Position numbers and translations under genes: made by a program. The notes beneath the pieces were generated by a model that did not search any database, was not told where the DNA came from, and saw only the letters and a list, made by a program, of their open reading frames with translations. Of a stretch of 64,000 nucleotides of DNA, positions 1 to 64,000 are shown one piece after another. Source of the DNA: Promethearchaeota archaeon. Lineage in GTDB: Archaea > Asgardarchaeota > Lokiarchaeia > Sigyniarchaeales > SOKP01. How positions within the stretch are numbered: position 1 is the stretch's first letter; each line of letters opens with the position of its first letter. Location of the stretch: NCBI GenBank assembly GCA_030599585.1, contig JAUVNS010000003.1, forward strand, positions 306,491 through 370,490, in the 5' to 3' direction.

Positions 1-1
1 C

Positions 2-175
2 ATTGAAAGTAAATTTACCTATACGCAAGAACAATTAATTCACGCAATAAGGAGTAAGAAGTTAATTAAAGAAATCCCCATAATCGCTAGAAAGACTAGG
101 AAAAGCAGGTTATTTGGTAATATATTTGAATATTTTTACAGAGCAACAATTACTATCTTGAAAATATTTATTTAA
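2..175 (+). CDS. 3' end of a probable GT2 (DPM-synthase-like) glycosyltransferase, truncated by the window edge
   Basis: My translation of frame 2: IESKFTYTQEQLIHAIRSKKLIKEIPIIARKTRKSRLF...*. The 'F.Y..E.li.A...iKEiPI..R..r.SRLF' pattern is typical of GT2 C-termini. Confidence 0.6.
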   Translation: MESKFTYTQEQLIHAIRSKKLIKEIPIIARKTRKSRLFGNIFEYFYRATITILKIFI

Positions 176-367
176 ACTGACTTTTTTAACACTTTTTTTC
201 TGAAATTATTTTTTCTCTGAACCTACTTGACCATCCATAAGCTCCATATCTTAACATTCTTTGTTCATTAAAATATGTTTAGCGAATTTACTTGTAAATA
301 TAATAAAAAAATCATAGCGAATTTTTTAAATTACTTAACTTTAATTAAAGTAAACTAATCAAAAAAG

Positions 368-919
368 TTGTTAAAATTGGCAAAATTAAGTAAATATCTA
401 ACAAGGATAAGAGAAAATAAAGTTAGACCATATATAAAAGGAAAAGTTTTAGATATTGGATGTGGTGATGCTAAAGCAATTAATTATGAAACGGTAACTA
501 GATATTTTGGAGTAGATTTAGATTATAAATGTAAAGAATTAGCAAAAAAGTATCCCCTAGGAGAGTTTTATTCAAAAAATTTAGAAAATGATAAAATTAA
601 TCTACCAGAGAAAGTGGATTTAGTTCTTATGACAGCCTTCATAGAGCACATTAAGAACTATGAAAATCCATTTAGACAATCAATCAATAACTTAAAGAGT
701 GGTGGAAGTATTGTGATAACAACCCCTACTAAATTTGGTAATTTTATTCATTTCTGTGGTGAGATTTTAGGTTTGCTTCCAAAATCTGTAAGAGATAGTC
801 ATAAAATAATTTTATCAAAAAGTGATTTTATAAAAATTGGACAAAAATACAATTTAAAATTAATAAAATACAAAAAATTTGAATTGTTTTGTAATCATTT
901 TGTGATTTTTGAAAAATGA
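368..919 (+). CDS. Class I SAM-dependent methyltransferase
   Basis: VLDIGCG motif I, GVDLD, FIEHI, LKSGGSIVITTP; TTG start. Confidence 0.85.
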   Translation: MLKLAKLSKYLTRIRENKVRPYIKGKVLDIGCGDAKAINYETVTRYFGVDLDYKCKELAKKYPLGEFYSKNLENDKINLPEKVDLVLMTAFIEHIKNYENPFRQSINNLKSGGSIVITTPTKFGNFIHFCGEILGLLPKSVRDSHKIILSKSDFIKIGQKYNLKLIKYKKFELFCNHFVIFEK

Positions 920-1077
920 AAAAAGTTGGCTCTTGCATTACCCTTCTTGAGAATGTAATTACATAATGTTTATTAATATTGAATATATCTCAATTTTTCT
1001 GTTGAAACCTCAAAAATGAAAGTTTTAAGAATATTACTTAATTAAAAAAAGGAAGATTAAGATTTTTTAAAATTTAT

Positions 1078-2283
1078 ATGAAGAAAAAATATATTTGTGA
1101 ATCATCAATGAATATCAAAATGATATTATACAAAAATTTCATTTCAGATACAAGGGTTCAAAGAGAAGCTATCTGTTTAGCTCAAAATGGATATGAAATT
1201 GAAGTGATTAATTGTAAAGGTCCTAAAGATAATAATACTAATATAAATAATGATAAACGTATAAAAAATAGTGAAATCATGGAAGTTCAACCAAAAAAAC
1301 GTGAAACAGTAAAATCACTGTTAAAATTTTGGATATTGGCACTATTTCATTTAATAAGAGAAAAAACCCCCCCAAATATAATTCATGCTCATGATTTAAC
1401 AGGACTTCCACCAGCAGTTTTATACAAAATTTTATTCCCAAAAGTTAAATTGATTTATGACTCACATGAACTCTTCCCAGAAGCTGCAAAAGACAAACTA
1501 AATAAAATCTATTGGTTATTTTTTTTATTATTAGAATTTATTTGTAGCAAATTTATTACCGTTCTTATCGGTGCAAGTCCATTACAACTTAAAATTCTAA
1601 AAAGAAGAATAAATAAACCTCAATTTTGTATTTTGAATGTACCAGATTTAGATTTTATTAAAAAAAAAAAAGATTTTGATTATGAAAATCTTAAGTTTCA
1701 CCCCTTATCTCCTAAAAAAGAAAAAAAAGTTAAGATAATCTATTCTGGAGGTGTATATACACATAGAGGATATGACGAATTTATATTGGTTGCTGTTAAA
1801 ATACTGGAAAAAAATCATAATTTCGAGTTTTGGATAGTTGGTGGTGGTAATTATTTAAACAATGTAAAAGAGATGATAAAGGGGTATAAAATAACTAATC
1901 ATTTCATCTTCACAGGAGCAGTCCCATATTGTGACCTTTTAAAATTAACCTATAACTGTGATATTGCTATTGGTTTATATGAAGATACTGTAAATAATAA
2001 TATTATGATTTCAAACAAAATATTTGAATACATGTTGGTCGGAATACCATTTTTATTTACTAATTTAAAGTCATCACAACCATATTTAAAAATGGTAAAA
2101 GCAATTAAAATAGGCTTTCCTCTTGATATAGAACAAATTGCTGAAAAAATACTGCTTCTTGCGAATAATGAAAACACACAATATGAAATATCAAAAAAAA
2201 GTAAATCCTTAATAATAGAAAAATTAAACTGGAAAAATGAATCAGTAAAATTATTAGAAGCGTATTTAGAAGCTTTAAAATAA
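1078..2283 (+). CDS. Glycosyltransferase family 4
   Basis: DTRVQREA, HAHD, YDSHE, SNKIFEYM motifs. Confidence 0.9.
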   Translation: MKKKYICESSMNIKMILYKNFISDTRVQREAICLAQNGYEIEVINCKGPKDNNTNINNDKRIKNSEIMEVQPKKRETVKSLLKFWILALFHLIREKTPPNIIHAHDLTGLPPAVLYKILFPKVKLIYDSHELFPEAAKDKLNKIYWLFFLLLEFICSKFITVLIGASPLQLKILKRRINKPQFCILNVPDLDFIKKKKDFDYENLKFHPLSPKKEKKVKIIYSGGVYTHRGYDEFILVAVKILEKNHNFEFWIVGGGNYLNNVKEMIKGYKITNHFIFTGAVPYCDLLKLTYNCDIAIGLYEDTVNNNIMISNKIFEYMLVGIPFLFTNLKSSQPYLKMVKAIKIGFPLDIEQIAEKILLLANNENTQYEISKKSKSLIIEKLNWKNESVKLLEAYLEALK

Positions 2284-2404
2284 TATTTAATTTTTTTAAT
2301 TAAAATATTTAAACAAATAAAACAATAACAGTTTAAGTTTTAGAAGTTAGAATAAAGATAGATTAGACATCTTCAATACACTTTAAGAAAGACTCAAGTT
2401 AATT

Positions 2405-3613
2405 ATGAAATATCTGCACTTTATGATGGATCAATTTTATTCAAGAGAATTTATTGAACAAATTCAATCTAGCTTTAAAATTGAAGAACATTATTTCATT
2501 ATAGTTAAAAAAAAGAACAGAAAAAATTATATTATTTCAGAAAATTATCAGAACATTGAAGTAATTACAATTTCGCGTAAGAAAAAAATTTTAGAATTTA
2601 CCCTTTCGCATATAAAGTTCTTTACTATGGAATATAAAAGGATTCGAAAAATGATGAGACAAGCAGAAAATATCATCATTCATAATTTGACAGAAGAAAT
2701 ATCTGGAATATTATTCGGATTCAAAGGAAAAGCAAAAACATTATGGGTAATTTGGGGAGGTGACTTATATGATTACATCCCATTAAATTTATATGATCAT
2801 TACACTTCAAGATTATTACTAAAATTAGATAATAGAGTAATATCGGGTTTTATAAATTTCTACTATTCTTTTTTCTATGAAATAAAAAAGGCAGTAATAA
2901 GAAGACTTGATTATGTAATTTCTGCGTATAAGGGAGATCTTACATTATTTATTAAATATTTTAAAACTAGAGCAGAATGCTATACTCAAAATATTTATCC
3001 TAATCCTGTTGATTTTAAAAAATTAGATGCGGGATTAAGTTATTCTATTGACAAAAAGTATTATTTTAAAAAAAAAGGATACAAATTACTCTTACTTGGT
3101 AATTCCGGAGGATCAACAAATAATCATCTCGATTTATTGATCCGGTTATCTGAAATGGAAGAACAAAATTTTAGAATAATCTGCCCACTTTCTTATGGCT
3201 CTCCGATTTATATTAAGAAGATTATTGAAAAAGGTAAAACGCTCTTTGGAGATCGATTTGTCCCTCTGCTTGAATTTTTAAAACCAGATATTTATTTTCA
3301 CATCTTAAAACAGATTGATTTAGCAATTTTGTATCACAATCGGCAACAAGGGCAGGGAAATATCCAAATTCTTACATATTTGGGGAAACCAATATGCATG
3401 AAAAAAACGTCAATATTTTTTCATCTCAAAGAAAGGGGAGTGTCTGTTTTTTCAACTCAAGATTTAGAAAGATTACTATTAAACGAGATAGAATTTACTG
3501 AAGTTATGTCTAAAAAGAATAAAAAAATCGCATCGCAAAATCTTTCGGTAAAATCACTAATATCGTCAATAGAAAGCGTTTTTAATTTATTAGAAAATAG
3601 AAAATTTAGATAA
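2405..3613 (+). CDS. GT56 / WecF(RffT)-like TDP-Fuc4NAc transferase
   Basis: WGGDLY, LLGNSG..TNNH, ICPLSYG and NRQQGQGNI motifs characteristic of the 4-alpha-L-fucosyltransferase (WecF) family. Confidence 0.8.
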   Translation: MKYLHFMMDQFYSREFIEQIQSSFKIEEHYFIIVKKKNRKNYIISENYQNIEVITISRKKKILEFTLSHIKFFTMEYKRIRKMMRQAENIIIHNLTEEISGILFGFKGKAKTLWVIWGGDLYDYIPLNLYDHYTSRLLLKLDNRVISGFINFYYSFFYEIKKAVIRRLDYVISAYKGDLTLFIKYFKTRAECYTQNIYPNPVDFKKLDAGLSYSIDKKYYFKKKGYKLLLLGNSGGSTNNHLDLLIRLSEMEEQNFRIICPLSYGSPIYIKKIIEKGKTLFGDRFVPLLEFLKPDIYFHILKQIDLAILYHNRQQGQGNIQILTYLGKPICMKKTSIFFHLKERGVSVFSTQDLERLLLNEIEFTEVMSKKNKKIASQNLSVKSLISSIESVFNLLENRKFR

Positions 3614-3727
3614 GGTTTTGAAAGTAAGATTATAAAAATTATTGAGAAATGAAACCTGTACTAAAAATTATTAATTTCATTGAGTTCAAAGAGATATAAT
3701 TAAAAAGATTGATATTGGGAGATTAAA

Positions 3728-4678
3728 ATGAGTAAAAAAATTCTAATATTGGGAGGTTTTGGTTTTATAGGTACAAATCTAATAATAGAATTATTAAAAA
3801 ATGAAAAATTTGAAATAGTAGTCTTTGAAACTAAAAATTCTATTTTTGGGGAACAGGAACTTTTAAAAAAGATAGAAGTGCATAAAGGAGATTTTAATAA
3901 AGTAGAAGATTATAAAGTAATTTTTAAAAATAATAAAATCGACTTGGTTGTCCACTTAATAAGCACAACTATTCCTTCAACCTCTAACAATAACATTAAA
4001 TTTGATATTGAATCAAATCTCATAAATACTATAAATCTTTTAGATGTTATGATAAAATATAATTGTAAAAATATTGTTTTTTTCTCTTCTGGAGGTACAG
4101 TTTATGGTCCATCAAAAAAAAAAACCAAAAAAAAAGAAGAAGATTCAAAGAATCCAATCTGTTCTTATGGAATAATTAAATTAACTATTGAAGAATATAT
4201 TAAGCTTTATGATTATTTATACGATTTAAATTATCTTATCATTAGACCATCAAACCCATATGGAGAACATCATTATAAATTAAATCAAGGCTTAATAAAT
4301 GTCATTCTCAGTAAAATTATTAATAATGAAACCGTGGAAATTTGGGGCGATGGTTCTATAGTAAGAGATTACATATATATTAAAGATCTTGCTAAATTTG
4401 TCAGGGAGTTAATCGAGAAAGATATTAAGAAAGAAATTTTTAATGTTGGAACAGGAAAGGGATATTCTATTAATAGGATTATAAATTTCATTCAGAATGA
4501 AATAGGAGATTTCAAAGTAACATATTTAAAAGAAAGAAAAGTAGATATAAAGAATTTTGAACTAAATATAGATAAATTAAAATCATTTATTAATTTAGAT
4601 TTGACAAGTATTAAAACGGGAATAAAAAAAACATACACATGGTTAAAAAAGATTCATCAAGAAACTAGTGCCTGTTAA
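3728..4678 (+). CDS. NAD-dependent nucleotide-sugar epimerase/dehydratase
   Basis: GGFGFIG Rossmann motif, SSGGTVYG, YGIIK (YxxxK), RPSNPYG. Confidence 0.9.
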   Translation: MSKKILILGGFGFIGTNLIIELLKNEKFEIVVFETKNSIFGEQELLKKIEVHKGDFNKVEDYKVIFKNNKIDLVVHLISTTIPSTSNNNIKFDIESNLINTINLLDVMIKYNCKNIVFFSSGGTVYGPSKKKTKKKEEDSKNPICSYGIIKLTIEEYIKLYDYLYDLNYLIIRPSNPYGEHHYKLNQGLINVILSKIINNETVEIWGDGSIVRDYIYIKDLAKFVRELIEKDIKKEIFNVGTGKGYSINRIINFIQNEIGDFKVTYLKERKVDIKNFELNIDKLKSFINLDLTSIKTGIKKTYTWLKKIHQETSAC

Positions 4679-5004
4679 ACCTGAATAATAGTTATAAAAA
4701 ATAATTTGATTTAAGAAATTCCCGATTATTGATGAATTTCAATTTTTTCTCATTCTCAAATCCATAAGTCGAAATTTTATTGATTTCATGTAGATTTGTT
4801 TTAATATTTATTTTACATCATTCATTCCAGAAAAAAATCAAAATGATATTTTGAATTTAATATTCTCTTATTAATATTTTATTGAAAAAATTAAATTTAT
4901 GAAAAAATCCCAAAATTTCACAAAAATCTATAGTCCCATCAGATTCTTAAAAAAAAAGTGATTGGAATATTACAAATATTTACAAAATATATGTATTCTT
5001 ATAT

Positions 5005-6876
5005 TCAATCTCTATATTTATTATTGAAAACTTGTTGAAGCCATATTTCAATTGTTAAAGCACGACAAATCTTTTTAGAAGTATTATAATTATAGTCATT
5101 AAATAACTTTTTCAAAATAATTAAAAAAGATTTTTTTGAATCTCGCAACAAATCTAAGAAATATTCTCTTATTGCAAAGAAAATAAATTTTTGCATATTT
5201 AGACATCTATAAATTAGACTAGAGTTTTTGATAATAGGATTTAAATATTTAACAATAAAATTTATATCAATATATTTTGAATAAAGAGCATTTTCAGGAT
5301 TTAGAATTTTTTTTGTCAATTTTATGATCTTGTGAGTTCTTAACCAATTCCCATAATCGGCATAATTTTTCTTAGATTCAATTATTGAAAATTTTTCCAG
5401 TAATGTCTTAATGATTTCAAGAATTTTTCCATGTAATGTCATTTTTTCCGAAATAGCAAGTCCAGTTTTTTGCCATGGAATTTTTTTATAATATTCAGGA
5501 TGTTTATACAATAAGGTTTTATTATATAATTTACTGTGTAGACGATACTCATCCGGAAGAGAATATATAAATTCAATTAAATCATTGTCTAAAAAAGGTT
5601 TTCGCGTTTCTATTATACGAGATATCGCAAGTTGTCCGATATTTGTAAATCTTCTAGCACGAGTATCGATGAAATATGGACCTTCACGATTTATATTAAA
5701 GAAACTACTTTTTAAATCTGTAAATCTAATTTGATTTCCGAATCTTTTAATAGCCGCTCCTTTTTCAATTCTTTTATTGAGGTTACCAATCCAACTTCCT
5801 CCCATAATAATGTCCCCCACAAAACCGTCAATATTTATATCACATAATTTTCTAAATTGTTCCTGGGGTAATGGATTGTGCAGATGTAGAAGAGAAACTA
5901 ATCCATCGGTGTACCATACAAATTTAAATCTATTGTCCAACCAATTATCTTTATTTAACTCAAAAATATAATGGATATTATTTTTTATTTGGGAAACTAA
6001 TTTTGCAATCCTTATATCATCACAATCTTTCTTACCAAAAGTATAGTATACAACATTTAAATCTTCAATTTGATCAATTATTGCCAGATTTAATCTTGAA
6101 TCCAACCCACCACTTATAGAGACACCTAATTTTTTATCAATATTAACTCTCTTTCTTACTGCTCTTTCTAATAATTTACCTAGTTGTATCACCGCTTCGT
6201 TAAAAGTTATATTTTGAGGTTTAATTGAGCTCCATTTCCAATAACGCTTCTCTTCCACAACTTTTCTTTTTTCTAAGGAATAGGTTATCACAGAAGATGC
6301 ATTCATCAATTTCACATCTTTAAACCACGTTATTTCACCTATTAAATGTCCAAGATCCATAAAACACTTTATAGCTTGAATATTTATTATTGGTATAAAA
6401 GCTTTAAATGGTAATAAAGCCTTGAGTTCTGATACCCAAGCAAAACAATCGTTATTGTTCCAAATATATAATGGTTTCATCCCATAGCGATCGGATATAA
6501 ATTTTAGTTTTTTTTTATCATATAAAATTGCCGAATAAATTCCATCAATCTTTGAAAGCACAGTTTCTAAGTTATTATCTATATATGCATCAATTAATAA
6601 TTCTGAAAATGTCTTTGATTTGTATTTGAAAAGTTTGACAATTTCATTTAGATTATAGATTTCTCCCTCTATCCATGAATAAATTCCTGATTTTTGAAAT
6701 GGAGTATTTTTTTCTCCTAAAATTCCTAAATGGACTCTTGAGGCAATAATTTTCTCATCAGAATAGATATCATCAAATTTATCTGAGGATGTATAGCTAA
6801 TCATCTTCAAGGCATTTTCAATTTCAACTAATTTAAAATTATTTAAAATATCCACAACACCAACAAGCCCAGGAAT
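5005..6876 (-). CDS. Asparagine-synthetase-like amidotransferase, probably glycan amidation. Likely start is ATT at 6876 (track start is GTG at 6855).
   Basis: SDRYGMKPLY, SELKAL, SISGGLDSR PP-loop, RKPFLDNDL. The upstream in-frame extension reads (I/M)PGLVGVVD, preceded by a GGTGAG SD. Confidence 0.85.
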   Translation of the reverse strand: MPGLVGVVDILNNFKLVEIENALKMISYTSSDKFDDIYSDEKIIASRVHLGILGEKNTPFQKSGIYSWIEGEIYNLNEIVKLFKYKSKTFSELLIDAYIDNNLETVLSKIDGIYSAILYDKKKLKFISDRYGMKPLYIWNNNDCFAWVSELKALLPFKAFIPIINIQAIKCFMDLGHLIGEITWFKDVKLMNASSVITYSLEKRKVVEEKRYWKWSSIKPQNITFNEAVIQLGKLLERAVRKRVNIDKKLGVSISGGLDSRLNLAIIDQIEDLNVVYYTFGKKDCDDIRIAKLVSQIKNNIHYIFELNKDNWLDNRFKFVWYTDGLVSLLHLHNPLPQEQFRKLCDINIDGFVGDIIMGGSWIGNLNKRIEKGAAIKRFGNQIRFTDLKSSFFNINREGPYFIDTRARRFTNIGQLAISRIIETRKPFLDNDLIEFIYSLPDEYRLHSKLYNKTLLYKHPEYYKKIPWQKTGLAISEKMTLHGKILEIIKTLLEKFSIIESKKNYADYGNWLRTHKIIKLTKKILNPENALYSKYIDINFIVKYLNPIIKNSSLIYRCLNMQKFIFFAIREYFLDLLRDSKKSFLIILKKLFNDYNYNTSKKICRALTIEIWLQQVFNNKYRD

Positions 6877-7169
6877 AACATTCTCACCTTTGTTCTTAAA
6901 GATATTACTTCGTCTTAATTCTTTATTATTTATTCATATTATAATTAATTTTCATATTTTGTAATTTTCTATAAATATATTCACATTTATGTAGTTTTTT
7001 GATTCGCTGAGAGATCTATCTAAAATTAAATATAATCATTCATTAAATATAAAAAATTGAAATGAGTAAGATAAAAAATCCTTTAATATTATTTTCATTT
7101 TAATCCTTTAAATTGAATTTTAATATATAGAGGATTCTAATTTAAATAAAAAATACAGAATGTTGAAGA

Positions 7170-8447
7170 ATGTCAAGAAATATTCTATTTATAGTACGAA
7201 ATTTTGAAAAAGGAGGGGGAGAGGAAAGAACAGCTGCTGAGTTAGGTAGTAAATTTCATAATAAAGGTTATAATATATATTATCTTTCATTTTTAAAGCC
7301 GTCTATTGATACTTATAAAGTAAAAGGTAAACATTTTAGTCTCATTGAAACGGTTTATCGATTTGATCTAGGAAAAGGAATAAAAATTGTTCTAAAAGAT
7401 ATAATTAAGGTTATTAGATTTAAGTTTAGAATTTTTACATATCCAAAAATAATTAAAAATTTTACTAAAAATTATAAAATTGATCTAATTATTTCATTTG
7501 GAGAATATAATAATCTAGCTTGCTTATTAAGCAAAATTATATTCAAAAATAATACAAAATTAATAGTTTCAATCCGTAATAATCCAGATCTAATGTATAC
7601 CAAAGATCAAAGTATATTAAAATATTTCATATTTAAAATAATTACTATAAAATATCTTTATAAAAAGGCAGATGTAATTATACCAAATTTTGAAGCGGAT
7701 TTTGAAAATATATTATATAATTATAATCCTAATAAAAATAATGTTAAATCAATATTTAATCTGTATAATATAAATCATTGCATAAAATTATCCAAGGAGA
7801 AAATCCCTTTCAAATACAATGAAATTTTTGAGAATTCTTTTGTTTTTATTAATATTGGAAGGATTGTTGAACAAAAAGGTCAGATACATTTAATTAAGAG
7901 CTTTAAAAAAGTTGTGGATAAAAATAACAAAATAAAATTAGTTATTTTAGGAGAAGGATCTCTTAAAAATGACTTCGAAAAACTAGTAAAATTATTAAAT
8001 CTACAAACTAATATCTTTTTTATTGGAATTCAATCTAATGTATTTCCATTCTTAAAAAGGTCTAATTGTTTTATCTTTACATCATTATGGGAGGGATTTC
8101 CAAATGTTATTGTTGAAGCACTTTCAATGAATATCCCGATAATCTCAACGGATTGTAAATATGGTCCTAGAACAATTCTCTGTCCCGAACTAGATATTTC
8201 AGAAAAAGTTAATTATCCATACTTTGGAAAATATGGTATTTTAACCAAACCATTTTTCAATAGGAAAGCTTTAGATTATTTAAAGCTATCTAATGGGGAA
8301 AAAATCCTTTCTAATTTAATGATTAAAATTATTGAAGATCCTCATCTTAAAAAGAAATTTTCTAAAGGAATAATTAGAGCAAAAGATTTTAGTGAGGAAA
8401 AAATATTTCATGAATGGGAAAAAATAATAAAACAATTGTTAAGTTAG
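7170..8447 (+). CDS. Glycosyltransferase family 4
   Basis: GGGEER, IGRIVEQKG, SLWEGFPNVIVEA, STDCKYGP. Confidence 0.9.
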   Translation: MSRNILFIVRNFEKGGGEERTAAELGSKFHNKGYNIYYLSFLKPSIDTYKVKGKHFSLIETVYRFDLGKGIKIVLKDIIKVIRFKFRIFTYPKIIKNFTKNYKIDLIISFGEYNNLACLLSKIIFKNNTKLIVSIRNNPDLMYTKDQSILKYFIFKIITIKYLYKKADVIIPNFEADFENILYNYNPNKNNVKSIFNLYNINHCIKLSKEKIPFKYNEIFENSFVFINIGRIVEQKGQIHLIKSFKKVVDKNNKIKLVILGEGSLKNDFEKLVKLLNLQTNIFFIGIQSNVFPFLKRSNCFIFTSLWEGFPNVIVEALSMNIPIISTDCKYGPRTILCPELDISEKVNYPYFGKYGILTKPFFNRKALDYLKLSNGEKILSNLMIKIIEDPHLKKKFSKGIIRAKDFSEEKIFHEWEKIIKQLLS

Positions 8448-8545
8448 AAAATTTAATTACTTTAGGCAAAAATAAAATTACAAATCTATATGACAAATTT
8501 TTTAATTAAAGTTAGCAATTTAAGCCCAAACAAAAAGTTGATGAT

Positions 8546-10456
8546 ATGATCAATAAAACTAAAAGATTTCGCCCTTATTACTTAATTTTACTTATCCTCG
8601 CCATTATGATTCCTTTTCTATGTTATCCTTATATTTTTGGTGTTGATGCATTTGAGTTAATTTGGATGGCAAATGCTATTAAAGAAGGAGCTTTATTTTC
8701 CGAAAATACTTGGTTAATCCATCCAACATCATATTTTGGATATTACCCCTTTTCTCATCGTGCTATAGGAATTCCTTTGATAATTGCATATTTATTAAGT
8801 TTTTTAAATCTCATTTCAGTCGGAATTTTTGGTATTAGTGAAGTAATATTAGTTTATAATATTATACTTATAATAGTCTTTTATAAAGCATCACGTAGTC
8901 TTGGAAATACATTATTTAATGAAGAATGGAGCCGATTCATGTTTACAGGTGCTTTATTATTCGCTCCTCATATTATAGATGAGTTTACAATGACCATTTC
9001 CACGAGAATAGTTATTACTATCTTTATTATTCTAATATTAAATTTTAATTTAAAAATAATTTCTGGGGATTACAAAATTAACTATAAAGATATAATCTAC
9101 ATATTATTAATCTTTATACTCGGAGCCTTAATACATAGATTATGGTTAGGGATGATTATTCCATTTTTATTTACACTTATTATTTTTATTATTAGAAAAA
9201 ATAAAAACATTCTAAAATTGATTCTTATTTTTATTTTACCCTTAATTATTATCTGTTTTTTCTTGGGATTGTCAATTTTCGGTATTATGCCCCGTTTTGA
9301 ACTAAATAATTCAAGTTTAATTCAAAGTATCCTATTCTTTTTAAATTATTATGGATTTAATTTGGGATTAATCTCTCTTTTTTTTCCAATAGGCATAATA
9401 ATTATGATTTATAAAATATCTATAATATTAAAAAAAAAATATAAAATAGAGTCATCAATTTTTAAAGAAAAAAAGTTTCTTTTATTACAAAAAAACCTCT
9501 ATTTAATCCTTTTTATTATTCCATTTATTTTCCTGTCACCCCAATTGTTTTACGCACTAACTCTTTTTTCACCTATGATAATTATCATCTCTATAAATGG
9601 TTTAATTTATATTAAGAATTATATTTCATCCATCTCTAAAACCGTAGATAGGTTTTTACCGTCAATTGTATTTTTACTTTTGTTTGGTTTTTATTTGGTA
9701 AGAATTGGAATTTTCAAGCAAACAAAAATTAATTTAGTGTTTTTATTATTATTTTCAATTGGAATTTTAATAATTTTAATATCAATTTCTATAAAAATTC
9801 ATCATAAAAAAAATAATTTTCATCTCAAATTAAGAAAAGAATTTTGGATTATTACATTAATTATTCCATTTCTAACATTTACTATGATGGAGATACAGAT
9901 GAGAAATTACGAAAGAATGAATAGTTCTTATCCTTGGGAAAATAATTATCTTACAAATGAAGAAAAACAAATAATCAATTATTTTCAAAACAAAGATTTA
10001 AATGGTTTGATATTTGTTTGCGACGATGAAATTTCGGCAAGAATTGGAGGAATAGGATTTTTACCTACTTTTCATGGATTAGAACTGATTGGATTATGCT
10101 TATGGTATGGTGTGGTTAGTCCAGAAGAAATTCACATGGGAACAAAAGTATCATCTTCTCTGTTAGATTTAATAGCTCAGTATTATTATTTTTATAAACC
10201 TCTAAATGCCAATTGGTCGTCAGAATCATGGCCTTTAGAGGTTCTGAAGCTAAAAATTATCAAATTAAACATGACATACTTAATGGATTGCTTACTTATT
10301 CAATCTGAATACAATATTCAATATGTAGTTACTATTAAACAAAAATTTACCCATTTCAGTAATGAGTGGATCTTAATAGAATCTTTATACCAATCAGATT
10401 TAGAACCAATTTTTTCAACTCAACACTTTTTAGTATGGAACTTGCACGGTTTATAG
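8546..10456 (+). CDS. Multi-pass membrane protein, GT-C-fold glycosyltransferase-like
   Basis: N-terminal TM helix followed by a GVD acidic loop, more than 10 hydrophobic segments, and a soluble C-terminal domain. Located in the glycan locus. Confidence 0.55.
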   Translation: MINKTKRFRPYYLILLILAIMIPFLCYPYIFGVDAFELIWMANAIKEGALFSENTWLIHPTSYFGYYPFSHRAIGIPLIIAYLLSFLNLISVGIFGISEVILVYNIILIIVFYKASRSLGNTLFNEEWSRFMFTGALLFAPHIIDEFTMTISTRIVITIFIILILNFNLKIISGDYKINYKDIIYILLIFILGALIHRLWLGMIIPFLFTLIIFIIRKNKNILKLILIFILPLIIICFFLGLSIFGIMPRFELNNSSLIQSILFFLNYYGFNLGLISLFFPIGIIIMIYKISIILKKKYKIESSIFKEKKFLLLQKNLYLILFIIPFIFLSPQLFYALTLFSPMIIIISINGLIYIKNYISSISKTVDRFLPSIVFLLLFGFYLVRIGIFKQTKINLVFLLLFSIGILIILISISIKIHHKKNNFHLKLRKEFWIITLIIPFLTFTMMEIQMRNYERMNSSYPWENNYLTNEEKQIINYFQNKDLNGLIFVCDDEISARIGGIGFLPTFHGLELIGLCLWYGVVSPEEIHMGTKVSSSLLDLIAQYYYFYKPLNANWSSESWPLEVLKLKIIKLNMTYLMDCLLIQSEYNIQYVVTIKQKFTHFSNEWILIESLYQSDLEPIFSTQHFLVWNLHGL

Positions 10457-10614
10457 AAAAACCCCCATTAGGTTAAACCTATATATCAATTTTTATTTTC
10501 TTAGATTTTAAAGAATGAATTAGTATTTAAAAAAATACAAAATGTAATGATTTATTCCATTATCTCATTAAATTACAAAAATTAAAACTTAATCCTAAAT
10601 TAGCTAGTATCAAA

Positions 10615-11778
10615 ATGTCAATGAGAAAAAATATCGGTTTTGTTTTAGCTTCTAAATTATTTGGTGGAGCAGAAACAATAGTTAAGGAAATTCTACGAAA
10701 AATAAATCTTCATGAATTTAATGTATATCTATTCATCGATAAAGATCTTATAAAATTTTTCAAAGATCTTTCGAATATTAAAATAATTAATCTAGGAGAT
10801 TTAAGAACCGCTTTACCATTTCATCCAACTATTTTTATTGCGAGAAAGATTCTTTTAAAAAGTGTTAAAAAATATAATATTTCACTTCTAAATTTCCATT
10901 TACCTCATTCACTCTTCCTAAAAAAAGATAATAAAATAATTAATATCTTTACAATTCACGGAACAAAGTACTTAGATCCTGTTTTTTTTAAATCAAATCA
11001 AGCTAAGTATAACTATAAGTCAATAAAGAATATCTATTTTTTGATAAGATATTATTTTGAAAAATGGATATATATAAAACAATTAAAGAAAACTGATTTT
11101 ATAATCTCTGCGTGTGACTTCTTCTTAGATTTATTATCTAAAAATGGAATTAAGAATAAGAAAGTGAAAATTGAAAATGGCGTTGATTTATCTATCATCA
11201 AAAATCGTAAAAAGATATTGAAAAATCGAGAAGCAATAAGAATATTTTATTCCGGGGGGTCCCGTAATGTAAAGGGTTGGGATATTTTACTAAAGGCAAT
11301 TAACAAAATAGCTAAAAAGAGCTATAGCTTTAAAATATTCTTTCTTAGGGAAGTCCCTAAAAGTCATACTATTAGAAAGTATGTTAAGAGCAAAAAATTA
11401 CAAAATTACATTGAATTTATTGGTTTTTGTAAGCGAGAAAAATATTTAGATTATATGTATAGCTGTGATTTTGTGTGCTTACCATCATATATTGAAGGAA
11501 TTGCTGCTTCGTTGATGGATTGTCTTGCTTTAGGAAAGCCAATTGTGACTACTAAGGTTGGAGGGACGCCCGAAGTCATAAAGGATGGAGTAAATGGTTT
11601 TCTATGCCAGCCAACTAGTTCAAGCCTTGCTAAGACATTAGAAAAAGCCTTAAAAAACAAACAAAAACTTGAAGAGATGAGCAATAATAACCTTGAGAAA
11701 GCCATCGATTATAGTTGGGATCTGGTTATCAAAAAGTATGAAAATCTATTTAAAAAAATTATAAAAAATTGGGTATAA
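10615..11778 (+). CDS. Glycosyltransferase family 4
   Basis: GGAE, IENGVD, KGWDIL, LPSYIEG, GGTPEVI..G.NG. Confidence 0.9.
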   Translation: MSMRKNIGFVLASKLFGGAETIVKEILRKINLHEFNVYLFIDKDLIKFFKDLSNIKIINLGDLRTALPFHPTIFIARKILLKSVKKYNISLLNFHLPHSLFLKKDNKIINIFTIHGTKYLDPVFFKSNQAKYNYKSIKNIYFLIRYYFEKWIYIKQLKKTDFIISACDFFLDLLSKNGIKNKKVKIENGVDLSIIKNRKKILKNREAIRIFYSGGSRNVKGWDILLKAINKIAKKSYSFKIFFLREVPKSHTIRKYVKSKKLQNYIEFIGFCKREKYLDYMYSCDFVCLPSYIEGIAASLMDCLALGKPIVTTKVGGTPEVIKDGVNGFLCQPTSSSLAKTLEKALKNKQKLEEMSNNNLEKAIDYSWDLVIKKYENLFKKIIKNWV

Positions 11779-11814
11779 TTCAAATCTATATGTGAAAATA
11801 ATGAAAACATCAAA

Positions 11815-13053
11815 ATGAAGAAAATTAAATATCTCATACTAGGTGCTGGAATTAGTGGTTTATCATTTGCATATTATTTAAAAAGGGATGACTATCTAAT
11901 TCTAGAAAAAGAAAACATACCTGGAGGTCTACTTCAGACAATAAAAAAGCAAGGGTTTACATGGGACTATTCAGGTCATTTTCTTCATTTCAAGAATGAA
12001 ATATTGAAAAAAAATATAGAGACTTTAATGGGAGAAAAATTATTACATATTTCACCCAAAATAACAAGTATATATTATAAAGGTAGATTTATAGATTATC
12101 CCTTTCAAAAGAACATTCATCAACTGAATAAAAGTGATTTCATCGATTGTATTTATTACCTTTTTAATAAAAAACCTAAAGCTAAATATTCTAATTTCAG
12201 AGAGATGCTCCTAGGAAAGTTTGGAAAGGGAATTTGTGAAAAATTTCTATTTCCATACAATGAAAAACTGTATTCAACAGATTTAAATAATTTAGATGCA
12301 GCCGCGATAGGAAGATTTTTTCCTGACACAAATATTAAAGAAATCATAGAAAATTTTAAGAATCCTGAAAATTCATCCTATAATACTTCATTTATTTATC
12401 CTAAAGATGGAATTTATTCTTTTTTAGAATTATTTATTAAAAATTTAATTAAGATTAAATCAAATGAGGAAATTAGAGGAATAAATATTAGTAATAAAAT
12501 TGTTAAAACTAAAAAAGAGGAATACAAATACAAATTTTTAATTAATACGATTCCATTAAATGAATTCTTAAATCTGTGTAATATTCAAACCAATAATATT
12601 TTAAATCATAATAAAGTATTAGTGTTTAATCTAGGATTTGATTCTGAATCAAATTTTAAAAATCATTGGATCTATTTCCCTGATAAAAATATTTCCTTCT
12701 ATAGAGTTGGTTTTTATAATAATATTTTGAATGAAAACCTATTATCTTTATATGTAGAGATTGGTTTTAAATCAAAAAAATTGGTGGATATTAAATCTTA
12801 TAAGAAAAGAGTATTATATGACTTAAAAAGGGTTGGCATAATCGAAAATCATAATTTACTAGCTGATCATCATGTTATAATAAATCCAGCATATTGTTTT
12901 ATTTCAAAAGATTCAAAAAAATTCGTTTCTAAAATTGAATCCTATCTTTCAAATAATAATATATATTTGTGTGGAAGATATGCACAATGGATATATTGTT
13001 CAATCGAAGATAATATTATTAGAGCAAAAGGTTTAGCCAATAAGTTATCTTGA
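11815..13053 (+). CDS. FAD-dependent oxidoreductase (protoporphyrinogen-oxidase / UDP-galactopyranose-mutase-like, LPS-locus type)
   Basis: GAGISGL FAD motif, GFTWDYSGH, PYNEKLY, F.YP..G, GRYAQW.Y. Confidence 0.75.
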   Translation: MKKIKYLILGAGISGLSFAYYLKRDDYLILEKENIPGGLLQTIKKQGFTWDYSGHFLHFKNEILKKNIETLMGEKLLHISPKITSIYYKGRFIDYPFQKNIHQLNKSDFIDCIYYLFNKKPKAKYSNFREMLLGKFGKGICEKFLFPYNEKLYSTDLNNLDAAAIGRFFPDTNIKEIIENFKNPENSSYNTSFIYPKDGIYSFLELFIKNLIKIKSNEEIRGINISNKIVKTKKEEYKYKFLINTIPLNEFLNLCNIQTNNILNHNKVLVFNLGFDSESNFKNHWIYFPDKNISFYRVGFYNNILNENLLSLYVEIGFKSKKLVDIKSYKKRVLYDLKRVGIIENHNLLADHHVIINPAYCFISKDSKKFVSKIESYLSNNNIYLCGRYAQWIYCSIEDNIIRAKGLANKLS

Positions 13054-13282
13054 TTTTTTTATGAGGTTGTTTTAAATAACTTATTGTTTGAGTATTTCCG
13101 TTTTTTTACATTATAATAAATAGTTAAACCAAAAGGTAATATTTTTTAAAGCACATTAATAAATTTCCTTCATTAAAATATTTTTATTCTTTACACTTCT
13201 AAATAAGAAACATTAGGGTTGAAAAAAGCTTAATTTTTAATCGATCAAAACTTTAAAAATTTAATTTATATCAATAAGATTT

Positions 13283-14800
13283 TTGATTCATGATAAAACC
13301 GTGAAGGAAAAATTTATTTTTACCTTATTTTCTCAACTTATTTCAAATTTTGCTAATGTAATCTCTCATTATTTCTTAGCTTTATTTCTAGAGATAGAAC
13401 TTATGGGAGCTTGGGCATTATTAAATAGTATAATTAATTTAGGTTTTATATTTGTTAATTTGGGGATTGATTCTATACATTTTCAGTATTCAGGGAAAAA
13501 GAATTTTGATTCATATTTTGGGTCTTATTTATTTATCAAATTATTTTTAATTTTCTTAAATTTGGTTTTTTCTATTTTTCTAATATTCATATTTCAAATA
13601 AATAATGCTATCTATTTGGTTTTATTTTTATGCTTATCAAAAATATTTATCAACCTCTCTAACATATTCATAATTAATCTTAAAGCAAGATTAAAAATTT
13701 TTAAAAGTGAGATTCCATTTTTTCTTGCAGCTTTATTTAAAGGTATTTCAGTATCATTAATTGCTCTTAATCTTAATTTTGTGTCATCTATAATTAATCC
13801 CTTAATATTAATATCAATATCAAATTGCATTTTTGATTTCTTATGTTTTCTATATTTAATTGTTATTTCTAAATTTAATATTGACTTCAACAAACCAAAA
13901 AGAAGAATTATATTAAAATATTTGAGAGATGCAAAACCTTTAATGTTATATACCATTTTTTCCATAATTTCTGCAAATATTGGTAATATAATCTTAGATT
14001 ATAATTTCGGGGAAACTTCTTTAGCAAATTTTTACATAATAAATTCATACATTATTCATGCGTTAATTTTTATATCAGGGAGTATAATTACTCTGTATTT
14101 AACATATTATTCAAAACTTTTCGAATCTGGAAATTTTAGACTTATTGAAAAAATTACACATATTGTTGAAAAATTCTCTTCCATTTTCTTTTCAATGATT
14201 TTGATATTTGTTTTTACCTTAAGTGATATTTTATTTTACATATTTTTACCCAATTACCTTGATTCAATTCCAATCTTACTTATTTTAATTTTTATACCTT
14301 ATGCACACGGAATTACTCGACCATATGGTCTACATATGATATCTGGAAAAAAACAAAAAATATCCGCATATTGGGAGAGCTTAAATAGTATATTCGCTAT
14401 TCTATTGATGATTTTACTTATTCCAAATGAATTTTTTTTAATTCCATTTTTGGGTTTAGGATCTATAGGATACGCTCTTGCATTAACTATTCCTCCATGT
14501 TTATCGGTATTTGTATGTCGTTTTTTTTCAAATAAATTCTTTAAGATAAAATCTCAGAGAGAAGTAATATATCATCTAATTATTGCTTTTTTGAATATAG
14601 CTCTTCTAATTTTAATCCGACAATTTTTAGAGTTTCTTCACTTGAATATTCTGTACATTCTTCTTATAATCACTATTTTAGGGATATTCTTCTTTATGGG
14701 TCCATTAGTTATTTTTAGATTTTTTACAATAGAAGATTTAAATTTTCTCAAGAGTTTACTAAAATTCGATTCGTATAAAAGTTCTTATCTTGAAGAATAA
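13283..14800 (+). CDS. Oligosaccharide flippase (Wzx/MOP superfamily)
   Basis: About 12-14 TM segments, N-terminal 'LGI' pattern, 'GLGSIGYALA'; glycan-locus context. Confidence 0.75.
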   Translation: MIHDKTVKEKFIFTLFSQLISNFANVISHYFLALFLEIELMGAWALLNSIINLGFIFVNLGIDSIHFQYSGKKNFDSYFGSYLFIKLFLIFLNLVFSIFLIFIFQINNAIYLVLFLCLSKIFINLSNIFIINLKARLKIFKSEIPFFLAALFKGISVSLIALNLNFVSSIINPLILISISNCIFDFLCFLYLIVISKFNIDFNKPKRRIILKYLRDAKPLMLYTIFSIISANIGNIILDYNFGETSLANFYIINSYIIHALIFISGSIITLYLTYYSKLFESGNFRLIEKITHIVEKFSSIFFSMILIFVFTLSDILFYIFLPNYLDSIPILLILIFIPYAHGITRPYGLHMISGKKQKISAYWESLNSIFAILLMILLIPNEFFLIPFLGLGSIGYALALTIPPCLSVFVCRFFSNKFFKIKSQREVIYHLIIAFLNIALLILIRQFLEFLHLNILYILLIITILGIFFFMGPLVIFRFFTIEDLNFLKSLLKFDSYKSSYLEE

Positions 14801-14942
14801 TCTACATTTTAGATTTAGTTTTACAAGTAAACCTATTGAAGTCCATTTTCTTCAATTATAACCCGTTTTAATTTCTATTTAAATTTCAAATAATAAATCA
14901 ATGAAACTGAAAATTAGGAATAAAAAAAATAGAAAAAAGAAA

Positions 14943-15617
14943 CTAATGATCTTCCTTTTTAATTTCTTTTATTGCAAAACTTAGATTTCTATGAGATTCA
15001 TGAGTCAAATAAATAAATTCCCAATTATATTTTTTACAAAATTGATTTACTGCTTGAACAACCCCATAAGAAAAGCTCTTTATAATGTTTCCTTTACAAT
15101 AATCATGTCCAGTTATAAAACCTCCACTTTTAACCTTCAATCGAGAGATTAATAATTCATTTAATGTTTGATCATATTGATGAGATGTGTCAATATATAC
15201 CCAATCAAAATAATTATTGGGAAATTTTTTTAATTCATTTTCAGATCTTCCATTCAAAATTACGATTTTTCTTGATTTAATTTGATCTTCAAATCTATTT
15301 TGAACATATTCCTTTTTTGATTTATTATATCTTTCTGATTTCCAAATATCAATCAAATAAAGCTTTTTAGGTTTGGAATATTTAAGAATTTTGTTTGAAA
15401 AATCACCTTTATTAACTCCCAATTCTGCAACTATTCCATTCTTAGGAATGTTTTTTAATAGTTCAATTCTATCAAGAATTACTTTGAGATTCTTAATATG
15501 TTTATTATTTAATTGAGATCCACCATTACTTTTTTCAGTCCTTGACAATTTAGTAATCGTAAATCCAAATAATTTTGCTATTTTTTGAATTAATCTTATA
15601 ATATAATGATAGATCAT
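14943..15617 (-). CDS. Class I SAM methyltransferase (Methyltransf_24-like)
   Basis: AELGVNKG, LIDIW, DWVYIDTSHQY, GGFITGHDY. Confidence 0.85.
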   Translation of the reverse strand: MIYHYIIRLIQKIAKLFGFTITKLSRTEKSNGGSQLNNKHIKNLKVILDRIELLKNIPKNGIVAELGVNKGDFSNKILKYSKPKKLYLIDIWKSERYNKSKKEYVQNRFEDQIKSRKIVILNGRSENELKKFPNNYFDWVYIDTSHQYDQTLNELLISRLKVKSGGFITGHDYCKGNIIKSFSYGVVQAVNQFCKKYNWEFIYLTHESHRNLSFAIKEIKKEDH

Positions 15618-15933
15618 ATTTAATTTAAAGAATGAATCTTTTTCAATTTATTTAAGTATTAAATTCTTTTTACTTTTTAACCTATTATAGTTTAATGGAA
15701 CTTTAAGATCTTTCCGCTTAAGAAAATTCAGGTTGTTTAAAAAAGTGCTGGAAAAGATCCGCTATACTATATTTGAGGGTGGAGAGATTAACCAAAATTA
15801 TAGTATAAAATATTAATATAAAAATTATGAATGTAGAAAATAGTTAGAATTATCTTATGATAAGACATTCAAAAAAATTTAAATGATTATTAAATCTCTT
15901 TAGTATATTTCTAATTAATCTAGTTAATGTAAA

Positions 15934-16815
15934 ATGAGAGGTATAATCTTAGCGGGGGGCAGCGGATCAAGGCTTTATCCGATTACACAGGCAATTAGTA
16001 AACACCTCATTCCCATATATGACAAACCGATGATATATTACCCGCTATCTGTGCTAATGCTTGCGGGTATTAGAGAGATTCTAATTATTTCAACACCAGA
16101 ACATATTAATCAATATAAAAAAATCTTAGGGGATGGTAGTAGGGTGGGTCTTAAGTGTTTTTATAAGATTCAAAAAGAACCTAACGGACTGCCAGATGCT
16201 TTCATTGTTGGAAAAGAATTCATTTCAGGTGAAGATGTAGCTCTCATTCTTGGTGATAATGTATTTTATGGTCAAGGTTTCACACCTGTCTTAAGGGAGG
16301 CTTCGTTATTAAAAGAAGGTGCTCTAATCTTCGGTTATTATGTCAATAATCCTAAAGAATTTGGTGTTGTTGAATTTGATAAAAACACGAAAGTATTATC
16401 ATTAGAAGAAAAACCGTCTAATCCTAAATCTAATTATGCTATTCCTGGGCTTTACTTCTTCGATGAGAAAGTTGCAGATTTGGCAATGACTTTAAAACCC
16501 TCGCTAAGAGGAGAGCTTGAGATAATTGATTTGCTTAAAGAGTATCTTAAAAATGATAAATTGCGAGTACAGATATTAGGAAGAGGTTTCGTTTGGCTCG
16601 ATACGGGAACTTATGACGGTTTGTTAGAAGCATCAAATTTTGTAGGAACGATTCAAAAACGACAGGGATTATATATTGCATGTATCGAGGAAATTGCTTA
16701 TATGAAGGGTTATATTACCCGAAAAGATGTTCAAAATATTGCTGGTACCATCTCAAATACGGCATACGGGAACTACTTAGAAAAAATATCTAGTGACGAT
16801 TCAGAGCGAATATGA
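15934..16815 (+). CDS. rfbA: Glucose-1-phosphate thymidylyltransferase
   Basis: GIILAGGSGSRLYP, YDKPMIYYPLS, LILGDN, RGELEI, WLDTGT. Confidence 0.95.
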   Translation: MRGIILAGGSGSRLYPITQAISKHLIPIYDKPMIYYPLSVLMLAGIREILIISTPEHINQYKKILGDGSRVGLKCFYKIQKEPNGLPDAFIVGKEFISGEDVALILGDNVFYGQGFTPVLREASLLKEGALIFGYYVNNPKEFGVVEFDKNTKVLSLEEKPSNPKSNYAIPGLYFFDEKVADLAMTLKPSLRGELEIIDLLKEYLKNDKLRVQILGRGFVWLDTGTYDGLLEASNFVGTIQKRQGLYIACIEEIAYMKGYITRKDVQNIAGTISNTAYGNYLEKISSDDSERI

Positions 16816-16889
16816 GATTTTTTAAAGATTGAGGAAATAAAAATTTTTATTCAATAATTCAAAAAAAACCTAAAAATTGTTAAGAAATC

Positions 16890-17912
16890 ATGAAAGTATG
16901 TCTCGTTACTGGCGGTATGGGATTTATCGGATGTAATTTTATAAGATTTTTACTCGAAACTAATGAAGAAATAAGAATTATTAATGTAGATAAGCTAACT
17001 TATGCGGGAAACCCTGAAAACTTGAAAGATATAGATAAAACCTATGATTTTTCTTATAAATTCTATAAGGCTGATATTTGTGATTTTGATTTTATTGATA
17101 AATTAGTACGAAAAGAAACTGTCAATTTTATCATAAATTTTGCGGCAGAATCTCACGTAGATCGGTCCATAGATAATCCTAGTATATGCTGTGATACTAA
17201 TATTTTTGGCGCGCAAACTCTTTTAAATGTTGCTCGAAAGAATAAGATTGAAAAATTCCTACAAATTTCTACTGATGAAGTGTATGGATCATTAGGTTTT
17301 GAAGATCCTGCATTTACAGAAATAACTTCCTTATCTCCTAATAGTCCTTACTCTGCCAGTAAAGCATCAGCGGATCTTCTTGTTCGAGCATATTATAAAA
17401 CATTTGATCTTCCTATCAACATCACACGTTCCTCAAATAATTACGGTCCCTATCAATTTCCTGAAAAATTAATTCCGTTAATGATTCATAATGCTTTAAA
17501 TGATAAACCGTTGCCTGTTTATGGTGAAGGGATAAATATAAGAGATTGGATTCACGTAAAAGATAATTGCGAAGCGATTCTACAAGTCCTAAATTATGGA
17601 AAAATAGGTGAAATCTATAACATTGGCGGAGATTCTGAACTACAAAACATTGACTTAGTTAAGAAAATTTTAAAAATCCTTGATAAACCCGATTCTCTCA
17701 TAACTTTTGTAAAGGACCGACCTGGTCATGATTTAAGGTACGCAATAAATCATGAGAAAATAACAAACACACTTAATTGGGAACCGAAAATCAGTTTTGA
17801 TAAAGGTTTAGAATTGACCATAAAATGGTATTTGGATAATCAAAATTGGCTCGATAATGTGATTTCAAAAGAATATTTAAAATATTATGAAAAACTTTAT
17901 GGAAACCGATGA
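16890..17912 (+). CDS. rfbB: dTDP-glucose 4,6-dehydratase
   Basis: DKLTYAGN, AAESHVDRSI, STDEVYG, PYSASKAS, NNYGPYQFPEKLIP, DRPGHD. Confidence 0.95.
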   Translation: MKVCLVTGGMGFIGCNFIRFLLETNEEIRIINVDKLTYAGNPENLKDIDKTYDFSYKFYKADICDFDFIDKLVRKETVNFIINFAAESHVDRSIDNPSICCDTNIFGAQTLLNVARKNKIEKFLQISTDEVYGSLGFEDPAFTEITSLSPNSPYSASKASADLLVRAYYKTFDLPINITRSSNNYGPYQFPEKLIPLMIHNALNDKPLPVYGEGINIRDWIHVKDNCEAILQVLNYGKIGEIYNIGGDSELQNIDLVKKILKILDKPDSLITFVKDRPGHDLRYAINHEKITNTLNWEPKISFDKGLELTIKWYLDNQNWLDNVISKEYLKYYEKLYGNR

Positions 17913-17922
17913 ATCCTAATTT

Positions 17923-18849
17923 TTAATCAATTAATTTTAGAAATAAATCCTCAAGAGATGGTTCCACTTCCTTTATCTTAGTTATCTCATATTTCCCTAA
18001 AAGATTGAGGAGATTTTTATAATCTTTTCTTTCTTTTAGGTATACGAGAATATTTTCATTCATGTGATCGCTGTTCACTAATATGAAATCATGGTCTCGT
18101 AATTCAGATATCAATTCTTGTTTTTTAGTATCAAGGAAAATCTCGACAGTTATTCCAGGTCCTGCTAAATTCCTAATCTCATCTTGAGTCCATATTTTAA
18201 TTATTTTTCCATCTTTGATGAAAGCAATTCTGTCGCATAATTTCTCAACCACGGATAAATCATGGCTTGTGAAAATGACTGTACTTCCGACATTTTTGAT
18301 GATATCAATAAACAGGTTGACAGTCTTCACATCCAGCCCCCGCGTAGGTTCATCAAGAAATAAGATATAACGTTCCAATAATAAAGTTCGAGCTAATGCG
18401 AGTTTCATTTTCAATCCGCTTGAGAGATGCTCAACATATTGATTTAGCCATTTTTCGATTCCAAATAATTTTGACATTTCGAGAATCTTTTGCTCATATT
18501 TAGGAACTTGATATAACTTGCAAAAGAATTTTAGGTTGTCGTGAGCCGTTATTCTATGGTAAAGCATGTCACTCCCTAACATTAAAGCGATCTTTGATTT
18601 TATTTTCTTGGCATCTTTAATGAGATGATGCCCGTCTATAATCGCATAACCGCTAGTTGGATGGAGTAACGTAGTTAAAATCTGGATAAGTGTAGTTTTT
18701 CCCGCGCCATTTGGACCTAAGAGGCCAAAAATCTCCCCCTTTTTGATGGAAATATTTACATCTTTTAATGCATTTCTGTGTTTGTCTCTTCCTTTTAGGT
18801 GGTAGGTTTTTGATAAATCGAATGTTTCAATTAACGCATCTTTCGTCAA
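17923..18849 (-). CDS. ABC-2 type transporter ATP-binding protein
   Basis: Walker A GPNGAGKTT, signature LSSG, Walker B FLDEPT, SH switch, C-terminal PSLEDLF. Confidence 0.9.
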   Translation of the reverse strand: MTKDALIETFDLSKTYHLKGRDKHRNALKDVNISIKKGEIFGLLGPNGAGKTTLIQILTTLLHPTSGYAIIDGHHLIKDAKKIKSKIALMLGSDMLYHRITAHDNLKFFCKLYQVPKYEQKILEMSKLFGIEKWLNQYVEHLSSGLKMKLALARTLLLERYILFLDEPTRGLDVKTVNLFIDIIKNVGSTVIFTSHDLSVVEKLCDRIAFIKDGKIIKIWTQDEIRNLAGPGITVEIFLDTKKQELISELRDHDFILVNSDHMNENILVYLKERKDYKNLLNLLGKYEITKIKEVEPSLEDLFLKLID

Positions 18850-18882
18850 ATTTTAAGCACCATCGCTTTATACTCTAAAATT

Positions 18883-19716
18883 TTAATAACCTACTATTCC
18901 AAACTTATTATAAACTTTGTTAAAGATGTAAATTCCTATTAAAGGGACGATAATTGCGGTTCCGAGCAGGATGATGAGCTGGCGGGGGTAACTCGCTAAT
19001 GTTAGCAATATGTTATTTTCCGTCCATGTAATTCTGAGGATTTCAAAGATGTGATAGAAAGGATTCCACCATATTGCTTGTTGAATTTCTTGGGGGAATA
19101 TTTCAAATGGATATATCACACAACTGGCATAAAAAACAATTTGAATGCCAATAGAAAAGATACGCCAATAATTTTCCTTTGAGATAGCGAATACACCCAA
19201 AAAGAGACCAGCTCCACTGAAGATTAAATCAATTAAAAGATAAATGCATATAATTAGAATTATGGTCGGCAGCGAGATAGGAGATATTATAAATGTTAAT
19301 ACAAATAATGCAACGAAAGGAATTGCGATTATGATTAAATGAGAGAAAAAAACACCGAATAGGAGATGTACCTTGTTAAATGGAGCAATCATCAAAGCAG
19401 GCAATGTTTTCCAATACTTTTCGAGTCGAAAATTCTCTGGAAAATCTTGAATTATTCTTCGAAGTAATTCAATATTGAATGCTGTAAAAAGGAAGATAAG
19501 ATAATTCGTATTATTCCATTGTCCGAGATTGACATCCGCAACGAAAAATCTCATTAAAACGATTAAAGACATGAAGATCGGTAAGAAGGGGCTAAAAATG
19601 GAGTAGATAAGGTTAAATTTAAATCTTAGCTGGATTTTCACATTTTTTTCAGCAATAGCGAAAATTCGTGAAAAATTATACTTTAGGAACTCTCTGTTTA
19701 AGATTTTTTTGCGCAA
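18883..19716 (-). CDS. ABC-2 type transporter permease
   Basis: About 6 TM segments, 'YPFE.FP..IQ....WNP' motif, adjacent to the ATPase. Confidence 0.85.
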   Translation of the reverse strand: MRKKILNREFLKYNFSRIFAIAEKNVKIQLRFKFNLIYSIFSPFLPIFMSLIVLMRFFVADVNLGQWNNTNYLIFLFTAFNIELLRRIIQDFPENFRLEKYWKTLPALMIAPFNKVHLLFGVFFSHLIIIAIPFVALFVLTFIISPISLPTIILIICIYLLIDLIFSGAGLFLGVFAISKENYWRIFSIGIQIVFYASCVIYPFEIFPQEIQQAIWWNPFYHIFEILRITWTENNILLTLASYPRQLIILLGTAIIVPLIGIYIFNKVYNKFGIVGY

Positions 19717-19736
19717 TATAACTCAATTAAATTATT

Positions 19737-20714
19737 CTAATTCAAAATTAAATTTGTACCATACTTTTGGTCGTACCATTTTAAATAATCTTCTAATCCT
19801 TTTTCTTGGGAATATTTAGGTTCGAATTTTAACATTCGATTTGCCTTACTAATATCGGCGTAACTATGTAATATATCTCCGGGTCTTGGGTCTGTATATT
19901 TTATCTTTAAGTGTTCTTTATGCGTCAATTTTAAAAGTAGTGTTGCCAAGTTTGTTAAAGTAATCGGTAACCCAGCACCGATATTAAAGATTTCACCCGC
20001 TACATCTTGTTTGACTGCGAGTAGATTAGCTTGAATCACATCTTTAATATATGTGAAATCTCTTGAATTTTTGCCATCTCCAAATATTGTAAGGTCTTCA
20101 TCCCTAATGATATTCCCTAACCAAATTGCTATTACTCCACTATAGGTAGAATCTTTCTGTCTAGGGCCATACACATTAAAATATCTTAGAGAAGTTGTTT
20201 TTAATCCATAAACTTTATGATATGTTTGCATATATGCTTCACAAGCTAATTTTGCTACGCCATAAGGGGAGATTGGTATTCTACACATATCCTCTTTTTT
20301 TGGTAAGGTGGGAGTGTCACCATATACTGAAGAACTGGACGCGTAAATTATTTTCTCAACATCCATTCTCCGAGCTGCGTTTAAAACGTTTAAAACTCCA
20401 TTAACATTGACATCGTTACAATTTTCCGGCATTTTTACCGATTGAGGGACGCTCGTAAACGCAGCAAGATGATAGATGATATCGATATCTTCAAAAATAT
20501 CTAAGAGGAAATTTAAATCTCGAATGTCACCCTTATAGAACTTGAATTTATCGTACTTAAACGCCTTGTCTAAATTCTCCATCCTCCCATTAAATAAATT
20601 ATCTATACCAATAACTTCAGCGCCTTGTTCCAACAAGCTATCCGTTAGGTTGCTTCCAATGAAACCCGCTGCCCCTGTAACTACTATTCTCTTTTCTTTA
20701 ATATCAATTATCAT
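19737..20714 (-). CDS. UDP-GlcNAc/UDP-glucose 4-epimerase-like SDR (WbpP/TviC type)
   Basis: GAAGFIGS, SVPQSV, ASSSSVYG, PYGVAK, LRYFNVYGPRQ, RPGDI.HS.AD. Confidence 0.9.
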   Translation of the reverse strand: MIIDIKEKRIVVTGAAGFIGSNLTDSLLEQGAEVIGIDNLFNGRMENLDKAFKYDKFKFYKGDIRDLNFLLDIFEDIDIIYHLAAFTSVPQSVKMPENCNDVNVNGVLNVLNAARRMDVEKIIYASSSSVYGDTPTLPKKEDMCRIPISPYGVAKLACEAYMQTYHKVYGLKTTSLRYFNVYGPRQKDSTYSGVIAIWLGNIIRDEDLTIFGDGKNSRDFTYIKDVIQANLLAVKQDVAGEIFNIGAGLPITLTNLATLLLKLTHKEHLKIKYTDPRPGDILHSYADISKANRMLKFEPKYSQEKGLEDYLKWYDQKYGTNLILN

Positions 20715-20736
20715 ATCATTTCAATTATTTTTTTAA

Positions 20737-30043: not shown

Positions 30044-31429
30044 TTAAAATTCTATACTTTTTCCTTCTAAATCTTCTGGAATATTGATTCCAAATATATT
30101 CAATATCGTAGGTGCTATATCTAAAATATTTTTTGTTTCTAATTTTTTCCCTTTTTCTTTTAATGGGTCATAGATGATAAAAATCCCGTTATAATCGTGA
30201 ACTGCATCGTCAGGTCCAGTGTCATTTTCGTCTAAATACATACTTTTATAACCTATTGTTCCAGCTGATCTCCAATTCAAATCGTCAAAATAAACTAATA
30301 GGTCAGGAGCGTCGCCTCGTACATTCTCGTATAAATCCTCAGGTTTAAAAATTTTCGTTTTCATAGGGTTTCCCAAATTATCGGGAATTGTTTTTAACTT
30401 TTCTGTTAAAATTCTTCGATAGTTCTCGTATTCGGAGGGCTCTATGATTCCAAATTTCTCTCTACCCTTAACATTCAAAAAAATTCGGGCGTAATAACCC
30501 CCCCAACCCCACGCATAGGTTTTATTCCAATCAATTAGTTCGTCTTTCAACCTCGTTCCTGGAAGCGGGCGCTCTTTAAATGTTAATAATCCAAGCTTTT
30601 CTAACGCCATATTTACACAAATACACCCTTTCATGGCTTTAGCACCATGATCTGAAACAACAAAAACTATAGTATCTTGATCAAGTAAATTTAAGACCTC
30701 TCCAATTTCTTTATCTAAGAATTTATAGAAATTTTTCATTGCTGTTTCAAATGTATTACCTGGTTCAAATTTGTGATGCGATTTATCGTAATATTTCCAA
30801 AACGCGTGGTGGAATCTATCCAATCCAATTATAACAAATTGGCAAAAATCCCATTCCTTATTCTTTATTAGGTATTTGAGGGCTTTAAAATGCATTTTTG
30901 TCATTTTATAAAGGGATATTAACAATTCTGCCTTGTGTGATGTCCGAAATAACACGTCAAAAGTATAGTGCTCTACAACTTTGCTTATCTCTTCCTTTAA
31001 CTCCGGAGGATAAGTAAAGTTCGATAAAGAATCAGGAGTAATAAAGCCAGAAATTAAGCTCCCATTAATTGGTTGAGGTGGGAATGTGGGTGGTACGCCT
31101 AGTATTATTGATTTGTATCCTCTCTTTCCTATAATGTCCCAAATTTTAGGTTCTTTTATGTTTTGTGAGTTAGCGATCCAGAAATCAGTATACGAATTTT
31201 CTTTTCGATGTCGAAACCCATATATTCCTAGAGTCCCTGCTTTTTTGCCTGTTGCCATTACCATCCAAGCTGGAACGGTAATTGGGGGATCTGAACTTCT
31301 AAGCTTTCCATATACCCCTTTATTCATTAATTTTCTTATGTTTGGGCATTCGTCTTTAAAATCTTCGAATAATGTTTTAGGAGTAGCACAATCTAAACCA
31401 ATAACTATCACTTTTTTTTTGCTACTCAA
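30044..31429 (-). CDS. Alkaline-phosphatase-superfamily enzyme (nucleotide pyrophosphatase/phosphodiesterase type)
   Basis: IGLDCA, PPITVPAW (Thr nucleophile), DRFHH, VSDHG, HDYNG, DIAPTIL. Confidence 0.88.
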   Translation of the reverse strand: MSSKKKVIVIGLDCATPKTLFEDFKDECPNIRKLMNKGVYGKLRSSDPPITVPAWMVMATGKKAGTLGIYGFRHRKENSYTDFWIANSQNIKEPKIWDIIGKRGYKSIILGVPPTFPPQPINGSLISGFITPDSLSNFTYPPELKEEISKVVEHYTFDVLFRTSHKAELLISLYKMTKMHFKALKYLIKNKEWDFCQFVIIGLDRFHHAFWKYYDKSHHKFEPGNTFETAMKNFYKFLDKEIGEVLNLLDQDTIVFVVSDHGAKAMKGCICVNMALEKLGLLTFKERPLPGTRLKDELIDWNKTYAWGWGGYYARIFLNVKGREKFGIIEPSEYENYRRILTEKLKTIPDNLGNPMKTKIFKPEDLYENVRGDAPDLLVYFDDLNWRSAGTIGYKSMYLDENDTGPDDAVHDYNGIFIIYDPLKEKGKKLETKNILDIAPTILNIFGINIPEDLEGKSIEF

Positions 31430-31440
31430 GACAAATTCTC

Positions 31441-32595
31441 CTAATTGGCTCCGACAAACGGATTACTATATTTTAGTATAACTTCAGCTACTTCAGGTCT
31501 CATAACATCTGCCGTTGGTGGATTTCCAGCAAGAAGAGCTTCTCGAATTTTTGTTCCTTTAAAAAAGTCGTGGAGTTCAGGAGGGTGAGGACAGATTTTA
31601 TCGTTTACAATTGAATTACACTTCTTACAACGCGAAAAAGATCGAAAGAATAACGGCTCTATCCCTAAATCTGGAAACATATCAAAAATTTTATGGGCGT
31701 CATATGGCCCGTAAAAATCTCCCACTCCAGCGTGGTCTCTTCCTATAATTATATGATCGCAACCAAAATTTTTTCTTGCAATTGCGTGGAAAATAGCTTC
31801 TTTTGGACCAGCATATCGCATTTCTGTTTCAAAAGTGCTTAAAACAACGCGATTTTCAGGATAATAGTTTTTAATCAACGCCTTATAAGCATTAATTATC
31901 ACTTCGTCTAAAAAGTCCCCTGCTTTTTTCCTACCGATCACAGGGTTTATGAAAAGCCCATCAACAAAAGTTAAACCCGCCTTCTGGACATATTCGTGTC
32001 CTAAATGAGGAGGATTTCTCGTTTGAAAAGCTACAACGCGATCCCAATTTTTTGCTTTAAACAGAACGCGCGTTTCTATTGGTTTTAAATCTAGTTCAGG
32101 AAAAATTGGATTAATTTTGTTAATGAGGAATATATCTCCCCCTATTAATTTTTCTTTTTGGTCGAAAACTCTTTTAACTCCTGGATGAGTTTTATCTAAT
32201 GTGCCATATACTTTTTCTGCGAAGTTTTTTTTATTATAACTATAAATATCTTTGATGTTGAACAAAGCAATCGGGTTATTAGAAAAGTCGGTTAAAATTA
32301 CGGAATCATCCTCTTTTAGGTTCGATACCTCGCTTTCAGAGACATCAAGCACAATCGGAAATGGCCATGCGATCTCGTTTTCTAAATACATCTGATCCAG
32401 AACATTTAACATATCGTTTTCGGTCATGAACCCTTCTAAAGGGCTAAAAACTCCAAAAGCGATGTTTTTAATAACTTTCAAAGTTTCCGAATCGGTCTTT
32501 ATTTTTTCAAACTCGTCAATTTGGGCTAAAATTTTCTGCTTTTCGCTTTCAGGTAGTTCTTTATTAATCAAACTACCCCCATGTGGTTCTATCAT
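31441..32595 (-). CDS. sat: Sulfate adenylyltransferase (ATP sulfurylase)
   Basis: PHGG, FSPLEGFM, FQTRNPPHLGHE, MRYAGPKEA, GRDHAG, MRPEV. Confidence 0.96.
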   Translation of the reverse strand: MIEPHGGSLINKELPESEKQKILAQIDEFEKIKTDSETLKVIKNIAFGVFSPLEGFMTENDMLNVLDQMYLENEIAWPFPIVLDVSESEVSNLKEDDSVILTDFSNNPIALFNIKDIYSYNKKNFAEKVYGTLDKTHPGVKRVFDQKEKLIGGDIFLINKINPIFPELDLKPIETRVLFKAKNWDRVVAFQTRNPPHLGHEYVQKAGLTFVDGLFINPVIGRKKAGDFLDEVIINAYKALIKNYYPENRVVLSTFETEMRYAGPKEAIFHAIARKNFGCDHIIIGRDHAGVGDFYGPYDAHKIFDMFPDLGIEPLFFRSFSRCKKCNSIVNDKICPHPPELHDFFKGTKIREALLAGNPPTADVMRPEVAEVILKYSNPFVGAN

Positions 32596-32639
32596 GATAA
32601 TTCTATTTTCTTATTTCTTATTTTCTTTGAAATTTTAAT

Positions 32640-32879
32640 TTAATCGATATACCCTAGATCTCTTAATCGCTCTTTTACTCTATCTTCTTCGTCTTTTGTA
32701 AACGCTTGTTTTGTCTTTTCATCTTGCTCAATTGAAGATAAAACTTGCCTTAAGACATAGGTTACATAACTAGATACTGAAGAAAAACCAGTCCCTTTCA
32801 TTCGTTCTTTTACCTTATCTGCTAAAGGTTTGGGAATAGAAACCGTCGTATATTCAACTTTATGTTCATCGTTAGACAT
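32640..32879 (-). CDS. CopG/ribbon-helix-helix regulator with a C-terminal ERLRDLGY tail
   Basis: Beta ribbon YTTVSIP followed by two helices (LADKVKERM, SVSSYVTYVLRQ); first gene of the sat operon. Confidence 0.85.
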   Translation of the reverse strand: MSNDEHKVEYTTVSIPKPLADKVKERMKGTGFSSVSSYVTYVLRQVLSSIEQDEKTKQAFTKDEEDRVKERLRDLGYID

Positions 32880-32913
32880 TTTTATTTCACTAATTCAAAG
32901 TTTAATTTTATCA

Positions 32914-32979
32914 ATAATGTATACAAATGATATATAATTATATTTAATTATACATAATTAAAAAACTATTGTACATAAT
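32914..32979. promoter_or_regulatory. Candidate RHH operator upstream of the sat operon
   Basis: ATT(A/G)TACATAAT at 32947 and 32968 (21-bp spacing), palindrome TGTATACA at 32918-32925, and three tandem TAYWTAATTA 10-mers at 32931-32960. Confidence 0.45.
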
Positions 32980-33074
32980 AATTTTTCGCGATTGTCTTGT
33001 TCAGAGAAGAAATCCTTCGTATGTTGTGCCTAATTTATTTTTCAGTTTGATACATTGACTGTTATAGAAATCTA

Positions 33075-36000
33075 TTAATAATTTGCATAATACACCGTTA
33101 AATTACCAAATTTGTACAATTGGTTCTTGTAGAATAATGGTATTAACTCGCTATAGATATCTATAAACTCTTCAGCCTCTTTCTTATATTCTGTATTCTC
33201 TTTTGAAAGAATTAAGTATCTAATGTCTTTTTTTCTCAAATATTCAAATATTTTTAAATAATTAAACAAACAATATTCAATTTTAAAATCTGGATTCCAA
33301 GTCGCCTTTAAATCGTCTACCAATATTCTGTAATCAAAATGAGGTGATGAGGTTCCCATAGATAAAAATCCAATATCGGATACATTATTTAGGAAGGCGT
33401 AATAACCAAATTCAGTTTGATTTATTACTAATTTCCAATGAAATTGATTTAATCCAGAATAATTACTATCCGTGCATTCAAAATAAAATTTCAATTTATA
33501 CCAAACATTGTTGGTAATCTCTGAAATTTTTTCAAAAGTACTACCGTTAAAATAATAAAACCCTCCATTTTTTATTTGTAAAGAAAAACCAAGAGCAGAT
33601 TGATATGAAGAAAAATTTAACCAAACACTATTACTCTTATTGGATGTTTGTATATAGAACTCAATAGCACCATTATTTTGATAAGAAATAAATTTGAACT
33701 GAACCTCGGCTCTTCCATTAGGATTTTGATCTACAAACTCTAATATATTTTTATGATTAAATATTTCCTCAATCAATTTGATAGAGCAATTGGAAGTTGT
33801 CTTTGATATTACATCTGGACACTCCAAATATTGCATACCACGCTCCATTTCGGAATGGAGTCGATAGGTACCTCGTCGAGTGATATCTCTTATGCGTGCT
33901 ACTAAGATTTTTCGGTCACATAAGAAATTCGAATCTCGGGGGGTATTTTGAGTTACCCAATTAATAACATGAGCTTCTTCGTCGTTTAAAATGCCATCAT
34001 AATTATACAATTTAACACTAGCCATAATTGTGTTAGAAAATGAGAAGACCATTATTATTGATATCAAAATCGCAATTGGAAATGATTTTAAAATTTTATA
34101 CGGAATTTTAAAATTCCGAGAATTATACAAGTTAATAATTTTAATTAATCCAATTGAAGCAAAAATAGAGAGAGGGATAATAGTATAGTGCCATATTCTA
34201 TTAAACCAATATTTCATAATAAAATAATCTTGAGTAGGTAAATTAGCTAGATTTATAAAAGAATACTTAACATAATAGTAGAAAAATAAACTGAAAGCAA
34301 TTCCCATTAGTAATAAAAGCCAACTAAACAATATATAGAACAATTTTCTCCTTTTTTTATAACAGAAATACATCATAAAAATCCCAAAAATGCCTATAAA
34401 ACCTAAATTATAAAAGAAAACATGGAGAACATACGTGAAATTACTTAATCCTCTAATAGTTCTTATTAAATTAAGAAGAATTTCCAAAACTAAAAAGCCT
34501 AAGAAGATTAGAGAACTCAGAAAAAAAAAAAATTTTGCATTACTTTTAGAATTCTTATTTCTTCTTCTAGCTAAGTTGCCAAATTTTAATCTAATTAAGT
34601 AAAATAAAAAGTTGAGAAAAAGAAATCCTAATAAGATTGAATAACATAAACAAGAATTAATAATTAAACTATTTTCATAATTTTTATCTATAAGATACAT
34701 AGGTTCATTTAAGAATTTGAAGAACTGGCCAACAATTTTCCAACTGAATAATTTATTTCCTATGATATCAAAAAATATAAAGAAAATTGTTAGGAATGAA
34801 ATAAAAATAAGATAAGTTTTAAGAAAATGGATGTTTCGCCTATTAACTACTAAAAGGATAAAAATTAATAATAGAGCAGGAATTACCGGAAGATAATATA
34901 TCATTAAACTTTGAATTAAAAAAAAAGCTGCTAATGCGATTAAGAGTAATTTTTCAATTTTTTGCTTTAAATTCTTAATGTGTGTATCATTTCTTTTTTT
35001 AATTAAGATAAGAAAAAGAGCTATAGAAACGGTAAATAATATATTTGCAAAACTTTTATATCGAAATACCAAAAATGCGTCGTAAGTGAACAGAGATGTA
35101 AATTTTTCTTCGATTTGTGGATTAATAAAATAAAATAAGTAAGAGAATGTAACAGCAAAAATAGCCGATAGAATGGCATAAATCTTTTTGAAGTCAATTA
35201 ATAATGATCTCATTAATAAATATAGAGATGTAATTGACAAATATATGAAAGGAAACAACATGACACTCATATTAACTGCAGGAATTCCACCTAATGTGCT
35301 AATACTATATGTTATATAACCCCAATATGGTGAATACCAATAAAAATAATCTCTTAGCGTCGTATCTTGGCGTCCGACAAAATCAGAGAAATCCATTATT
35401 CTATAGAAATCTGTATCATAAAGGTATTTTGCATTCAAATGCATGTTAATTGTAATAATTATTATGCTAATTGCTAAAAACAATATCAGGAGTGAACTTC
35501 TTGATAAAATTACCTTAGCATTATCATGAAATATTATCTTTTTTCGATATATTTGAAGAATTAGGCTCAAGGAGTATGAAATTAGGATGAAGAAAAATAA
35601 CATTATAGAAAAATACATTCTTTGTAATCCAAGTTGATCCAAGATTAAAGTTAGACTTCCAAGCACAGCAAATGATATTACGGGGTAAAAAACTAATTTA
35701 ACTAAAATAGGGTCAACACCAAACCTTTCGTGAATAGTATTATTCGGAAGGAATATTTTAAAAATACATGATCCTAAAACAAAACTACATCCAATTAAAA
35801 ATACAATCGCCCTAAATATATTAAGAAGGGAAATTCGACTCCATTCTATAATCATTTCAGAATTTGGAACTGGAGGGATAAAAAATGTTATAACCATTAA
35901 AATTATTAATATGAAATTTATTAAATCCTCATTTATGACTCTAAAATTTAATGAAATTCCAGTGTCTTCAAATTTTTTCATGTTTATAAAGAAATAGAAT

Positions 36001-36164
36001 ACTCCAATTATAAAAAGGGCAAAACCGATCATTGATAAAATTGGAACTTCATAATTGAATGGAGATAATATCACATTTATGAGAAAAAGAAAGTAGAGAA
36101 CGATAAATGTAATTATAAAGGTAGGTATAAAGAATCTTTTATCGATCGTCAAAACCCTTCTCAA
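33075..36164 (-). CDS. Large multi-pass membrane protein, GT-C-like, with an inserted ConA/LamG-like beta domain
   Basis: Many TM segments, a YDTDFY acidic loop, C-terminal 'INWVTQNTP.DS.F..D ... IRYLIL ... LTVY', interrupted by a beta-rich segment (IEFYIQT...WYKLKFYFEC). Confidence 0.55.
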   Translation of the reverse strand: MRRVLTIDKRFFIPTFIITFIVLYFLFLINVILSPFNYEVPILSMIGFALFIIGVFYFFINMKKFEDTGISLNFRVINEDLINFILIILMVITFFIPPVPNSEMIIEWSRISLLNIFRAIVFLIGCSFVLGSCIFKIFLPNNTIHERFGVDPILVKLVFYPVISFAVLGSLTLILDQLGLQRMYFSIMLFFFILISYSLSLILQIYRKKIIFHDNAKVILSRSSLLILFLAISIIIITINMHLNAKYLYDTDFYRIMDFSDFVGRQDTTLRDYFYWYSPYWGYITYSISTLGGIPAVNMSVMLFPFIYLSITSLYLLMRSLLIDFKKIYAILSAIFAVTFSYLFYFINPQIEEKFTSLFTYDAFLVFRYKSFANILFTVSIALFLILIKKRNDTHIKNLKQKIEKLLLIALAAFFLIQSLMIYYLPVIPALLLIFILLVVNRRNIHFLKTYLIFISFLTIFFIFFDIIGNKLFSWKIVGQFFKFLNEPMYLIDKNYENSLIINSCLCYSILLGFLFLNFLFYLIRLKFGNLARRRNKNSKSNAKFFFFLSSLIFLGFLVLEILLNLIRTIRGLSNFTYVLHVFFYNLGFIGIFGIFMMYFCYKKRRKLFYILFSWLLLLMGIAFSLFFYYYVKYSFINLANLPTQDYFIMKYWFNRIWHYTIIPLSIFASIGLIKIINLYNSRNFKIPYKILKSFPIAILISIIMVFSFSNTIMASVKLYNYDGILNDEEAHVINWVTQNTPRDSNFLCDRKILVARIRDITRRGTYRLHSEMERGMQYLECPDVISKTTSNCSIKLIEEIFNHKNILEFVDQNPNGRAEVQFKFISYQNNGAIEFYIQTSNKSNSVWLNFSSYQSALGFSLQIKNGGFYYFNGSTFEKISEITNNVWYKLKFYFECTDSNYSGLNQFHWKLVINQTEFGYYAFLNNVSDIGFLSMGTSSPHFDYRILVDDLKATWNPDFKIEYCLFNYLKIFEYLRKKDIRYLILSKENTEYKKEAEEFIDIYSELIPLFYKNQLYKFGNLTVYYANY

Positions 36165-36212
36165 ACAACTTCTTTTAATTTTTTTTAAAATTTCTGATAA
36201 GTGCTCTTTTTT

Positions 36213-36752
36213 TTAATGAAACTTTCCTTCTTTTTTGAGTGTTTCATAATGTTCCTTATTTCTGTATTTGAATACCTTTGCTGGATGACCTCCTGCAATC
36301 CCATATTTTGGAATATCACTTACAACTACGCTCCCTGCTTGAATAATTGCGCCCTCTCCTATTGTTATTCCGGGAAGAATAGTTGATCGAGACCCTATCC
36401 AGACATTATCACCGATAATTATATCTTTATAAACATAACCCTTATAAGGGAGCGCTTCTCCTTCATAGTTATGGTTTCGAGTAATAAAGAGAATATCATC
36501 TCCAGAATGGAAATTATCCCCAATTACAACCTTTCCATCGGCTCTTATCACTAGACCGTTGAAACTACAATTTTTCCCTAAGTGCGTCCTTTTATTTAAC
36601 TTAGTATTAGAATATGGTCTTATTCTAGGTTTTGACTTATAAGAAGCGATTATTTTCAAATTTCTTTTTAATACCCATTTAGGATCAATATATTTTAATA
36701 GGGAATCTCTTAATATTTTAAGACTTCTAAATTTTTTTCTCGTCAATTTCAA
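36213..36752 (-). CDS. Hexapeptide-repeat (LbH) sugar O-acetyltransferase
   Basis: NHNY, IIGDNVWIG, ILPGITIGEGAII.AGSVV..DIP, GGHPAKV. Confidence 0.9.
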   Translation of the reverse strand: MKLTRKKFRSLKILRDSLLKYIDPKWVLKRNLKIIASYKSKPRIRPYSNTKLNKRTHLGKNCSFNGLVIRADGKVVIGDNFHSGDDILFITRNHNYEGEALPYKGYVYKDIIIGDNVWIGSRSTILPGITIGEGAIIQAGSVVVSDIPKYGIAGGHPAKVFKYRNKEHYETLKKEGKFH

Positions 36753-36806
36753 TCAATTCCAATACTCTAAATTTTTATTTATTTTATGACTATATTTTTA
36801 AGATTA

Positions 36807-37688
36807 TTAATCCCAATTAAAATCTCTTTCTAAATACTCATACAACTCTTTATTATGGGGTTCAAAAAATTCTTTTAAATTTTGCATCGTTTTCTCATTC
36901 ATCTTTTTACCTTTTGCGTCGGAATGATACTTACGATACTCTATATGGCTCCATTTTGGTAAATTGAGAAAATTAATAACATTTTTTACTACTTCTTTAG
37001 GGTTATCAAATAAGTCCTCACTTCTTATTATTAAAATCTGCTCTTTATTGAAATATTTAAACCAAATCCTTATTTGTTTTAAGTAAATACTCCTAGTTAA
37101 ATAAGCAAAGGCAGGAAAACGTGAGCTCCTATAAAATTCATCTTTCAAAATCTTATTATACTCATCTTTTGTTCTCTCATCTTCTTTTTTTATGGCTTCT
37201 TCAAAAGTAAATTTTTCTCTACCACTTTTTAAAGTATGAAAATATTGTGAAAAAGATCGGTTAACAGGATTTCTTAATAACATAATAATTTTTATGTGAG
37301 GAAGTTGTGAATAAACTCTTTTAGCAACATGAGGGTGGAGTATGTAATAGGGTGATGCTTCGCCAGTAACAAAATCACGATGGCAGAATTTCTCCATAAA
37401 ATACTTATAAATTTTAGTAGGGAAATACGACCTATACCAAACTAAACCTTTTTTAAAATTTGAATCAAAGTATCTAACCTCTTTTCTAAAAGAAGGTATT
37501 ATTGAAGGATGACTTACTAGATAATTGTATAAGGATGTTGTTCCTGCTTTTTGGGCTCCAACTATTAGAAAATCTGGTAAAACCCTTATTGGACCAGTTA
37601 TCAATCGGATTGAATGAACAAAAACTTCGATAGTTCCGTTTATTATATTATGAATTTTTTTTAAAATTTTCATACCTAGCTTTACCAA
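36807..37688 (-). CDS. PAPS-dependent sulfotransferase (heparan-sulfate 3-O/N-sulfotransferase-like family)
   Basis: PDFLIVGAQKAGTTSL 5'-PSB loop, KEVRYFD, GEASPYY, LRNPVNRSFSQY 3'-PB motif, FFEPHN..L..YL. Confidence 0.9.
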   Translation of the reverse strand: MVKLGMKILKKIHNIINGTIEVFVHSIRLITGPIRVLPDFLIVGAQKAGTTSLYNYLVSHPSIIPSFRKEVRYFDSNFKKGLVWYRSYFPTKIYKYFMEKFCHRDFVTGEASPYYILHPHVAKRVYSQLPHIKIIMLLRNPVNRSFSQYFHTLKSGREKFTFEEAIKKEDERTKDEYNKILKDEFYRSSRFPAFAYLTRSIYLKQIRIWFKYFNKEQILIIRSEDLFDNPKEVVKNVINFLNLPKWSHIEYRKYHSDAKGKKMNEKTMQNLKEFFEPHNKELYEYLERDFNWD

Positions 37689-37789
37689 ATTTACTATTTA
37701 GATTAATTAAACTAATCTAAGGTGTAATTTACATATGTTCTCTTTATTAATTTAAAATTAACTTATTCTATTAAAATTTACTCCCAAAC

Positions 37790-37900
37790 TAATCTTGAAA
37801 ATTTAAATGGATCAAGGTTATTAAAGAATTTAATAAACCAAAAATTATCTTTCTTATTATAAATTCATAGTTTAATAAGAAATATCTCTTCTTAAAGCAT
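37790..37900 (+). repeat. Copy 1 of a ~110-bp direct repeat (orphan promoter copy)
   Basis: 37821-37900 aligns ungapped with 44791-44870 at 69/80 identity (manual count). Both copies are preceded by TAATCTTGAAA. Confidence 0.85.
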
Positions 37901-38018
37901 TTAGAGAAAATATTCAATATTTATTACTTAAAGGACCATTCGATTGATTTAATAAAAAATTTTAACTGATAAAAAATTTCTTAGAACTTATAGGGAAGAA
38001 AGAATCTCGTATGTTCAA

Positions 38019-39377
38019 CTATAATTTAATATTCTTCATAACTTTATTAATTAATTTTAATTCTTTGTTCTCATTATAAATTTCCTTTTCCATATCGATG
38101 TGCTCCAATAAAATTCTTTCAAAATTTAACACCAAATCAATGTTTTCTTCATATAAATTCTCAGTTTCCTTAGGATCTTCTCTTAAATTGAATAATTTCT
38201 TAATTTTCTTGTCGAAATCTAAAATTAATTTCCAATTTTCAGTTCTATAAGATATTAGTCTTGAACCTTCTTCGAGTGAAAGTTTCACTTTTCCATTTTT
38301 AGCTAAAGACTCAGTAATAACCCCTTCACATAAATGACCATTAGATTTGTTCTTCAATAAAGGGTAGAAGCTTCTTCCTTTAAATTGAGTTTTTTCATCA
38401 ACTTTTAAATATTCAAGAATAGTTGGGGCTAGATCGATTAGTGATACTAGATTATCCAATTTTACTCCTTCAGGTAATTCTGGACCCTTTATTAATAAGG
38501 GCACATGGATTAATTCTTCGTACAACTTTGCTTGGTGACTGAAACCTCCGTGTTCTCTGAATTCTTCCCCATGGTCAGCTGTTATGATAATTAATGAATT
38601 ATCGTATAGATTCATTTCCTTTAATTTAGAAAAGAGTTTACCTATTTCGTTATCTACATACTTAACTGTTCCACTATAGATACTAATTATTTCTTGTATT
38701 TTTTTTTTCGATATATTTGAGGGATTTTTGCTGAGGATTCCTTCTAATTTAGCTAATTTCCGAAAACTTACAGTTCTATATTCTTCTGGGGGTAAAAAGG
38801 GATGATGTGTGTCCATATAATGGATCCATAAAAAAAACTTGTTTTCTACTTGCTCTAACCAATCAGTTGCTTTCTTATTAATACTGTGAGCTGGTTTATA
38901 AGGAATTTTTATTTTATATTTGGAATTTAAAACACTTAGAATTTTTTTAGCTAAATTTTTCAATATTTTATATCTTTTTATAAAATTCCGTAGAGATCCT
39001 GATTTTTTATAATCAACATTTTCATCTGAAATACTATCATAAAAATAATCAAAAAACTTATCATAATTATAAACTTTACTTAAATAAGGGTTTGAATGAA
39101 ATCCTGCCGTAATATAACCTTTTCTCTTTAAAATTTCAGTTATTGAAATCCTTGACGAAGAAATTTTAGGAAAATTCTCATCCATTAAAGCATATGTAGA
39201 TGTAAAAATCGATGGAAAAGAGAAAGGAGTTGATGGGCCATTGACAATAGCTTGAGATAAAGATATACCCTTTTCTGCAAATTTATCTAAATTTGGAGTT
39301 AGGTTTTCGCTACTACCTAAGCATCCTAAGAAATCAGCTCTTAAACAATCTATTGTTAGTAATATCACATTTGTCAT
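38019..39377 (-). CDS. Sulfatase-like hydrolase/transferase (AlkP superfamily)
   Basis: LTIDCLRAD, GPSTPFSF, WIHYMDTHHPF, TADHGEEF.EHG, LYEELIHVPL, DP.E..NL. Confidence 0.88.
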   Translation of the reverse strand: MTNVILLTIDCLRADFLGCLGSSENLTPNLDKFAEKGISLSQAIVNGPSTPFSFPSIFTSTYALMDENFPKISSSRISITEILKRKGYITAGFHSNPYLSKVYNYDKFFDYFYDSISDENVDYKKSGSLRNFIKRYKILKNLAKKILSVLNSKYKIKIPYKPAHSINKKATDWLEQVENKFFLWIHYMDTHHPFLPPEEYRTVSFRKLAKLEGILSKNPSNISKKKIQEIISIYSGTVKYVDNEIGKLFSKLKEMNLYDNSLIIITADHGEEFREHGGFSHQAKLYEELIHVPLLIKGPELPEGVKLDNLVSLIDLAPTILEYLKVDEKTQFKGRSFYPLLKNKSNGHLCEGVITESLAKNGKVKLSLEEGSRLISYRTENWKLILDFDKKIKKLFNLREDPKETENLYEENIDLVLNFERILLEHIDMEKEIYNENKELKLINKVMKNIKL

Positions 39378-39389
39378 AATACATAAATC

Positions 39390-40481
39390 TCAATTATGGA
39401 AGTTTTTATTTACAAATTTGATTTTATCATATGTGATAATATCATCTTCTTTTAAATCTTCTAAAGCTGTTCCTCCAACAACATAATCAAGCATAAAGGG
39501 GGGAATTCCTGTACCTGGTCTTTTGAAAGTTATCATTTCATCAGTTATTATATCTCCTTTTGAGATATCCTGATTAGCAATTAAACTCCTTCTAGCATGA
39601 GTCCTCGAATTCATTTCGCAAGGAAGTGGTTGTTTATGATACTTTCCACTGATTTTTTGAACAAATCTTATCTTTACTATTAGATTTTGCAAATCTAATG
39701 GGTCCATCGAATGATAATGATCATTTCCTGGAAGACTTTTATCAAGTGTAAAATGTTTTTCTATAATTTTAGCACCGTAAGTATAAGCGATAGTAGGAAC
39801 TAGCATTGAATCATCAGGTTTAGTATGATCAGAAAAACCTAATATGTATTCAGGGTAAATATTACCAAGATGTTTAATCATGTTAAGATTCGCATCTTTG
39901 TATTTTGTAGGGTAATCTAATATACAATGGAATAAACATATTTCATTATTCCCCGTAGATTTGATCGTATTTATCGCCCTTTCAATCTCTCCTAGTGTTG
40001 CAGCTCCAGTTGATAAGAATATGGGTTTTTTTTTATTTGCAACATATTCAATAAAAGGAGTATTTGTTAAATCTGAAGAGGATATTTTAAATATTGGCAT
40101 CAAATCATCTAAGTAATCTGCAGCACTAAAATCAAATGGTGTAGATAGAAACATTAAGTTCTTTTTAGTGCAAAATTCTGAAAGTTCCTTATACTCTTCA
40201 AAGCCAAATTTATCATATTTCTTAAATAATTTGTATTGAGAATCAGTAGGTTCTTCTTTTAAATCCCAATATGCTGGAGCATGTTTGGACACGATCTTCT
40301 CGGTTTTATAAGTTTGGAATTTTACAGCATCTGCCCCCTTTTCTTTTACTTCTTTAATCATCTTTTTAGCAGCATTTAATAAAGTAAGGTTTTCTTTATC
40401 AGCGATATCATAGTAATTCACGCCTATATCTGCTATTATGAAAAATCCATTTTCCTCTATTGTTTGCTTATAATCTTTCAC
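39390..40481 (-). CDS. neuB: Nonulosonic acid synthase (NeuB/SpsE/PseI family) with SAF domain
   Basis: ADAVKFQ, FLSTPFD, FKISSSD, LSTGA, GFSDHT, IEKHFTLD, GNDH, KRPGTG. Confidence 0.9.
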   Translation of the reverse strand: MKDYKQTIEENGFFIIADIGVNYYDIADKENLTLLNAAKKMIKEVKEKGADAVKFQTYKTEKIVSKHAPAYWDLKEEPTDSQYKLFKKYDKFGFEEYKELSEFCTKKNLMFLSTPFDFSAADYLDDLMPIFKISSSDLTNTPFIEYVANKKKPIFLSTGAATLGEIERAINTIKSTGNNEICLFHCILDYPTKYKDANLNMIKHLGNIYPEYILGFSDHTKPDDSMLVPTIAYTYGAKIIEKHFTLDKSLPGNDHYHSMDPLDLQNLIVKIRFVQKISGKYHKQPLPCEMNSRTHARRSLIANQDISKGDIITDEMITFKRPGTGIPPFMLDYVVGGTALEDLKEDDIITYDKIKFVNKNFHN

Positions 40482-42148
40482 TTCTTTACCATCTCTTCAT
40501 ATTTTTCATATTCACTAAAAATTAATCCTAATACGTTACTAATACCAGACCGTAGATTATTCTCCAACATTAATATGTTATTCTTTTTACGTAAATCATA
40601 ATCATTTATTAATCTAATAAGAGCACTTTTAATTTCATCATCTGGTATTTTTGTACCTAATCCAACATTAATTATCCCATTCTCTTCGCTTGCGAAAGTA
40701 TGGAGTAAACCTCTTTCATTTTCTACTAATACAATTGTAGGAACTCCAATAGAGGCTAATTCATATACAGTTCTTCCTGCAGCAGTTAACGCAATATCTG
40801 CCTCATACATATATTTACTTATATGGTTGATATGTTGCTTTACATTCACTTCGAAACTATAGTCTTTAGATTTTTGCTTTAATTTTTCAGCATTTTTATA
40901 TCCTAGACCCAATATAGCATTTACTTTTAGATCCTTAATCTTTAAACTCTCAAGAATATCCAATATCTTCTCAGTATAATTATTTGGATCAGTTCCACCA
41001 TAACTGATAATGATATTTGTAACTTCTTTAGATATTCTTCTTCTACCCACAAGATGAAATTCTTCTCTTAAAATATAGTAATCCTTACCCCAGTAGTGAT
41101 TTTCAAGAAAATTTTTCCTTACATACAAAGCGTTAATAACTAAATCTGCAACTTTAGCACCTTCTCCTAAATCCTCAAAGTTTATAATGAAAATTCCTTT
41201 TTCTTTTAAAAATTTTATGTATTCTATATCTGTGTCCAAAATGTCATTAATAACTATAAAGGGTTTGAATTCTGATATGATTTTATCAAATTCTCCTTTT
41301 TTATCAAAAGTAGCTAGCTTAAAATTGTTTTCCTTAATGATTTTAGTACCGAGGTCATATTCTTGCTTAGTAACAAATAATAACTCGTGATCTATCAGTT
41401 GAGTAGCAAGTGCTAAAGTTCTATATATATGTCCCAAACCAATTTTGTTATACCCATCAACTCTTATTAGAATTCTTTTACGTTTGAGAAATTTTTCTGC
41501 CATCCACCAATCTATATGGTTTTTTATAAGAATATTTTCAGGAAGTGTGAGTTCTATTAATTTTACATTTTTGGTGATTAAATTTTGATGTTGTAGCAGA
41601 GTTTCCTTTTTAGAAATAATAATTTCACTAATTTCTTGTAATTTGCGTCTGTGATTTCGATCTTTTTCTTTTTGATATAATTTTGTACCAAAACCTTTAG
41701 AATCTTCAATCCATAACTTTAGATGAGGTTCTTCATTATATTGAACCGATAATGCCGAATCTTTTTGTGAAGAAATTAACTCCTCAATGGATTTATCGAT
41801 AGTTTCTGTTTTTATTAACGGGCAGTTTGGAAACAGGATCACAAGATAATCGTATTGTTTTTGCTCCTTTACTTCAATCTCCTTAAGTAAAACTGTAGAC
41901 AGAATATTCAAATCGTAGTTTTTTTCTAAAATTAATTCTTTTTCAGTAATAACTTTTAATGCGTTGATCTCCGTAATGTGAGCAACATTTTCATCATCAG
42001 TATAATAATAAATGTCATCTATATACTTAGATTTCTTTGCGATATCATTCGCGTATAATATTAACGGTTTTTTTACTAAGAACCGTGAAAACATTTTGGG
42101 TATTGCTTCATTTCTTATTAAAACGGGTATTATTGCTAATATATTCAT
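40478..42148 (-). CDS. Fusion of a CMP-nonulosonate synthetase-like domain and a PseG/SpsG-like UDP-sugar hydrolase
   Basis: N-terminal cytidylyltransferase (AIIP, KPLI, P..PL). C-terminal RVDG...IGLGHIYR, SYGGTDP, AAGRTVYELA..GVP. Confidence 0.85.
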   Translation of the reverse strand: MNILAIIPVLIRNEAIPKMFSRFLVKKPLILYANDIAKKSKYIDDIYYYTDDENVAHITEINALKVITEKELILEKNYDLNILSTVLLKEIEVKEQKQYDYLVILFPNCPLIKTETIDKSIEELISSQKDSALSVQYNEEPHLKLWIEDSKGFGTKLYQKEKDRNHRRKLQEISEIIISKKETLLQHQNLITKNVKLIELTLPENILIKNHIDWWMAEKFLKRKRILIRVDGYNKIGLGHIYRTLALATQLIDHELLFVTKQEYDLGTKIIKENNFKLATFDKKGEFDKIISEFKPFIVINDILDTDIEYIKFLKEKGIFIINFEDLGEGAKVADLVINALYVRKNFLENHYWGKDYYILREEFHLVGRRRISKEVTNIIISYGGTDPNNYTEKILDILESLKIKDLKVNAILGLGYKNAEKLKQKSKDYSFEVNVKQHINHISKYMYEADIALTAAGRTVYELASIGVPTIVLVENERGLLHTFASEENGIINVGLGTKIPDDEIKSALIRLINDYDLRKKNNILMLENNLRSGISNVLGLIFSEYEKYEEMVKK

Positions 42149-42286
42149 TTTATATTTTCAAATCTAGGCTTAAATTTTTATTATTTAACTCCATTAAGGT
42201 ATTCCCTTCTCTTAAAAATTCAAAATAACCTTTAAATCTTAGCAAAAAGGCTTCTATGATGTTTCAGATGCCTTAATATTTCGATT

Positions 42287-43348
42287 TTAACCATCTATAT
42301 GATATTTTTTGAACGATTGATCCTTATCTATTTCTTGTTTAAGCTTCTTATTTAGTAGATATTCATATTCTTTTTGTTCATAATCACTTTTCTCCAGAGT
42401 TACTTTATAACTAACATTATCACTTTTTAGTGTATCTCCTTTTTTTAGATCCCTACTAGCAACTAATTGTTTTTCTCTGTTCTTGTATTTTAACTCCACT
42501 TCATTCAAAATCGATAGGTTGTTGTCACCTAAAATGGTAATTAAACTATCCAATTCATTTCTTAGCACAATTAAATCTCGATGGCCCACCGCTGCTTCAT
42601 AATCCGTCCTTTGTAACCCTTTCTTTAAAACTATATGCTTTTCAAATAACCTTGCCCCACAAAGGTATGCATATTTAACAATTTCATTCCCCCTCTTAAT
42701 TTCAGAAAAGGAGGTATGATCTGCATATCCTAAAACGTTCTTATAATTCTCTTTCAAACTATGTAATTTTGATAGATTCAATTTTTCATAATCAGTCGGA
42801 AAACTTTGGAATCCGTACATCAAAATTAAATTTGCTTTTATTGCAGATTTTAAGTTATCTATTTCTTCCATTGTAAAATTAATATCATCTAGAGTACGAC
42901 CACCAACTCCAAGAATTATCACAGAGTTTAAATCAACTAATTTTTCTATATATGGAACTTGATTGAAACATATAGAATGAACCTCTATTGCATCTATAGA
43001 ATCAATGTTCTCTCGTACTAGATCCAAGCTTTTCAAATCGATAGGCAAAATTACTACTTCTAAATTCTTGGATTTAGCATATTTTATTACATTAATCCAA
43101 GATTTTTTATCAATATACCATTTATGGAAATTTTGAAAAATCTCCGTATTTTCAGTATATGAATCATCAATATCTAATAATATCTGAAATTTCACTCCAT
43201 CTGCTTTTCCCTCAACGGCGGTATCGATTTGATTTTTTAGATAGTCGATGCTGCCTTCGTGAGAAAAAGCAGTTTCAGCTAGAACGAAGTAATTTTTATT
43301 TCCTTCCTTTATTAATTCGTTTAGTTTTATCCTTTTCATAAAAATCAT
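42287..43348 (-). CDS. Second, divergent NeuB-family synthase (start may be ATG at 43339)
   Basis: AETAFSHEG, ADGVKFQ, FQSFPT, GYADHT, FEKH, C-terminal SAF-like domain. Confidence 0.8.
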   Translation of the reverse strand: MIFMKRIKLNELIKEGNKNYFVLAETAFSHEGSIDYLKNQIDTAVEGKADGVKFQILLDIDDSYTENTEIFQNFHKWYIDKKSWINVIKYAKSKNLEVVILPIDLKSLDLVRENIDSIDAIEVHSICFNQVPYIEKLVDLNSVIILGVGGRTLDDINFTMEEIDNLKSAIKANLILMYGFQSFPTDYEKLNLSKLHSLKENYKNVLGYADHTSFSEIKRGNEIVKYAYLCGARLFEKHIVLKKGLQRTDYEAAVGHRDLIVLRNELDSLITILGDNNLSILNEVELKYKNREKQLVASRDLKKGDTLKSDNVSYKVTLEKSDYEQKEYEYLLNKKLKQEIDKDQSFKKYHIDG

Positions 43349-44150
43349 CTTCCAATTTTACAATATTACATGTTTTATACTTTTCTTCTAATTCTTCTAA
43401 ATATTCCCCGTAGATTTTTTTCGTATTGTTAGGAAAATTAATCTTAATATTACGACTGATTTCTAAATAAGGAATAGGGGTGGTTTTATTTAGATTTAAT
43501 ATATCATCTAAATATATCACTTTTTTTTCTTTTAGATGCTTCATAATAAAAAGAGTCCTTTCAAAATCCTCTGGTGTGTCCACTGTAAGACTAAACAATG
43601 GATTCTTCATTATTGAAGGTGGATATAGGATCAATTTCCTTAAATTATTTTCGCTAAAGAAGATATAATAAGTCAGATATTCTGTCTGATCAAGATCTAA
43701 AGAGGAATATATTTTTTTTAATCCAGAAACAGAAAAAATCTCAGATGTAACTCCTAATGGAAGTGTGGTTGTTCTTGTATAATCAGCTTTGTGTTTATTG
43801 TGAAGTTCTATCATTTTATCAGTAAATATCTCATCACAAAATATGTTGTCACCTGTAATTCTTATGACATTATCTGCATTTTCAAATGCTGCAACATTCA
43901 GCATTCGATCAATAACCACTTCTTTACTTCCTGCATACCCATAGATACCATTTTCTTTTGCGATTGAAAGTAGTATTTCATCATCAGGATCAACAGATGT
44001 ACATAAATATATTTTATCAATATTATGAGCTCTTTTTACTCTATCTATTAAATGTTCAATCAGCTTTTTATTACCTATATCTCTTAGTACTTTTTTAGGT
44101 AATCTTCTTGAATTGGTCCTGGCAATTATACAACCAATAGTTTTTGGCAT
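43296..44150 (-). CDS. SpsF-type cytidylyltransferase
   Basis: IIARTNSRRLPKKVL, RITGDN, P.G...E, LTVDTPEDF. Confidence 0.88.
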   Translation of the reverse strand: MPKTIGCIIARTNSRRLPKKVLRDIGNKKLIEHLIDRVKRAHNIDKIYLCTSVDPDDEILLSIAKENGIYGYAGSKEVVIDRMLNVAAFENADNVIRITGDNIFCDEIFTDKMIELHNKHKADYTRTTTLPLGVTSEIFSVSGLKKIYSSLDLDQTEYLTYYIFFSENNLRKLILYPPSIMKNPLFSLTVDTPEDFERTLFIMKHLKEKKVIYLDDILNLNKTTPIPYLEISRNIKINFPNNTKKIYGEYLEELEEKYKTCNIVKLEDDFYEKDKTKRINKGRK

Positions 44151-44334
44151 GATTATTTCAAAACAACACTATTAGTATAACATTTATACTCGTAATGTTT
44201 AATTTTTTATAGATTTCATTGAAAGTAATTTCTATGTCATACAATATTTGGAAAACTTTGATTCAAGATTTTGGGCAATCACCATCTAGCCCGTTTAGGA
44301 TTAATTCTTCTAATCGTTATTGTTCATCTAGTTT

Positions 44335-44581
44335 TTCATGAAACTATCCTTTTTTGAGTTTTTGGTAATGTTCTTTATTCTGGTATTTGAAGACCTTTAC
44401 GGGATATCCTCCAGCAATCTCTATTTTGGTATATCAAGAAAAATGACCTTATTTTTGTATCTGACTTATAAGAAGCGATGAGTTTCATATTTCTTTTTAA
44501 CACCGATTAAGGAACAATATATTTCAATGTTGAATTCTTTGTTATTCTGAGATTTCTGAATCTTTTCTTCCTCAGTATTAA
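44335..44581 (-). pseudogene. Decayed, internally deleted paralog of the acetyltransferase at 36213-36752
   Basis: 5' part ILRKKRFRNLRITKNSTLKYIVP*SVLKRNMKLIASYKS matches the N-terminus. 3' part IAGGYPVKVFKYQNKEHYQKLKKG*FH matches the C-terminus. Start TTG has become TTA, there are in-frame stops, and the hexapeptide core is missing. Confidence 0.85.
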
Positions 44582-44760
44582 TCAATCCCACTACTCTGAA
44601 AGACCATCTAACTATTGAATTATACATTTAGGATTATTATAGCGAATTTATATTTTTTTCCAATTATTCATACTAATCCGTAGTTTATAGAATTAAATCT
44701 AAATAATTTCTCTTATTATACCTAAAGTTAAAATATTTTTTATAAAACATATTTAGTATT

Positions 44761-44870
44761 TAATCTTGAAAAATTAACCATCTCGATTAATTAAAGAATT
44801 TAATAAAGCATAAATTATCCTTTTTATTATAAATTCATAGTCTAATAAGGAATTTCTCGCTTTAAACCAT
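44761..44870 (+). repeat. Copy 2 of the ~110-bp direct repeat; upstream region of the 620-aa gene
   Basis: Matches 37790-37900 and runs into the ATG at 44869. Confidence 0.85.
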
Positions 44871-46731
44871 GAAAGTATTGATACTTTACAACTTTTTTAA
44901 TTATCAAAATAAATTTCTGCCAAAGATTATTAAGAAATTACTCAAATATTATAATTCTTCAAAATTGAATTCAATTATATCTCAAATTAGAAAAGATTTC
45001 TCATATAACGTAGATATAACTGTTCTTACCCCAATAAATGAGGAATTGAAACTAAAATCAAAGATTTCACTTAAATTCTTGCCAAAATTAAGGGTTGAGA
45101 TCGATCGTTTAATTTTTAGAGGAATCAAGGATGATGTAGTGCAAAAAACTAAGCAAACGTTAAAAACTCTTTATTCTAACTTATTAGATTTACAAATTTA
45201 CTCTCTTAAGGGGACATTTTTACCTAAAATATTTGAATTCGAACTCTCATTATTTCTTAACGAATTTTTTGGGAAATATGAGTTAATAAAAAAAATAATT
45301 CAAGAAAGAGAATACGATGAAATTTATTTATGTAATATTAATAATAGGTCATTAGATTTTTTCAAAAAGATCAATTCAGATATGAAGTTATTCAATGACA
45401 ATTTTTTCTTAAAAAATGCCAATCTCTTAAACGGGATAAGTACTATCCACTACCTTTTGATAACTTTGGGCCTAAATTTCAAAAGGATTTTATTCAAGAA
45501 GCAATTGCAAAGTAATTACATGCTAGATAATAAGAAAAAGAATATTCTTTTTTTCGCAAATTCAGATAACCAAATAAAAAGTATAATGCCAATTTATACT
45601 AATTTACAAAGTGAAAAGCTAGTAAACCCCGTAAAATATAGCAGTGAAACCTTTACATCAACAAGAAGCCTAACTCAGATTATTAAATACATACTCCAAG
45701 TTAGAAGGATACTCAAATGTCATAAAAGAATGATTGCAAGAAATTTAAACTACGATTCAATAAATTTAGGGAAATTTTTAGAAATCTATTACTTAAAGGG
45801 GCACTTAGTTGATTTAATAAGAAGCTATAATGTGTTACAAAACTTTATCGAATTCAATAAAAAATTTCATTCATCATTAGTGATAATCCCTAACGATTAT
45901 ACGGGCACCATGAGATTAATTACGAATTTTTGTAAACTAAAGAAAATTCCGACATTATTTATCCCTCACGCCGCAATCCCAATAATAGAGGAGATGGTTA
46001 CAAAAAATGATATTAAATATTTTGCGCTAGGAGGGAACTACGACAAAGAATATTATATCCAAAAAGGAGTAGATAGTGAAAATATAGAAATAACAGGAGT
46101 GCCAAGATATGAATACTTTTATAAAAATGAATTTATCAAATTATCAGAAGTTCGAGATATGTTCGATGGAAGAAAACATAACTTTACTCAGCATAAGTTA
46201 ACAGTTCTATTAACAACTAATCCGATCGATGATGAGTCAAATGAAAAAATTATTAAAACAGTCCTAAAATCACTCAAGCAATTGAAAATAGAAAACCAAT
46301 TAATAATAAAACTACACCCTCGCGAAAACGGTCTTATCCACAGAAAAATCTGTAGAGAATTGAAACTAAGTCCAATAATAATCAAAAATTATCAAATCTT
46401 AAATGTTATTAAATCATGCGATATATTAATCTCACAAAAATCCACAACCATTTTAGAGGCTATGATCGTCGGAACTCCAGTTATTTGTTTAGATGTAGTT
46501 AATAAATCATTTAGAGAAACTAGTAAATATCTATTTTTAGATGAAAAATATGTTTATATGGCATACAATCAAGATGAATTAACTGAACATATAAGAAATT
46601 TGATTACAAACAAGGAAAGATTAAAAGATTATATCAAAAAATTAAAAACAAATGCAGAAAAGTTTATCTTTTACGATATAAATAATCCCCCAATAAAGAA
46701 AATAAGTGAACTAATTGCTTATCTTGATTAA
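44869..46731 (+). CDS. GT-B-fold protein (capsule-synthesis / CDP-glycerol transferase-like); candidate nonulosonate transferase
   Basis: FIPHA, ITGVPRYE, IKLHPRE, STTILEAMIVGTPVI; divergent from the NeuB cassette. Confidence 0.6.
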   Translation: MKVLILYNFFNYQNKFLPKIIKKLLKYYNSSKLNSIISQIRKDFSYNVDITVLTPINEELKLKSKISLKFLPKLRVEIDRLIFRGIKDDVVQKTKQTLKTLYSNLLDLQIYSLKGTFLPKIFEFELSLFLNEFFGKYELIKKIIQEREYDEIYLCNINNRSLDFFKKINSDMKLFNDNFFLKNANLLNGISTIHYLLITLGLNFKRILFKKQLQSNYMLDNKKKNILFFANSDNQIKSIMPIYTNLQSEKLVNPVKYSSETFTSTRSLTQIIKYILQVRRILKCHKRMIARNLNYDSINLGKFLEIYYLKGHLVDLIRSYNVLQNFIEFNKKFHSSLVIIPNDYTGTMRLITNFCKLKKIPTLFIPHAAIPIIEEMVTKNDIKYFALGGNYDKEYYIQKGVDSENIEITGVPRYEYFYKNEFIKLSEVRDMFDGRKHNFTQHKLTVLLTTNPIDDESNEKIIKTVLKSLKQLKIENQLIIKLHPRENGLIHRKICRELKLSPIIIKNYQILNVIKSCDILISQKSTTILEAMIVGTPVICLDVVNKSFRETSKYLFLDEKYVYMAYNQDELTEHIRNLITNKERLKDYIKKLKTNAEKFIFYDINNPPIKKISELIAYLD

Positions 46732-46813
46732 TTAAAAAATCTTAGGATTCTATATTTTCACGACTAATTTTTTCTTAGAAACCATCATCTCATAAGAACA
46801 ATTTCAAGGTTCT

Positions 46814-47569
46814 TCATTTTTGAATAATTCCTATTACCAAACCATTAGCATGAGGATAAGGTATTCCAGATTTTGCATGTTGAATATTTTTCCAATTGGT
46901 TTCAATCCATCGGTTATCCCCTGAAATGCGTTTTAATGCATAGAATTCTTGAAAAGCGATCTCCTTTCGGTGCAATATTTTATCTAAATTTGGATTATAA
47001 CCTATTGGAATTGAAACAATAATTTTTCCATTTGAAGTTAGGTGGTTTTTTAGAATTTCAATTACACGGATTACTTTTTTAGGATCAAAGGGCTTTTCTG
47101 TCCACCCAATATGTTCTATTGTTGATATACTTATTATTAAATCATATTTTTTTTTATTATTAAAATCCACAATATCTTGATTAATAATACCCTTAGCTCT
47201 TTCATACTTGTCTACTATATCGTGATCAACATTAAAATAATGGGAAAGAACATTTCCAACCTCTAAGATACTCTTACCTTCATTACTTTGCATGATTCCC
47301 CAGAAGATTGGGATTTCAACAATTCTCTCGTTTTCCCAAGTATTGTTATATTTATGAAAAAAATATTTATAGTCTTTACCTTGGAAATTAAAAGAATTTG
47401 AAGATTTAACTAGTTTATAATAATAATAATAAAACAATTTCTTAAGTCGCTTTTTTACATAATGATTAATAATTCGATGAAAAATGTAAAAAAATCCTTC
47501 ATTAACAGAAGCATCTTTAAGTTTATGTAAGAAACGGTTGATTATTTGAGCAATATTAGGTTTTGCCAT
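46814..47569 (-). CDS. SAM methyltransferase-like protein (DUF268-like)
   Basis: NERIVEIP, ILEVGN, ISISTIEHIG, GKIIVSIPIG. Confidence 0.7.
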   Translation of the reverse strand: MAKPNIAQIINRFLHKLKDASVNEGFFYIFHRIINHYVKKRLKKLFYYYYYKLVKSSNSFNFQGKDYKYFFHKYNNTWENERIVEIPIFWGIMQSNEGKSILEVGNVLSHYFNVDHDIVDKYERAKGIINQDIVDFNNKKKYDLIISISTIEHIGWTEKPFDPKKVIRVIEILKNHLTSNGKIIVSIPIGYNPNLDKILHRKEIAFQEFYALKRISGDNRWIETNWKNIQHAKSGIPYPHANGLVIGIIQK

Positions 47570-47594
47570 TTCTTAGACCATCATGAGAAGGATT

Positions 47595-48434
47595 TTAATT
47601 CATATTTTTTAAATTATCATTTAAAAAAACAGCATTTCCCCACCAACCTCTTCTAGAAGGGTGATACTGTATCATTGAGAAACCTTTACCTTTCAAAAAT
47701 TCTAATATCTCTCTAAATAGTTTCTGCCCCTTATATATTTCTTGATGAGATACTTCTAAATAGATTGCTTGAATACTAAATATCAAATCTCCCATTCCTT
47801 CCAGTGCTTCGTATTCTGCTCCTTGTAAGTCTAACCAACATAAATCTAATTTATTAATCCCCTTTTCTTTTGCCCATGTATCAATTCTTATACCCTCTAC
47901 GGTTATTTCTTTTTGAGGGAGTATCTCAGCGAAATCGTATTTACCAGAAGCTTTATATAGACTACTTGCACCAATATTATCTGTAGTTACTGGATAAAAT
48001 TGTAGCTTCTCATTTTTATTACCAACTGCATGTGGGACAACTTCTATATTTTTATAATATTTAACATTCTCAATACATTTTTTTATAGAAGGGGGATTAC
48101 ATTCGAAAGCAAAAATTTTTGCATGAGGAAAAATTCTAAAGAATTCAATGCTTTGTATAGCATCTCTTGACCCTAATTCTAATATTACATTAGGATAAGA
48201 GATCTTATCAATAATATGACATAAGAAATACCTTTCAACATCAGTCTTCCAAAAATAATAGAGTGCCCAATTATTATTTCTGTTTATTAAAAATCGAAAT
48301 AGTTTGGATTTGATCTTTAAAATAGTCATATTTCTTAAATTCTTAAATTTATCAATTAACTTAAGTGTAAATTTCTTATTAAAAGAAGAATTTTTATTTC
48401 TTATTATTCTAAACAGAATTTTTTTAAAAATCAT
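47595..48434 (-). CDS. FkbM-family methyltransferase
   Basis: ILELGS, FAFECNP, ASSL, LDLQGAEYEALEG, EVS...Y.GQ.LF. Confidence 0.88.
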   Translation of the reverse strand: MIFKKILFRIIRNKNSSFNKKFTLKLIDKFKNLRNMTILKIKSKLFRFLINRNNNWALYYFWKTDVERYFLCHIIDKISYPNVILELGSRDAIQSIEFFRIFPHAKIFAFECNPPSIKKCIENVKYYKNIEVVPHAVGNKNEKLQFYPVTTDNIGASSLYKASGKYDFAEILPQKEITVEGIRIDTWAKEKGINKLDLCWLDLQGAEYEALEGMGDLIFSIQAIYLEVSHQEIYKGQKLFREILEFLKGKGFSMIQYHPSRRGWWGNAVFLNDNLKNMN

Positions 48435-48510
48435 AATTTTCCTGAAACTTGAAACTTAAAAATTGATAGCAATTTTCTTGAATAATAACATGTAATTAAG
48501 TATTTGAATA

Positions 48511-49473
48511 TTAAAGAAATTTACTATTGATTCGTCTAAGTAATTTAATTATAATCTTATAGAATTTAGAGAAAACTGAATCCTTAATTCTAATGTATTT
48601 TAACCAAGATTCGTTTGTTAGTTTTACCCACTTCTTAAATTCCTTCAAATTCAATGCGTTATTATCCATCAGAATTTTGATAGACCTATTAACATTTTCA
48701 ACTAAATACCTCTTATTTGGTTTCAAATACTTGATAATTCCTCTTACCTGCATATTATATGTTCTTATTTTCAACTTTTTATCAGGAATTCGCTTAATAA
48801 TTACATTTTCAAATTTTGGATTTTTTTCCCCTTTTTTATTCATACGTTCATGAAAAATATATGTATCAAGAACACGACCATATTTATAACCCTGTGCTTC
48901 GACCAATCCTTGAAAAATCATATCTTCATTTCTATAAAGATAATCGTCATTAATTTTTGATATGATGTTTTTAAATGCTATTTTTTTACCCATTTGACCT
49001 CCTGAAAAAGGACGACTTCTATTTTTAACATTAAGAACATTAAATCCTATTATTACAACATTCCATCTATCGCATTCGTACCAATCATATTCATTCTGAT
49101 GTTTTTTCATATTGTCATACCAATTTTCTGGGAGATATACATCATCATGTAAGTAAACAAACCATTCAGTTTCAACAAGAGAAATTAATTCAGCAATACA
49201 GTAACCAAGAGTACGATTATTTGATTGGTCAACTACTAATACTCTCGGAAACTTATTAATAATTTCAATAGAATCATCAGTAGAACCACCATTTCCGATA
49301 ATTAATCTATTTATTGGTATTTCATTATAAAAAGAATATAAATTCTTCTCAAAAAGTGGATTTGTATTAAAAACTGGTATTATTACATCAACAGATTCTT
49401 CATTTCTGATTGTTTTTCTATCAGAAAATTCTTCTTTTTTACAAATATTCTCGAAAAATTTATTCTCTTCCAT
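48511..49473 (-). CDS. Glycosyltransferase family 2
   Basis: VDVIIPVFN, GGSTDDS, YLHDDV, NED. Confidence 0.85.
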   Translation of the reverse strand: MEENKFFENICKKEEFSDRKTIRNEESVDVIIPVFNTNPLFEKNLYSFYNEIPINRLIIGNGGSTDDSIEIINKFPRVLVVDQSNNRTLGYCIAELISLVETEWFVYLHDDVYLPENWYDNMKKHQNEYDWYECDRWNVVIIGFNVLNVKNRSRPFSGGQMGKKIAFKNIISKINDDYLYRNEDMIFQGLVEAQGYKYGRVLDTYIFHERMNKKGEKNPKFENVIIKRIPDKKLKIRTYNMQVRGIIKYLKPNKRYLVENVNRSIKILMDNNALNLKEFKKWVKLTNESWLKYIRIKDSVFSKFYKIIIKLLRRINSKFL

Positions 49474-49579
49474 TTTTTCTCTCCTCTGATTGAACTCTTT
49501 TATAGATTGCTTCTTTAAATAATTAATTCTGTTTAGTTTTAATACCCTAATTAATTTTAATTATTCGATTAGACTGGTG

Positions 49580-51226
49580 CTAACTCATAATACGCTTTAT
49601 TAATCTTAAGCTTTTTCGTAGTATTTTATTCACAAAAGTGTCTCTGTCAAAAAATGCTTCAACATATTCTAAATCCCTTCTATTAATTATTTTTAAAATA
49701 ATATTTAGAGCAAGATATATAATCAGAAATACACAAATTGATAGAAATGGAATACTCTTAAAAAAGGACAAATGTAATGCCTCTAACATCATACTATTAA
49801 TGTCATTTAATATTAATATCTCTAGCAACCATGTGAATCCTAATCCGAAGAAATATATGAAATATTGAAAAAATATTTTTATCAATTTTATTCTGAGTTT
49901 GAAGATCTTAAAATTCAAAAACACTAAAATTGAAAAATTTATAAAGGCTCCAATAGTCGACGCAATAATCGCTTCAGAAATTCCAAAAAATATTAAACCT
50001 ATTAAAAATAGAGGAAAAGCTATGATATGCATCAGAATGGAAATGGGAACCACAAGCTTTACTTTATTGTAAGCTCTTAATAGTGTATAGAAAAAAACAC
50101 TAACTACATTAAAGATCAACGAATTTAATACCAATTTAAGTAAGAGCGCGAATTTCAAGTAAGCTTCTCCATATATAAGAAATAAAAAGAAGTCAGAGAA
50201 GTAAATTAACAAAGCTGTAATTAACAGTATTGTAAATACTAGATAATGAAAAAGTGGTTCATAAAGTCTATTAATTTCCTTAAACTTTTTTTTTGTATGT
50301 AATTCCGAGAAAGAAATGGTAAGAGGATTAGGCATTGATTGAAATATTTGTCCAGATAAAGATTTATAATTATAAGCGATGTGATAACCGGTAACAAAAT
50401 CAGTAGTCTCAAATAGACGGATGAGTTGCACTCTTGATTCTTTGATCAAGCCATCTATAAAACTTTTAACACTCAGATGAGATCCATAATTGTACAAATA
50501 TTTGAAGGTGGCATTAAAAGATATTCCATTCTCATCTGACCTTTTAATTTTGTTTTTAAAAATTAGGATGAAAATTATACAATTAATGAGGAATGGAATT
50601 AAACTGGAGAATAAGTTTATATAAACAATATAACTTAACTGAATGGTCTCAAAAAACAAAGTTATAAAAATTAAACCACCGATATTCAAAACATATCTAA
50701 TAATCAATAAATAAATAGCTATATTAAAGAAATTGAGAGATCGCTCTATAGCTATTAAAATTTTCCCCAATCCATCAATTATGATTAGGGGTGACAAAAT
50801 TAATAAGATATGATAATAATTCTCTAAGTTTATTTTGAATAGATCTGAAAGAACGATAAAAACAACTAAACTTATCGTAAAAGCTAGCAATACAAATAAC
50901 GATCTCAGAATGAGTGAATTTTTAACAAATGATCGAAGCATATTAAATTGCTTTAATGCTCTATATTTTGGAATGTAATAATTGAATGTTAGACCTAAAC
51001 TTGGAGGTAAAAATGTTAGAATTAATGAAAAAATTGTAATATAAGAAGTGGATATAATTAAATAACTCCAGATATCCGCAGAGATTAATCGAGCAATAAT
51101 AAAAGAAGTAATCAAAGAAAAAAAGAAAGAACTGTAAATGTGAATGATGGATAAAATCGAGTTTTTGGCAAGAATCTTGTATTCTTTGCTTATATGTTTA
51201 TTATCCTGATTTTGTTCTTTTGGCAT
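49580..51226 (-). CDS. Oligosaccharide flippase (Wzx/MOP superfamily)
   Basis: AKNS.....IIARL N-terminus, about 14 TM segments, LIYGEAY. Confidence 0.8.
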   Translation of the reverse strand: MPKEQNQDNKHISKEYKILAKNSILSIIHIYSSFFFSLITSFIIARLISADIWSYLIISTSYITIFSLILTFLPPSLGLTFNYYIPKYRALKQFNMLRSFVKNSLILRSLFVLLAFTISLVVFIVLSDLFKINLENYYHILLILSPLIIIDGLGKILIAIERSLNFFNIAIYLLIIRYVLNIGGLIFITLFFETIQLSYIVYINLFSSLIPFLINCIIFILIFKNKIKRSDENGISFNATFKYLYNYGSHLSVKSFIDGLIKESRVQLIRLFETTDFVTGYHIAYNYKSLSGQIFQSMPNPLTISFSELHTKKKFKEINRLYEPLFHYLVFTILLITALLIYFSDFFLFLIYGEAYLKFALLLKLVLNSLIFNVVSVFFYTLLRAYNKVKLVVPISILMHIIAFPLFLIGLIFFGISEAIIASTIGAFINFSILVFLNFKIFKLRIKLIKIFFQYFIYFFGLGFTWLLEILILNDINSMMLEALHLSFFKSIPFLSICVFLIIYLALNIILKIINRRDLEYVEAFFDRDTFVNKILRKSLRLIKRIMS

Positions 51227-51471
51227 TCCACAACAATGTAAGTAAGTCTTATAGAAATAACAATCTTAAATTTTAAATACAGAGATTTAAATTAAACTTT
51301 TAGCAAATTAAAATCTCTTTTTAAGAAATTAAATTTAGAATTAATTATATATAATTTCTATAAATTATACAATACTTTAGTGTTAACTAAATCAACAGTA
51401 ACACGCCATAAATAAATAACAATATTCAGTAAGTTTAAATTGGATAATCTTTAAACTAAAATTAATTAAAA

Positions 51472-52233
51472 ATGAAAAAATCTGTAATACACATTATGAA
51501 AAAGAACAATTTTAAAGATATCATAAATATCCCTATGAGTTTAATAAATAAACTAGTCCCTAAAAGAGACATTAATTTTATAACCCAATTCAATGCACCA
51601 TTTAAGTATCTTAGAGGTGCTTTGTATGTTAATGAAAGAATAATTGAACAACCATATGCTCTTAATAGTATCGATATTAATGGAAAGGGAAAGAGACTTT
51701 TAGATTTTGGTTGTACTAGAAGTTATATGTCACTACAATGCGCTTCTCTAGGATATGAAGTTGTGGGAATAGACCTTCGGAAATATAACCTTACTCATCC
51801 CAATTTTCAGTTTTATCAAAAGGATATTTTAGAATTAAATGACACAACCGGTTTTAATTATATAATTGCTGTTTCTGTTCTTGAACATGTTGGATTAGGT
51901 TTCTATGGTAAAAAAAAAAATGCTTCAGATTTAGAAAAAATTACTTTAAAACTTGCCCAATTATTAAGAAATGGAGGATCATTGATAATAACTGTTCCAA
52001 TTGGCAAGAAATATGAGGACAAATTTCTTAGATCATTTTCCCATGAAGAAATATATTCCCTTTTTAAGAAATTTAATTTAGAATTAATTAAATATAATTT
52101 CTATAAGCGGACAATTTTTAAAATTTGGGAAGAATGTGACCTTGAAGATACACGATTGATTTCTAATAGTGCTAAAGATCGCGGTCCAACAGGGGTAAAT
52201 GGTGTTGGATGTTATATTTGGAAAAAAACTTGA
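51472..52233 (+). CDS. SAM methyltransferase (DUF268-like)
   Basis: NERIIEQP, LLDFGC, GIDLR, SVLEHVGLG.YG, LIITVPIG. Confidence 0.8.
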   Translation: MKKSVIHIMKKNNFKDIINIPMSLINKLVPKRDINFITQFNAPFKYLRGALYVNERIIEQPYALNSIDINGKGKRLLDFGCTRSYMSLQCASLGYEVVGIDLRKYNLTHPNFQFYQKDILELNDTTGFNYIIAVSVLEHVGLGFYGKKKNASDLEKITLKLAQLLRNGGSLIITVPIGKKYEDKFLRSFSHEEIYSLFKKFNLELIKYNFYKRTIFKIWEECDLEDTRLISNSAKDRGPTGVNGVGCYIWKKT

Positions 52234-52320
52234 ACTGAATGATCTACTTCTATTTAACCTGCAAATATTTCTAGGAAAGATATCAATTACATTTTTTATT
52301 GTTATTAGTTTTTAGTAATT

Positions 52321-53529
52321 ATGTTTTTAATTTACCAATTCAGAAATATCATTGAATCAATGTTAGTTTTGATTGGGACTAAAGAATTCGTTTTTTCTTC
52401 AATTTTAATTCTTCTTCTTTACCATGTTCTTTTATTCTTAATACGAGATAAAAAATATCTTATTTCAATTAGAAGAGATATTAATGGGGAATCTGTTAAA
52501 TTTGAAGTTTTTAAGGACTTTCCTTTAATTAATATTATTATTCCGGCATGGAAAGAAGGAGAAATATTTCGAGGATGTTTAGATAACATTTTGACATTAA
52601 ATTATCCAAATTTACAAATTATTGTCAACGCTGGAGGAAACGAAGAAACAATTAAAATAACTAATTCGTTTAAAAAACACGAAAATTTTAAGATTCTTCT
52701 TCAAAAGAAAGGAGGAGGGAAGGTAAAAGCGATTAATGATTGTATTTCACAGGTCACTAAAGGATTAATTTGTTTGATTGACGCCGATATTTTTCTTACG
52801 GATAAAGATTTGTTAAACATGTTGTATATTATTGAGAATAAAGAAGAATTTATAGTTGCTTCTGCTCTTAAACCTCATTATACACAAGTTAAAAAGAGTT
52901 TTGTAAGGTATTTGTTTATTAACCGTAATACCCGGTTTAGAATTAAATTTAGCAGATACACAAGAAATTCGATATCTCAATGTACACTAATTAAATCGGA
53001 AGTTATGGATAAGGTTGGTGAATTTACAGAAAAAAGATTGATTGGAGACGGTCAATCGATGGGTTTAGATATAGTGGAAAAAAATTATAGGATTTATCAG
53101 CTAAATACTCCGGGCGTGCAGAGTTTTAATTACCCTGACAATTTAAAGGATTACTTTTCTCAAAATGTTAGGTGGATTCAAAATACTTACTTCAATATCA
53201 TAAAAAAAAGCAAAAAGAAAATTTTCATATTTATTTTATTAACTTTAGAAGCATTATACCTCATTGTTTTCCCTATCTTTATATTTCTTAATTTGGGTTT
53301 GTTTTTACTTGGTTTATTGCTACTAATTTATATTTATTTTAAGAAAATTAGGAAAATCTTGTTCTTTAAAAACACTTCAGATAAATCTTATTTCGGAAAA
53401 ACCCAAATCTGGTTTTATATCTCCATTATTTTCTTTATATATCTTGATAATTTAATCCAGATTTATACTGTTTTAGAAATAATATTGAAAGGAGATAAAA
53501 AATTCAGAAAAAGGAAAAATATTGAATAG
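52321..53529 (+). CDS. Membrane GT2 with a QxxRW motif (processive-synthase-like)
   Basis: N-terminal TM, IIIPAWKE, GKVKAIN, DAD, QNVRW, C-terminal TM segments. Confidence 0.8.
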   Translation: MFLIYQFRNIIESMLVLIGTKEFVFSSILILLLYHVLLFLIRDKKYLISIRRDINGESVKFEVFKDFPLINIIIPAWKEGEIFRGCLDNILTLNYPNLQIIVNAGGNEETIKITNSFKKHENFKILLQKKGGGKVKAINDCISQVTKGLICLIDADIFLTDKDLLNMLYIIENKEEFIVASALKPHYTQVKKSFVRYLFINRNTRFRIKFSRYTRNSISQCTLIKSEVMDKVGEFTEKRLIGDGQSMGLDIVEKNYRIYQLNTPGVQSFNYPDNLKDYFSQNVRWIQNTYFNIIKKSKKKIFIFILLTLEALYLIVFPIFIFLNLGLFLLGLLLLIYIYFKKIRKILFFKNTSDKSYFGKTQIWFYISIIFFIYLDNLIQIYTVLEIILKGDKKFRKRKNIE

Positions 53530-53557
53530 ATAAATCGTTAAATAGAAATTATTTAAG

Positions 53558-54370
53558 CTAAATCTCGTATCCTAAATTCTTCATCGTTTCTCCACAAATT
53601 TTATTAAATGATTCTAATTTTTTAGGATCCCAATCATTCCAGTGTGGAATTGTGTGTTGTTTGGTAATATTTTTAGGAGATTTTACTTCCTTTTCCCATA
53701 TATCTTTAGATATTTCTAAATTCAAAGGCACGAGTAAATTTTTGTTGAAATATTCGTAATCTGAAATAAGTTTCTCAAAATAAATAATTGTATCAATATT
53801 TTCATGCAGGTACCTATTTTCTACATCCCAATACCAGCATAATTTTTCAAAACGACTCATACTAACCCATTTATCGTACCAAGGGCTATCTTTAGTCGGT
53901 CTAATGCTTTTTGTGTTCGGATCTTCGCTCGTCATAGTCTTTCTTGCCGTCATCGAACGTATAACATCTCTTCCGTCTCTAACTAAATGGAATAAACTTG
54001 CATTAGGGAATGATTTTCTTATAGCTTTACAATGGCGCCTAATAACACTATTAACTTCACCATATATCTCTTTATTTTTAAGTTTAGCCCTGAGATAAAT
54101 TTCTTTCCTTCTAAATGTCTTAAAATACTTATACGCTTTTTTCTCACTAAAGAATGCTTCAGAATAGGCTCTAAAGTCGCTCCTTACGGGTTCATGAACA
54201 ATGTAAGCATTTTTTGATTTATTTAATAGCTGAGAAAAGAAATTAGTTCCTGAACGACCAATAGCTAAAATAAAGAATATGCTATTTTCCTTTATCCAAC
54301 CATTAATTTTCTTATTAGAATACCAAAACTTCAATTTGGTTTTAATCATTTTTCTAGAAGGATACATCAT
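53558..54370 (-). CDS. PAPS-dependent sulfotransferase (Sulfotransfer_3 / Stf-like)
   Basis: GRSGT, HEP, VRDGRDVIRS, FEKL, terminal MKNLGY. Confidence 0.88.
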   Translation of the reverse strand: MMYPSRKMIKTKLKFWYSNKKINGWIKENSIFFILAIGRSGTNFFSQLLNKSKNAYIVHEPVRSDFRAYSEAFFSEKKAYKYFKTFRRKEIYLRAKLKNKEIYGEVNSVIRRHCKAIRKSFPNASLFHLVRDGRDVIRSMTARKTMTSEDPNTKSIRPTKDSPWYDKWVSMSRFEKLCWYWDVENRYLHENIDTIIYFEKLISDYEYFNKNLLVPLNLEISKDIWEKEVKSPKNITKQHTIPHWNDWDPKKLESFNKICGETMKNLGYEI

Positions 54371-54558
54371 TTCTCACAAAAACACAATATATTGAATGGT
54401 GATAAAATAGAATATTAATTTTAAAGAATAAAATCTGAAATAATTGAAAAATTTTGTCCTATTTCTTTATATTTGGCTAAAACCTCTTGATTTATGTAAG
54501 TGAAAGAAAAACAAACGATATTATTAAGATTTAAATTGTTTTCAAATCTCCTAATATT

Positions 54559-55833
54559 ATGAAAATTGCTTTAATTTCTTTTGAATTCTATCCCTCTATA
54601 GGAGGTGTTTCAAGACATTTAACTAGTTTTTGTAAAGCATTTCATGGAACAGATCATCAATTATATGTTTTCAATCAAGGATATAAAGGAAAAAATATCT
54701 TTGACATCTTAGAGAGAAAAAATTATTCACCTAAAGATATTGCGTTATATTTCAAAAATAAGCATTTTTTATACTTTCTATTTTTATCAATAAGGAAGAT
54801 TTTTACAGATAAAAGAGTTTCTTTATCTCAGAGGTTAAAAATTATTCTTTACTTCATCCTAAAACCTAAATATCTCGTGAGAACCATAAATAACGTTCAA
54901 AAAGTTTACCCTTACTTTAAAAAGTACGATTTTGATATTATAATAGGTGGATCATGTGGAGCAAATGTTTTAAATTTGATTTACATACTGTCAAGATTAT
55001 TTGATAAAAAAGTTGTTGCCTGGGCTCATGGTAATGATTTTTTAATTCGCAGTTATTTCTCTTTTAAAACCTATTTCTTAAAAAATTTAGATAAGATAAT
55101 ACTAAGTAATCATCAGATCAAATATTTAATAAAACAATTACATAAATTAGAAGATAATCGACTTGAACTAATTCCATATGGATTAACTATAAAAGATTAT
55201 GAATTAGATGCTACAAAAGAAAAAATCAGAGAAGAATTTAATATTCCTCAAGAAACCTTCATAATTTTAAGCGTCGGGCGACACGTACCAAGGAAAAATT
55301 TTGACATTGTAATCCAAGCAGTTAAAGAGATTATAAAAGTAAATCCTGAATTCAAAATTAAATACTATTTGATAGGGCAAGGTCCAGAAACTCCCAAATT
55401 AAAAAATTTATCTAAGAACTTAAATATAGAAAATAAAGTTATTTTTTTAGGGGCGGGTGAAGAGAGAACGAGAAACAAATTCTATAAAACTTCTGATGTC
55501 TTCATCATGCCTTCTGTTAAGAAAAAGGAATCGGTTGAGGGATTTGGATTAGTATTTCTTGAAGCTAATTTATTCCAAGTTCCTGTAATTGGTACTTTAT
55601 CGGGAGGAATAAAAGAAGCGATAATAAACGAAAAAACTGGATTTTTAATAGAACCAGAAGATAAGGATAGTTTAGTTGATAAAATAAGCTTCCTGTATAA
55701 CAATAAAGAGAAAAGGATTGAGATGGGGGAATATGGACAAAAAAGAGTTATTTCAAGTTTCAATTGGGATGAAATAATACAACTATATATTAAATTATTC
55801 AAAGAATTAAAAGAAATAAAAATTAATACTTGA
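54559..55833 (+). CDS. Glycosyltransferase family 4
   Basis: FYPSIGG, HGND, SVGRHVPRK, EGFGLVFLEA. Confidence 0.9.
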   Translation: MKIALISFEFYPSIGGVSRHLTSFCKAFHGTDHQLYVFNQGYKGKNIFDILERKNYSPKDIALYFKNKHFLYFLFLSIRKIFTDKRVSLSQRLKIILYFILKPKYLVRTINNVQKVYPYFKKYDFDIIIGGSCGANVLNLIYILSRLFDKKVVAWAHGNDFLIRSYFSFKTYFLKNLDKIILSNHQIKYLIKQLHKLEDNRLELIPYGLTIKDYELDATKEKIREEFNIPQETFIILSVGRHVPRKNFDIVIQAVKEIIKVNPEFKIKYYLIGQGPETPKLKNLSKNLNIENKVIFLGAGEERTRNKFYKTSDVFIMPSVKKKESVEGFGLVFLEANLFQVPVIGTLSGGIKEAIINEKTGFLIEPEDKDSLVDKISFLYNNKEKRIEMGEYGQKRVISSFNWDEIIQLYIKLFKELKEIKINT

Positions 55834-55848
55834 AGGATTTATGACAAA

Positions 55849-57027
55849 TTATGACTTTCCTAATTTTAAATCCTCAATCAAGTTTTTAAACATCTCTAAT
55901 TCAACCGTAAAAGAAAAATTTTCAAAAGCGTAGTCTTTAGCAAGTTGTTGTAATTTATGTAATTTATTCGGATTCTCTCTCCAGAGCTTATATAATAAAT
56001 CTATCTTATATCTTACATTCTCACTTTCAAGATCATCAAGAAAGAAGGCAAATTCTTTATTGTGTAAAACTTCTAGAGATCCATATGTTTTAGTGCAAAT
56101 TATTAATAGTTTCGCTGCTAAAGCCTCAATTAACACCCTACCAAAAGGTTCTCTTCGAGAAGTAAAGAGAAAGATATCACATTTTTTATAGTATTCATGA
56201 ACAATATCATTATCAACATAACCATGAAATTTCACATACTCTGGATAATCCGCTTCAAGTTCGCGTATTTTTTGCTCCAAAGGCCCCCTACCGCAAAATT
56301 CAAAAAATATAGGTAATTTCCTCTCTTCCTCTAAAAATGTCCGGATTGCGTTAATAAGCACACCCAACCCCTTATGAATATCATCTAAATGCCCTACATA
56401 GATAAAATTTAAAATATCTTTAGATTTTTCATTGGTTTCACTTTGCTGATAATCTTCTAATTCAACCCCGTGAATAATATGGTTTACCCTATTAGGGTTA
56501 TAGAAATTATCTAAGAATTTCTTAGCGTGATGTGAGATTGTGTGAATATAGAATTGTTTTCTGAAGACTGTTAATAAAAGTATGGAAAATCTATACTTTA
56601 GATTATATAAAGAAAGAAATTTGTCGCTGGTTAAAGGTTTCCGAAACCCTACAATAAATTTTGCTTTCTTGTGCATAAAACTAAAGAGTATAAATAAAGA
56701 AATATTGGTTGTATTAAGCAATGTTGTATAAATTATATCATTTTTTTTTACTGCTCTAAAGAGTTTAAGAATTTCCCTTGGATTAGGAATACTGAAATTT
56801 CTATTAAAAACATTTATAGCTAAATAATTAATTCTATTTGATTTTTCTAAACCCCTTAACTTCTTATTAATAGCTTTTTTTGATAATAAGGGTTCCCCGA
56901 TTACTCTATTAGAATCTATTAAAGATACGAAATAATGATTGTTTAATCCTGCAGCGAGTTCGATGATAGAAATTTCCCCACCCCTGCCATTTTCTAACGC
57001 AAGAGGAGAATAAATTAAAATTTTCAT
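55849..57027 (-). CDS. Glycosyltransferase family 4
   Basis: GRGGE, HKGL, SRREPFGRVLIEA. Confidence 0.9.
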   Translation of the reverse strand: MKILIYSPLALENGRGGEISIIELAAGLNNHYFVSLIDSNRVIGEPLLSKKAINKKLRGLEKSNRINYLAINVFNRNFSIPNPREILKLFRAVKKNDIIYTTLLNTTNISLFILFSFMHKKAKFIVGFRKPLTSDKFLSLYNLKYRFSILLLTVFRKQFYIHTISHHAKKFLDNFYNPNRVNHIIHGVELEDYQQSETNEKSKDILNFIYVGHLDDIHKGLGVLINAIRTFLEEERKLPIFFEFCGRGPLEQKIRELEADYPEYVKFHGYVDNDIVHEYYKKCDIFLFTSRREPFGRVLIEALAAKLLIICTKTYGSLEVLHNKEFAFFLDDLESENVRYKIDLLYKLWRENPNKLHKLQQLAKDYAFENFSFTVELEMFKNLIEDLKLGKS

Positions 57028-57198
57028 TTTGAAGGATTCGAATATATCGTTATTAATAAGATTTTATGAGAGCGACATTTTAAATTATTTTTATAATCAA
57101 ATAAATATTATCAAGAGCATCCTAAACAACTATAAATTAAAGTTAATTTCAAAATTTTAATAAAATTCTGATTACTATAAATTAATAGTGATAAAATA

Positions 57199-58656
57199 GT
57201 GGCACATAAAAGCGTAATTCTTATAACTATAGATGCTCTTAGACCTGATCATTTAAAAGCATACAATTACCACAAAAATACTGCTCCTAATTTAGAGAAA
57301 TTTGTTCAAAAAGGTTGTATTTTTTCAAACGCACTCACAAATGGACCTGAGACGCCATCTGCTTTTTCATCACTTTTCACATCAATATTGCCTTTTTTGA
57401 GCGGAGGATTTAGCCCATTACCCTCACAAAAATTAATTTTTCCTCAAATTTTAAAAGAACATGGAGTCTATACTTATGGGATTCATAGTAATCCAAATTT
57501 AGGAGAATATTTTAATTATCACAGAGGTTTTGATGTATTTTTAGATGGAGAACGGTATAAAGAGAAACAGGATATGCCAAATAATCAAGGAATAAAGAAA
57601 AACTCTTTATATCTTCTTAAAAAACTTCTGAATTATAAGAATTTATTTAATAGATTAATGTATGGATTGAAAGGATTTAACAAGATCAAATCTCTATTGC
57701 GTAATAGATTCCCATTCCTTACAGATATCTTTTTACCCTTTACTCCTATTGCATATAATGCACCCTATGTTGCAAGTAAAGTCGCATCGTTTCTAAAGAA
57801 CTTCGACAAAGAATTATTTTTATGGGCTCATTTTATGGATGTTCATAGCCCATTTAATCCTCCTTCTAAAAATATTTTAGCTATTACTAATAGTGATATC
57901 AGTTTAAGAGAAAGACATTTTTTAAATAGCGAGGTTTATCAAAATCCAAAAAAATATAAAATTTCAAATGAGATTTTAGAAAAACTCAAGATCCTTTACG
58001 ACGGTGAGATAAATTATGTTGATTCATTCCTAACCCAAATCTTTTCCATAATACACAATAAGTTTGAAAAAGATTGTTTAGTAATAATAACTGCCGATCA
58101 TGGTGAAGCTTTCTTTGAACATGGAGCATTTTTTCACCAGGGAAATGTTTATGATGAGTTACTGAAAATCCCTTTATTTATCGTTGAAATCGGGGAAAAA
58201 AATCATATTAAAAGGGCTGAAAGTATAGTACAACTGATTGATATCGCTCCTACGATATTAGATTATTATGGAATTTCTATCCCCGAGTCATTTCAAGGAA
58301 GAAGTCTACTACCCTTGTTAGAAAAAGATTTTATCGATAGAGAGGGGTGTGTTATATCAGAAACTTATCAAAAAGATGGAATTATGAAAAGGAACAGAGA
58401 GACTGGAAATAAACTTATTTCTATAAGATCCGATGAATGGAAATATATTTATAATGAGCAATTCGACGAAGAGTTATTGTTTCACCTTAAATCTGATCCA
58501 GAAGAAAAAGTAAATTTAAGCACTAAAGAAAAGGTAAAACTAACGGAATTCAGGAGAATTAGGGATTCACATTTCGAGGAGATAACTGATGTCGGCGAAT
58601 CTTCGAAAATTTCTAAAGCTATTACACAAATTGATTTTAAAAATATAAAATTATAA
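57199..58656 (+). CDS. Sulfatase-like hydrolase/transferase (AlkP superfamily)
   Basis: ITIDALRPDH, GPETPSAF, WAHFMDVHSPF, TADHGEAF.EHG, DIAPTIL, DPEEKVNL. Confidence 0.88.
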   Translation: MAHKSVILITIDALRPDHLKAYNYHKNTAPNLEKFVQKGCIFSNALTNGPETPSAFSSLFTSILPFLSGGFSPLPSQKLIFPQILKEHGVYTYGIHSNPNLGEYFNYHRGFDVFLDGERYKEKQDMPNNQGIKKNSLYLLKKLLNYKNLFNRLMYGLKGFNKIKSLLRNRFPFLTDIFLPFTPIAYNAPYVASKVASFLKNFDKELFLWAHFMDVHSPFNPPSKNILAITNSDISLRERHFLNSEVYQNPKKYKISNEILEKLKILYDGEINYVDSFLTQIFSIIHNKFEKDCLVIITADHGEAFFEHGAFFHQGNVYDELLKIPLFIVEIGEKNHIKRAESIVQLIDIAPTILDYYGISIPESFQGRSLLPLLEKDFIDREGCVISETYQKDGIMKRNRETGNKLISIRSDEWKYIYNEQFDEELLFHLKSDPEEKVNLSTKEKVKLTEFRRIRDSHFEEITDVGESSKISKAITQIDFKNIKL

Positions 58657-58757
58657 TTTCTTTAAGAATTAGTAGCCAATTTTGGGCATTATATTAAATT
58701 CTCGCTTAATTTTTAATAATTGAATTAATTTAAATTCGAATTTTAATTGGTATTATT

Positions 58758-59909
58758 ATGTCTGATTTAATCCCTATACAAGAAGTAATTGAAATAAATC
58801 CTCGTGTTCAAGAACTGGGTAAACAAGGATTTATAATAGATCCCGACAAAATTGACGAATATATGGAGGATTTTAAAAATCGATCTACAGCATTACCAGA
58901 TAGAAGTTATTGGAATGGAAAAAGAGTGTTAATTACTGGTATTAGTGGATTTGCGGGTAGCTTTTTAGCCGAACAATTATTAGACCTAGGATGTGAAATC
59001 CACGGGACAATTCGTCGGCATGCTGTTCCAATGTATGAGAATATCGAACATCTAAGGGGAAGAATCGCGTTACACGAAGCAGACATAACAAGTGCCGAGA
59101 GAATATTCGAAATTTTTGATAAAATTAGACCAAATGCAGTTTTTCACCTCGCTGCTGAATCGTTCGTTCCTACATCCTTTCGAGAACCTGCGAGGGTTAC
59201 ACACAACAATATAATAGGGACAATCACAATTTTTGAAGCAGCTCGTAGATTTGGAGCTGAATTAGAGAGCGTTCAAGTTGCATGCAGTAGTGAACAGTAT
59301 GGTTTAGTAGATCCAAATGAAGTTCCTGTAACAGAAGACCTTAAAAAAAATCCATTTAGACCGAGAAGCGTGTATGGGATATCTAAATGTGCTACAGAGC
59401 AGATAGCTTGGTTGTATCATAATTCATATGGCGTACCGAGTATTATTACGCGGGGTTTTAACCACGAAGGACCTAGAAGAGGAATTCAATTTGTAACAAG
59501 CGTAATTCATCGACAAATAGTAGAGATACTTGAGAAAAAAAGAGATAAAATAGTGATTGGAAATCCAAATGCTATTAGAGATTTTACCCATGTTAAAGAT
59601 ACAGTCAATGCTTACATTATCCTAAGTGAGAAAAAAAAATATGGAGAACCCTTTAATATTAGCTCAGGTAAAGGAATAACCATAGATAACTATGTTAAAC
59701 TAGCAATGAAATTATATAATATCAATGTAGGTGTATTTGTAGACCCTCAACGTATGCGACCGAGCGAAGTACCATTATTAATTGGTCTTAATGATAAGAT
59801 TTTTAAGGAAGTTGGTTGGACACCGGTTCGATCGATCGTAGATATTATAAATGACGGAGTAGAATACTTCAAAGAGCATCCAGAAATGCTCGGAATTGAA
59901 GCCCATTAA
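58758..59909 (+). CDS. gmd: GDP-mannose 4,6-dehydratase-like SDR
   Basis: GISGFAGS, HLAAESFV..SF..P, SSEQYG, YGISK, FNHEGPRRG..FVTS, GN..AIRDF, RPSEV..LIG. Confidence 0.8.
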   Translation: MSDLIPIQEVIEINPRVQELGKQGFIIDPDKIDEYMEDFKNRSTALPDRSYWNGKRVLITGISGFAGSFLAEQLLDLGCEIHGTIRRHAVPMYENIEHLRGRIALHEADITSAERIFEIFDKIRPNAVFHLAAESFVPTSFREPARVTHNNIIGTITIFEAARRFGAELESVQVACSSEQYGLVDPNEVPVTEDLKKNPFRPRSVYGISKCATEQIAWLYHNSYGVPSIITRGFNHEGPRRGIQFVTSVIHRQIVEILEKKRDKIVIGNPNAIRDFTHVKDTVNAYIILSEKKKYGEPFNISSGKGITIDNYVKLAMKLYNINVGVFVDPQRMRPSEVPLLIGLNDKIFKEVGWTPVRSIVDIINDGVEYFKEHPEMLGIEAH

Positions 59910-59980
59910 TTGTACCTTTTTTATTTTAACATTTCCTTATGGAAACATCTAATTTTTTGTGAAAAATAAAATGCTTATTT

Positions 59981-60709
59981 TTATAGATTCAATACTTGTT
60001 TCTGAATTCTGATTAACTCTTTCACGCCTTTTTGACCTATATCTATCATTTTATTCAAGCTTTCCTTATTAAACGGCGCCCCCTCTGCAGTTCCCTGGAT
60101 TTCAATTAATTCAAGATCTTCGTTAGCTACAAGGTTAAAATCTACATCTACTTTTGAGTCTTCCTCGTAATTAAGGTCTAATAATACCTTATCGTTTTTT
60201 ATCCCAAGTGATATTGCTGCAGTTACTTTATAATCTGGAAATTCGTAGATTCTTTGTTGGTTGTATAAGAAATTGATTGCATCAAAAACAGCAATAAAAG
60301 CTCCAGTGATAGAAGCGCATCTTGTTCCGCCGTCCGCTTGAATCACATCACAATCTATCTTAATCGTGCGTTCGCCGAGTTTTTCGTAATTAAAAGCGGC
60401 TCTCATGCTTCTTCCTATTAACCGCTGAATTTCGTGAGTTCTCCCTTTTGTTCTTAATCTATCTCTTTCCCTTTGATTTCTTGATTGAGTTGCTCTCGGT
60501 AACATATTATATTCTGCAGTGATCCATCCTGTTCCCGTATCCTGCAAAAATCTAGGTACGTTTTCCATTACAGAGGCGGTAATTATTATTTTAGTATTTC
60601 CTTGGGTTACTAAAACGGAACCCTCAGGATATTTTAAAAAATTCCTCTCGAAAGTAATTTGCCTTATCTCATCAAAATCTCTTCCGTCAAACCTCGCATT
60701 TTCAAGCAT
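59981..60709 (-). CDS. rph: Ribonuclease PH, bacterial type
   Basis: EGSVLV..GNTK, GWITAEYNMLPRAT, GRTHEIQRLIGRS.RA, DCDVIQADGGTRCASITG, EIQGTAEG.PF. Confidence 0.93.
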   Translation of the reverse strand: MLENARFDGRDFDEIRQITFERNFLKYPEGSVLVTQGNTKIIITASVMENVPRFLQDTGTGWITAEYNMLPRATQSRNQRERDRLRTKGRTHEIQRLIGRSMRAAFNYEKLGERTIKIDCDVIQADGGTRCASITGAFIAVFDAINFLYNQQRIYEFPDYKVTAAISLGIKNDKVLLDLNYEEDSKVDVDFNLVANEDLELIEIQGTAEGAPFNKESLNKMIDIGQKGVKELIRIQKQVLNL

Positions 60710-60856
60710 AAAAACAAAACCAGAGTATTATCTATTCAATTATCTGTTGAATTATAGGAGAATAATAATTATAATATTAATTTATTAAAAAAGAAATTGA
60801 TTAAAATAATTTTAATATGATGAGAATGATAAAAAATACATATTCAATAATAACTT

Positions 60857-61957
60857 TTAGTTGATTGGAAAGCTACCTAATATTTTCTGCCAAATCACGT
60901 TAGATTTCATCTGCTCGAGCGCTAATTTTGCATTGGGATCGTTTTTGTCTGCTTCAAAATCCACTAAGAAAATGTATTCCCATCTCCCTTTTCTTCGCGG
61001 TCTGGATTCTATTTTTGATAAGTTGATTTCTGCATCAGAGAATATTTTTAAAACCCAATAGAGTGATCCTGGTACATGCTTAGTTACAAAAACGATAGAG
61101 GTTTTCATTTTTTCCCCTTTTAAAGGATTTTCGATTTTTGATAAAACGAGAAACCTTGTAAAATTTGAACTTTCATCTTCAATCTTAGAGTTGAGAACTT
61201 TCAAATCATATAATCCAGCAGCAATTTCGGGGCCTAATGCGGCATAAGACTTATCGTTTAGCTTGCGAACTCTTCTGACGGCTTCTGCTGTTGAACTTAT
61301 ATCTAGAATATTTGCGTTCGGTAAATTTGCTTTTAACCAAACTTTAGTTTGAGCAAACGCTTGTGGGTGTGATATTATGTTTTTTATATCGGAAAGTTCC
61401 GCATCATTTAAACAAATCAAGTTTTGAATTACTCTAACTTCGACTTCTCCATAAATAAATAGTTCTCTTTCAATCAGCAAATCCAAGGTTTCTCTAACGG
61501 TCCCTTGTAGACTATTTTCAAAGGGGACTACGCCAAAATCTAAATCTCCCTTTTCAATACTATCGAAAATCTCTGGTGTAGAACCATGTGAAATAAATTG
61601 TGTTCCAGCTTTAGCGAAGAACTCAAGCGCTGCCTGGTGAGTGAAAGTCCCCTTAGGTCCTAAATAGCCAACTTTAGAAATAGTACCTTGAATTGCTTTA
61701 CTCGCACTCATAATTTCTTTCCAGATGGCTACCATACTTTCCTTTTTAAATATGATTTGCTTATTTTTGATTCTTTCGATTACTTCTTCTTCCCGTTTAG
61801 GTTGATATATATCTAACTTTAGGTTTTTCTTTAAATTCCCTATTGATATAGCGTAATTTGCTCTTTTATTAAAAAGTTCAACAATTTTATCGTCTACTTC
61901 CTCAAGACTTTTTCTTAACTCCTTCAATTCCTCATTATACTTCTCTTCTTCACTCAC
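60857..61957 (-). CDS. pheA: Bifunctional chorismate mutase / prephenate dehydratase with ACT domain
   Basis: N-terminal AroQ domain (LR..L..VD...R, REEEV), YLGPKGTF, VPFENS, SHPQA, TRF, ESRP. Confidence 0.93.
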   Translation of the reverse strand: MSEEEKYNEELKELRKSLEEVDDKIVELFNKRANYAISIGNLKKNLKLDIYQPKREEEVIERIKNKQIIFKKESMVAIWKEIMSASKAIQGTISKVGYLGPKGTFTHQAALEFFAKAGTQFISHGSTPEIFDSIEKGDLDFGVVPFENSLQGTVRETLDLLIERELFIYGEVEVRVIQNLICLNDAELSDIKNIISHPQAFAQTKVWLKANLPNANILDISSTAEAVRRVRKLNDKSYAALGPEIAAGLYDLKVLNSKIEDESSNFTRFLVLSKIENPLKGEKMKTSIVFVTKHVPGSLYWVLKIFSDAEINLSKIESRPRRKGRWEYIFLVDFEADKNDPNAKLALEQMKSNVIWQKILGSFPIN

Positions 61958-61998
61958 TTTAAATTCACATCACTATTTCTTCAAATAATAAAATAAGG

Positions 61999-63675
61999 TT
62001 ACATAATTTTTTGTAAATTTAATTCTAATGCTGCTACTGGAAACTCAAGTTTGAAATTTAGCAAAACTTCTGGATGAATTTCACCAATTTCACCAATCTT
62101 AATATCCTTTATATATATCTCTCCATAACGACCATTGATATAACTAAGGTTGTTCTCAGCTTTTATTTCATATTCGTTAAGTTTCCCTAATGCCATCATT
62201 ACGAAGTCTAAGGTCGATCTTATTTCTGTAAAATTTGCGTCCTCATGGTAAGATGCCGCAGAAAGATGTATTTCTCGTTTAGCTCCGGTTTCTTCCTCTT
62301 TAGAGAGCAAAACGGCGTCTCCAACTTCAAATATTCTAATTGGTTTCTCTTCTGATCTATTAAAACGGATTGTTTCTAATAGATTAGGTAATAATGTAGT
62401 TCGGGTTGTATTATATTCTTTTGATACTGGATTAGCTATCTGAATTACATCAGATTCTTTATATTCTTGTCTCATGAAATTATAATGTTTTTCCGAACTG
62501 GTTAAAATGAAATTGAGAACTTCTAGATATCCGGCTCCTATCATAATTGTTCGAGTTTTATTTAAAAAAGTCTGAATTGGATGAAACTTTCCAATACCTC
62601 CTTCTCGAATCGACTTCGGCAAATTAAAATACCCATAACCAATAGCTACTTCTTCAGTAAGATCAACTGAATGCATAATGTCACCTCTAAAAGCAGGAAT
62701 ATAGACATCTAAATAACCTTGATTTTTGGATTCTTTAGCATCTAATCTCACTTTTTGAAAACATTTAATAATTTCGGCTTGAGTTAAGTTTAAACCAAGA
62801 TAACTATTGATATAATCAATTTCTATTTCCCATTTATTTTGATCTAAATTTGGTGTTATTAGCTCTTTTCCCCCTTCATATATGACTTTTACGGTTTCGA
62901 TCTTTGCTCCCATATCAAATAAAGTTGTAGATAAAATATTTAATGCCAGATTAACGGCGTTTAAATCAGTTCCAGTCAAATCTAAAAATAAATTTTTTGT
63001 TTCATCTGTTACGGTAGTGAGAATGCCATTTATTATAGGAGGAAATGAAAGAATTTTGTCATTACTATCAAAAATTATAGGATAAACCTCTTTTCCGTCT
63101 AAAATTTTAGCGTACTCAATTCCCTTATCGTGGAGGAGTAATATTTCTTCTAAATTCATAGCGTATCCATCCCCATGCAAGGGTATAAAACTTACGGAAT
63201 CTGGTTTAACAGCGGTATATCGATAAGGAGGTTTTACTTTATCTAAGTCATGGACTCCAATTGCGACCTTTTTTCTATCTCTTCCTACTGCCCAGTGAAG
63301 GTGTTCTTGGATATTCATTAAAGTGGCAACTTCTTCTTCGTCTAGATCAATGTCCCTCACGATACCGCATACTATATAGGGTCTCACCTTCTTTACGATT
63401 GGATCTACAGTTACTACGATTTCGCTCTTTTGTAAATCGAATGATGGTACTCCTAATTCGATTTCATAGTATCCCTTTAGTGTTCTAGCAATCCCTTCTG
63501 GGCTTGAATAATCAGGTCTATTTGGATTATATTCCACTTTTAGTGTTTGTTCTTCTTTGTTAATATCTTCTAAATCTAAACCTATCCATTGTAGATCGTA
63601 TTCCAATTCTTCGATATCAAGCTTCTTTCCTACTAATTTTTCTAACCTATCAATTTTCAATTCTAGGGTTGGTAT
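61999..63675 (-). CDS. pheT: Phenylalanine--tRNA ligase beta subunit (archaeal type). Probable ATA start at 63675 (track start is TTG at 63660).
   Basis: NRPD..S.EG, R.KVAIG.HD, SFPPIIN, R.DI.H..D..EEVAI.YGY, GEIHPEVL. The in-frame upstream extension reads (M)PTLELKI. Confidence 0.95.
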   Translation of the reverse strand: MPTLELKIDRLEKLVGKKLDIEELEYDLQWIGLDLEDINKEEQTLKVEYNPNRPDYSSPEGIARTLKGYYEIELGVPSFDLQKSEIVVTVDPIVKKVRPYIVCGIVRDIDLDEEEVATLMNIQEHLHWAVGRDRKKVAIGVHDLDKVKPPYRYTAVKPDSVSFIPLHGDGYAMNLEEILLLHDKGIEYAKILDGKEVYPIIFDSNDKILSFPPIINGILTTVTDETKNLFLDLTGTDLNAVNLALNILSTTLFDMGAKIETVKVIYEGGKELITPNLDQNKWEIEIDYINSYLGLNLTQAEIIKCFQKVRLDAKESKNQGYLDVYIPAFRGDIMHSVDLTEEVAIGYGYFNLPKSIREGGIGKFHPIQTFLNKTRTIMIGAGYLEVLNFILTSSEKHYNFMRQEYKESDVIQIANPVSKEYNTTRTTLLPNLLETIRFNRSEEKPIRIFEVGDAVLLSKEEETGAKREIHLSAASYHEDANFTEIRSTLDFVMMALGKLNEYEIKAENNLSYINGRYGEIYIKDIKIGEIGEIHPEVLLNFKLEFPVAALELNLQKIM

Positions 63676-63692
63676 AATTGCTTCACCTCAAT

Positions 63693-63998
63693 TTAATATG
63701 GTTGTTGTCGCAACCACTTTATTGGATTAATATATAAGTCTCTAATATCCTTTCGACCATAATACGGCATTGCTATCCGTTCCAGTCCTTGACCCCAGGC
63801 CAATACTCTCGTTGGATTCTTAATGCCCCAAGGGTATGTCACTTCTGGTCTGAAAATACCTGAACCTCCCATTTCTAACCATTCACCTAATTTTTCATAA
63901 TATACGGTGACTTCCATGCTGGGTTCAGTGTATGGAAAAAATCCCGGTCTTGTTACTATTTTTTTAAAGCCTATCTTCTTGTAAAACTCTGATAATAT
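63693..63998 (-). CDS. pheS: Phenylalanine--tRNA ligase alpha subunit, 3' part (truncated by the window edge)
   Basis: The frame is open to the window end: RPGFFPYTEPSMEV, WLEMGGSGIFRPEV, AWGQGLERIAM. Confidence 0.95.
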   Translation of the reverse strand: MLSEFYKKIGFKKIVTRPGFFPYTEPSMEVTVYYEKLGEWLEMGGSGIFRPEVTYPWGIKNPTRVLAWGQGLERIAMPYYGRKDIRDLYINPIKWLRQQPY

Positions 63999-64000
63999 TC

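Follow-up and report, generated by a model that had tools for sequence, protein, structure and literature searches.

The gene cluster at 39390-44150 on the minus strand of the 64,000-nucleotide DNA stretch analyzed here (the window), which comes from an Asgard-like archaeon, encodes two NeuB-family proteins (NeuB1 and NeuB2), a cytidylyltransferase of the SpsF/KdsB type (CT2), and a fusion of a cytidylyltransferase domain with a PseG-like domain. We see about an even chance that this region is one accessory, island-borne module for a single CMP-activated nonulosonic sugar in which NeuB2 is an accessory non-condensing paralogue, rather than two parallel pathways. A first-pass annotation of this DNA had instead proposed two distinct pathways in which each synthase has its own cytidylyltransferase. 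Four observations argue against that proposal: the cytidylyltransferase domain in the fusion lacks its nucleotide-binding loop, CT2 is the sole genome match to Pfam CTP_transf_3, the triad of NeuB2, CT2, and a canonical NeuB recurs as one unit, and the deviations of NeuB2 are a signature fixed across its clade.

Gene content of the locus and the genome

Pfam and TIGR profiles recovered all genes that the first-pass annotation had named, i.e., two NeuB-family synthases and two cytidylyltransferase-type genes, one of the latter fused to a PseG-like hydrolase (Table 1), and E-values of 1e-23 to 1e-80 exclude chance for the gene assignments. The four module genes are all intact with tight or overlapping junctions. 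NeuB1 has a GTG start and a 4-nt overlap with the stop of the fusion, and the start of NeuB2 extends 44-53 nt into the 3' end of CT2, a range that spans the annotated start of NeuB2 and a probable true start at ~43339 because homologues begin at the fourth codon. The island has a low GC content of about 25-29% compared to 31-36% in the flanks. A sulfatase gene 12 nt downstream of NeuB1 probably shares its transcript, and sulfotransferase and acetyltransferase genes lie downstream of NeuB1 in the same orientation.

Table 1. Features of the window discussed in the text.
Feature	Coordinates	Strand	Description
Hexapeptide acetyltransferase	36213-36752	-	Hexapep 45.3 bits
Sulfotransferase	36807-37688	-	Sulfotransfer_1 67.9 bits
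Sulfatase-family (alkaline-phosphatase superfamily) protein	38019..39377	-	Pfam Sulfatase 157.7 bits
NeuB1	39390-40481	-	363 aa; Pfam NeuB 268 bits, SAF 45.5 bits
Cytidylyltransferase::PseG-like fusion	40478-42148	-	556 aa
Fusion C-terminal PseG/SpsG-like GT-B domain	40478..41476	-	residues ~225-556
Fusion N-terminal degenerate cytidylyltransferase-like domain	41489..42148	-	~residues 1-220
NeuB2	42287-43348	-	353 aa; TIM barrel + SAF; Pfam NeuB 106 bits, SAF 25.6 bits
CT2	43296-44150	-	284 aa; CTP_transf_3 83.7 bits
GT-B protein	44869-46731	+	620 aa; divergent to CT2; KLHP at residues 481-484
Non-hydrolysing UDP-GlcNAc 2-epimerase, WecB type	20737..21852	-	TIGR00236 wecB 345 bits (cut-off 210)

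The 4.85-Mb genome holds only two NeuB matches, one CTP_transf_3 match, and one good PseG-like match. The reported absence of PseB/C and LegB/C from the window extends genome-wide: profile searches found neither these nor NeuC in the window or elsewhere in the genome, where the best LegB and LegC matches (181.5 bits, cut-off 475, and 242 bits, cut-off 420) stay below their cut-offs, the best Polysacc_synt_2 match reaches 93.5 bits, and DegT aminotransferases are encoded on other contigs only. The genome encodes two WecB; the WecB-type epimerase of the window scores 94 bits against the NeuC model (cut-off 235.9) and might supply the module with UDP-ManNAc.

NeuB1, NeuB2, and the NeuB2 clade

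NeuB1 is predicted to be a near-canonical, mildly deviant nonulosonate synthase. It scores 319.9 bits with NeuB_NnaB (equivalog cut-off 399.65) and 253 bits with PseI (equivalog cut-off 340.25), below threshold in both cases, carries the motif ADIGVNYYD at residues 17-25, and shows the substitutions Glu25→Asp, His30→Tyr, Glu134→Asp, and Asn184→Leu (alignment columns), with the other compared active-site positions being canonical. NeuB2 lies far under the same cut-offs (128 and 94 bits) and carries AETAFSHEG at 24-32, EVHS at 122-125, and GVGG at 147-150. All four motifs quoted earlier are therefore present, and the accompanying view that both synthases are deviant holds for NeuB2 at many positions but only mildly for NeuB1. 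Compared to N. meningitidis NeuB and C. jejuni PseI, NeuB2 has a deleted Asn74 loop and the changes Thr110→Leu, Lys129→Glu, Gly131→His, Glu134→Cys, Ser154→Gly, Ser213→Ala, Gly245→Arg, and Arg314→Val. These two enzymes are also the top fold matches of its AF2 model (pLDDT 90.3; E 3e-24 to 2e-23).

In a NeuB phylogeny of the kind suggested by the first-pass annotation, the NeuB2 clade and canonical NeuB (19 rows each) form separate groups with SH-aLRT values of 99 and 100, respectively. Sequence searches yielded 201 hits for this clade, and 18 diverse members with 37-73% identity to the window's NeuB2 have 39 invariant columns at a mean column identity of 53%. The clade has a fixed signature of Lys129→Glu, Glu134→Cys/Asn/Ser/Ala, and Gly245→Arg, with Glu129, His131, Arg245, and a non-acidic residue at position 134 (Cys in 13, Asn in 2, Ser in 2, and Ala in 1) in 18 of 19 NeuB2-type rows; Lys129→Glu is always accompanied by Gly245→Arg in the site table. 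Lys129, Asp/Glu134, Ser213, and Thr/Ser110 are kept in all 19 canonical rows, NeuB1 included. Lys129, Thr110, and Ser213 have been named as key catalytic-site residues (PMC6795526), and Glu25, Glu134, and Glu234 as potentially catalytic (PMC8208679). The signature removes Lys129 and Glu134, which makes standard PEP condensation by NeuB2 doubtful, and the protein probably has a non-synthase role. The metal histidines are unchanged in the clade, as are Glu25 and Glu234. The clade has gained Arg247 and His124 and displays a strongly conserved, catalytic-looking pocket (Glu25, His30, Lys53, Gln55, His211, Glu236, His238, Asp249 in NeuB2).

This widespread, uncharacterized clade seems to derive from synthases traveling with SpsF-type cytidylyltransferases. 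Sister "intermediate" NeuBs keep Lys129 and have Gln184/Phe186 and mostly Ala213 changes in common with NeuB2. They adjoin CT2-type genes, are sometimes the sole synthase of a full Leg cluster (L040), and in one case form a CT-NeuB-CT fusion (P0121).

NeuB2-derived patterns led to 24 genome loci that span many phyla of bacteria and archaea but are phylogenetically non-independent. A CT2-like gene is present in 21 of them, adjoining the NeuB2-like gene in most (2 kb off in L039), and 20 have a canonical NeuB no more than a few kb away. The surrounding genes are LegB/LegC/PtmE clusters (e.g., LegB at 519 bits and LegC at 537 bits in L021), PseB/PseC/PseG clusters, or PseG only as in the window. 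Metagenome loci repeat the NeuB2/CT2/canonical NeuB pattern; one of them (L073) has relatives of the window's sulfotransferase and acetyltransferase (37% and 66% identity) beside the triad, and a sulfatase relative (37% identity) lies 6 kb from the NeuB2-like gene in L077. A substitution of NeuB2 for the 2-epimerase half of NeuC became less likely because NeuC-like genes occur together with signature NeuB2 in L024/L074, L076, and L077.

A candidate pathway and its alternatives

CT2 is presumably the CMP-nonulosonate synthetase. Residues A10, R11, S14, R16, L17, K20, D101, D191, and D195 are invariant in 16 aligned relatives, the closest solved relative is 6oew ("Cytidylyltransferase", 72 bits), and CT2 proteins neighboring NeuB2 have a conserved C-terminal extension of ~60 aa. 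The N-terminal domain of the fusion matches the PseF model at residues 5-218 with 44.9 bits (cut-off 205.7) and does not match Pfam CTP_transf_3. In an alignment of 15 rows chosen from the 120 homologues listed, its nucleotide-binding loop is IPARGGSKGIPRKN in 6 of 6 bacterial or methanogen homologues and diverged in all 8 archaeal-clade rows covering it (a ninth begins after the loop), with the window's fusion reading IPVLIRNEAIPKMF. The CTP-binding loop of the fused domain is thus replaced, which leaves CT2 as the genome's only intact cytidylyltransferase. The C-terminal half matches TIGR03590 PseG with 136 bits (residues 225-475, cut-off 153.55) and Pfam Glyco_tran_28_C with 33 bits; many of the fusion's 678 homologues are named at source as PseG/SpsG or UDP-2,4-diacetamido-2,4,6-trideoxy-beta-L-altropyranose hydrolase. 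We presume from these matches that this half is an NDP-sugar hydrolase releasing the hexose for NeuB1.

In the proposed pathway, this PseG/SpsG-like half would hydrolyze an NDP-hexose, most likely UDP-ManNAc or UDP-GlcNAc because the genome encodes two WecB whereas NeuC, PseB/C, and LegB/C are all missing. NeuB1 would condense the freed sugar with PEP, as its conserved residues suggest, and CT2 would then form the CMP-sugar. NeuB2 might act when the NeuB1 product passes to CT2, either on this product or together with it, conceivably by binding, editing, or epimerizing the nonulosonate before activation. The 620-aa GT-B protein could perhaps transfer the CMP-activated sugar. Its earlier proposal as a transferase, based on an HP motif, names a fair candidate. 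K481, H483, and P484 (K-x-H-P) are invariant in 33 aligned rows (1377 relatives). Size, K-x-H-P, and weak profile or feature similarity are common to this protein and the TagF/TarL, KpsC/KpsS (Capsule_synth), and "LIC12162 family" GT-Bs: its C-terminal matches are weak (TIGR04396 58 bits, BFO_1060 49 bits, Capsule_synth 24.6 bits), and TarL aligns structurally over residues 75-618 (Z 15.0). Its Epimerase_2 score of 30.8 bits is at threshold (30.6), with other family scores below cut-off. However, the best structural matches of its AF2 model (pLDDT 91) are UDP-GlcNAc 2-epimerases (Z 16-18.4, residues 222-620), so that, despite the TagF/KpsC/LIC12162-type resemblance, it may be a CMP-sugar transferase or, alternatively, a hydrolase or epimerase.

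The conserved, catalytic-looking pocket of NeuB2 speaks against the single-pathway reading, and Gly245→Arg could relocate the positive charge lost with Lys129→Glu so that PEP binding remains intact. We nevertheless think it rather doubtful that NeuB2 and CT2 are a second, self-contained synthase/activase pair making a different, possibly novel CMP-ulosonic acid via PEP condensation in a remodeled pocket, with the NeuB1 product also activated by CT2 or else by the fused domain. The loss of Lys129 may be offset by Arg247, NeuB2 keeps the metal histidines together with Glu25, Glu234, Lys53, Gln55, and Asp247, and the "intermediate" NeuBs, including the P0121 fusion and the apparent sole synthases of L040, L081, and others, look like true synthase and cytidylyltransferase pairs, so NeuB2 and CT2 could still be one. 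However, all 18 signature rows have lost Glu134, Lys129, Thr110, Ser154, and Ser213 are replaced, the Asn74 loop is gone, and the fused domain is degenerate. Furthermore, a Pfam scan of ten loci detected no second cytidylyltransferase, so that the NeuB1 product would lack its own activase, and a Flavobacteriales contig (L022) has two NeuB2, CT2, and canonical NeuB triads side by side, a tandem duplication which speaks for a single product of the three genes.

NeuB enzymes are domain-swapped dimers in which the SAF domain of one chain caps the active site of the other, and NeuB2 might therefore be a heterodimer partner of NeuB1 or, alternatively, a scaffold docking CT2 for channeling. Such a non-catalytic subunit would fit its obligate co-occurrence with both partners, the replacement of Arg314 by Val/Ile/Met/Trp in the SAF domain of 12 of 18 signature rows, and the C-terminal extension of neighboring CT2 proteins. 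It appears unlikely since the 39 invariant columns concentrate at active-site positions and resemble a working catalytic or ligand-binding site rather than decay. Quite improbable, finally, is a decaying, incomplete, horizontally acquired island from which no nonulosonate is made. The low GC content, the missing PseB/C, LegB/C, and NeuC genes, and the rarity of signature NeuB2 (found in 2 of 300 other genomes sampled from the phylum and in none of 27 from the genus) would fit this idea, but the four genes are intact and tightly joined, their arrangement is kept among close relatives on other archaeal contigs (60-83% identity; e.g., L063), and the PseG-like hydrolase with WecB could supply a simple hexose.

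Comparison with known systems

NeuB1 and NeuB2 have the TIM-barrel and SAF fold in common with N. meningitidis NeuB (1xuu/1xuz) and C. jejuni PseI (8h2c), of which both keep the metal ligands His215/His236 as well as Glu25 (Asp in NeuB1) and Glu234. Cytidylyltransferase::PseG fusions, widespread among bacteria and methanogens (~555 aa), such as Helicobacter pylori HP0326, match the window's fusion in two-domain architecture and length; its archaeal clade differs in that the nucleotide-binding loop and other conserved cytidylyltransferase motifs are replaced, coinciding with the presence of CT2. The closest solved relative of NeuB1 is SpsE (1vli, 173 bits) of B. subtilis, which is not known to have a second NeuB paralogue. 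SpsE/SpsF/SpsG belong to the spore-crust pathway for legionaminic acid, and the available part of this account does not mention a NeuB2-type protein (PMC7439481). Both systems have the order of hydrolase, synthase, and CMP activation in common, with CT2 being SpsF/KdsB-like and the fusion's C-terminus SpsG/PseG-like. B. subtilis, as described there, builds a diamino-trideoxyhexose with SpsM/SpsC/SpsD, for which the window's genome has no equivalent passing family cut-offs.

A seven-gene Leg cassette comprises LegB, LegC, LegH, LegG, LegI, LegF, and PtmE/LegX (bioRxiv 10.1101/2022.03.25.485807). Compared to the cassette as outlined there, the window lacks LegB, LegC, and PtmE, whereas many bacterial NeuB2 loci likewise carry LegB, LegC, and PtmE/LegX along with an acetyltransferase and a canonical NeuB. 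These Leg-type loci have CT2 in place of NeuA/LegF, usually a GT-A-like protein of ~290 aa (fused to NeuB in L034 and L036) in place of NeuC/LegG, and NeuB2 as an addition.

The glycan island and its sulfation genes

The genome comprises 4.85 Mb in 52 contigs, and the window lies within contig C34. Between about 33 and 58 kb of the window, GC content is only 25-29%, the flanks having 31-36%, and this low-GC region, rich in glycosyltransferases, methyltransferases, sulfotransferases, and PAPS-synthesis genes and carrying a MATE-like flippase, is a surface-glycan island. Housekeeping genes in the flanks are archaeal and encode an RNase-PH exosome subunit and a PheRS beta chain of 553 aa that carries B3_4/B5 domains, and the closest relatives of the cluster proteins among the matches listed come, by source names, from Hermodarchaeota, Promethearchaeota, Odinarchaeota, Thorarchaeota, or Lokiarchaeota. 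Together with ubiquitin-conjugating/RWD-like domains in one neighboring protein, these features indicate an archaeon of Asgard type. The island is rare in the phylum: of 301 genomes sampled there, 7 have a match at E <= 1e-30 to NeuB2, the divergent one of the island's two NeuB-family proteins, and none of the 27 of the same genus does. Among the six other matching genomes, two carry the NeuB2 signature (Lys129 to Glu, Glu134 to Cys/Asn/Ser/Ala, and Gly245 to Arg) and the remaining four a NeuB1-like protein, i.e., one resembling the near-canonical synthase of the island.

The two NeuB-family genes share the minus strand with CT2, an SpsF/KdsB-type cytidylyltransferase, with a fused cytidylyltransferase::PseG-like gene (hereafter the fusion), and with a sulfatase-family gene, downstream of which lie a sulfotransferase and then a hexapeptide acetyltransferase; the 620-aa GT-B gene and CT2 are divergently transcribed. 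The supply of PAPS is complete in the island (ATP sulfurylase, 284 bits; APS kinase, 202 bits), and two sulfotransferases and a TauE/SafE-type exporter are present as well. This gene content suggests sulfation of the archaeon's surface glycan, and the PAPS genes and sulfotransferases in the island point to what would be a sulfated, sialic-acid-like glycan. The usual sulfatase signature, Cys/Ser-x-Pro-x-Arg, is by eye apparently lacking from the sulfatase-family protein next to NeuB1, and both sulfatase-family proteins, which look cytoplasmic, could instead act as transferases or phosphodiesterases. Three island ORFs match no Pfam family at E <= 0.01, and a 597-aa protein next to IleRS is a eukaryote-like signature protein with weak matches to ubiquitin-conjugating enzymes (30 bits) and RWD domains (23 bits) at residues 428-522. 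A second glycan cluster about 30 kb upstream of the window holds another WecB-type 2-epimerase, AglJ/PpgS-like dolichyl-phosphate glycosyltransferases, SDR enzymes, and GT4 genes.

Coordinates of features in the window and, where a locus or contig is named, elsewhere
Feature	Position	Strand	Remark
CT2	43296-44150	-	first in minus-strand order
NeuB2	42287-43348	-	overlaps CT2 end
Fusion, 556 aa	40478-42148	-	after NeuB2
NeuB1	39390-40481	-	start overlaps fusion stop
Sulfatase-family gene	38019-39377	-	12 nt past NeuB1
Sulfatase-family gene	57199-58656	+	
GT-B, 620 aa	44869-46731	+	
Sulfation-related genes (PAPS, sulfotransferases, exporter)	29478-32595, 21961-22752, 36807-37688, 53558-54370	-	
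597-aa protein	23132-24925	+	adjoins IleRS
ORF without Pfam family	33075-36164	-	1029 aa
ORF without Pfam family	8546-10456	+	636 aa
ORF without Pfam family	13283-14800	+	505 aa
Second glycan cluster (L103)	G000:C34:266001-282000		upstream of window
About 290-aa GT-A-like protein	L021:6299-7186, L027:6321-7202, L029:5033-5887, L036:7025-8971, others		Leg-type clusters
Cytidylyltransferase::Gfo/Idh/MocA fusion	L040:3018-4784		588 aa

NeuB1 and its divergent paralogue

Judged by its sequence, NeuB1 is a near-standard synthase. It consists of a NeuB TIM barrel (268 bits) followed by a SAF domain (45.5 bits; Pfam), and in a 42-row alignment, numbered as in N. meningitidis NeuB, it retains Lys53, Gln55, Thr110, Phe112, Lys129, Ser132, Ser154, Tyr186, Ser213, His215, Glu234, His236, Asp247, and Arg314, with changes among the compared sites at Glu25 (to Asp), His30 (Tyr), Glu134 (Asp), and Asn184 (Leu). 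Its Asn-Tyr variant was found again in three related archaeal genomes, in which a 50%-identical NeuB1 adjoins a cytidylyltransferase::PseG-like gene. Among solved structures, B. subtilis SpsE comes closest (173 bits); according to PMC7439481 it is needed for legionaminic acid synthesis in that organism. NeuB1 scores below the equivalog cut-offs (NeuB_NnaB, 319.9 vs 399.65; PseI, 253 vs 340.25), a strict test since the canonical NeuB proteins of Leg-type loci likewise fall short at 350 and 364 bits.

NeuB2 is of another kind. It has the same domain order (NeuB, 106 bits, then SAF, 25.6 bits; Pfam), lies further below the cut-offs (NeuB_NnaB, 128.1 vs 399.65; PseI, 94.2 vs 340.25), and yields a confident AF2 model (pLDDT 90.3) with the NeuB/PseI fold that matches NmNeuB and PseI at E about 1e-24. 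At E <= 0.001 it has 201 relatives in archaea and in bacteria including Atribacteria, Lachnospiraceae, and Planctomycetota, with identities from 76% to 38% among the 120 of these listed. When clade residues were placed on N. meningitidis NeuB by printed alignment and site table, the clade was seen to retain Glu25, Lys53, Gln55, Ser132 (mostly), His215, Glu234, His236, and Asp247, the metal-binding His215 and His236 being present in NeuB1, NeuB2, and all 42 rows. Elsewhere the pocket differs, with Lys129 replaced by Glu, Gly131 by His, Glu134 by Cys/Asn/Ser/Ala, Gly245 by Arg, Thr110 by Leu/Ala/Met, Ser154 by Gly (Ala in one row), Asn184 by Gln, Tyr186 by Phe/Tyr, and Ser213 by Ala/Thr; the Asn74 loop is deleted in the window NeuB2. 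Glu129, His131, and Arg245 occur jointly in 18 of 19 NeuB2-type rows. The motifs that the first-pass annotation had quoted are all present.

At the positions of Lys129, Thr110, Ser213, and Ser154, the last of which we take to be a catalytic-site contact residue in the 1xuz structure, NeuB2 carries Glu, Leu, Ala, and Gly, and NeuB1 retains all four. PMC6795526 counts Lys129, Thr110, Asn74, Ser213, and Arg314 among the key catalytic-site residues, and PMC8208679 describes Glu25, Glu134, and Glu234 as potentially involved in catalysis and Asp at position 134 as common or typical in archaeal and eukaryotic synthases. These three acids read Asp/Asp/Glu in NeuB1 and Glu/Cys/Glu in NeuB2, Glu134 being gone from all 18 signature rows; the changes in NeuB1 are conservative, and the catalytic set is therefore loosely kept in NeuB1 and broken in NeuB2. 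Because 39 columns are invariant across eighteen diverse members, the substitutions are shared throughout the clade, and the NeuB/PseI-fold model is confident, the deviations of NeuB2 appear to reflect a selected, rebuilt pocket rather than decay, and the protein itself belongs to a distinct, conserved clade.

A quick maximum-likelihood tree, built from rows without characterized reference sequences, separates this clade (19 rows, SH-aLRT 99) from the canonical one (19 rows, SH-aLRT 100). NeuB1 pairs with L022_3800 (SH-aLRT 99) and joins neither the 11 rows of the Leg-context group nor the 3 of the Pse-context group, so the tree does not assign it to Leg or Pse. Between the two clades branch four intermediate sequences that retain Lys129 and Asp134 and have Gln184, Phe186, and mostly Ala213 in common with NeuB2. 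They adjoin CT2-type genes, sometimes as sole synthase, e.g., in L040, a full Leg cluster with a NeuC-like gene; one is a CT-NeuB-CT fusion (P0121, 916 aa). The ancestral arrangement may have been a pair of synthase and SpsF-type cytidylyltransferase, from which a canonical NeuB that came in along with its hydrolase would, in one lineage, have taken over synthesis before the old synthase was remodeled. In a metagenome protein, P0122 (748 aa), canonical NeuB and SAF (285 bits) share one chain with a xylose-isomerase-like TIM barrel (79 bits) and a CBS domain, an architecture unfamiliar to us.

Cytidylyltransferases, GT-B protein, and precursor supply

The first-pass annotation had paired each synthase with a cytidylyltransferase, and this pairing does not hold. 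The fusion has 678 homologues, about 555 aa long, and fifteen rows were chosen for alignment among the 120 listed. All six bacterial or methanogen rows show the nucleotide-binding loop and the motifs downstream of it in canonical form; in the archaeal clade the loop has diverged in the 8 of 9 rows that cover it, the window fusion included, and all nine rows have lost the downstream motifs to other residues. The Pfam scan detected no CTP_transf_3 domain in the window fusion. CT2 is the only protein with this domain in the genome (83.7 bits; cut-off 22.6), its nucleotide-binding loop is invariant in 16 relatives, and its acidic motifs are conserved as well. By these motifs the cytidylyltransferase half of the fusion is degenerate, and the case shows a fused domain that decayed after displacement by a non-orthologous enzyme. 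The C-terminal half is PseG/SpsG-like, with a TIGR03590 score (136 bits over residues 225-475; 137.7 bits in the genome scan) below the certified-PseG cut-off of 153.55.

The GT-B protein has 1377 relatives, mostly of about 620 aa, and Gly410, Lys481, His483, Pro484, and Pro537 are invariant in 33 rows. A role as CMP-sugar transferase is plausible, and one as sugar-nucleotide hydrolase or epimerase is possible. Among CMP/CDP-donor families Capsule_synth passes its cut-off (24.6 bits vs 20) as the only one (TIGR04396, 58 vs 125; BFO_1060, 49 vs 200), these weak profile matches being C-terminal like that to Epimerase_2, and the Atlas neighbors of the protein, on which any likeness to LIC12162 rests, are labeled LIC12162, Glyphos_transf, Capsule_synth, or Epimerase_2. 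The folds closest to its AF2 model (pLDDT 91) are UDP-GlcNAc 2-epimerases (Z 16-18.4, rmsd 3.5-4.5 A, with 307-327 residues aligned between 222 and 620), ahead of ordinary GT-B transferases (Z about 15; TarL, Z 15.0, 348 residues over 75-618). The Epimerase_2 match itself is marginal (30.8 bits vs 30.6, residues 396-542 only), the NeuC model gives 15 bits, and a sequence search of solved structures returned a chance-level match only (E 0.1). The gene is absent from the 24 genome loci with NeuB2-like genes considered below, and a relative of 27% identity occurs in metagenome locus L066.

The absence of PseB/C and LegB/C, reported for the window, extends to the genome: the best scores are 93.5 bits for a PseB-type dehydratase, 181 (cut-off 475) for LegB, and 242 (cut-off 420) for LegC. 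NeuC was not found in the genome either, both Epimerase_2 genes being WecB-type (345 and 224 bits on wecB). The simplest supply would be a UDP-hexose, e.g., UDP-ManNAc or UDP-GlcNAc, hydrolyzed by the PseG-like domain, and a product resembling neuraminic acid or Kdn would therefore be likelier than a 5,7-diamino sugar. The latter is possible too because the genome encodes three DegT aminotransferases, all on other contigs.

Genomic company and possible role of NeuB2

A pattern scan of species-representative genomes gave 24 loci with NeuB2-like genes. A CT2-like gene is present in 21 of them, adjacent in most (exceptions: L023, a 1.4-kb contig; L032, a match at a contig edge; and L031), and 20 have a canonical NeuB no more than a few kb away (exceptions: L023, L031, L038 with 3.2 kb, and L040), split over two reading frames in L020, L030, and L043. 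With ten loci scanned against Pfam/NCBIfam and all 24 typed by BLAST, three kinds of context were distinguished: Leg-type, with LegB, LegC, an acetyltransferase, and PtmE/LegX; Pse-type, with PseB, PseC, and PseG (L020, L041, and L042); and minimal PseG-only sets resembling the window (L032 and the first set in L022, which holds two complete triads of NeuB2, CT2, and canonical NeuB). No second cytidylyltransferase was found in the ten scanned loci. The pattern recurs in 41 metagenome loci, and L063 mirrors the gene order of the window; the triad is clear in five of the seven signature-bearing loci above 10 kb, L077 having NeuB2, CT2, and a NeuB1-like gene that the pattern left unclassified, and L079 NeuB2 alone. 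Cultured carriers are Acetobacterium carbinolicum DSM 2925 (L036), Lutibacter sp. B2 (L033), and Halorhodospira neutriphila DSM 15116 (L041).

Instead of two pathways in tandem, as the first-pass annotation had read the cluster, the object of interest is the NeuB2 clade, with canonical NeuB and an SpsF-type cytidylyltransferase as its fixed partners; the underlying observation stood, as did part of the interpretation. Nonulosonic acids decorate flagella, capsules, S-layers, and spores, and their pathways are usually predicted from a single NeuB homologue; the surface glycans of Asgard archaea are, to our knowledge, almost unexplored. Since a second, conserved NeuB paralogue with a rebuilt active site stands beside a cytidylyltransferase in hundreds of clusters of both domains, NeuB gene counts would overestimate the number of pathways, and nonulosonate pathways with NeuB2 would hold one further undescribed step or subunit. 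A NeuB paralogue with this signature was not found described in the openly accessible literature, including the accessible parts of PMC8208679, PMC7371886, PMC5109656, PMC13656337, and bioRxiv 10.1101/2022.03.25.485807.

As to this step, we had at first favored NeuB2 as a stand-in for the 2-epimerase half of NeuC/LegG because no NeuC-like gene was found in the Leg-type genome loci, where a protein of about 290 aa with faint GT-A (GT2-like) similarity is present instead. What speaks against this as the main reading is that L024/L074, L076, and L077 have NeuC-like genes together with signature NeuB2; NeuB2 is also found in Pse-type clusters, where no such step is needed. A bolder reading, more likely wrong than right, is that the clade could be a new synthase-derived enzyme or an obligatory ligand-handling subunit that forms, with canonical NeuB and the SpsF-type cytidylyltransferase, an unrecognized end-module of three proteins for making sialic-acid-like sugars, used by bacteria and archaea in Leg-type, Pse-type, and minimal clusters. 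Its chemistry might be a metal-dependent epimerization of the nonulosonate, or its retro-aldol editing, ahead of CMP activation, and this, if true, could explain some stereoisomers of these sugars whose routes lack description. A complex prediction for NeuB2 and CT2, with an own alignment for each, gave no answer (score 0.00) and weighs neither way on binding.

The GT-A-like protein lies immediately upstream of canonical NeuB in Leg-type clusters and forms a fusion with it in L036, from Acetobacterium, and in L034, from a Tissierellales MAG. The genome loci of Leg-type clusters that bear it show no NeuC/LegG, and it is a candidate for a non-orthologous replacement of the LegG hydrolase step. 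In the Leg cluster of L040, from Acidobacteriota, the SpsF-type cytidylyltransferase is fused to a Gfo/Idh/MocA oxidoreductase. This fusion recalls the set of ElaB and ElaA/ElaC that is put forward for 8-epi-legionaminic acid in PMC13656337.
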